NCBI GenBank assembly: GCA_000708835.1
Contig: DF236958.1
Location: 428,694 to 474,224 of the forward strand
DNA: 45,531 nucleotides
From: Klebsormidium nitens
Taxonomy: Eukaryota; Plantae; Klebsormidiophyceae
Reading direction: 5' to 3'
The position numbers were made by a program, and so were the translations under genes. Shown piece by piece: positions 1 through 45,531 of this stretch; position 1 is the first letter of the stretch; the number at the start of each line of letters is the position of its first letter. The notes under the pieces were generated by a model, which worked only from the letters and a program-made list of their open reading frames with translations, was not told the DNA's origin and did no database searches.

Positions 1-534
1 GGGGAGTTGTCAATGGAGGCGTGGTGACCGGGGGAGTAGTCACCGGTGGAGTTGTCACCGGGGGAGTCGTCACGGGGGGAGTGGTCACAGGGGGCGTGGT
101 GACCGGGGGAATGGTGACCGGGGGAGTGGTGACCGGGGGCGTGGTGACAGGGGGAGTCGTCAAGGGCGGAGTAGTGACCGGGGGAGTTGTCACTGGAGGC
201 GTGGTGACTGGGGGAGTCGTCACCGGGGGAGTAGTCACCGGGGGAGTCTTGATTGGGGGAGTTGTCACCGGAGGGGTAGTGACCGGGGGAGTAGTCACCG
301 GTGGAGTCGTCACTGGGGGAGTTGTAACAGGAGGCGTAGTGACCGGGGGGATAGTCACAGGTGGAGTTGTCACCGGGGGAGTTGTCGCCGGGGGAGTTGT
401 CACAGGAGGCGTGGTGACCGGGGGGGTAGTCACAGGGGGAGTCGTCACGGGGGAAGTGGTCACAGGGGGCGTGGTGACGGGGGGATTAGTGACCGGGGGG
501 ATGGTAACCGGGGGTGTAGTCACCGGTGGGGTGG
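1..534 (-). repeat. Coding tandem repeat, ~35 copies of a 15-bp unit encoding V-T-T-P-P
   Basis: The + strand shows GGGGGAGT(G/T/C/A)GT(G/C)AC(C/A/T) periodicity. The reverse complement reads GTx ACx ACx CCx CCx, with variation mostly at third codon positions. Confidence 0.95.
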
Positions 535-1528
535 GAACCGGGGGTGCGGGCAGGGCCGCCGCGCAGTTGAGCAGAATAGCGATGAGCGTTTGGGGGCAGC
601 CGGTGAAGGCGGGGCAGCAGAGGGGGATCGTGTTGCCGAACTGGCCCAACCCGAAGAAGGGGCAGAGGCCAAAATTGACGAGGCAGATGAAGACTCCAGC
701 TGCAAGGAAGGGAAGCTGGAATTAAGGCTGTGCCCATGCACCAAGATGATGAAGACCAAAAGGAGTCAGCTAGGATCTCAGGCGTGGTAAGAGATGCTGA
801 ATTTGTGCGGGAAAGAAAGCTGTATTGCCAGCTTGAACACGTTACGCTACCTTCAGCCAGTACCGATACTCTAACGACGACAGCTGGCGTTTGATTCGCC
901 CGAAAAGCTGACAGTGGTTCAGCAAAGACTTTGGATTCAAGAATGGGCCTAGGGGCGACGAAGAAACGAAAGATTGTGTAAGTGCTGACGAGTTGAGTAT
1001 GCGGGTGAACGTACTTGCTTGCAACAGGCTGCGCTGGGTCGATGCGTGGGCGATCTCTTGTGAGCTGTTGGAAGCAGACAGCGCTTGGCTCATCTCCAAC
1101 GCGAGAGCCTGCACATCAGAAAGGAAAACACTCGAACCCAGCGGACAGAAAACGTGCGCCCAAATGAGTAACAGGGAAGAACCTCGCTTGTCAAGCTGTT
1201 TCGTACCTGCCAGCAATCAGGAGCTTTCATTCGTGGTTCTTCTGAACGGCTGCTGGGCGGCCATGATCGAATGTGCAAAGTTCCCGCTCAGGCGGGCCAG
1301 CTCTTCTCTTTGACTTTTTAAAAGGCGACCGAGGGATATCCTATTCCATTTTCAACATCCGTTCTGACCATTGGTACTCATCCGACAAAGGAAGACATCT
1401 TGAACATCTTAGTTTCAATCGAATTGGTGCGAAGCAACTCTCCGGCCGGCTATGGGAACGCTCACCTCATTCGCGAGCGAGGCAAGCAGCAGCAGACCCA
1501 GAAAAAGAAACCGGGCCTTGAGCGCCAT
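1..1528 (-). CDS. Secreted Cys-rich/Pro-Thr-rich precursor, paralogue A (3' end beyond window). Exons 1528-1466, 1108-1015, 699-<1
   Basis: Exon 1 MALKARFLFLGLLLLASLANE is signal-peptide-like, donor GTGAGC, phase 0. Exon 2 ALALEMSQALSASNSSQEIAHASTQRSLLQA, acceptor GTGCAG, donor GTACGT, phase 1. Exon 3 (acceptor TTGCAG) reads (T)GVFICLVNFGLCPFFGLGQFGNTIPLCCPAFTGCPQTLIAILLNCAAALPAPPVPTPP then (VTTPP)n, open to the window edge. Phases are consistent and the structure matches paralogues B and C. Confidence 0.85.
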
Positions 1529-3618
1529 TCTAGAGCGCGGGCTGCAGAGGGAGGACCGCCGGGATAGCTGCGTCAATCTGGACGGTGCGGCAGGAAGCTC
1601 GCAGATAAGCGGAAGCTGAGAAAGCTGCCAAAGGCTTGGGGAGAGTAATACGCCGCTTTCACTCGAAATGTAGCTGATCTTGTAGGACTCTGCAATGCTT
1701 TTGTACAGGGCTTGCAGAGCTTGAAGCGCGAGTGAGACCAAGTAGTCGGCCGCAAACTTTCTGATCCAGCAAAGAAATGAGTGCTAAGCTGCATTTCATT
1801 CTGACCTGGGCATTCCATCATTGATGCAGGCAAGAGAGGTGCTGGTAAAACACCGAAAGATGATCAGGAGTCCGTAATCATGGCTCTTCACGCGTTGATC
1901 GCGCTGCCTCGAGTGCTCGCTTCTAAATGGTGGCTCTTTAGATTCAAGCTCAATGGCGGCCGTGTTTTCAAATCCAACGTTGAGTACAGGATGGATTCGC
2001 GTTCTCATCTCTCTCGTTCTGGATACCTCGTCCTCTTTCCTTTGGGCCTCGGAACACAATCGCAGCTTGCTCGGATATCTTGCAAATTATCAAGAAACAG
2101 GACCCTTGGAGAGCGGAAACCTTTAAGCGACGCGCAATTTACTAGATGCGGCTAGAGCAACATACACCTCCATTGAACTAACTCACTTCGTCCGTGAAGT
2201 TCCTGTCGCAATTTGAAATGGGTTTGGCAGCGAGGCTGCGTGCCGGGGACTCTACCTAAGCGCCACCGTATTACGATGAGGGAAATCAAGTGGCTGGGTG
2301 GCTGACAGCTGTCGTGAAAGGATTGTTATCTCTAATCTAGATCACACAAGATACTCGAGGAGACCGGGCGTGCCTTCTCGGTTGCGAGACTCTCTCAGGC
2401 CACCATCTTCTGTTCCAAGACGGTTGCAAGCTCTCCATCTGCACGTCACGAGCGGCAGGCAGCCGTGCGGGCTCCCGTGCGCGGGCGTCTTCGTCCCAAG
2501 GTTGGACGGCACTTCGCTTTAAAGGCACACGGCGCTCGTTGCAAAGATCTGGGTGCCTGCGAATTGAAGCTTAGGACAAGCGCAAAAGTCCGTTCGACCC
2601 GAGGGGTACGAGGGACGTCACCATCCTTCTCTTAGACTTGTTCTTCTTGCACAAGCCTGTGGGCAGATCGAAATACCGGCCCAGGAGTTCTCGTCTTTTG
2701 AGGCGCAACTCACCAGCTAACGGAGAGCGCCTCCTGAGTTGTTAGCAGGATTCTGAATGCCCTCTTTACGGCCACTCGGTTTGGGCCCTGGACGGCCTAG
2801 ATCACACAGATAGCCAGGCTTTACCGGTGCGTCAGATGGGCGCAATAGCGTATGAAGCAACGTCAGCCCGTGAGATGGCTGGCACCACTAGGTTTGGGCG
2901 GAAAAGACACCGAGAAATGCTTCCCGCTACATCGAGAGGCGTTGTGCAACTCGAAGTTTCCGCTCTCGTTTGCGGTGTAGAATCCAGGAGGCCACACTGC
3001 GCGATATCGAGAGCCTCGGAAGGAAGGAACGCTTGTTGTGTCCTAGATCAAGCGTATGCACTATTCAGATACCACTAGACACTGTACAGAGTCCGAGTGG
3101 CCGATGAGCGGAGTCGAAGGAGGCTATCCTCGAAGCACGTCCGCCTTTTTAAGTGTGACGAGATGCAAAGCTTAAGCAGGTTCGCTTGTTTCTGTTTGCC
3201 GAGAAGCCCTCGGAGACCGTAGAATAGCCTTCAGAATAGCTCGGACTACTGAGAATGTTTGTGTCCGGGGTTCGCTCAACCTCGTAATGAAGAAACGGAA
3301 TTCCATGAGAACATCCAGGACTTCTCCGCTATGTTTTCTGGCTGACTTTGCACAACTAACTGCGGGGTGGACCTGGTTCAGAACGTTGTGGCCAGGAATG
3401 TTACCCATCTGCACGCACAGGTGCACGGGGCTCCTTTTCTAGAAGCCCAGATTACTACCGTCATTCCTTTCTTAATTTATATTGAGAACTCTAAAGTACA
3501 CGCCGAAGCTGATCTCAACTCCCAGGGCCCCTTCACCCAGTATCGCGCCTTTCTCAACGCTCGCTCATTTCGCAGAGCTGTTTCAGCTGTTACTAGCTTT
3601 CTTACACGACAAGCAGAC

Positions 3619-5495
3619 ATGGCTGCCTGGGTGTCCGCCCTGGTGGGAGCGCTCCTCCTTGTCACCCTGGGAACGCAGGTCAGTCTGCGGAGCGACCCTT
3701 TTTTTTTACACATCTGCTGCATAGATGCTTACTGATCTAGAAATCATCGCTGGAGACTCGGCATTCAGACCCACCTTTGTTGATGCTCTTTGCGGTAAAA
3801 CGCTGCTACGTTTGTTCCTTCTCCTAAGAATGTCGCTCAGCAAGGCTTTCTTCTAAGAGGCCTACTGATCTTTCTTGTCAATCCTGGAAGAGAAAAAGAG
3901 AATTTAGAATCGATGGAGCTCGATCTCTCTTGCAGGCTTCAGCGTCCCGCGCTTTCCCCGAAGTCGCGGCGAACCAGGCGGGCGCGCGCACTCTGTTGCA
4001 GGTGCCGACGGCCGCGCCGCCGGAGGGTAAGTGCTGCGACTCCCGCTTGAAAGCGCAAGGCCGAAAGCAAGGTGGAACTTTGGTGTATCAGTCTGTTTCA
4101 TGTTGGGATCCACTTGCCTCTACGTTTGGAGCTTCTTTTGGAACAACGGGTCTGCGTGAGCGTGACGTCTGGTTTGGAGCCGTCTAAGAAGAGATGCAAA
4201 GATTTTGATCTCTGCGTACGACCTCTGACTAAGTTCTCTGATTAAGATCTTCGATCAAGAATCATCGAGATTATGCGGAAAGTGGAAAAATCCAGCATGA
4301 AAAGGTTTGTAAGCTTTCTTCACACCGAAAACAGGCCACTTTATCCAGTAAGAGGGCTATGCTAAGAGGGCTCTGAACCTATAGGAAAGCTTTTGCAGAC
4401 CTGAATTAGAGGGACCGCTTAATCGTGACAGTTCTGATGTATTCAATTATTGGTATGAAATCGTGGTTTCAAAACTCGTTCCCGAGACTTCGTGCGTGCG
4501 TCAAAACATAGGCCAGGACGCGCTGATGGAAGTCTTATTCTGGTGGCTGAAGGCTTACCTTGTTTTTTTAAGATTCTTGATTGCGGCTTGTGTCTTCGTG
4601 CGTCTCTCTTTACCGCTTAAACCACCCTACACCATCTTGGGTCCAATTGCCGGCTTGAACCTGCTTCTTGTCCCGAATTTTGTAGGCTCGGCTTGTGCCG
4701 GCAACCAGATGCTTTGCGCCGTGACGAACATCGGTTCCTTTACGGCGAACGCCTCCCTGCTCGTCTGCTGCACCGGCGTGTGCCCCGCCTCGGGGGACAC
4801 CCCCAGGGACGTGGCTGCCAGGTATACAATGTCTAGATTTTATATTGAGTTGGGTGTATGTTGAGATATCAACAAACTGAAAACCAAAACCCAAAATTGA
4901 CATGCTCCGCACCAGTACGCATCCTAGACCCCAAAACCAACCCCACCCGTCACCCGGGCATGATCTAACTCAAACTAGCCGTTAAACTCTTAACATAAAA
5001 CCGAGACTTTTCTGCCAGGTGCATGGTCAGCACTGGCCCCTCTGCCGCCCCGGGCACGACTCTTAGCGTACCGGTCCCCGTCATCAGCCTCCCGAGCGCC
5101 GCACCCGGGCCGGTACCGGTTACTACCGTCACCCTACCGAGCATGGCCCCGGGCGCACCGGTCACGATCATCGTCGTCCCGAGCCTGCCCACCACAGCGC
5201 CCAGCCCGGCGGAAACCATTCCGGTCCTTCCGACCACAGCCCCCATTCCGGCGGAAAGCATTCCCGCCCTCCCGACCACAGTCCCCNNNNNNNNNNNNNN
5301 NNNNNNCCGTCCCTCCCAACCACAGCCCCAATTCCGGCGGAAACCTTTTTCTCCCTCCCGACCGAAACCGTCACACTCCCGCCTCTGCCATTCCTCGAGA
5401 CCGGGGCCCCGGCTTCGACCCCGAGCCTCACTTTTCCCATTGTTCCTATTGGGGCCCCCATCCCGACGGTTGCGACCGGGACTGCCAGTACTTAG
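3619..5495 (+). CDS. Secreted Cys-rich/Pro-Thr-rich precursor, paralogue B. Exons 3619-3678, 3936-4026, 4686-4821, 5019-5495 (N gap in last exon)
   Basis: MAAWVSALVGALLLVTLGTQ | ASASRAFPEVAANQAGARTLLQVPTAAPPEG | SACAGNQMLCAVTNIGSFTANASLLVCCTGVCPASGDTPRDVAAR | CMVSTGPSAAPGTTLSVPVPVISLPSAAPG...LPTTAPIPAE...PIVPIGAPIPTVATGTAST*. All introns are GT-AG with phases 0, 1, 2. The frame changes across the 20-N placeholder gap. Confidence 0.85.
5185..5366 (+). repeat. 42-bp coding tandem repeat (LPTTAPIPAETIPV-like 14-mer) interrupted by an assembly gap
   Basis: Copies start at 5185, 5227 and 5269, and after the gap at 5313 and 5355. Confidence 0.85.
5287..5306. other. Assembly gap (20 N) inside a coding repeat
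   Basis: Run of N. Confidence 1.
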
Positions 5496-7249
5496 TCTGG
5501 CGAAGGCTGCAGTGCATGTTCCCGAACAACGGCTCGGCTAGAAAGGGATGCAAGGGATGCCTTTGTTGCTGAGAATAGGCAAATGCCCACAGAGCGAAGT
5601 TTTGCTGTAGGACTGTTCTGTATACGATAGTATCAGCCATTACGTCGAATCGAAGTTGACTTCCAAGTACTGAAGTAAACGTCGTTTGAGTCCGCCCTGC
5701 ATTGAGAAGACGTCACTTTGGTATAGTGAGGCAAGAAAGCGTTCCGAAGAGTTTCACGTTATTGACCTCCAAGCGCTTGATCAGTTGATTCATCAAAATA
5801 TGCTCTCGACATGAACGGCATGTATTACATGCTGCACGCTGCGGAAAGATTGCTGTCAAATCAAGAGACACGCGTGATTGAACCGAAGATCTCACATCCT
5901 CTCGGGTCTTTGCCATGTAAGAAACACCTGAAATTGGTGTCGAAGTCAGTCATGAGATCATCAAGTCAAAGTCCACATCCAAAGACTGGCGGCCCACAAT
6001 GACGAAGCTGCCGTGGTATGTTTTAAAAAGTTCACTGCATGAGCCTCGTTTGGGCCTCGCAAACATGTAGGGGAACTGTTGTGGAAGCGTATACTGGCCG
6101 CAGGAGTTTTCCGTCAGATCTTGCTTGCCCATCTCCCCGTGTTCAAACCTTGTGTCTCGTCCTTTCATTCATGTGAGTACGTCGCCATAACGTTGTGCCA
6201 ATAGAGAAGCTGAGTATATCAAGACTGCCATCTTGAAGATGCATGAGAGCAAGTCTCAACCCTTCAAGAAAGCATGAAAAGACGAGCGTCGGCAAGGCAG
6301 TGTCCAAGTAAGCCGCATACAAACTTTGGTTGATTGACTGAAGAACGATCGTTCAATAAGGAATGAAAATGAATACGCTGAAAGTTCCAATCTACTTCCG
6401 TACTACCTCGCCAAGCAGCACCTTCTCAAGCAGAAGGCTGCAAAAATGCTACCTCAGCTTATCATGTGTCCGAAACTAAAACGAAGTGTATTCTCAACGC
6501 CTAGAGGTAATCGCGTCTCTGGGCTCCAGATGTCACTGCACTGCAGCACTAATCTGTGACAAGTAGATTTGCCAGTCCGGTAAACAGCAGCCGCTCGTCA
6601 AACGACTGCCTAGAAGGCAACCTGGGAGTCTTTTCTGCCGAAGTCATCAACCTCGAAAGTGCCTGCTTCATGCAAAGGCCATCTTGTTTCTGATTGGACC
6701 GTATTACCCCCAGGATTCGTAGCAGTTCCATTTCTGGACTTTTACCAATCTTGCAACTTGTTTCGAGGGCGACATTCATCTCGACAGACCGGAAACTACA
6801 AGGTTGGGGAAGACCAGCTGTGAGGACGCTTCTCCGTGTCCAAGGATCCCATTCGCACCGTTGACCAACCTCGTTGTGAGCGGTGCCTTGACCGGTTGCT
6901 GTTGCACCGGGACGCCGAGAGACGTACGGCACTCGAGCTTGTCGCGGAAGGCGACCCCCCGATGCAATCTGCTGACTTGCAAAGTGCAAAATCGATTTCT
7001 GGTCTGCTCGAGAATCGTACTTCGGTTCCTCGCAGCAATCAAGAGGGTTAGCCATGCATAGGCGAGGTTTGCGGCAAAGCGTATCGCTTAGCATCAGCCT
7101 AACGACGTCAAGAAGCTGCGGCAGTGACGTTCTTGGGCTCGAGCCGGGCACCAACGAACAGCGTTGCAAGCTAGGGTTACCCTGGTTTTGCTGCCAGTAT
7201 CTCGAGCAAGAGTCACTTCAATAGCTGTGAAGATTTCGGCCTCCCATCA

Positions 7250-7281
7250 GCTGGCCGGCATAAATGCTGGCCGGTATAAAT
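7250..7281 (+). promoter_or_regulatory. Tandem 16-bp duplication containing a TATA-like box upstream of paralogue C
   Basis: GCTGGCCGGCATAAAT followed by GCTGGCCGGTATAAAT, about 150 bp upstream of the ATG at 7427. Confidence 0.5.
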
Positions 7282-7426
7282 GCCCATTCACTGGCCTTGC
7301 ACCATTTCAAACGAAAGTTGCCAGCAGACGCACTTGCTCCCCGCGCGACTTTGCAGCAATTCCCTGGAGCGCCATACATCCGAACCTCTCTGTAGCGCCT
7401 TCACCTTCTTCGCCCAGTACTTTAGC

Positions 7427-8566
7427 ATGGCTTCCAACAAGGTCGCCGCCCTCCTGGGGCTGCTCCTGATCGCCGCCCTCAGTGCCCAGGTGAGGAGAGA
7501 ACCGCGGCGCCTCGGTTGGCGGCCCGTCTGCTGATACTCTGTCAAGTTTCCTCGCTGTTTGAGCTCGTGGAATTGTTGGAACGAGCGACGGGACCAGGTC
7601 TGCTGTTCCCATGAGTTGGAGAAGCAAAACATTCGCGCTTGCTTTCGAAGGGTCACAACTAGAGCTGCTGCGAAACATGCGTGACTAGTGTTCTTTTCAC
7701 ACCACAGTAAGACCTTCATTAAGTACGGTCACAATTCTCAAGCGGTAGCACCGTCACGTTGGTTGCAGGCCCTCCCTTTTGAACACCTCTTCTGACCCCT
7801 CTCGTCTTTTTGGGCAGGCGTCGAGCGAAGACTCGTCGGCCTCCGCCCGCAAGCTGCTGCAAGCCCCCCTGGTCCCTACAGGTGAGCGTCAGATCAGACG
7901 TGTTCAAGAGTTGAAAGGACGCCGGATATGGACGACCAGGGATGCTCTTTGGGACTGAAAGCTGGGAGGGCAGAGGACTCACTCATTACAGGATTGGAAG
8001 TTGAATTGGACAATGTCTCTTCCCTTCCAACCGATTTTCCAATTGGTCTGCTCTCTGCATCTGTGTCCGCTCGTGTTCTTGTGTAGAATGTCTGAGCAAG
8101 CTTTTGAGCAGTCTGTGAGGCTATAGTCATGGAAGCGGAAAAAGTGATCTACACCTTGCCAGCTTTCCTGTCCCCCAGGGCCGGTTCCACTTGTTCCACG
8201 TGTTTCCTTTTCACCCAGAGTCCTTCGCCGGTTTCGATCACGTCTCGAAATCTTCACTTCATCAAAGATAAACTTCAAAATCACCGTCTAGCTCACCCTC
8301 CGCCCCCGTCCTCTGCAGGCCGCTTCCTGTGCAATGATACCACGAAACCTCTCCTGTGCCCCTTCAGCGGCATTGGCGCTTTCCCGGCGGGGGTGGTCTC
8401 CGTGCCGGGGTGCTGCTCGAACGCCACCGGCCCTGTTTGCCCCGCGATGAACAGCACTATCGCCGCGTTTCTCCTTTGCGGCTTACCGACGGAGGCCCCG
8501 CCCGGGACCCCGCCCACCCCCCTCACCACCCCGCTCCCGCCCGCCGCCACCCCCGCGGCCGTCTAG
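7427..8566 (+). CDS. Secreted Cys-rich/Pro-Thr-rich precursor, paralogue C (124 aa). Exons 7427-7489, 7818-7881, 8319-8566
   Basis: MASNKVAALLGLLLIAALSAQ | ASSEDSSASARKLLQAPLVPTG | RFLCNDTTKPLLCPFSGIGAFPAGVVSVPGCCSNATGPVCPAMNSTIAAFLLCGLPTEAPPGTPPTPLTTPLPPAATPAAV*. Donors GTGAGG and GTGAGC, acceptors GGGCAG and CTGCAG, phases 0 and 1. Exons are GC-rich relative to the introns. Confidence 0.9.
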
Positions 8567-11350
8567 GCAACCCTCCCAGACTGTAAACCAAACTCCGATT
8601 TAAGATCGAGTCTAAGGCCAAGTCGTACTCAAACTTAGAGGGTTTAAGACCGTTCTCATGGGCCAGCAGCTCATCCCAAAGGAACTCTGTTCCTTAGGCT
8701 AGATTGGATTGGATTGTCTCTCTGCACAGTAGAGCCCCTTTTCTCCATGCACCTGATCGGTGTGAGCACAAGAAACTTAGTCAGTAGTGTGTATCTGATG
8801 AGTCCTCCTTGTACTGGTAAGGATTGTCACTTGGATGGAGTGGTTATATAAGTATCCTGATTCCGGGCACCAACCAGAAAGGACTGGACAAACTGTACAT
8901 GCAACATTAAGCAGACATAGTATTTGGATCCGAAGCTCCGAACGGCTGTAGCTTCGCAACAGAATCCTCGACATCGAGGTTTTCTACTAAGTTTTCTTGG
9001 CGCGGTCTCTTGCTGTCCCATCCGGAATGCTATGATGTCGCCTTGCGTTTCCGTAATCCGCTACCCCTACGCTGCTGTCTACTGAATGTCATTCCGAGCA
9101 ACCCATAGCGGCTTGCCTAAGTAGCTACTTCGCGATCTCTCTAGGGTCTGTCATGGCACGCCCTTTGCATATGACGACTCTTGCTCTATCCTGTATACAC
9201 GCCCTCTCAACTACCTTCGTATCTTATTATGCGTAACTGTTGAATTCGAAGTCCGCCTTAAGCTTTGTGCGATCTCTGTGACTGAGTCAATCAGCATGTT
9301 TTCGACTGCAGTTTGACAGTGGTTAGGGCGCAGTTGGAAGCCAAATTGATAGTGCGCGCTTTCACATCGATGTGCACGATCTAAATACACATGAAGGGTT
9401 TAATACCGGCCAATACCCATGGATCGTCGTGTCGCTATCTCTGTGGGACACGTCTTCTCTGCTGCTGGTATCAATCTCCGACTTTGCTTGACGTATGATG
9501 CTAGGACTCATGTGGCAGCAAACGCTGCAGCTGAAGAGAAAAAGGAACCCGACGGGGAACCATTGGAACGTACATCGATCAGAAAAACCCACCTCAAGAT
9601 TAGCAACGATCACATGCTGAACGGCCGATCTGATTAGCGGACTCGTTCGTGGGTTTGAGCGACCTTGATCAGTCGACTTAGGACACTGGGGCTGATCAGG
9701 ATAAAATCTTCCTGCGCTCACGGCCCGGCCACGGTCAAGCGATGCGTTGGTCAAACTTTTAATGCTCAGAGGCCTAGGTCTAAAACAAATGCTGTGAGGA
9801 AGTGTTCTGAGCCGCGGCCATAAGTATGTTGAGGTCTACTCCAAAAGCTTCCTAACCGTGAAAAGCATTGTATGACGCTTGCACTGCGGTTTGCGTCACC
9901 GTATCAGGTTTAGAGTCGTTTCACTTTAGCATCACCACTACGCAACTTTTCGCAAAAATCTAATGGCCGCGGTTCGTGGAGAAGATTTGTCAAAGGATCT
10001 GAAAGCTCAAGCTTATCTCTGCACTTATATTCGGCATGTACAATTTGTGATCAGCAACAGTCAGCAACGGCTTACGAAAGTTACAATTTCAAGGCGAAGC
10101 GGACGAGTCGGCGATCAAATCCGTTCAGGCTATGGTTTGATGCGGAGCCGACAGGTGGTCAGCAGCCAATGTGTCGATCCAACGTACGGCTGTGATGCTG
10201 ATCTGCAATTTGTGAATTGCAGCCCCCAAAAATTGGCGACTTTTGTTCTTTCTGTGGGTCCAAGCTCAAACTTCACATTTGGGTGAACTCGGAGAGTCGG
10301 ATGCAGGAGCTACCTGCAACGACCAATCTTGATTAATACTGAACTTTTCTCTTCAAATATGAAGGCTTTGGTCGGCTTTGGTCAGGCTGCTGCAGGTGCA
10401 CGATCCGCTGCGAAGGACGCCGCGGCCGCGGGTCCGCCTCCGGGCTTCGAGTGCGCCCGGCCGCCCCAGCCCGACTCGGAACTCATACCTTAACCCAGTG
10501 ATTCGTGGTTAATGTTTTTAGTTAATAGAAAATGCAACGCCCACATGCGGCCCCACATACTGGAAATACGAGTACCGTACGGAAATCTGAGCTTAAATAA
10601 CTAGATTTGTAGTTTCATCAGGTTTGTTTCGATAACCTTCTCTAACCTTCTCGGGTCGACCATGGTCCATCTTCTCCCGTTTGCCGTCCGATGTTTCTCA
10701 GTCAACCCATTGCTTGACCTCCACGGTCGATAAAATACGCGCGCATGCAAGGGTCCGAGTCATGGTCAACTTGGTCAACTACTTAGCAAGGGCCAAGGGG
10801 CACCCGGCATTCTGATTCTGTTGTTGATGTCAAAAGAATGGCGCACAATCGGAGTCTCAACGATGCCGCAGGACCCCTATCCATCTGACCCAATCGAAGC
10901 TGGCGTTGACTGCTCCTCTCATAACTTAGTCAGAGGCAAGAAGGGGACATGATGCTGGCGCGCAAAAGAAGCTTTTCTGATGACAGCCTATCGGCGCAGC
11001 ATAGCCCGCGGAACGGATCAGAACAGAGACGGACGAGGAGGATAGCGCCTGAAGGGCAATGCGCAGCAGCAGTTGCATTGGCAGTGGCGCATTACTCTCG
11101 GTGGAGGCTTAGCGACGCCATTGATATAGGGTTACTTAGGTCTTATCCCTGATTCCAGATCCAGTGCAGACAGAATGCTGTGACGCAGCGAGACGCCACA
11201 TTGGAAAAGGGGACCTCTATACGCAGCAGAGAGGAGGTGCCGCAATGAAGTGTACAAGTTTAGGGTTCTACATAATTGGGGCAGGATAAAGCACTGCAAT
11301 TACCATTAAGTAGGGGGCGGGGCGTGGGGGAGAGACCAGGGGCGGCAAGA

Positions 11351-14300
11351 ATGGAGGAGACCACGACGGGCATGCTGCAGAAGCAGTTTGAGGTGCTCAA
11401 GTTTCTGGGCAAGGGCAGCTATGGCAGTGTGCATAAGGTCAAGCGCTTTTCGGACGGGAACACGTATGCCATCAAGGAGTCCAATGTCAAAAATATGGCG
11501 CAGGTACGCAACAAGCGATAAGGCCGCATCTGGTAATCCGTGCAAAGCTTTCCAGAGACTTAGCCATAGCCCACGCTACTTTTAATGGTGCAGGGTCTGT
11601 GGTCCCTGCACTCCTAGAAACTTAAGTCGGGTCCTTGAAGGGAGGCGGAGTGAAGGTCAAGAAGTTGGGGCCCATGGGTTCCATGTCGTTGGCCCTATGA
11701 TTCCATGTTTGCATTGTTTCTGAGGGGCTGAACACCGATGGAAGCCTAGCTTGATGAAGTTGCAGTGCTTTGGAATGGTAATGTAGGAACTTTTTACATT
11801 GGGGCCGCCGTTGAAACATGCGCTGCAGGTCTTGTGGCAACTCTTGGACAGCAGGAAAAGGTTTGGGGGGGTAAACATGCATCATTAGTCCCCTACTATT
11901 CTGGCGGGTAAAACTTGCCCCTGTCACAATGCAAGCGGGCACAGCCTTTTGTGTACAAGCCACTGCGTTGGTCCCCAAGGACCATGGCTATAGAAACAGA
12001 GAAGCATGCCTAGCACTGATACCGCTCTGGCCCAGCTTTGCACAACTAGACACTGTTGAGCACACAAGCGCCGCACTAGTCGCAGCATATGAACATGCAT
12101 TGGAGCACGCCTTGCTGCATATTCAAATCAAGCATATTAAAGGGGCTTCGAGACTCAGGGGCGGGCTAAAAAGCCCACGTTTGCCTCGTCGCTTATGTGT
12201 GCATCTGCTGTGCTCAGGAGGAGAAGATGGACGCGGTGAACGAGATCCGGCTTCTGGCGTCGGTGCGGCACGACAACGTGATCCAGTACCATGAGGCGTT
12301 CATCGACGGGGGCAAGCTGTGCATCGTCATGGAGTTTGCGGAGCACGGGGACCTTGCCAAGGCCATCAAGTGAGCGCTCACAAAGGGGTGGCGGTCAATC
12401 AAGGCCAGCCGCACTACAGAGTTGAAGTTAGGAAGCCACCTCGCTTGGGAAGGCAGCAGAGTACCATCGGGTGGCTCACTCCCTTATTCAGGCCTTACAC
12501 GACTCTTCAAGCTGCTCCCACAAGAGCTCTCTCACTACAAGAGAATGGCCTGCTGGGTTCAGGGGCAATTTGGGCAGCGTCGCATAAGGGGTGATGCAAG
12601 TACAGAGTAATCAAAGAGACGTCATGACACCTTCTTGAAGTCCGGCGTGATGCTCTGATGCAAGCAGGAAGGTTGTCGTCTCTTCTACGATTCTGCTCAA
12701 TCCTGACACACACACGATGCTGCACTGTTGCCTTATCAAGTGTTTCCTAACATGCTCAGCTGAGGCAGTGGAAATGCGTCTAGGAAACTTTCGGCCTTGA
12801 CTATCACCCTCACTGGGTGAGAGGGTGCGTTCCAGACATAGTCGTGGCTTGGATCGTTGTCAGCCGGATGCGTGGTAAGCTGGGGTAACCCCGCGAGCTT
12901 CCTTTGTGCACAGGGACCGGGCACAGCAGCGGAAGCACTTCCCCGAGGAACAGATCTGGTCGTACCTCATCCAGATCTGCCGCGGCCTGCAGGCGCTCCA
13001 CGCAACGCGCATTATCCACAGGTAAGCATGCATTGCTCCCAGCGTGGGTACAAGAACGTGGAACGCGTCAAGTCCTCGTAAGGGCCCCCGCGCAGCTGCC
13101 AACGAGACTCCCAGCTTATGAGTTTCCTACTCAGCGTTTGCTTCGCGCCTTTTCTAGGGTGCTGTCCTTGTTCTTCAAGGAGTATACGCGAAGCTGGGTT
13201 CTGCTTGTCAGCTGGCCTAAGCTGGTGCACTGACGCCTGCGACGGGCCGAGTTGCTCTTCATTGAACCACCCCCCGGCCCTCCATCTCTGGCTGTAAATC
13301 TCATCAAAGCTTCCTACATTTAGAAGTAGCAGAGAGAGTTGGGCTTGGGTTCCGATAAACCTGCTGTTACCGAGATCAGGCGCTGACCCTGGCAAGGTGC
13401 GCGCGTGCAGGGACATCAAGTCGGCGAACATCATGCGGCCGGACAGCAGCCGCGTCAAGATCGGGGACCTGGGCGTCGCCAAAGTGCTCAAGGGCGCCAT
13501 GACCAAGACGCAGATCGGCACGCCCCACTACATGCCGCCCGAGGTGCGCGCGCCAGGCCCTCGATTGCAAGCGGCGGTCTTGAGTTACCGCTCAGCAAAG
13601 CCGTGTTCGTACCCAGCTTCTACTACGATCACCGGTACCCTGGCGACGCATCTTAGCTTCGCGCTTACGGGACGGCCCCTGCTACCAAGTTTCTTGAGAA
13701 AGTGTTGAGTTACCCGCCGGTAGCGTTAAAACGAGCGGTGGATTGGGTTCCAGCTGACAGGGTCTGCGTGCGCGGTGCAGGTGTGGAAGAACAAGCCGTA
13801 CTCGTTCTCGAGCGACATCTGGGCGCTGGGCTGCGTCCTGTTTGAGATGTGCACCTTCAACGTGCCCTTCGAGGCGCGCAGCATGTCCGAGCTGCGCTAC
13901 AAGGTCAGCCGCGCCGCACACCACAGAAACAGACAACGTCTCGCTCCGGACACCGCTCTGGCACCTTTAATTGCCCGTCGATAAGTACTTCTGAGCCGGT
14001 CTGTCGCGGAGTGGGCTCTTGAGCAGGGGAGTAGACCATTCAACCATCAATCGTCGCGACTTATCAACCTGGCAACATGAAAGCATGCGAGGATGGCTGC
14101 TCGTTGACTCGGTTGACCGGACTGCCACTTCCGCAAGTGCGTGCGCTTACCACTACGCTGCCACCATTTTCCTCCGTGGCTTATAGTGGGGTCCCTTGTA
14201 CAGGTGATCCGCGGAACTTATCCCGCCATTCCGGCGGAATACAGCAAAGAACTCGCGCACATGGTGAAGACGTTGCTGAATATCGACCAGGTAAGCACCG

Positions 14301-17165
14301 CCACAACCAGGCTACCAATTGCAGCGGTTTGCGTGAAACCTGTCACGGAGTTTGCGAGCGGAGCACTTGTGTGCACGAAAAATTGGTGCGACATCCGTGC
14401 ACGGTCAGTGACGTCACCAGCAAAACCTTCAGACTCAGGCCGTCAATTACCGTTAAGCGAAGCTAAGGGCGGTAGCAGCCTTTATGACGTCACTAATCGT
14501 GCAAGACAAGGCAGCTCCGATATCGTGCATACCATTAAGATCGTCGGCGACTTCGTACAGGTTTCACGCACACCGCTAACCGACTGCGTTCTTACTCCCT
14601 TGCTCGCCGTTGTTTCCGACTGCGTTCTTACTGCTTCTATGCTTCCAAAGATTGCATGGTGCGTTCTCCTCGCATGTTCCGAACAGCGTCACGTTGACCG
14701 TAGAGCTGTTCGGAAAGGTGTTATTTCCATCTGGAGTCTCCCCCACTCTGTGCTCAATTTTCGAAAATAATAGCAGACAATGGTAGATTTAAAGGCTCTC
14801 TCCAGGCCCGTGGTATTCCCGGGTGGCAAACGCCGACCTTGGAGAGTTCCACCGTATGTTTGGAGTTGACGTGTGGCGCTGTCCTCGCAGGCGACCCGCC
14901 CGAGTGCGGAGCAGGTGCTGGGCATGCCCATCGTGCAGGCGCACATGGCGCTCGCGCCGCCGCTGTCGGTGCCAACATCCGATGGCAAGCCGATGCCCAA
15001 CCCCATGCTGGCCACCATCCAAGGTCGGCCCGCCTCTCGACGTAATCAAGTCTGAGCTTGTAACGAACGAAAGATAGGGACTGCGCGCCGCTCACTATCT
15101 GAGAACTATCGGTTCCGCACTTACGCTTATACCTTCAAATGGTTTTAGATCGCTGCCATATCCTCGGTTAAAAACCTGCAACGCTCCACAATGTACTCAC
15201 AAGGCAAGCTTTGTGGAACTTCTCTCTGGAAGATTTCCTCCTTTTGAGAGGGGCAGTTTTTCTCTGCCATTGACATGCAAAGGGTGATTGCGGGTGGATA
15301 GCTGTGATGTCACTCCAGGCGTTTCGGGTTCGAAGCCGTCTTCCTTGGTGTGTGCAGTCCCCCAAAACCTGCGCCTTCTGAAGGCGAAGCTGCCCCGTCC
15401 CGCCTATCCCAGCAGCGCGCCTTCGACCGCTCCCCCCTCGCGGCCGCCCCTGCCGCCCTCCGCGCCCGCCCCCAGCGCCCTTTCGCGGCAGCCGGTCAAC
15501 GTCGGGGGCAGACTGCCCGGTAAGCCGCCCGGAAGACTGAGGGTCCTCGAAGTCGAGCATCCGCTTTGAGAAACCGAGCGACTTGAGCGGGTATCGTGAG
15601 GATCCTGCCCTCCTCTGCTGGAACTTCAAGACGGCTCGCTAGGATCGTCATCTTTTACGTTGCCGACCACTGAAGGTCGAAAGGCGGTGTTTGAACGCTG
15701 CAAGTCTTGAGAATCCACTTCGAGCTCCGGACCCGATCTTTTGAGCATGATTAACCCTGAGCACAAAGTTAGACCGACCACTTTGTTGTCCGGCCCATCC
15801 CCTCACGATCATAGGAATGGTCTTTGAAGACGTGGCGTTCTTGCGTCTGTCGACGGCTTCAGAAACCTTTACCCCCCTCCTCGTGTTGCAGCCATTGCGA
15901 GCGGTCGATTGTACCAGGGCCCTTCCCCGGGCGCTGGGCGGCCGCCGGCCGGTCCGGCGCAGCCCGCTCTCCGGAACAGCCCCTCCCGCCACGCCGCCCC
16001 GCCGCAGCCGGCGGCAAGCCCAGGCAAGCGCCGGTTACCCTCTCCCAGCACACCGAACGGCTTGCGTCGTACCACAACCAGGCCCATTTATTTACACGAC
16101 AAAATGCATGACGAACGCTCGTAAACCGGCTCCGAGCAATCCCACTCAGAGAGCGATCTAAGCTCGCGAGCTCTTGTCGAAGACTTAAGTGCAGCCCCTG
16201 CATAGTCAACCGCACCAGCTCCTGATCGCTGAGAGAACGAATAAGCAGGGCGAAGCTCCTACGGACTCCGACGGAGGGTTAAAAAACGGTGGCTGACGTC
16301 ATCGGGCGGTGATGTCCTGCAGCGGGCGGTGCGCGGCGGCCTTCCGACCAGTTGGGCGTGATGCCGGGCAAGGACGTGCCGGGGCTGCCCGCCGGGTACA
16401 ACCCGTACGCCAAACCGGGGACCAAGAATGGGCCCTATGCGAAGAGCCCGTACGCACAGGGAGCCACTCGGTAAGCGGAGGCGCGCCTCGGGGCAACGAA
16501 ACGCGGGACGACGGGGTCATGATGCTGGATATTCTGGCAGCCGTGGGAGCAAAAGAGCTTGACCGACTTTGACGATTCATGTTTCAAGTGGCGACAATAG
16601 AAACCTCAATTCGACCAATTTTGAAGTTGAAAGCTTCACGGGAAGACGTTACACGGCACAACGTTTCTGAAACCATTGGCCATATCTCCGGTGCAGGAAT
16701 CCTTACAAGCGTGCGCCCTCAAACGTCAGCCGCGCCCCGGCAGCGGCGGGGAGTGCTTACGGAGCGGCGCCGGCGGCTCGGCAGCCGTCCCCGCGCTTGG
16801 CAGGAGTGGTGGGCAAGGCGACGGGGGCCAGGGCGCAGGTGGGCCGGTCGGGCCGGGAAATCCCCCACGTACTCCGCTGATCCTGTTGCCTTTGTGATTC
16901 TGTTGGCATCTCGTCCCTCATGACAGGTCCGGCTAATAAGTTTGAAAGCGATGCGCCTTCCGTGCGGTAGCTGTTTGCGAATGGCAAGACGGTGGCAAAT
17001 GAATCAACAGGCTGCTGAGATGCGGTCGGCTTCTGGTGTGTGCAGAACGGCGGCTACAGCCGGCAACCGAGCAGCCGCGGTCAGCCGCAGCAGCCGGGCG
17101 CGCCACAGAGGCAACAAGCGCCGGCCGCAGTCCCCCCCGGGAGGATGGCGGGCAGATTCTACTAA
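11351..17165 (+). CDS. NIMA-related (NEK/CNK-type) Ser/Thr kinase with low-complexity tail. Exons 11351-11503, 12218-12369, 12914-13021, 13411-13543, 13781-13903, 14204-14290, 14891-15023, 15358-15519, 15892-16023, 16323-16470, 16697-16838, 17046-17165
   Basis: The spliced product has [75 protein letters not shown] and RPSAEQVL, all NEK-family hallmarks. Exon phases join through to TAA at 17163-17165. The tail exons are less certain than the kinase exons. Confidence 0.93.
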
Positions 17166-18711
17166 GCCATTTAGCCGTGTCAGCGTTGAGTAAGGAGGAA
17201 CGGAGGGCGATCATGTGAGAACCATAAGAGGAAGTAGTGGGGAATCCAAAATCCTAGAGCCCGCCCTTTTTGGGGATGCTCAATTGCTTTATAGCTTAAA
17301 GGTCAAATCTGAAAGCATAGCGAACAGAACTGAGTTTATGGTTCCTAATTGGCAGATAGAACTGACTTGTACATACTACAGGTGACAGCACCAGGTGCTT
17401 ACATTACGAACGTGTCCAGAGAGAGCAAAGCCAAGATGCCATGCACGCAGCCAGCAAGCTGAGTCCGAGGAGGCTAAAGATCAACAGTGCCAACATATTG
17501 AACTCAAGAGCTAGCTAGGTTTCAAGGTGTAATTGCACTTCGAAGCCAGGCTTTGCCAGGTCTTGACTCATAAGTTGTGTTCTAGTAGCCCCTATGTACA
17601 GTTGGACTGCTGGCCATCCGGAAACCGTGATGGATATGCCTTGAAAGCAGGGCCTCCTTATTGAAACTTGCGAGGCTGGCAACGATTGACGTATATCTTC
17701 TAGTTTGCAAGCTGTGCATGTGTCGGTCTGTTCTGGTCATAAACCCGAGCTGGCCATGCCAACTGAGAGTAGGTAAACTGGACAATGGTTGGGCACCGGG
17801 TGCATATTGTCCGTGGATACAATCGTGCTAGGATTTCTGAAAATCTTGAGCAATTATGTAAATATTGCTGAATGCCAATTCGAGTGTTGTGTGCATCACA
17901 TGGCGCATGCTGGGATTATTACCTTAGCCGACCACGGCTCCGAACCGACGTTCAATAAATCATCTAATCTAAATATCTAGACTTGAATATTATCCTAGGC
18001 CTATAAAAGAATAACATAACTGCAGGCCGTCATGTTTCCAGTCGCAACTTTTAGCTCATGGAAGTTGCTTGAATCTGAATTGCAGCATAAAATGTGCGGA
18101 TACATGCAACCATGTATCTACACATGTGGCAAAATCATGCAAGGCAACATGTAGACCAAGCGGCCGTCGCCTTGTCCATGCAGCTCGAGATTTGCATATG
18201 CTCCCTATGAGCGATGTGCAATTTCGAGTCTCCAAAGGAGCACAGTGCTCTGCTGTGTCGTGGTATGCATCCATGGACTGCAGTCACATAGCGGCCTGGT
18301 TTCGATTATGCTGTCAACTTACTAAAGATGCAAGACGAGCTACTATACAAACGGCAAGGTAAGCAACTTGCACAATTCAACATCGCTGGGTTCACCACTT
18401 TTCGCAGATTGCCTGAACCAACCTAAGTTCGCAGGTGCCAGCATTATTGCAAGCTCCAATTGTGACGGAGAAGAAATAATCATGCCGTAGCTGCTCGACC
18501 CTGGCTATAGGCATAACAGCATGCAATCACAGTCTCTTTGCTCCTTGAGAATATAGTCTATCAAATATATGCAGCCTCACAATCTACTGAGAAGCCCTGA
18601 TTAGATGCACCTTTGAAGAAGGTATGTCAATAGCATCATCTACCGCACGTGCCAATAATGAATCAATGGATTCTGTTTGCATGCTCCGTGCTGCTGGGCA
18701 GATCAACATGC

Positions 18712-20054
18712 CTATGCAGTTGCCTCCTTCAAGTACGCAATCAGATCTGCTCTATCCTTTGGCTTCTTGAGTCCTGGAAACACCATTTTTGTGCCTGCCA
18801 AGAAGCGGATAGAAACAGCGATGCTCTTAGTGCCTCCGTCAAAAGAATGTCCTTCAAACATCAGAGGTAAAAGCTGGACTTCCATGACCCGGGTTTATAC
18901 CTGGACCCAACCTGCCTTCTCACAGATCAAAAGCACATAGAACGGGCTGCGAAAAAATGGCCTGAAAGGATGAAAACAATCAACTCCTCTGAGCTTTTTG
19001 CATAGCATCTTAGCTGCTTGTGAAACCCAAGCTAAAAATTTCAAACATTTGCCACCGATTGCTGAGCAACCACTGTCGTCTTTTCATGTTCTTTGCGAGT
19101 GTTCTTTTCCAGGCTGTCTCAACTTTTCCCAGTGTGCCACGTACTGTAAGTAGCGAGCTCATGAAGAAGTGCCGCTGGCTGATTGACAGGGGGCTTACCT
19201 GGGATGTACTTCTTTGGATTCAACAGATACTCGTAAAGTGTTTCCTCTTTCCACTCCACAGCCTTGCTCTTGTTGGCAGCTGAGTAAGAGTAGCCAGCTG
19301 CTGTGCCAGAAGTTCTGCCGAACAGGCCTCCTAGATTTGGGCCTGACATCGCAAAGAGCAAAAGATCGGCATGTTGCTGGAGAAAAGCGCTGATAATGCT
19401 TCCATACGCAAACAACAGAACATCTTTCTGATGTAAGACAGCACTGACCATCTCAGAAGCAGACATATGGACTCAAGAACACAAAGATCTCAACCACCAA
19501 AGCGGACAGGTTCGAGTGCAAGTGCATGCATACCTTGCTTGTGACCTCCACCTTTCTGCAGCAGGAAAGCAAGCAAATTTTTTGATCAGTTGTCAACAGA
19601 GTAGAACGACACAGAAACTCAAAATCATGATAAGCACAAATCATTCGTCACACAAAACATGCTGCACAGGACCTTCATACCAAGCACAGCCACTAGAACT
19701 AGAGAAGTAATCTACAAAAGCGGAAAGATCCAGGAGTGTTGATCATCTTACCTCAGCGACGTGACACTGCGCACACTTGGTCTGCACAGAACCAAGAGAC
19801 TCAATCAGCTTTCTGGCTCATGCGATGCACCGGGGTTCACAACAAAACATGCATCTATTGAAGAGATAGATGTTAGCCAACAGGTTATGCAGACTCTTGC
19901 TATTGCAGCTTCGTGATCAAGGTGTCCCCGGTTACATCCACTGACCACAACATTGAGAGATCACCATCGCGTCAGTTCAGCTCACCTTAAAAGTCTTTCC
20001 ACCTGCTGTTGAATCGCCTGCTGGGGCTTTCGACCAATCAATATTGTCCCCCAT
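18712..20054 (-). CDS. CYTC: Mitochondrial cytochrome c (115 aa). Exons 20054-19986, 19781-19752, 19555-19534, 19342-19199, 18794-18712
   Basis: [115 protein letters not shown]. Contains the CXXCH haem motif, the Met axial ligand in GTKM and the plant-type N-terminal extension. Confidence 0.98.
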
Positions 20055-20396
20055 GCTGCCCCCAGAGTTGTTCGATCCTCACAGTCCCGAAACGAAAGAT
20101 CTGATCTAGCACTCCACTTGCAGAGGAACACGCGCTGTCAAAGCTTCTGTGCTTGAACTTCCGAATCCTGATGTTCCTGTTAGCAAGCTGGTGCACAGAC
20201 GCGCTGATCAGTGATCCGGATTCGCCTTCCTAGCTTTGCAGGCAGCGCGCCTAGTGGCTGGTTTGGCAGAACTAGAGCGAGTCACGATGCAGAGTGACGT
20301 GGCAGTGTCTGCGACAAAAGTGTAACTCTTGCAGCGTTACCACATGACAATCCTTCACCGCTTACCACTGCGAAGCTGCAAAAAGTGGCGGTCATC

Positions 20397-23300
20397 ATGG
20401 ACGCAGCGTGGCAAGCCTTACTGGCAGAGGTTTTCATTGTCCACAGATTTCGTAATTTCTTGATGATGTCCGCCACAAGCCGGCTCCAGTTTCTTCCTGC
20501 AGCCTCCTGTGTTTCCTGCTGGCTGCAGCAAACCTGCGCACAAAAGCAAGGCCTTCAATCAGGCAGATCACACTGGTATAGTAGCACTCAAGGGATTAAC
20601 AGGTGGCGAGAGTCAGTGACGCGGGGTGCGCGCTTCAGCTCAGGTGTTGCGGGAGTCACCTGCGCAGCCATGAAGTACAACAACCTAGGATGGTCGGACG
20701 TGAGGGTCTCTGAGGTGAGCATTGGCCTGCTGCATCGACAAAGTACAATGCTGTGGTGGTACAGACTCCCAACCTCCTCACAAGTCTGTGACTACCTTAA
20801 GAAATGCTTGATACAACTTGTAAGACAACTTTGTGATCCAGAACAAGCACAACTAGAATGATGTATGGTGATGTCGCAGCATGGGCTCAAACGCTATGCA
20901 TCAAACCCCCCACGTTTTGATCCTCAAGTTGTCCTGGACATTGCCAGCCAGCGGGGCGACCTGTCTGGAGTGGTGCATTCATCTGACCTTTGATCTTGTT
21001 ATCCTGAAGGCCTGCTTTGGCGTGATGACTTTTGGGAACCAGACGGGGGAGGAGCAGGCACATGAGCTGCTCGACTATGCTCAGTCGCGGGGAGTCAACT
21101 TCTTTGGTGAGAGTACAGTTGGCGCCTGTTGCCTTGAACTTGCGAAGCAGCCCCAATATACGCCGTCAACTCATACAAGTTGCTTTTGCTCTTGATGGTT
21201 GCTCTGCTGCCTCTGTAGGCAGTCTGATTGGGGGCGACAGGCCTACCTTCACAGAGAAACTCGTGTCTCTGAGCGTGGGACAGTACAAGATTGGCTGTGG
21301 AGGCGACGTACTTTAAAAGTTGCTTTGTTCTTGTGGTGACGGTGCAGACACTGCGGAGATGTACAGCGCCCCCATGTCTGAAGAAACTGCGGGCAAGTCC
21401 GAAGAGATCCTGGGCACCTGGCTCAAGCGACAACCACGGGACAAGGCGATTGTGGCAACCAAGGTGAGAAACTTGTGCTGTAGAGATCTGTCCAACAGTC
21501 CATCAACGATCAATGGAATGTCTGAAAGAGACCTTCCGATGCAAAGACTCTTTTGAGCCCCAGCCAATGGTCCAAGGAAGGACTTTTTTCAGCCAGGCCC
21601 CGTTTGAAAGAACTCAATTGCATCCATCAATCTTTTGGCCCAAGGAGATTCGTTTTTCTGTTCCGTCTTGATTGGACAAGCAGGAATGCGACGGGATCAA
21701 AATTGTGGCTCTTCTTTGAGAACGCGGTGTCTTGCAGATTGCTGGTTACACTCCCTCTACCTGGGTGCCTGGCAACCGGAAGGTTCCACGCGATCCAACT
21801 CGGCAACCCGCGCGCCTGGATCGAGACTCTATTTTTGCTGCAATCAAGGGGAGCTTGCGGCGCCTGCAAACTGACTACGTGGATCTGTACCAACTGCATT
21901 GGCCAGACAGGTAGACACGGGGCCAGGCAGTTGGCTGGACCAACATTAATTGTCCCAGACCCCCAAAAGGGATGTAGGCGAACGCACAACAGGAAATGTA
22001 GACAACTATGCCTGCTTGAGCCATCTTACTTGCTAGTACCATGAACAAGTCTTTTCACATTTTATGGACGCATTGAAAATATATTGTTGCGAGAAGACTT
22101 CAGGGCCAATTGCCGTCCAGCCCTGTCAAGCTTGCTTTAAGATAGATAGGGGTGCTCCTTGAATGCGCAGGTACGCACCCATCTTCGGCCAGACTGTTTA
22201 TGACCCGAAGCAGGAGAGGCCGGACGCGGTGCCGTTTGAGGAGACCGTGGAAGCACTGGGAGTCCTGATCAAAGGTGGGCACGCTCGTCGGTGGGTGTCA
22301 TCAGCGGAGTGATCCATGCCGGTAGGCCGTATCCCGCCCGTGATTTTGAGCTCACCTTAACACAAACTAAGGTGGAAGGCACAGTGGCAGCATCAGGCTG
22401 GATTGGGGAGGGCATCTACCTAAGTTGAAGTCGTGAATGTCAGCAATAGAGCGGGCATGATTCTGAGAGGCCACAGTCCAAACGGTTGAAGTCAAGATAC
22501 GACTCCTTAGAACGGCCACAAAGCCCCAGTCAGTCACAACCGATCAGCGAAGCTAGATCTCGTTTACAAGCCATAAACTCGTCACCAAGCTGTGCTCTTC
22601 CCCGAAGTGAAGCCAGGCATCCTGCACGGAGGGGATTAATGCGTCCTTCGGTCGTGCGAGCCGCACTCGGCACAGCCGACGAGTAGCAGGCTCACGTCGC
22701 GTTCTGTTTCACACTTTTTGCAGAGGGCAAGATCCGGCATTGGGGCCTGTCCAACGAGACGACGTTCGGGGTCTGCCAGATGGTGGCAGCCGCAGACAAG
22801 CTGGGCGTGCCGCGCCCCGTCAGCATCCAAAACAGCTTCAGCCTCGTCCACAGGTGCGTGTCGCGCCGCACGCAGCACACAGCGAGGTTGTCGGCTTCCT
22901 AAACCAGGGCTTAAGTCTAAGCGCTGTGGTATATGTTCCGAATTGCCTTCTGGACACAACGCAAGGCCGTTTCGTCGGTTGAATAGTCGTTGTTCCCTTT
23001 TTACTTGTCCTCAGCCGCCTCGATACGAGGCTTCGCAATTTTCATTGAGCAGTTAGCGGCCCGGCCTTTTCTGCGCAGGTCGTTCGAGACGGAGCTGGCG
23101 GAGGCGTGCGCGCCGTCCCACTTCAACATCGGGCTTCTCCCGTGGAGCCCCCTGGCCGGCGGTGAGTGAAAGCAAGTGAAAGGATGACGGCCCGTCTAAC
23201 CATTCTCCATGGTCACCTTTTGACCCGTAAGAAACAGCAGAAAGCTGAGGGACGCGAGTGTGCCTCTAACTCGTGCCTCAAATGCGATTCGGCCAACGAT

Positions 23301-24936
23301 CGCCACGACAGAAGTAGGTCAAAGTCAGGCTTGTACTTTTTTGAACGGGAGGACTCGACCCTTTCTTTCCTGAACCCTCTTTCTCGCCCCTACCCTGTCC
23401 CACGCTTTCAAACTTTCTTACAGTGTCTCGTTCGAAGAACTACTGAGGCACTCTTTCCGCACCCAGAATCCGCCAGCTGTCAGCTGCTCTGCCCGCAGGT
23501 GCTCTGACCGGCAAGTACCTGGACGGCGGCAAGCCGGCGGGGGCCCGTTTCACCGACTTCTCCGACTACATGCGCCGCTTCCAGGCGGACCCCACCATGC
23601 ACGCCGCCCGTCAGTACGCTGAGCTTGCCAAGTCCATAGGTGAGCATAACACCAGGTCCAACCCTTCTCGCTTAACAGAATGCAAAGGCCGGTGTATTTA
23701 AGTTCTCTGGTCCTCACAGCTTCGCTTCTTCAGGGACTTGCCTGATTGACCCGCCTTGCCCCTCGATTTGCTGTTAGCTAAATAAATCTAGGGTCTTGGA
23801 CGTCCGTGCGTGCATGCCCGTTTCGGTTACCCAACAGGGTTCCTTTCGTCCGAGTATTAGGGACAACAAGGTGCCGGAGAAGCTCAGCATAGCACAGTGG
23901 TACGCTTACTATCTAAAGCCTCAGGTTGCGGCTCCGACTCGGCAAAGGCCGTGTTCCTTGCGGTCCTTTCGCAGAGGGGCGAACATAGATTTTTAGTGCG
24001 TTCGCTTAAGGCGACGTTCCGTAAGTTCGAACCCGTCTGCGCGGACCTCAGAAGTGTCAAAAAGTATTTGACTCGGATACTTCGACGCTTTGCAGCAAAG
24101 GTCCTCGGAATCGCCCAGCTATGAGTATTTACCACGAGCTTGCAACTTCGTCAGCTTGTTGAGATGCCGTACATGACGTCTTCAAATCATAACCGACCGC
24201 CAAGTGTGCAATAAGGACAGACTTTCGTTCAGCCCGTCGATCTCTCGCAAGTTTCGCGATCGACGGTAGAGCATACGAGTCACCGGCGACGGCTGACGGT
24301 TCGGCTTTTGCGTCAAGCTTTTTCTGAAACGGAACACCTCCCTCAATCCACCGCTAGAGCGTCGGCGTACGCTGTTGGCACTGTGTTTGACGGAGCGCTT
24401 CTCGTGCAGGCGTGTCCCCCACTGTTCTTGCGCTGGCGTGGTGCAAGTCGCGCTGGTTCGTGGCGTCTACCATCTTTGGGGCCACCTCCATGCAGCAGCT
24501 GCAGGAAGACCTGGGTGAGCCGCTGACGCCCACGCCAGCGTGCGTGCACACTTAGAGTGCTGCCGGAGCAATGGCTTCCGACGTGTTTCTTGCAAGATGC
24601 CTTGATCGCAGAGCCACGCAGCCGCTAGATTGTTTGTTTTCAGATCGAAGTTGGTATGAGCAGACTTGAGAGGCCATCCCGAGCTTACCTTGTTTTCCCG
24701 AAAGGAAATGTGTATCTTTTGGATTCTGAGGTGGCACGAGAGTTGCCGGTCTTCGTTGGTAAGGGAAGGATGGTCAGCACAGTGACGAGTTCCATTCTTA
24801 GCGGTCACCTGCCTTGCTTCTCACCCGGTTCCTTGCTCTGCCCGCAGATGCCTTCGAGGTCGAGCTTTCCGACGAGGCGTTGCAGAAGATTGATGCCATC
24901 CATTTGCAGTCGAAGGACCCGTGCATGACGCTGTAA
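20397..24936 (+). CDS. Aldo-keto reductase, Tas-like, with N-terminal organellar targeting extension. Exons 20397-20714, 21010-21106, 21348-21463, 21738-21910, 22171-22274, 22724-22853, 23079-23161, 23499-23639, 24410-24514, 24848-24936
   Basis: [35 protein letters not shown] (Asp/Tyr), IVATK (Lys), [20 protein letters not shown] (His), [48 protein letters not shown]. All intron phases are consistent. The start codon could be 20397, 20463 or 20466. Confidence 0.95.
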
Positions 24937-26012
24937 TTTATTGAGTCTTCGAACTTGTTAGGCACGCTTGATGAGTAGGCCAGGAACAAACTTCGGCATA
25001 TTGCCGAGAGTTGAGCTGCGCATTGCAGAGCTATAGCAGTTGGACCGCGGGATACCCACATTCCTCTGGGGAGGTATTGCAAGACGTGTTGTGCTAAAAT
25101 AATTGCTCGATGACACAGAGTTTTAGTCCATTGCGAGATCACAAGATGCAATTTTGCCTTGAACATCGAACGATTGACAGTTCCTGCATGACGTCATGCA
25201 CCTATTCAGCTAGAGACAACCATGTTGACCCAATATCACGTGTGGATGTATTGTCGCATATGTCTTTTTGTCGCAGGCCCGCGAGCGGGAAAATCCCATG
25301 AATGTACTACTTAGTCTACGACCTAGTTGACTAGCCGCAGGTGCGGCCGGTCACAGAGCTGTCGTGCTTCTTCGCACGCGCATGATCTGTAAGCAGGAGT
25401 TTGATGTGAGCTTGCCACTGTGCGAATATATTTGCCATACGGCTAATTTAAGTACGATCACGTACATATCGTAGAGCTGGCAGCATTCTGTCGAGCTACA
25501 TATACGAACCGCCATCAACTACATGATTCGAAGCTCAAGTGTACCAAAAATCCGTTGTATACTTCCACGCGCTTCGTCTATTCAGACCATGCCACATACT
25601 CTCGAGCAAAGCCTAGCATGCTTGAAAAACAGCACCCAGGCCCCGAGATGCATTCGGTGCAAGCAGGCACTTGCTATGCTCCTGATAATGTCCACGATTC
25701 CGTCATTTATCCTATGGAATTTTTCCCTTGCATACTCAGAAACTTTCCTACCATGCTACTTTGCGTACCAGACTTTCGTCATCACCTGTTCGTCAGTTTA
25801 CCTTGTCCAGCTTCTCACGACCACTCTACCTAGCTTAGTAAGGCCAAGGCCACAGCAACACGGTACAACCCGAAAACGCTCAAACTCTCCAACGTGCTAA
25901 GATTCAACTCGAAAGATCAACATGCTCTCATGTGATCCAGGGTTGACCATAGAGACCTCCTGCCCCGCTCCTAGACTCTTGATCAAGACCGTCCACGATA
26001 GGCAAGCGGCTT

Positions 26013-27697
26013 CTATGTTGGCTTTACAAACTGGAAGTAGACTCGACCGGACCTTGACATGCGAGCTGGATACACCTGTGGGTATAGTCAAGAACGGGGT
26101 TGCTGGATACCGGTAACTGCTGTGTACTGCACATGTCGTAGGTTGCAAAGCAGCGGTGCGGCTCGCTTGGCTGCTTGAGCTGTCAAAACAAGAGTAGCTG
26201 CCATTCGTCGCGACAGCACAGTGACCGGAACACCGCTTTGCTCTCGACAGAGAACAAATGGGGGACATAGCTATACAAATGTGTCGTACTGTATTGGCTC
26301 ACCTTCGTGTTTTCGCGAGGGGCCTTCTCTTTAATGGTCCCCACAATCCATTGCATCGGCCCGTCTTTGGGGCAGTATTCAAGCACCGTCCCGTCGAGTA
26401 GCGAGAACTTGGAATGACACAACGGGCACTCAATCTGCGGCCCCTTGCCGTCGGCAGCTGTCGTCACCTGGGTCACACAGCAGCACACGCCGCACATGAT
26501 GGAGGAGCGTACACCACAGCTGTCCGAAAATTCACATTGACGGGCTGTGCCATCACTCCAAGGACCAACTTCTTGCCATCTTCCAGCGGATTGTGAGAAG
26601 ATGTCCTCTTACCGGGTTCTGGATTGCACTCGCTGCCCGCTGAAGAGCAACGGGGCAATTGGGGCGAATCTGTTGTCAGATGCAAAAGTAAATGTCCGTT
26701 AAGATTTATGGAGGAGGCTGTGGTGGCGCTAGGCGGTGCTCACCTTCCCTTCAATGACGGGAAACTTGCAGGAGGCGCAATTGGCGTCGATCCCGTACAG
26801 CTCATCTCCGGACTTGATCACCACGTAGCTGAAACGCAAGCCAGTGCGAGGGGTGAGATCAGTATCTTTGCACTTCTGATTGTTTGCACTCCCAAAAGGA
26901 GGCGAAGCTAAGAGACCAATTGTCGGCCTTGCCTATCTAGAATTGGCAAACCCAGCCACTATCTTAGGCGAAGCTGAAACAACTTGTATCGGGGCACGCA
27001 TGGCATTGAGTCGAAAAGGCAAGAAGTGTGCTTAAAGGGTGGTGTACTTATTTGCAAAATACAGGCAAGGTTCCTCACCCCTCTCCTTTATGGATGGTTG
27101 CCTTGTTCGTTCCTTCCTCAACTGACAGCGACGGGGCAACCTGCAAGAAAGTGCTTCTGCTCAAGGGGCCACATCTCTGGTCAGCTGAATGTGACCTTGG
27201 AAGGTTAACATATTCTGCAACACGCGGTGAAGAGAAGGTGCCGAGGCCGCCACTGATGACAAGATAACCAGCAATGAACACAATCTAGGGTACTGAAAGT
27301 GAATGTTTGAGGTGGAAGCTGTTGGAACACCGAATCCGCAGATCACGACACCCTCTGTGACCCCATTGGTTCTTCCGGCGTCGTTCGACTTTGGGACCTG
27401 GGTCATTGACACACTCTTCAGGCTACTCTGCGGGTAGACGGTCGAGATGTGAACGGGCCTCCGCGCTCCACTCACCTCTGTCCAGCCCTCCAAACTCTTC
27501 TCTTTTTGACTGGCTGCCTTTTGTCCCTTTTTGTCAATCTGGCTTTTTAACCGGCCCGTCCTGCCCCAACCCTCCGGGATCTCAGGGGTGCCGGCTGCCC
27601 TTGCGGCCTGGCTTCGGACTGAAGGGTAAGCCCGCCCCTGGCGACGCTGATCATAAGGAAGCAAGGTGCCGAAGAAGCCATTGCGATTGCCCTCTGT
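26013..27697 (-). CDS. Rieske-fold (ferredoxin-type) protein with CxxC/CxxC motifs; 5' end unresolved. Exons 27697-27476, 27140-27079, 26828-26744, 26467-26303, 26075-26013
   Basis: Spliced: ...EKSLEGWTE|VAPSLSVEEGTNKATIHKGEG|YVVIKSGDELYGIDANCASCKFPVIEGK|VTTAADGKGPQIECPLCHSKFSLLDGTVLEYCPKDGPMQWIVGTIKEKAPRENTK|VYPARMSRSGRVYFQFVKPT*. The W-x-x-V start, IDxxC, ECPxxxSxFxLxxG and VYP...G-x-V-Y end all match the Rieske ferredoxin pattern. Phases 0, 2, 0, 0 are consistent. Confidence 0.85.
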
Positions 27698-29076
27698 CTG
27701 CACAACAAAGAGACGCCTCGCTATTCCCGACGGTTGACAGAACCGGTTGGCAGGCCGAACCCACCCCGTAGAGCTTCCTCGCTGCCCTAAACCCCGGGAA
27801 CCATCTGCTTCAGCTGAAACGACGGCACATGCTTCTATCTCTTCACAACATCGTAGGATGGCTGGAATGAGATATACTCATCGCACTGGTGGTGCAATGA
27901 AAGAATCTCTCTTATCAGGCGCGCCAGGAAACAGGCAGACATCATTGGCTGTTTGCTTGTGTCACGTCTCCCGCAGGCAAATTTGACGACAGTTCTCCAC
28001 ATTATATAAATGTCCGGGGTGGTTTCCAATGTACCTTCAATTGGTGTGCTTCAACCTGCTTCAGTCTGTTGTCCAACTTGTTTCCAAATCAGTGCGAGAG
28101 CGATCATATGCGCAGGCAGCCAGCTCAAACAGTGGAAGCTCTCCAAAGTTGAAACAAGTTTCATACTCACTTGTTGAGTTGACGCTGAGCAGCAGTTGAA
28201 CCGTGCCCAGGAAACAGCGCCGGCTGCAGCAGTTGCATTCGCCATTGCAAACGTACAACTGCAGCCTCCGAGCACAGCAGAAATGCGACCAGGCCCCTTC
28301 CAGCTGCAACAAGGAAGCAGAGCAAGGGGTGACGAAGAAAGCACCTGCGCCGCCACGCCTGGGATGGATAGGAGAGCTGGTGCAGCTCCACCGACTTTTG
28401 AAAGCTGCTCAGCGGACATGTCTGCACCTGCGCAGCTCCCACCTTCACGTGGTCAGCCACGTCGACCCAGCTTCTCCACAACCATCCTACGTCGTGACTT
28501 ACTTTCATTTGATTGGTACCTCTTCTCTGCTACCGGTGATTATCAGCCGTCGAAAGTTATCCAGTGTACCAACTTATGGAACTTTGGCGTGCTCCGATGG
28601 CGCTATTATGTGAGAGTGTGCCTCCACCTCTAGTTTGACGATGCGCCATACAGACTCACAAGTCAATATTGTAATTCCAGGTAAAACGTCCTCTGCAAGG
28701 TCAAAGATGTCGTTGATCTCTCTAATTTTTGACGACCAGAAAGAGCTTGCAGACATGAGCAACAGATTTGCATGGATCTGCACACTGTAAGCATGGCAAT
28801 CCGAATGAGCTGAATTTGCCATGTCGAATTTGTGCCAACTAGAGACGGGGTGCATCAGCTGTAAGCATGATCTCCATCCCACAGCTCAACGATCGACGTA
28901 GCTTTGACCAGTAAATGAAGGCAAGTAGAAAATTTGCCATCAACCCAGTTGAAGAGCATCATCAATGTATCCGATAGCTGAATCCGACAAGTTGTGTAAC
29001 CTTATTTCCATATTGTCTCTGTAAGATCTCTATTGTACACCAATCGCGGTCGCACCCTAAGTTTCTTGTTTTCCGA

Positions 29077-32000
29077 TCACCTTTTACTCGTGACATACGT
29101 TACCTTTGCGTTATCAACCAGCCACTCCAACACCTTGTTTCCCTCGAGAATCTCTTGTGCTTGTTCTTTGACTCGCTCCATGTCGAACTCTTGTTCAACA
29201 CCCGCAAACTCTTGCCTTGCGCTCTCGACCTCCCTATCCAACTCCTCCTTGCTGTAGGTTAGATTTTCTAGCTTAAAAACTTCCGCAACTGCTAGCGTTT
29301 TCCTGCAGATGTCCATGATTTGGTCCTTCTGATTCAGCAGATAGTTGTTGACCATCTCTTGACTAGACAACTGCGCGATGCTGTTCCGGTCCAGCTGCCC
29401 CTTCGCCTGCAAACAGAGAGATGCCCGGTTCTACCTCGCGCAAAGAACTCGAAAATCACCTTCTAAATGCAAGAGCTCAAGAAGTCGCTGGAGTGGTCGT
29501 GGGGCACAGGGATCCACTGACGCAACAAAACTTGGAGGCGATATGTCGGTTCAGAAACAGCTTCTTGGCCCATCATTATGAGGTCGAAAGCCCGCGTTGT
29601 TTTGCTTTGAGCAGTCGTGTTGGCGGTTACCTGCAGCTCGAGCAGCTTGCTGGCGTAGATCTGACGGCCCTGCTCTTCCAGCAGCGAGTTCGGCACGTCC
29701 GCATACACCACCTGGCCACGCGGGCAACAAACCGTCTTAGACGAGGCCGACGACTGCCTGCCAGGAGCCGTCGAGAGCCGTGGAACTTGGGCTGTGAGAT
29801 GAGGATAATCGAAGATGCAGTTGCGGCTCAGCTTGTTTTTCTGGGATGGGAACCTATCCGCTTACGGTAAGATCGAGAGCTACAGAGTCAGAGTCGGACG
29901 CGGACCCGTCATGCGGGCTTTGCTGGGACTGCCAGTATCCGCATCTGTAAGTGACACCGCCACAGTAGATCACGAACAGCATCTCGAAGTACCCAAGGGC
30001 AGGCGACCCTTCTGTCCAACTGAGCGTTCAAGAGCTGAGAATCTCCACAGAGAGAAGCATTCGCAGCCTGCGGGGCAGTACCTGGCCGAGCGCGTCGGTG
30101 ACGGCCTGCTGCGTCTTGAACTTCTTCTTGAGCCGCGCCGCTTCCTGGGCCGCTGCCAAAAAGCCTTCCCGGGCCTGCAAGCAGGAGCAACGGTCGCGGT
30201 GGGACACGTGAGCGACAGGCAAGGACAGACAGACGGGGCCGAGCGTGCGAACTTCTTATCCCGTGCGGAATCTTATCTCGTGGTGAAACGCAGGACGAGC
30301 AGGACGAACCGAGATGGGCTGCGTTACAATTGGGACCACCGAAAGTTGTCAAAGCGGACCTACAGGTTTTGAACTCGACCAGCGAGGGTTAGAAAAAAAA
30401 CACGATACTTATCTATCTCATCAAACCACATGTACGTTCCCACCGAGGTGTGAAGCCGTCTCTGTATTGCTTGATTAAAAGCACACCCTGACATCCGCAA
30501 ACTCTTGTAGCTCGCAACAAGTTTGCATACCGGGATCTTGCTGTAGTATTTGACAAAGGTGACACACGAAAGCGCTAAACATGGTCAGCGGGCATCACGT
30601 GCCCCAAAACTCAATATGAAAACATCAGAGTACAGGCCAAGGAAGGGACGCTCTGCAAGGTGATGCGCACCTCGGCGAGGGTCTTGGCCCCCGGGTACAG
30701 CTGGTCCGCTGTTTCATCCGTGAGCGGCGGTAGGTCCCGGTTGAAGATCTCCTTCACGTCTACCTGAACCACCACCGCAGGGCGGCCGTCAGCACAGCCG
30801 TCGTCCGCCTAATAGTTCGCCAAATGGCCCCGAAACGAAGCGAAGCAGTCCAAATTCTATAATGCAGACCGTCAGATCTTGGCTCTGACAAAAAGCCGTG
30901 ATCGCTTTCATCTTCTCAACAAGTGATGCACTATCAATGCCCGCTAAGGCTACTTGGAGAAGTGGGTTGCCAACAAGTCCAGCCAATGCCCAAAACGAAG
31001 AGCTGTTTGTCTCTTGAAGACGGCTGCTTCGCTGGTACGTGAACAACACATTTCCCAGTTCCTGCTCGGTGGCGGCCTCACCGAGAAGCGCGCCTTGACG
31101 CCCCGCAGCGACTCTTGCTGCCAGGTGTCCGGGAAGACGAGGTCGAAGGCCTTGGCCTGCCCGGCCTCCAGGCCCAGCACCGCCTCCACGAAGCCGGGCA
31201 GCAAAAAAGCGCCCTCCTCCGTGTCCAGCTGGAAACCTGGGGGAAGCGCACAGCAACGAGGGGCTGGGCACTCGACAAATGGGAAGCGCAGGGCGGACCA
31301 GAGTGCAAAATGCGGGTTTCGGAGCTAGAAGTGGAACGGCTCACAGCGGCTTGAACCATTCCACGCGACTCGACACCGTGAATGCTCAAGGAGCAACATG
31401 GACGACGGACAACACATTGACCATGGCGGCAACTATGCCCAGCTTCCAACAACAGGGGTTAACGAGCTTCTTCAAGTTGTGGGAATGAGCTCAGGCTTTA
31501 CCTTTCTGCGTTGCTGATAGGATCTCTTCCCCCACGTTCCCATCCGCATCCAGCCTCTTTGCCGCAACATCAATCAGTGCGACGTTGCCCTGATCGATCC
31601 CTCCCCCCTGCTTGATCTTGAGCGACCCAAGGTCTTTGTGGCGAGCCCGGAAATTCGCGTCAGCATCGTGCGCAATGGTATCCTCATCATCGATCTCCAC
31701 CGTCACCTCCAGTCCCGCATACGCACGCGGGGTCTTCCAAACCAGGTCCGGTGCAACGTCTACCACAACATCGTAACTGCACCCAGGACACAGCGAGATG
31801 CAGCTGGTAAAAGGCATTTAGGGGAGATCTAAGCTCTCAACGTGGCAGTACTGGAGGTGGGATAATGGATGACCCCTTGTATGGACACCTGCCTCCTCGG
31901 TGGACAAACAGGGTGCACATAACAAGATTAAACGGGGTATTGTGTTGATGCACAAGGTTGTAAGAGAAAACGAGTGTAAGAGGGGCAATCGAACCGCAGG

Positions 32001-33600
32001 GGAACTGATAGTGGGCCCTCACACAAGCTCTTTCTTTGGGTCGAATGCCGCCACCATGTCATCGAACTTGGTGGTGATGTGCTCAGACTCCTTCAACGCT
32101 CGGTTGGCCACAGACTGCAACGCCTTTGGGATGGTGGTTTTCAACAGCGCCTCAACAGTGGAGGCTTTTACCTGCACAAAGGACGGAAGTCAGGACTGAC
32201 GAATCGTAATCACGAACCACACTCTGCAAGAATTGCATTCCAATCCAGGTCCCACGGCCCTGTGCACTCCTGAAGTTTAAACGTTGCGTTGACCTGTTCT
32301 TAGAACCGGGTCACGCTAGAATATTGGATTACCAAGTAAGCAACTTGATCCACACTGAAGAGTTGCATTAGCGAACTGCTACCATTCCAGCAAAAGGTTG
32401 AGGGTTGAGCCGCAGCATTCAGTGGATTGAGCAGAATGGTTGTACTCACCTGCGTTTCACCTATGTGGTTCACAAGCAGCGGCACTGGGATCTTGTCGGT
32501 TGGTCGGTAGCCATTAATCTGGACAGCAACGACCCCGTTTTTGTAAGTAGAAGTCAGGGATCTCAACCCTGCTGTCACGTCTGAGTAGAGAAGGGCGTAC
32601 AGGCTGACCCCTGCCCTGAGAAGGCTCCGTCCCTCTAGAATTGCCTTTTGACAATGTGATCAGAATTGGTACGCACGCCAGTGAGCACTCACCTTCACCT
32701 TCTTCTTAAACTCCCTGAGGACCAGCTCGTATGCATCCTGACACGACTTCTGTGGGACTGTGACATTCAATAGTACCTGCACGAAGCAGGGCATGCACAC
32801 TGGAGACCAAAGGCAGCAGTGACCGGTTGTGTGCAACCACCCACTCCATCGAGCATGCTGAGTAAGTCCTGGCTGGCTTGCTTCAGTCTTCAGGGAGTGA
32901 TGAATGCGCACCACCTCGTAAAGTTGATAGTGGATGAAGGACCCGACGAGACCAATTGTTCCTCAACTTGGGGGTCTGATTGACTTCCGGTTTACAACAC
33001 ATCAATTGCTGACCATCATGGCCATACTGGTCCATCAGAACACAATTGGTCTTCATCAAGTGGTAATGGTGCTAGAACAAAAAGCACCACTACTGTATCG
33101 AGTTGCTATGGGTGTGGATCATCTGCCTTCTTCTGTCCTGTGCTAGTGGCCAAACCTGATGATCCGCCAAGCTGTCGCCGTCGATGAGTTAGTCGGCTAA
33201 TTTTTGCCCACATTGTCCCAGCAATTCTTGGAGAGGCCCTCCCACTAACTTTTAGCAGATTGAGAATCTTTTAGAAGCTCACCCTGGATTGTGGTTGTTG
33301 CACTTCTCTCACGACCAGCTCGTTTGCCTGTCCTTTCTGACTGACACCGTGGCTGGCTCTGGCAGATATCCTCTGATCCACCGGTGCTCTCCGCAACAAC
33401 GTTCTTGAGACATTCTGCACGAGCGCCGACCTCTCCCCAAGAAAAGACGAGTTCCTCTTGTGCAATTTTGAGGATGACAGCAGGCGGCTGCAGCATTGGG
33501 GCGGAGCCAGCAGTTTCGAGGCTTCAGACGTGACATTCCTGGCACACTGAGTGAGGCACTTCGGCTGCAAAGCCGCATTCCTCACGAGCTGAGACGCCAT
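29077..33600 (-). CDS. TIG: Plastid trigger factor (548 aa, transit peptide). Exons 33600-33283, 32776-32693, 32518-32450, 32171-32023, 31776-31502, 31236-31082, 30763-30671, 30174-30082, 29711-29631, 29406-29077
   Basis: Ser/Arg/Ala-rich N-terminus. Ribosome-binding region VKINGYRPTDKIP (a GFRxGxxP variant), YDVVVDVAPD, FKBP-like GFQLDTEEGAFLLPGFVEAVLGLEAGQAKAFDLVFPDTW, DVKEIFNRDLPPLTD, and C-terminal ERVKEQAQEILEGNKVLEWLVDNAKV. The ten exons sum to 1647 nt in frame. Confidence 0.95.
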
Positions 33601-33726
33601 TGCGTCTTTCCTAACTCACAGAATCTCTTCGCAACCCCGTACACTTTAATTTCAGTGCCACCCGCTTGCATGGGCTATCCTGCTGCAATGCCAACTATCC
33701 TAGCTAGAGGGCTGAAATTCCAGGCA

Positions 33727-34181
33727 NNNNNNNNNNNNNNNNNNNNNNNNNNNNNNNNNNNNNNNNNNNNNNNNNNNNNNNNNNNNNNNNNNNNNNNNNN
33801 NNNNNNNNNNNNNNNNNNNNNNNNNNNNNNNNNNNNNNNNNNNNNNNNNNNNNNNNNNNNNNNNNNNNNNNNNNNNNNNNNNNNNNNNNNNNNNNNNNNN
33901 NNNNNNNNNNNNNNNNNNNNNNNNNNNNNNNNNNNNNNNNNNNNNNNNNNNNNNNNNNNNNNNNNNNNNNNNNNNNNNNNNNNNNNNNNNNNNNNNNNNN
34001 NNNNNNNNNNNNNNNNNNNNNNNNNNNNNNNNNNNNNNNNNNNNNNNNNNNNNNNNNNNNNNNNNNNNNNNNNNNNNNNNNNNNNNNNNNNNNNNNNNNN
34101 NNNNNNNNNNNNNNNNNNNNNNNNNNNNNNNNNNNNNNNNNNNNNNNNNNNNNNNNNNNNNNNNNNNNNNNNNNNNNNNNN
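33727..34181. other. Assembly gap (N run)
   Basis: Run of N. Confidence 1.
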
Positions 34182-35139
34182 TGGAATTAAACATTGTGTT
34201 ACTATGTACTACTACGGTGCCAACCATTTTGTCAAATGTGCCAGTTCGCACGCCCTCGACAAATTTGTCAGGAGTAGGAAAACGACGCGTCTACGGTATT
34301 TTAAATTTGTCAGGGTACCAATCTCGTTGGGAAACAAGACACTTTCCTTAACTCTGAAATTCGAGAGGAAGTAGGTTTTGCAAAATCTGACACCAGAGAT
34401 CAATCAGCGGACACAAGAGACCGTCCGAGCAGGGCTTGCCACCAACTTTCACCGGTGCCGGCTGTCTACCGGCCCTCCTACATTTGTACCGGCTGGCCAC
34501 ACGGGCTAAGTCACCGGGCGCCGGTTTTGCCCAGGCGACCAGCAAGTTTTGCCGGCTGTCCAGCCGGTGGGGTGCCTTCGGCACCGGTGCATCTGTCATT
34601 TCTGCCGGCCAGGTCCAGCCACCGGTTCGTGGCAAGCACTGCGTCCGAGAGAAGGACGCCATTCACTCGGCCTCGGGTCCAATCAGGTGCACCCCATTAT
34701 AGAGCAAACCACTAGCAGTATGCCACGTGGCAGAGCTCTCGCGCCCGGAAAAGTAGGGTTTCAATCGCTGCTCATATGGGCGAGCTGACTCCTGAGCCTG
34801 GCTGATGCGCCCTGGCATTGGCATTGGCATGCCGCATTGGCAAGGGGCCAACTTTCAAGAGGCTAGAGCGGTCTGGACTCGGTCTCATCAATGATAGACT
34901 CACTTGCCGCCCCATCATGGTTTGGCGGGCTTGACCCTTCCATTTGGAGCAGCACAAGCCTGAAGGCTGAAGCTGACATGAAGTCTGTGCTTCTCCTCTC
35001 CTTGTAGATAGCTGAATGCTGGCTTTAAGCTCAATGGTGAATCGACCATGCATTAGGTTTCAATCTGCGGGAGTGACTTTGTCGGGTAAATCAGGAGGCA
35101 GCCGTTGTTAAAGGGCGGCTCATTGTTGTTCATTGTGCA

Positions 35140-38100
35140 ATGGATTCGTTGGGCGAGGCCGAAGTGCCTTCATTTCATGCCAGGAGGGTCCGCAGCATGA
35201 GAGACATCACTCTGGGAGTCAAGCAGCTCCGTTTTGGTAAATGCGAAGTTGAAGCTGATGCGCAAGGTGGGATTTTGGACCAGACCCTGGTCATATCAAT
35301 CTTTTAAACTTGTTCCTGTAAGAGACTTGTCCTGTCTTGGGATTGGCATTGTTTCTCAAAGGGATTTTCGTGCCATCATTGTGTCCATCAGCACAAGCCT
35401 TTCCGGACCTTTTGTGCTGCGACTCCCTGAACTGGAGACAAGTGCGAAGGGTCGATGTTATCATGGTTTCCACCAAGATCTGTGTTGCAATACTGGGGTA
35501 TTATATTCAGTGCATCATCATGGTGAAATGTGTTCGGTTTACGAGCAGGCAGTGACAAGGATCCAGCTGTCAAGGTGAGCACCATCACCCTCAAAGGGGG
35601 TCTGGCAAGCCCAATGCTGCCTCCCCCCCGGGCGTCACCAGCGGGCAAGTTATTCAAGAACAACAGGCGAAAGGAGCTGTCGCACATCTTGCTGAGAGGC
35701 CTGTGGCGCTGGAAAGGAGATGGCAACCAGGTGGGTCTCGCAAGCTGCACCTAAATTTGACTGATTTGATGTGTGGAAGCTGCTGTCATTGATTGGCGAT
35801 CAGCCTTATCCTCATAGAATTTGCGTTGCTTCCGGGGCACTTCTGCTGCACTGAGTCTCTTAGCCCAGCTTGGGAAGCTTCAGCTGCGGCTTGTGAAACT
35901 TGAGGATTGGCACAAGCAAAGCGTGCTAACTAATCAACCGTCAAGTAAGTACCGAGCACACGCGATTTGCAGGCAAAGAAACGGCGAAGGAAGAATTATG
36001 CTGGTCAGAGCGGCTCTGAGACTGGCGTCAGCAGCGAGAACCGGGCTCATCTGCAGCACACTGGGGAGATGTATCGCGGGGGCCTCCTCTCTGAGGGTGG
36101 CCAGGGGGTGGGAGTGGGGGGGGACGCCACTGGCAGCGAGAGCTCAGCTGGGGAGGGCTTCTACTACAGCAGTGGGGGCGGGTCGGGGCGCGGCTCAGCC
36201 AGGAGCGCAACAGGTGCAGAACAGCAGCAAACTGCTCGCCACTCAACTTCTTGAACCTGGCGAAAGCCTCATTCCAGCAGGACTGTTGTTGCTAATGAAG
36301 GCTTATGAAGATTTGCGTTCTCTTTCCTTTGGCCTCTGTGATGAGTAGCGTGGGGCTCACAATCGATCGAGAGGCTCAGCTCATGTGGATTCTACAATCC
36401 GTTTTCCCCGCCTGCTCATTGAATTTGTATATTGGCCCGCAGGCAAGCGCGTGGTGCGGCGTGTGCGGCGGCTGCCTCCCCTGAGCCCTGGCGGGCTGGC
36501 CCCCCTGGCGGCACGCACCGCCAACCAGGCAGAGCAGCACAAGGAGCGCGCCCCCGCCCAGCAGGGCCCGTCAAAGCTGCGCTCCGGGGAGGGGGGGGTG
36601 CCGGAGACCGCGGAAAAGGGCGGGACTGAGCCAGCAGGCAGGTTGGGCAAGAGCAGCATGGCCCCCAGGGGGGCAGAGCAGAAGGGGGCACCAGGCGACG
36701 GAAGCGGGGAGCGGAGCGAGGTGGCGGCTGGGGTAGCGACAGCGGGAGTGGCAAAGAGAATGGACGGGAGGCACGGCAGCCGGCCCACAAGCGCCACGCT
36801 GACGCACAGCCACAGCAACGACTCTGGATACGGGAGTGAACTGGGTGAGGGAGGGGCCCGCGGATGGGCACACTCGGTTCTGGAGTAGGGGGTCGAACTT
36901 ATCTTTTTGCAAGAGGACGGACAGAGCTGTTTCAAAGTGCAGAATTTTGTCATGGCTGCGGCCTTGCTCCTAGCTGTGCGACTATCATTAAATGCTTGAG
37001 CTGTACTGTGCTTGGAGTGTGCGGAGGAGCAACCGACGTTGAGTTGCTTATGTTCGATACCACTATTTGGCAAGGTGCACCAGTGCTAAGATGGAGGGGG
37101 AACTGGATGTTGAGAAGACCGCGTTCGTAGTGGCAGTTGCCGGAACTGTCTTAACTCTGGACCGGTAGATGTTGGATGCTGACTTGTTTGACTGCTGTGC
37201 GCACAGGGTACGGTGGCGATGGAGAGACAGGGTACGGCGACGAGAGCTACGGCGACGAGTTCAGCGTGGAGGAGGAGGAGGACTGGGACAAGGAAGGCCC
37301 CCCGCCCGCAGAGTACTGGCGGCTGTGGGAGGCGCTCGTGGCGGCGGGGGGACTGCGCGGCAGGCACAGGGCGGGGCGGGGCGGGGAGCCGCTCAAGGAG
37401 ACGTTTGCGGAGCTGATGCGGGACGCCAAGGACGGCGGTATGGCCACGCTCCCAGCTCTGTCGCAGCATGAGCACAGGCAATGCTGGATAATTTTGGAGC
37501 TTGATTTCTGCAGGATTGAGGACGGTTTTGCTACAACCAAAGTTCTCCGCTTTAGCCTGAGGACCATGTGGATGATACCACCTGATTGCGAGCTGACTGA
37601 CTTGGAGTCATACTTTGCTGCTGCCCACTTTGATCTGAAGCTTCCTGACTCCCACAGTCCCTACTGTTTGAGGGACCGAGCAACGGGTCCGTGCTTGTTT
37701 GTATGCACAGCATCACCCTGGCCGCAGTGTATCGGCTGGCCACTCGTCATCTCGTCAGTCATTGCATCAGGCTTGCGAACAGGAGTTGAAGCATCGGTGG
37801 TCCGACGTCTTTTGTCTCGAAGCTTGTTCAGTGATTTATTGCAGTCAGGTTAGGAGCACGCGAATGGCGCGTCCTACCTGGAAATCACATCTGCAGTGCC
37901 ACCTGGCAGAGGGATATGGCAGTGCAGAGTGTCTGGAAGCCTCTTGTGCGTATCTGCTGAGTTCGGACCCATTCTAAAGAAACTGGCATTCACTCCCCCG
38001 CCTACAACCGACGTCATGCTTCCCAGCAGAGCAAAGTAAGACACTGGCCCACGGGCTGAGCGCTGGCTGTGCCTGCATGTGCAGGGAGCCACCAGATGGC

Positions 38101-38368
38101 GGAGCTGCTCAGCGCGAGCCACGCGCGCGTCAAGCGCTACCAGCAGCGCCTGCGCCGCCGACGGAGGCAGTGGACGCACCCGCTGCCGCCGCACCCGCAG
38201 CCGCACCCCGTGAGGCGCGAGACGGAGGAGTCGTCCGGCGACTGCTCCCTGCACTCGCTGCAGACCAGCGTGGACGGCAGCGGCGCGCGGTGCAGCGCAG
38301 AGTGGCGCCTGCAGCGCACCAACAGCCTGCGGGAAGCGGACATGGATAAAGAGAACACGGGCAGTTGA
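35140..38368 (+). CDS. Hypothetical, largely disordered protein (~478 aa). Exons 35140-35236, 35549-35730, 35973-36213, 36443-36844, 37207-37437, 38085-38368
   Basis: Six GC-rich blocks join in frame through GT-AG introns (phases 1, 0, 1, 1, 1): MDSLGEAEVPSFHARRVRSMRDITLGVKQLRF|GSDKDPAVK...LWRWKGDGNQ|AKKRRRKNYAG...|GKRVVRRVRRLPPLSPGG...NDSGYGSEL|GYGGDGE...EEEEDWDKEGPPPAEYWRLWEAL...|GSHQMAELLSASHARVKRYQQRLRRRRRQW...DMDKENTGS*. No recognised domain. Confidence 0.65.
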
Positions 38369-40202
38369 CGGCAGGGCGGGCCCAGGTGACGGGCCAGGTG
38401 GTGAAGTCAGTGGTTTACACAGGGGCGCGTGTGGTTGCATTGCCTGCACAGGGTAGATTAAGTGTACAGAAACGGCAATAGGACTGGACAACAGGGGCAT
38501 CACTGCGACTACTGGCATCAGAGCTGGCCGTTTTTTGTCGCTGTAAGGATGGAGCAACAGCAGTAGGTTCTGGAAGGGATTCCAATGAAAGCTGGGCCTT
38601 CGAGTGGTAGGTGAAGTTGGAAAGACAGAGTGTCTCTTTGTGGTAGGCTAAGCTGGGTGGTTACTGGGCTATGGTTGACGGAATTGCTCAGCGAGTCGGT
38701 ACTCGTGTACAATACACGGATAAGGTAGAGGCACAGCGGTCAGCTAGCACGCACGGGACATCAACGAGATCTGGACCGCGTGATGTAGATATGAGAAGGG
38801 GGATGGTTATTGGTTCGTCACATCCGGGCAGATCCTTTCATTATTTGAACACTTTGATGAATCACGTGCACGAGGCAGGATGCATCTTGCAACATGCACT
38901 TGTTGCACTGTCGTAATTCATATCTGCTTGCCAACTCTGTTTTCTACAACTTTGATGTTGTTAATCGACTCAGCTGAATTGGAATCACTTCTGCATATTT
39001 CTTTTAGACAGCTATCTTTTTGTTCAAGCATATGGTATGATGAACACTTGCTCGCGCAAACATTGTACATGTCATCGCGTTTGTATACTTAAGATAGTAC
39101 CCTTGCGCGTTGAGCGGATGTACTGCAGTAGGGTCATGATTTGTACGGTCTGCATGTAATTAAATGCGATCCATGGCCCGTAGCGCAAATCTGAGCCTCG
39201 AGGCCGCTTGGCACAAGCTAAGCCTGCCAATATCGTGCTGCAGCTTCGACCATGTCATTGCATGGACAGCCGCTGCTCACATACGTACTGCATACGTACC
39301 GCTGTCTGTACTGCCGGCTCTCGGCGGCATGAGGCCGTTACCTAGCTTCAAGTTAAGACCACTCGATGTCCAACATATGCATGCTGTATCATTGCGCGGT
39401 CAAGGCCCGTGACCGTCACTCTTTTATCGAAAGCAGAGCTTTGCATGTCAGCATGTAAGGTCACACTTTCAGACGGTCAATTGCGGGAAGGGTCGTGTTA
39501 CCGACACTCCATGACATAACGCTCCGGCCCTGTTTGAGCATGCACCTTAACCGGTATGATTTTGATGAACTTTTCCTTCACCATCTCACACTTCATCACT
39601 CGATTGTTGCGATAGAATCCATATCTTTAGGACTCATATCTGAGGTGTGGGCGAAGTACACGCATGTTGCGAAGTGGCAACACAACCGCCAGCCGTCTGA
39701 GCATGACGTTGCGCTGCATCACGAGGGTTGGCTCAAGTTTCGTGGCAGATGGGGAAACCGCTTCAACAAATCAACCCCTCACTTTGGTAGACTGGTTAAC
39801 GACGCAATCAGATCCGGCTTCAGCAAGCCTTGACTGCCCAGGCTCCGCTCTTCCAGGCCGCCAGGCATTTCCAGAGAGCCACCGAAAACGAGCTGCGGCT
39901 GCAAACACGAACAGACCTTCAGGCCGGAGCATGAGTTGAGGTAAAGAGCCAGAAAGAACGGTAAGCATACCAGGTGAAAACCTTGATGCCACGGGAAAAG
40001 CGGAAAAGCAAACGGACCTGGCGCAGGTCCCTGTCTGCAAGCAGCCCCAGCCCGTGTTATGCCTCAAGCGAATCAGCCTCGTCGTTCTTCCCTGGCAACA
40101 GTTGCCGCACCTGAGCGTGCACGCCTTGGTTTGCAACGCTTACCGCATGACAGCAGCAAGCACCTCCACTTTCTAGCACAACCGGCGCCGCTGCTGCGTA
40201 CG

Positions 40203-43200
40203 TCAGTTGCTGACGCTGTCCCTGTTCGGCGGGGCGCGGCTGACGATCGCCTGCAGCGCCTCGTAGGCGGGGCGGGTGAGCCGCGCGGTGACGCTGTCAC
40301 GCTTCATGGCCGCGAATACGACGGCGGCCTCGTCGAAACGGCGGAGCCTGCAGGCAGACCCACAGAGGAACTCGGGGTCAGTGATGCTCCGAAAAGACCA
40401 CCGGGAAAGTGGCACTACTGTAAGTCGCCCAGAGCAGGAATGTACTGAAAAGAAGAGCCAATTGTCAAAGAGATGCCGTATCCGACAAACCATCTCCGAT
40501 CAGAATTCATTCAAACTTCGGGGAGGACCCGACAGGGAAGGTTTGAGAGACACAATTTTACTTTATGAACCTGTACGGGACAACAGACTATTGCCGTCCG
40601 TTCCGACGACAGGCTTCTGATAGTGTAAATAAACAAAGGAAGCCACTGTGTTACTGGGTCAACCCGTTGGTCAATTGGGAGACCTCCGTCGAGACGCCAA
40701 TCCTTCACGACCTTGTCTGGCGAACAAGCAGGTCGTGCAAGTCCCCTCAGGGAGCTTGCACGGTATGCAAGGCAGCCGCCCTGTGAGCACCCACCAAGAG
40801 CCGGCGAGAAAGCAAGGCTTGTGACGGCCCACTGCTCTCAGAGTTGAACTCCTCTCATAAGCTAAGTTGCTACCCTCCCGCCCCGCCACTGCTGCACATT
40901 TCCATTCCGCCCGCTCGTTGGCTCACCTCCCGAGGGCGGTAATGACGGCCGAGTACGACACCACGTCCGGCGCCAGCCCTGCTGCGCGCATCCGGTCCAG
41001 GAGGCGCCGCGCCGCCTCGACCTGCCCCTCCGCCGCATAGGCCTCCACCAGAGCGTTCACGGTGCGCACGTCGGCCTCCCCGCATTGCAGCAGCCCCTCC
41101 ACACCACGCTCCGCTTCGGCAACCCGCTTTAGGCGGCACAGTGCACCTACGCGCAAGTTTCGCGCCAGCGCGTCGGGCGCCACCCCCGCCGCGGCCATCT
41201 CGTCAAACACGGTGAGCGCGTCCGCGTCGCGCCCCGCCTGCTGGAGGGCACTCATGAGCGCCGTGTACGCCACCACGTCCCCCGCCACGCCCCCGCGCTG
41301 CATCCGCCGGAAGCACTCGACGGCCTCGTCGGGGAGGCCCGCCCGCCCGTACGCGGTCAGGAGCGTGGTCCACGCGGCCGCGTCCGGCTGCAGGCCCTCG
41401 TTGAGCAGCCACTGGAACATGGCCTCCGCCTCCACGACCCGCTCCGCGCGGCCAAACGCGTCGATCAGCACCGAGAACGTCTCCACCGTCGGCCGCACCC
41501 CGACCTTGCGCATCCGTCGGAACGTTTTGATGCACCGTGCAACCTGGCCCGCCCGTGCATACGCCGCCAGCAGGCTGTTGAACGCCGCCGCGCCCGGCTC
41601 GACTCCCAACAGGGACATCTCGTCAAACACCTGCGCCGCGCGGTCAACGTCCCCCGCCTTGGCAAACGCGTCGACCAGCACCGCCAGCTGCACCAGCCCC
41701 GGCGCGAGCCCGACGCCCTGCATCTGCCGTAAAGTGTCCACGAGCGCAGAAAGGCGCCCCGACTTGCCCAACGCATCCATCAGCATCGTGTAGCTAACCT
41801 CGTCCGCTGTACAGCTGTCGCGCTCTAATTGGTCGAACACCCGCACAACGTCCCCTACCCTGCCGGCCCGGCTGTACGCCTCCAGCGCGGCATTGTACAG
41901 TCCTACGTCTAGCGGTGACAAGCGCCGCCTCGCTTCTACCAGGGCGGACTCTACCCTAGCCAGCTCCCCATGCCGGCTGTATGCCCGTATCAGGGCCGTG
42001 TAAACCGGCCCCGTCTGCGTTACTTCCGATTCTACGAGCGCTTTCAGGTGATCCTCAACTCGTGCTAGGCTATCCGCCGCATCGATCACCGCTGCAAACA
42101 CGAGCGCGTCTGGCCGAACCCCCTCCTTCTTCAGCTGCGCAAAGAGTGCAGCCGCTTCTTCCGACAACCCAGCGGAGGCACACGCGCTTATGAGCAGTGT
42201 GAAGGTCCCCACATTTGGCTGCAGCCCTGCTGCCCTCATTTGCGGCAGCACCTTGAGCCCCTCGCGCAGCTGCCCCGCGCGGCAGCACGCCTTGACCAGC
42301 GTGTTGAAGCTGATCACGTCCAACCGGAACCCCGCTTCCCGCATCTCTGCCAAAACGCCATACGCTTCCTGCCACCCGCCGGTCTCCGCATGAGCATCCA
42401 GCAAGGTGTTAAAGCCCACCAACGTTGGCTCAAGTCCGTCCGCCTGCATCTGGTGGAAGATGCGGACAGCCTCCCCAGGCTGCCCCCCCCGCGTGCACGC
42501 CTTAAGGAGCGTGTTATAGACTACCGGATCAGGGGCAACGCCTTCTCGGCGCATCTGTTCGAAGAGGGAGATGCCGCGCGGCAGCCAACCAGGGCTGGCG
42601 GCACACGCGTTGATGGCGGTTGCATACGAATAGAAGTCGGGGCGCACGCTCGCGGCAGACATGAGGGGGAACAGAGCCAGCGCCTCGCGGGGCCGACCGC
42701 ACCTGGAACAAGGAAGGAGGGTGACGCATCAACTGCAATACCACATGCACCTGGACACTGCAGTAGACGAGTGCCATTGGAGATGAGCGGGCTTCAACTT
42801 GGCCCGAAGGAGAAGAGGGCGGATGGCGCCACCGCTCGAAAGACAGGAACAGCACACAGTCTGGTCCAGTGGTGTTTCTCAACCTCTTACAGAACAGGCA
42901 CAAGAGCACGAGTGGCTGCCCAATGGTGGCCACTTCCATTTTGTCATAAACAGGGAGAGAGCGCCTGCTCGCAGGGTCTCCCCACCTGACGTAGACGCTC
43001 ATCATGGTGTTGAACACCACCACATTGCGCTTCAAGCCCCGCCCCGCCATCTCTTCAAACAGCCGTTCCGCCTCCCCCAACTGCTGCGCCCGCCCCAGCG
43101 CTGACAGCACGCTGACATACGTTATCTGGTTCGGAGCGCATTCGCCGCCCACCCCTTTCATCCACTCCAACACTTCCAGCCCCCTGCGCCAGCGCCCCTC

Positions 43201-44517
43201 TCGCCCCAGTTCCTTGACCACCTGGTTGGCGTCAATTACGCGCAACTGGCCGCGCCATCGCTGTAACACCTCCGCTGCGCCCTCCGTGCGTGACAGCCCC
43301 TGCAGCGCCGCCACCACCTGCTTCACGGCCCGCTGGCCAACAACGCGTTGCGCCTCCTTCTCAGGGGCATTCTTCAGGGCATAATCTGTCCCCCTACTGA
43401 GGACAACGTCTTCAGGGGACTGCAAATGCGGCGCCCGCCGTTGACTATGCACAGCCTGGCCTGCGCTGCCGTTGCGTCCTGGCTGCTCCCCAGGACCTGT
43501 CCTCGACCTACCTCTTTCCGAATCCTCCAGTTCAATGCCAGCCCCCAAGGCTGCGTCTGAAACGATTTTGGCATCCCGTGCGTGACCCCCTCGTTCGAGT
43601 GTCTCCAGGCTCGCTGCAGCATTCCGTACTCTGCCCCTCCGTCGCTCCCTCCGTGCCTTGCTGCTTGTGCTTCGGCGCATATCGTACACTCTTCCAATCT
43701 CTAACCCCAGGGCCGCACTCGCAGCATCCTCCATCTCGCAAGCTTCCATGCTTCCTCCTTTGGCACCATTTGCTGATGCAGCGTCTCCCGGAAGCCCCGC
43801 ACTGTTACTCCCCAGGGATGACCGATTCCTGGTAATGGTGCTCCTCTGCGGAGGGTGCGCTGCGCCCCGCTGCTCTTCCGGGTCTTCCGCCATTGCAAAA
43901 AACTTGCTGTCCCTTGTGTCAAATGCAACTTGCACGCGACCCCGCGAGGCCCGAGTGCGCGCATCCATCGAAGCCCTGGCAGGTTTGTGGGGCCGCTGCT
44001 CCCCCTCCTGCTCTGTGCGCGGGCGCTGCGTCTCTCCCGCTGGCACGCGGTGCCCATTGACCTCAGCCGCCTTGCCCGCCTTCTTCTTTTGCTGGTGGCT
44101 GCGTGCGCGTGCTTCTTGGGCCCCCGTCGCTCTCTCCCAGGCCGGCTGAACGGGCGGAGAGAAGGACACGGACGCGTCCGCACCGCTGCTTGCGCGCCGG
44201 CGTATCTCTTCCCACTCTTGCAAGGAACCCTCTTGGTCCGGTGCCTGAACCCCGACATCCCCCCTCTCACTGAACGCCCTCGCAGCTTTGCCCGACGTCC
44301 TTCCAGGAAGGACTTCGCTGTCGTCCACTCTGCCCACTCGTGAGGAGCTCTTCTTGGTCCCACCCGCGTGCCCGCTCCCAACAATCAGCAAATGCTGCAA
44401 CTTGCACAGGCTGCTCTTATACAACATTCGAGGATATGCCGGTTCGTCGCTCAAGACAAAGTTGTGGGCGTGAAAGCCAGGCCAAAGCTTACAGCAAGAA
44501 GCTGCTGCCGTCACCAT
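40203..44517 (-). CDS. P-class pentatricopeptide repeat protein (~1150 aa, ~20 PPR motifs, long N-terminal extension). Exons 44517-42986, 42702-40927, 40347-40203
   Basis: Tandem 35-aa motifs such as VISFNTLVKACCRAGQLREGLKVLPQMRAAGLQPN. Both introns are phase 2 and fall within motifs (...SVYVR|CGRPREAL and ...TALGR|LRRFDEA). No E/DYW or SMR domain is visible. Confidence 0.93.
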
Positions 44518-44749
44518 CCTCCCTCATGAGCGCTGCCTGGGGCCGTATCCCTTTCCTACTTCCTGTACTTCAACTTCAAGAGTTCAGAGAAGGGAAAGCA
44601 GCGCTAGCGCAGCCAACACGCCCATACATGCGGTACCTACTTATCCTTGGAGTAGGTACGTACCGGATAAGAATGTTACTACTAAAGGCGGCGCGCAGTA
44701 TTGCAGCGCAAACGTTGCAACCATTCGGAATCACAGACATATAATTACC

Positions 44750-44875
44750 TATTTGAAATCAACATCGTATATTTTGAAATCAACATCATATAATTTGATA
44801 TCAAAATCAAATAATTAGAAATCAGAATCAAATAATTTGAAATCAAAATCAAACAATTAGGAATCAAAATCAAAA
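44750..44875 (+). repeat. Six tandem copies of a 21-bp AT-rich unit (consensus ~AATTTGAAATCAAAATCAAAT)
   Basis: The core (T/A)G(A/G)(A/T)ATCA recurs at 44754, 44775, 44796, 44817, 44838 and 44859. Confidence 0.92.
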
Positions 44876-45267
44876 TTGCTGCTCGCAGCCCACCGACCCC
44901 TCGGAAAAATGGGGTTCCGGCTTTCTTGCCCCTACAACCCTTTGTTTGACCCAAGGAGTCACCTTGGCCGGTAGGGTCCGACTTCAAACCCCCGTTTCTC
45001 ATGTGAGAATAGACTTCCCTAGTATCCAACACAGTGTTCATGTCAAGCTTGACCGAAGGGCCTAGGTAATATAGGTACTCTGTTTGGCTCGTTTGGCTTA
45101 ACCCTACCGGCTAAACCAGGTCGACCTCGCACCGGGAGCTGCTCCAAGGCTTCTTCTGCGATCGATACCGTCGGATCATAAAAACGACATTGAACGGCTT
45201 CAGACGAGGCTAAGGTAGCCCGTCGATCGATCCGAGCTACCATCTGACGGTCGAAAGCTTCAAGATC

Positions 45268-45333
45268 AATCTTGATTTTGATTTCTAATTGTCTGCTTTT
45301 GATTTCTATTCATTTGATGTTGATTTGATGTTG
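45268..45333 (-). repeat. About three copies of the same 21-bp unit in inverted orientation
   Basis: TGATTT recurs at 45279, 45300 and 45321. The reverse complement ACAATTAGAAATCAAAATCAAGATTG matches the end of the left array, ACAATTAGGAATCAAAATCAAAATTG. Confidence 0.85.
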
Positions 45334-45531
45334 GACCTCGACGACTTCTGCCTCGCAGAGGACCAGCCAGGAGGGCCGGGAGGCGAACCACCGGACCCGA
45401 ATTCGCCCCCGGACGACAACGAGGTGGCGGCAGCCGAGGCCTTGCTCTCTGCACGCCGACGTCTAAACTTTGACGAACCACCCCGACCCGCCGACGACGG
45501 CGCAACACTGGCGGATCTCCCCATCGACCGT
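45328..45531 (+). CDS. Possible 5' part of an ORF running off the window (acidic/Pro-rich; may belong to a mobile element)
   Basis: MLDLDDFCLAEDQPGGPGGEPPDPNSPPDDNEVAAAEALLSARRRLNFDEPPRPADDGATLADLPIDR, no stop before the edge. There is an abrupt rise in GC after the AT-rich repeat. Confidence 0.35.
   Translation, partial: MLDLDDFCLAEDQPGGPGGEPPDPNSPPDDNEVAAAEALLSARRRLNFDEPPRPADDGATLADLPIDR

Follow-up and report, generated by a model that had tools for sequence, protein, structure and literature searches.

The locus examined here, on Klebsormidium nitens scaffold DF236958.1, raises the question of what its proline-rich genes encode and where their products might act. Klebsormidium is a model for the algal move onto land, and no literature naming the surface-layer glycoproteins of this genus was found. 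The window analysed, a stretch of 45,531 nucleotides, includes genes A (minus strand), B and C (both plus strand). Two paralogues located upstream, E and the two-module D, bring the cluster to five genes and six copies of a cysteine-rich head. These genes are concrete candidates for surface-layer glycoproteins with an undescribed disulfide domain.

Gene models and shared architecture

In local joined translations, A, B and C have GT-AG introns, no internal stops and common intron phases (phase 0 for intron 1, phase 1 for intron 2). Each predicts a signal peptide, called from hydropathy and not from a dedicated predictor, followed by an RxLLQ propeptide, a C-C-CC-C-C domain and a Pro/Thr tail (Table 1). 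This bears out the three-gene architecture proposed in the initial annotation. The further proposal that each module forms a separate exon does not hold, as domain and tail are in one exon in A and C, and the domain of B is interrupted by an extra phase-2 intron upstream of Cys6. D and E have the same exon layout as A. The combination of a signal peptide, a repetitive Pro-rich domain and a non-HRGP domain is the layout of chimeric proline-rich hydroxyproline-rich glycoproteins (HRGPs).

Table 1. Features of genes A, B and C, with positions in the window.
Feature	Positions	Strand	Remarks
Gene A exon 3, six-Cys head (563-685) and tail	1..699	-	Spliced model
Gene A exon 2, propeptide ending RSLLQ (motif 1019-1033)	1015..1108	-	dN/dS 0.21-0.27 vs D and E
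Gene A exon 1, signal peptide	1466..1528	-	ATG at 1528; 10-aa hydropathy 2.98
Gene B exon 1, signal peptide	3619..3678	+	Matches GAQ78225.1
Gene B exon 2, propeptide with RTLLQ (3987-4001)	3936..4026	+	Spliced model
Gene B exon 3, Cys1-Cys5 of head	4686..4821	+	Spliced model
Gene B exon 4, Cys6 and Pro/Thr/Val tail with 42-nt (14-aa) repeats	5019..5495	+	Stop TAG 5493-5495 if gap in frame
Assembly gap, 20 N	5287..5306	.	Real bases 18 + 42n, inferred from repeat register
TATAAA, 152 nt upstream of gene C ATG	7275..7280	+	Consensus match only
Gene C exon 1, signal peptide	7427..7489	+	Hydropathy 3.09
Gene C exon 2, propeptide with RKLLQ (7848-7862)	7818..7881	+	Spliced model
Gene C exon 3, head with six Cys (8330-8479), then Pro/Thr tail of 28 aa and stop TAG	8319..8566	+	Spliced model

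Gene A is not in the public annotation, where an antisense ORF is called instead. This 312-aa plus-strand call was rejected as an antisense shadow because each exon on the minus strand has its counterpart in the annotated paralogues D and E. Exon 3 of A runs beyond the window end and, after a gap of 1027 N, closes with a segment rich in Lys and Pro that terminates in GGYY and a stop. The tail has 29 T-x-P-P-V/I motifs, and 187 aa of it lie inside the window.

The 124-aa gene C protein has three N-glycosylation sequons, and its model is included in public protein GAQ78226.1. Gene E also has a TATAAA, at -143, which is likewise a consensus match only.

For gene B, the 185 aa and the exon joins of public protein GAQ78225.1 are identical to our model. 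The 42-nt tandem unit in its tail runs for 19 nt before the assembly gap and restarts 5 nt past it (27/30 match), and therefore 18 + 42n nt, not 20, would be missing. With this number the frame is kept and the 14-aa repeat is carried on to the TAG. Judged from the repeat register, the most likely end of gene B is at 5495, in frame. The public model KFL_000090710 joins B and C across the gap, and two heads per protein already occur in D. It is nevertheless highly unlikely that B and C form one two-headed gene, or that B is unrelated to the rest, although similarity of B to A, D and E beyond the cysteines is not significant. The fusion requires a post-gap frame that disrupts the 14-aa repeat and a weak donor (gtcaca), and would place a second signal peptide and RKLLQ internally, whereas gene C comes with a separate ATG and TATAAA. 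With A missing and B and C fused in the public models, which are corrected here, expression tables keyed to them probably misreport these genes.

The six-cysteine head

The measured cysteine spacings (6,14,0,5,10 in A; 6,16,0,3,13 in B; 8,17,0,7,12 in C) agree with the pattern given in the initial annotation, which also reported correctly the three 10-residue cores (LCPFFGLGQF, LCAVTNIGSF and LCPFSGIGAF) and the tail lengths of C and of the part of A in the window. The five-Cys plus Pro pattern occurs three times in the window and in none of 100 shuffles. All six modules, 41-51 residues long, have the order C-C-CC-C-C with six invariant cysteines and no CxC. The heads of A, D1 and E have a GRAVY of 1.2-1.3, no charged residues and many Phe, Leu and Ile, while those of B, C and D2 are less hydrophobic (0.6-0.8) and the last loop of the B head is polar. 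Several Phe are conserved among the heads; Trp and Tyr are found in none of the six. No second cleavage motif was found between head and stalk.

With the cysteines held fixed, the similarity of A and C is significant (p about 0.0007), that of B and C marginal (p 0.018) and that of A and B not significant (p 0.15). The kinship of B to the other members is weak beyond the cysteines.

The head domains of A, D1 and E are 77-88% identical, and intron 1 of A and D is identical at 259 of 313 positions, which indicates that part of the cluster is recent. Together with the failure to find a relative outside K. nitens, this leaves the description of the family as old unsupported. Values of dN/dS among A, D and E are below 1 and significant in three of six comparisons: 0.22 (p 0.013) for the A and D1 domains and 0.16-0.27 (p 0.002-0.08) for the propeptides, with the domain values for A-E (0.41) and D1-E (0.80) both not significant. 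The stalks of A, D and E extend over hundreds of residues. Lys-rich terminal segments in A and D contain 13-15 Lys, and A ends in YY.

Database searches and fold models

Pfam searches, with single exons or database protein ids as queries and HMMER filters that discard matches weaker than about E 0.1, gave no match for the head, and neither did PDB sequences; the ESM Atlas gave no usable match. This supports the initial annotation in its view of the family as unrecognised. Weak Pfam matches to RL11D, Uteroglobin, CV_2116 and Defensin_propep (E 0.1-0.3) were rejected, as was a TAL-effector match to B (E 5.5e-5), which adds up numerous repeats scoring no more than 4.8 bits each and leaves the cysteines unaligned. 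The D tail matches Extensin_1 (PF02095) weakly (32 bits against a cut-off of 105).

Sequence, metagenome and viral searches found no homologues outside K. nitens; both the metagenome scans and the viral scan for the head family were blank. Searches for short candidates with C exon 3 and with the six-module alignment were also blank, and region 22-105 of D had E as its sole match. Compared with 1.84 billion sequences, a three-module profile recovered B, C and D and, beyond these, nothing but two repeat artefacts (snail and pomegranate). As this profile scores D2 at just 20 bits, distant kin would escape it. No mention of these genes was found in the papers and supplements searched. As judged from sequence, the family probably comprises secreted, Pro/Thr-stalked proteins with an undescribed six-Cys head, known only from K. 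nitens so far. Its occurrence in a single species limits the weight of the finding, and its role is a predicted one.

AF2 models of the head, of low confidence (pLDDT 54-56), contain a single helix, located in the loop before Cys6, against four helices in the 8CM fold, and in model 1, also of low confidence, a strand ending at Cys2 is paired with the CC-bearing strand. Fold searches with these models (pLDDT 54-56) found no matches.

Alternative identities of the head

C-C-CC-C-C is the usual knottin cysteine order, and C-x6-C and CC-x3-C are typical of plant and insect knottins. The order is present in all six modules and both spacings in gene B, and head length and predicted propeptide processing are also alike; the initial annotation mentions neither the knottin order nor the partial likeness to HyPRP/8CM described below. 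Even so, we regard it as unlikely that the stalk displays a knottin (inhibitor cystine knot) whose loop 2 is enlarged and hydrophobic and which serves in protease inhibition, antimicrobial defence or binding. Loop 2 has 14-17 residues, more than in typical knottins; both AF2 models place, at low confidence, a helix before Cys6 where knottins, whose knot joins C1-C4, C2-C5 and C3-C6, carry a beta-hairpin; and no knottin Pfam or PDB sequence is matched. The predicted C-terminal helix, neutral charge and long stalk are further differences, and the heads of A, D1 and E have no cationic residue, unlike most antimicrobial knottins. Carbohydrate-binding modules are likewise usually laid out as a small disulfide-bonded head on a linker of Pro and Thr, and the conserved Phe would fit a hevein- or CBM-like module linking the stalk to wall polysaccharide. 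This seems improbable given that Trp and Tyr are missing from every head, the hevein motif S-x-aromatic-x-aromatic was not found and no Pfam match was obtained. Hybrid proline-rich proteins (HyPRPs), among them the soybean hydrophobic protein, resemble the K. nitens proteins in combining a signal peptide with a Pro-rich repeat domain and a hydrophobic domain rich in Cys that opens with C..C..CC, and their genes also lie in tandem clusters in which the Pro-rich parts vary (PMC2216038). When compared by eye with the alignment in supplement 3 of PMC2216038, A, D and E start with C..C..CC at comparable spacing and have a hydrophobic run that closes on LLN-C and is followed by Pro, and the strand pairing of model 1 would be compatible with the 8CM C2-C3 bond. 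However, HyPRPs are defined by an N-terminal Pro-rich and a C-terminal Cys domain (PMC2216038), the reverse of the order here, and their 8CM motif has eight cysteines, C-C-CC-CxC-C-C (PMC9832785). The K. nitens heads have neither the CxC nor an eighth Cys, are about half as long (41-51 residues against about 85), follow an RxLLQ propeptide, have Pro/Gly-rich segments in place of the 8CM helices and match neither the LTP nor the Hydrophob_seed Pfam profile, and the likeness is missing in B and C. A shortened 8CM (prolamin) relative that shed both its middle helix and the C6-C8 pair, was fused head-first and binds lipid or membrane in the way proposed for HyPRPs is therefore a long shot.

Extensins and chimeric proline-rich HRGPs share with the cluster the Pro/Thr/Val repeats, the Lys-Pro blocks, the terminal Tyr pair of A and the weak PF02095 match. 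Two or more Ser-Pro3 repeats are the extensin criterion (PMC4769139), whereas at most one was seen per tail piece read, and none in the part of A in the window, the tails of A, D and E holding unread gaps. YXY, which classical extensins carry, was not seen in the tail pieces read, and the cluster genes are absent from the K. nitens extensins given in PMC4769139. RALF precursors are alike in their signal peptide, short propeptide and S1P-type RxxL site preceding a Cys-rich part; they have an RRXL site, cleaved by SBT6.1/S1P, a YIXY motif and four cysteines (PMC11371470). A RALF-like precursor from which S1P cleavage frees a Cys-rich ligand would also suit the small size of the gene C product. 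The K. nitens site is R-x-L-L and not dibasic, YIXY and the four-Cys pattern are missing, and D has tandem heads. The signalling-precursor reading put forward in the initial annotation loses ground because, no second cleavage motif having been found, the head would remain attached to a stalk that in A, D and E runs to hundreds of residues; we consider this reading very improbable. RxLL is a known S1P-type motif and is probably not family-defining.

Proposed function

Our preferred reading, to which we give a probability of roughly 0.45, is that the cluster encodes secreted chimeric proline-rich (hydroxyproline-rich) wall or surface glycoproteins, in which a glycosylated stalk carrying a hydrophobic, disulfide-bonded head would form an amphipathic surface-layer tether. 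Its parts differ in strength: that the products are secreted wall glycoproteins appears probable from their predicted features, while the role of the head as a hydrophobic tether is put forward tentatively. Of the earlier proposal of wall or mucilage glycoproteins with a disulfide head on a stalk, the secreted, Pro/Thr-stalked family is retained and the great age and signalling role are not.

After entry into the ER and removal of the signal peptide, an S1P/SBT6.1-type subtilase in the Golgi would cleave at RxLL to leave a mature chain starting with Gln. The head would fold with three disulfides, and the tail prolines would be hydroxylated and O-glycosylated to give an extended rod. The Lys-rich terminal segment of A and D may bind acidic wall polysaccharide or become cross-linked, and the uncharged head may stick to hydrophobic partners such as surface lipid, the interface with air or with the substrate, or other heads. 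The whole molecule could thus act as a tether in the lipid-glycoprotein surface layer of the alga, by analogy with HyPRPs or the soybean hydrophobic protein.

The wall-glycoprotein reading is supported by the gene anatomy and its recurrence in D and E, by dN/dS below 1, by the uncharged hydrophobic head and Lys-rich ends, by the weak Extensin_1 match of the D tail and by the use of RRXL as an SBT6.1/S1P site (PMC11371470). Against it count the R-x-L-L in place of a dibasic site, the less hydrophobic heads of B, C and D2, the polar last loop of B, the non-significant domain dN/dS for A-E and D1-E, and the low pLDDT of the fold models. Also in its favour, K. nitens is reported to have a hydrophobic surface layer of lipid and glycoprotein and to form a film on solid medium (PMC4927632); the link of the cluster to this film is circumstantial. 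More speculatively, and with little likelihood, the head may be a minimal early-branching relative of the HyPRP/8CM domain of land plants or a wholly new fold that self-assembles like a hydrophobin at the air-facing surface and provides the protein framework of the cuticle-like layer of Klebsormidium. In that case the head would count among the molecular components of pre-cuticle waterproofing in an algal lineage that is sister to land plants.

Composition of the cluster

Genes A to E constitute a small, real and previously undescribed gene family of a generally known kind, partly mis-annotated, whose members share an anatomy and which shows duplication and, among A, D and E, signs of selection. 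Exon sets from window positions 1-9600, joined and translated by script, gave three stop-free spliced frames (A, B and C) with GT-AG borders at every intron. In each, intron 1 is in phase 0 directly behind the hydrophobic leader, and intron 2 is in phase 1 just past R-x-L-L-Q; the initial annotation, which gave each module (signal peptide, RxLLQ propeptide, six-Cys head and Pro/Thr tail) its own exon, is correct only in part. The cysteine spacings measured in all three agree with the pattern it proposed, which occurs 3 times in the window and in none of 100 shuffles, and no fourth copy was found across the whole window.

A profile of the three heads, searched against 1.84 billion representatives, gave three real matches, B, C and the upstream paralogue D (KFL_000090690), all hypothetical proteins of Klebsormidium nitens on scaffold DF236958.1. 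A further upstream paralogue, E (KFL_000090650), was reached via D. Flanking DNA reveals that D carries two heads, D1 and D2, with a Pro/Thr tract and a probable phase-1 intron lying between them. It also shows A running on beyond a 1027-N gap into a Lys/Pro-rich end with the last residues GGYY. The public D model (pieces of 170 and 119 aa) ends short of D2. The order is E, a methyltransferase-like gene, one unrelated gene, D, A, B, C and a protein kinase gene. Across the 5 genes and 6 modules, the cysteines, the Leu before Cys2 and one Phe are invariant.

Public gene models

The public model KFL_000090710 fuses B and C, crossing a 20-N gap in a frame that drops the 14-residue repeat of B, and then joining a weak splice donor to C's 5′ leader. 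The 42-nt repeat unit of B is broken off after 19 nt and picks up 5 nt past the gap (27/30 identity), indicating that 18 + 42n bases are missing, a number that would keep B in frame to its stop. From this register, and because C is separately equipped with an ATG, a signal peptide, RKLLQ and, at -152, a TATAAA, we infer that B and C are separate genes. Gene A is missing from the public calls, and a 312-aa plus-strand gene is called over its place.

Relationships and selection

The A, D1 and E heads form a close group, at 77-88% identity. Under a null in which Cys positions were held fixed, the D2 and C heads are significantly similar to these (C: p 0.001 or less), and the B head is tied to the family through C only (p 0.018). 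What places B in the family is where it lies, how its exons are laid out and the order of its cysteines. Most of intron 1 is common to A and D at 83% identity, and duplication is therefore partly recent. Nei-Gojobori dN/dS for the head is 0.22 for A-D1 (p 0.013); the A-E and D1-E values, 0.41 and 0.80, are not significant. In the propeptide exon it ranges from 0.16 to 0.27 (p 0.002, 0.017, 0.083). These values, from small counts, favour coding function on the strand originally assigned to A. No relatives were found outside Klebsormidium nitens, in searches whose reach is limited when a domain has 45 residues and few sequences represent it.

Nature of the six-Cys head

The initial annotation could not match the cysteine spacing of the head to hevein, defensin, RALF, GASA or PAC/Ole e 1 domains. 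Searches of Pfam, PDB sequences and the ESM Atlas gave no credible match, and the head is a domain without an assigned family. Two AlphaFold2 models from six-sequence alignments reached pLDDT of only 54-56, at which their blank fold searches say little. Both place a helix directly ahead of Cys6. The Cys order (C-C-CC-C-C) is that of knottins, but the long loop 2 and the helix predicted in these low-confidence models do not fit. By eye, the A-type head is similar at both ends to the two ends of the eight-cysteine domain (8CM) of hybrid proline-rich proteins in a printed alignment (PMC2216038, supplement 3), but the head lacks CxC and the eighth Cys, is ∼35 residues shorter and stands in reversed domain order, which rules out 8CM membership. 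The A, D1 and E heads are strongly hydrophobic, uncharged and devoid of Trp/Tyr, features that speak against a cationic antimicrobial or a hevein-like role.

Predicted processing and role

By analogy with established plant secretory biology, the signal peptide would be cleaved and RxLL cut in the Golgi by an S1P/SBT6.1-type protease, although the site of that enzyme is RRXL (PMC11371470) whereas the family motif is not dibasic. Tail prolines would be hydroxylated and O-glycosylated to form a rod, and A and D would attach to the wall by their basic termini. Since the tails, in the stretches read, fall below the extensin criterion of two or more Ser-Pro3 repeats (PMC4769139), proline-rich chimeric hydroxyproline-rich glycoprotein is probably the right class. 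More speculatively, the hydrophobic head might touch surface lipid, substrate or other heads, and such contact might add to the lipid-glycoprotein layer and film described for Klebsormidium nitens (PMC4927632). The family, known from one genome, is a reasonable candidate set for this surface layer.

Features of the window and of flanking DNA (L002 and L003 are coordinate systems outside the window)
Feature	Position	Strand	Remarks
Gene A exons	1528-1466, 1108-1015, 699 to window edge	minus	scripted translation
Gene B exons	3619-3678, 3936-4026, 4686-4821, 5019 onward	plus	scripted translation
Gene B stop	5493-5495	plus	predicted
Tandem duplication	7250-7283		16 nt; overlaps TATAAA upstream of C
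Gene C exons	7427-7489, 7818-7881, 8319-8566	plus	scripted translation
Gene A end	L002:7046-7316		Lys-rich Pro blocks, then terminal Tyr-Tyr, a possible cross-linking site
Gene D	L002:10002-12759		upstream of window; two six-Cys heads, Lys/Pro extensin-like end
Gene E tail	L003:11860-11900		short three-Cys motif CPPCPC; might link chains by disulfides, as in an antibody hinge
Protein kinase gene	11351-17164		multi-exon, adjoins cluster; Pkinase, 530 aa in public calls; NIMA-like by eye
Aldo-keto reductase-like gene	20669-24937		multi-exon; by eye
Rieske-fold gene	26303-26828		His ligands replaced by Cys
Second assembly gap	33727-34181		455 N
Pentatricopeptide-repeat-like gene	40200-44500	minus	by eye
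AT-rich 21-nt tandem arrays	44751-44874, 45272-45326		apparently mutually inverted; possibly mobile-element ends

Follow-up and report, generated by a model that had tools for sequence, protein, structure and literature searches.

Gene structure and expression

The window, a stretch of 45,531 nucleotides of Klebsormidium nitens DNA, carries on its minus strand a six-exon gene (CDS 28245-26013) that, from its translation and splice joints, encodes a protein of 223 amino acids and closes with the stop codon TAG (Table 1). All five joints (28171/27697, 27476/27140, 27079/26828, 26744/26467, and 26303/26075) are of the GT..AG type on the minus strand and were read from contigs of four sequencing runs, belonging to four different studies, that are 99+% identical to the window. 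The spliced contigs have a word depth of about 120-450, as against 4-28 for the intron-retaining contigs, and the four runs are taken to contain transcripts because the spliced joints are present in them, the RNA label of the runs being itself a guess. The gene is expressed and spliced, and the transcript contigs of all four runs bear out the 26744/26467 junction, which spans the 276-nt intron between exons 4 and 5 and had been predicted from the genomic sequence in an earlier note on this DNA.

A relative recovered from a metagenome (L001; JGI 3300060285) shares five conserved blocks with the window, at 78-86% nucleotide identity, that coincide with the exons; block 27505-27468 in the exon 2 region is conserved in this relative, and its translations display CASC and CPLCH within the same exon structure. 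A start at the upstream in-frame ATG at 28419 was considered and rejected, as no contig extends beyond 28412 and the N-terminal lengths of the orthologues fit a methionine at 28245.

Table 1. Coordinates in the window of the exons, untranslated regions, and residues discussed in the text.
Feature	Coordinates	Strand	Content or equivalence	Basis
5' UTR, as far as contigs reach	28246..28412	-		contig pieces end at 28348-28412
Exon 1	28171..28245	-	ATG 28245-28243; 25 codons; Ala/Ser/Thr-rich, transit-peptide-like N-terminus	joint 27697/28171 in contigs of 4 runs; GT..AG; composition
Exon 2	27476..27697	-	remaining N-terminal region and Lys-rich linker; ends ...KSLEGWTE, the start of the Rieske domain	joints 27697/28171 and 27140/27476
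Exon 3	27079..27140	-	first Rieske-fold beta-strands, VAPSLSVEEGTNKATIHKGEG	joints; block conserved in L001; alignment to orthologues
Exon 4	26744..26828	-	box 1, C-A-S-C; stretch ending ...GIDAN-CASC-KFPVIEGK	translation; orthologue alignment; joints; profile alignment
Exon 5	26303..26467	-	box 2, C-P-L-C-H, in ...QIE-CPLCH-SKFSLLDGTVLEYCPKDGP...; family-specific CPKDGP motif; helix	translation; alignment; joints
Exon 6	26013..26075	-	last two strands, VYPARMSRSGRVYFQFVKPT; stop TAG 26015-26013	joint 26075/26303; L001 block; alignment
3' UTR	25643..26012	-		contigs extend to about 25640-25750
Cys137	26779-26777	-	exon 4; Cys ligand of box 1	profile alignment
Ser139	26773-26771	-	exon 4; position of His ligand 1	profile alignment
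Cys140	26770-26768	-	exon 4; residue following His ligand 1	profile alignment
Cys162	26428-26426	-	exon 5; Cys ligand of box 2	profile alignment
Cys165	26419-26417	-	exon 5; position of His ligand 2	profile alignment
His166	26416-26414	-	exon 5	
Cys180	26374-26372	-	exon 5; within the CPKDGP motif	

Protein fold

The protein comprises an N-terminal presequence of about 95 amino acids followed by a Rieske-fold domain of 128 amino acids, which belongs to the PSB33-like family and ends 2 residues ahead of the stop. Taken singly, the exons of the window give only sub-threshold Pfam matches, either to Rieske_2 (PF13806; gathering cut-off 27 bits), against which exon 5 alone scores 14.4-14.9 bits, or to Zn-ribbon models, which land on box 2. 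Full-length orthologues score 27.1-39.8 bits with Rieske_2; that of Physcomitrium (P0008) lies over the cut-offs of both Rieske_2 (38.8 bits) and Rieske (PF00355; 30.9 bits, cut-off 20.3 bits), another (P0009) passes the Rieske cut-off at 27.3 bits, and two more (P0006 and P0007) fall just below it at 19.9 bits. No rubredoxin family match was returned in the Pfam scans of the window exons and the orthologues. The four domain exons of the window align gap-free to the orthologues, and the spliced window protein scores 181 bits over residues 94-221 against the profile (A2) of the 4-Cys subfamily defined below.

A structural model was obtained with AlphaFold2 for the domain of the Physcomitrium orthologue (P0008:90-232, 56% identical to the window domain) from a 65-sequence alignment, with a mean pLDDT of 91 and a pTM of 0.83; in this model, both cysteine knuckles lie in loops after strands, within blocks averaging pLDDT 94-97. 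Its best matches in a Foldseek comparison with the PDB are Rieske-type ferredoxins (5bok, 2qpz, BphA3 2yvj_B, CarAc, and TDO-Fd), including an rmsd of 2.0 and a TMt of 0.87 to BphA3 2yvj_B, and NirD structures (4aiv, 3c0d, 2jza, and 2jo6) and 8jng (TMq 0.69) are also returned. On the Pfam scores of the orthologues, the profile score, and the predicted model of the orthologue, the domain of the window protein is a Rieske fold, the assignment with which the earlier note had begun.

Cysteines at the ligand positions

Single-sequence phmmer comparison with the PDB was insignificant and misaligned box 1, and a family-profile search of the PDB was used in its place to map the ligands; the resulting alignments to 8jng_A, 5bok_A, and 2qpz_A are concordant. 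Box 1 reads C-A-S-C rather than C-x-H, with Ser139 on the His position, and box 2 reads C-P-L-C rather than C-x-x-H, with Cys165 on the His position. The central claim of the earlier note, that the two His ligands have given way to Ser (followed by Cys) and to Cys, is accordingly borne out by the alignments of the family profile with Rieske proteins of solved structure.

Only two histidines, H116 and H166, occur in the mature domain, neither of them at a Rieske ligand position; because they are the sole candidates and H166 is not conserved, a 2Cys/2His site is impossible. His166 was considered as a ligand in its own right and rejected, since Mesotaenium has Gln at this position and other 4-Cys subfamilies have Gly. 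Box 2 conforms to CPxC[G/H], the knuckle pattern of rubredoxins and zinc ribbons.

Conservation and distribution

When 1.84 billion cluster representatives were searched exhaustively with HMMER, only 177 proteins were matched at E <= 0.001, and the named close orthologues were taken from a profile-based word search of a 5.8-billion-sequence set. An early word search with a 104-aa ORF around exon 5 had recovered only prokaryote-style ORF fragments on eukaryotic contigs; the spliced bryophyte proteins were reached by a word search via a 158-aa fragment (P0005). Orthologues are present in streptophyte algae (Chara braunii and Mesotaenium endlicherianum), in five liverworts (Marchantia polymorpha, M. 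paleacea, Riccia fluitans, R. sorocarpa, and Calypogeia), in mosses (Physcomitrium, Ceratodon, and several Sphagnum), and in ferns (Adiantum capillus-veneris, A. nelumboides, and Ceratopteris), while the word-indexed and 50%-cluster searches found none in seed plants.

The group to which these proteins belong is defined here as the 4-Cys PSB33-like subfamily, with the motifs C-T-x-C ... C-P-L-C-H ... C-P-K-D-G. All full-length orthologues from named species (>20) carry C-T-[S/T/A/V]-C and C-P-L-C, and the four cysteines are invariant columns of the alignment (A4). The window protein matches the subfamily profile over the whole domain, carries all three motifs, shares 52-57% of its residues with the named orthologues and as many as 61% with a transcriptome entry (P0200), and is placed among the 4-Cys streptophyte orthologues in both trees. 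Conservation of the pattern, for which the earlier note had proposed to look among algae, extends across the streptophytes, and the 4-Cys pattern recurs in haptophyte and stramenopile subfamilies.

The wider family and its ligand states

Beyond the streptophytes, four cysteines occur as C-G-R-C...C-P-L-C-G in Nannochloropsis, as C-R-x-C...C-G-L-C-G in the haptophyte Chrysotila, and in other groups too. A further large group, which includes the green algae Coccomyxa and Tetrabaena, is ligand-less, with boxes of the form S-T-A-[Y/F] and x-P-L-D, and some of its members have a C-terminal hydrophobic helix about 50 residues past the domain. Canonical C-x-H/C-x-x-H proteins number two among the family matches (P0148 and P0219). 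The relatives are plastid-lineage proteins only; feature searches of the ESM Atlas returned only generic Rieske clusters.

When distinct sequences aligned at both boxes were counted in this family of roughly 177 representatives, cysteine was found at all four positions in 65, at none in 83, at one in 5, and at three in none, with the canonical Cys/His set in 2. Such an all-or-none distribution is to be expected of one cooperative site. In a quick maximum-likelihood tree computed without the eight motif columns, the ligand-less proteins come together in one clade (SH-aLRT 95), and two changes suffice to account for the three ligand states when the canonical proteins serve as outgroup. An order from [2Fe-2S] to Cys4 to no ligand is consistent with this topology and is put forward only as a hypothesis, because the tree was built on few columns, its branches are long, and its outgroup consists of only two rows (the canonical proteins). 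The four-Cys site is dispensable for folding, since the sister clade has lost all four ligands and retained the fold.

The putative metal site

The two cluster-binding loops of the Rieske fold have been turned into two C-x-x-C knuckles, C137-A-S-C140 and C162-P-L-C165, which together would most likely hold one metal ion tetrahedrally via four thiolates, M(Cys)4, where M is Fe or Zn. Both metal binding and mononuclearity are suggested by an engineered precedent, the Rieske ferredoxin ARF of Sulfolobus solfataricus, in which the triple change H44I/K45C/H64C gives rise to an Fe(Cys)4 site like that of rubredoxin (Iwasaki et al. 2005, reviewed in PMC2946596). This precedent and the rubredoxin/zinc-ribbon knuckle of box 2 make a mononuclear M(Cys)4 centre the most likely arrangement, and the gene product is reasonably likely to be a soluble protein of 223 amino acids that is probably sent to the plastid and holds a single metal ion in a Cys4 site. 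As to the metal, a rubredoxin-type Fe(Cys)4 redox centre and a structural Zn(Cys)4 site are nearly equal candidates, the former only slightly ahead and neither probable by itself, and sites of other types are improbable.

Nuclearity is not fixed by spacing alone, because a rubredoxin variant, C42A, is able to assemble a [2Fe-2S] cluster (cited in PMC2946596). An all-Cys [2Fe-2S] cluster on the Rieske scaffold, similar to that of plant-type ferredoxins and of a potential far below that of a Rieske centre, is thus an alternative, if an unlikely one. The family ancestor would have bound [2Fe-2S], P0148, P0219, and 8jng_A being canonical members, but the outer ligand of box 1 has shifted by one residue, from C-x-H to C-x-x-C, and in ARF the same shift led to a mononuclear site. 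Other ARF variants bear on the question from both directions: the single mutant H64C assembles a 3Cys/1His [2Fe-2S] cluster, whereas H44C assembles no cluster and H44C/H64C, the plain exchange of His for Cys at both positions, largely fails to assemble one (PMC2946596). The spacing C-x-x-C...C-P-x-C-[G/H] is, moreover, that of rubredoxins and zinc ribbons.

A mononuclear M(Cys)4 site is also to be weighed against a metal-free protein, in which the two CxxC motifs would serve as redox-switch dithiols/disulfides (e.g., for stromal thioredoxin) or as stabilising disulfides. CxxC is a classic dithiol-disulfide motif as well, and no cofactor is needed for the stability of the Rieske fold in NirD, in PSB33, and in the ligand-less sister clade; nevertheless, the all-or-none occurrence of four cysteines at metal-ligand positions suits one shared site over two separate pairs, and a knuckle geometry inherited from a metal site would set the four thiols around one point, which leaves the metal-free form with little probability. 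Lastly, a private substitution or a sequencing error, which the earlier note had named as refuting its reading, and likewise a pseudogene derived from an ordinary Rieske ferredoxin, can be dismissed with near certainty given the intact reading frame, the spliced transcripts identical to the window in four studies, the orthologues devoid of the ligand histidines, and the recurrence of the motif in the metagenome relative (CASC and CPLCH) and in >20 species.

Predicted location and role

The first 60 residues of the protein contain 13 Ala, 9 Ser+Thr, 7 Arg+Lys, and 2 Asp+Glu, a composition that, together with the plastid lineage of the relatives, indicates that the window protein is probably targeted to the plastid. 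No hydrophobic segment was found in the window protein, in which no 19-residue stretch reaches a mean hydropathy of 1.7. PSB33/TEF5 have their effect on PSII/PSI on the stromal side (PMC12164590), and the presence of 8jng_A in a photosystem megacomplex, taken with the biology of TEF5/PSB33, would place the family at the photosystems; by analogy with PSB33/TEF5 and the red-algal 8JNG chain, the window protein may work at the stromal face of the photosystems in the thylakoid.

A more specific proposal can be advanced only tentatively and must be regarded as rather unlikely in its entirety. The protein might represent a natural rubredoxin-type Fe(Cys)4 redox centre, an evolutionary middle step between the canonical [2Fe-2S] PSB33-like proteins of red algae and Chlamydomonas and the cofactor-less PSB33/TEF5, that would act as a one-iron electron carrier or redox sensor at the stromal photosystem face in non-seed streptophytes and, through parallel subfamilies, in haptophytes and stramenopiles.

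Significance

The literature searched yielded no description of a natural Cys4 or zinc Rieske fold or of the 4-Cys family, whose prior characterisation the earlier note had listed among the things that would refute its reading. The 4-Cys form is absent from a review of algal plastid Fe-S proteins (PMC8003979), and no such protein figures in the inventory of plastid Fe-S proteins of Arabidopsis (PMC6006212); its absence from Arabidopsis-centred inventories may stem from the apparent absence of the 4-Cys family from seed plants. Database names are automatic only ('Rieske-like [2Fe-2S] domain-containing protein' and 'hypothetical protein'), and the former label is probably wrong about the cofactor.

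Both the fold and the family neighbourhood are known, and the cofactor site is one known so far from engineering only. The Rieske fold is home to a textbook cofactor defined by its 2Cys/2His ligation, and it is only through engineering that this scaffold has so far been shown to carry a mononuclear Cys4 site; here, a natural family with the three changes of ARF has been maintained since before the stonewort-fern divergence. Should the proposed site be borne out, one scaffold would offer a natural series of [2Fe-2S] Rieske, M(Cys)4, and metal-free states. The PSB33/TEF5 family of photosystem assembly/stability factors gains a soluble, apparently never-studied member. The 4-Cys protein is present in Marchantia and Physcomitrium, in which knock-outs are routine.

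Comparison with known systems

PSB33/LIL8 (Arabidopsis At1g71500) and TEF5 (Chlamydomonas Cre09.g411200) are likewise Rieske-like proteins of plastid lineage that are not canonical Rieske centres, and they are membrane-anchored and without metal ligands (PMC12164590; PMC8003979); the review of algal plastid Fe-S proteins similarly describes PSB33 as membrane-bound and its ligands as lost (PMC8003979). The window protein differs from PSB33/TEF5, which were compared by description, in its four conserved cysteines at ligand-equivalent positions, and from PSB33/TEF5/LIL8 in being without their one or two C-terminal transmembrane helices. No large group lies nearer to the 4-Cys proteins than the ligand-less clade, which has KFP, PL, [W/Y]CPK, and an extra helix in common with them; some of its members have the PSB33 layout, that is, the domain plus a C-terminal hydrophobic helix, and were matched to PSB33/TEF5 by published architecture only. 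The resemblance to PSB33/TEF5 remarked upon in the earlier note is therefore upheld, the nearest relatives being ligand-less Rieske-like proteins, some of them with PSB33 architecture.

Soluble members of the same family, represented by the 'PSB33-like' Cre02.g093650 and by 8jng_A, keep the canonical C-x-H and C-x-x-H, in contrast to the 4-Cys subfamily. Cre02.g093650 is described as having CxH/CxxH, orthologues in cyanobacteria, and 'no ortholog in land plants' (PMC8003979), whereas the 4-Cys subfamily occurs in bryophytes and ferns. Among solved structures, the family profile matches 8jng_A best (E 6.9e-10); this chain, deposited as 'Methanesulfonate monooxygenase ferredoxin subunit of PBS-PSII-PSI-LHCs from Porphyridium purpureum', also has the best query-normalised TM-score (0.69), and it has CPH and CAQH and shares the WCP motif and the C-terminal domain segment with the 4-Cys family. 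Separately, six chains of the Porphyridium purpureum megacomplex were identified only later, by ModelAngelo, and the megacomplex densities considered for 8JNG are LPP1, CNT, LRH, or LPS1.

The bacterial Rieske-type ferredoxins that serve ring-hydroxylating dioxygenases (BphA3/BphF, CarAc, NDO, and TDO; PF00355) have the same fold and size (Foldseek E 2e-07 to 1e-05, TMt up to 0.87; family-profile E 1e-8 to 1e-7) at a sequence identity of about 20%, but they bind [2Fe-2S] by 2 Cys and 2 His, both of which histidines are replaced in the window protein. NirD, the small subunit of NAD(P)H nitrite reductase (PF13806), supplies the top-scoring Pfam model for the orthologues and is a Rieske fold without canonical ligands; it has no metal site, partners NirB in bacteria, and matches the family profile weakly (E 0.03-0.7). 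Rubredoxins, including the plastid RBD1, have the same C-x-x-C / C-P-x-C-[G/H] knuckles and the Fe(Cys)4 site predicted here, but differ from the window protein in fold and size.

Finally, the change in ARF H44I/K45C/H64C is of the identical kind: His1 gives way to a residue that is no ligand, the residue after it is exchanged for Cys, and so is His2. In addition, the window protein carries a further helix, and an insertion separates its two knuckles. Whereas the ARF variant is a laboratory construct, an archaeal ferredoxin expressed in E. coli, the window protein is natural, eukaryotic, and conserved.

Gene structure and transcripts

In the four sequencing runs from separate studies, introns 5, 4, and 2 of the gene are also read through uninterrupted by contigs of low depth, which were recovered from every run (4/4) at a word depth of 4-28, versus 120-450 for the spliced contigs. 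These intron-retaining contigs derive either from pre-mRNA that had yet to be spliced or from genomic DNA present at trace level in the libraries.

Coverage of retained introns by unspliced contigs (window positions)
Intron	Unspliced contig coverage
5	26048-26329
4	26440-26769
2	27113-27503

At the 5' end of the gene, a second ATG (28419-28417, minus strand) lies upstream of the start at 28245 in the same reading frame, and the 58 codons between the two (28419-28246, minus strand) are free of stops. As the transcript contigs have their 5' ends at 28348-28412, this upstream ATG falls just beyond the observed ends; if longer transcripts reaching it exist, the presequence would gain 58 residues.

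Orthologues and Rieske-like relatives

An orthologue of the window gene is encoded at positions 1797-4600 of L001, a 44-kb metagenome contig (JGI 3300060285), with identical exon order and exons of 78-86% nucleotide identity; the environmental sample behind this metagenome harbours a related species. Prokaryote-style gene calling has broken the gene into two "hypothetical proteins" (P0002 and P0003).

In the linker N-terminal to the Rieske domain, the orthologues from land plants and Mesotaenium have a basic motif in common, P-P-K/E-Q-G-R-G-x-N-A-K/R-K (taken from P0007, P0008, P0010, P0011, and P0013; orthologue alignment A4, columns about 85-100), to which a Lys-rich stretch of the window protein bears only a loose resemblance. 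This motif might constitute a membrane- or partner-binding tail.

The relation of PDB 8jng chain A, the best solved-structure match to the family profile, to the ligand-less plastid proteins PSB33/TEF5 has seemingly received no discussion in the literature examined. Among the ligand-less relatives, the 676-aa P0090 (Tetrabaena socialis PNH11225.1) carries its Rieske-like domain at residues 100-222, the remainder having six hydrophobic segments and being annotated as a BASS4 transporter; it is probably a gene model joining two adjacent genes, rather than a true fusion. Within the ligand-less clade, P0119, P0149, and P0198 (Amorphochlora amoebiformis and relatives) form a small, long-branched group with the boxes C-P-P-Y and x-x-L-T, in which a single Cys is left, at the first ligand position only.
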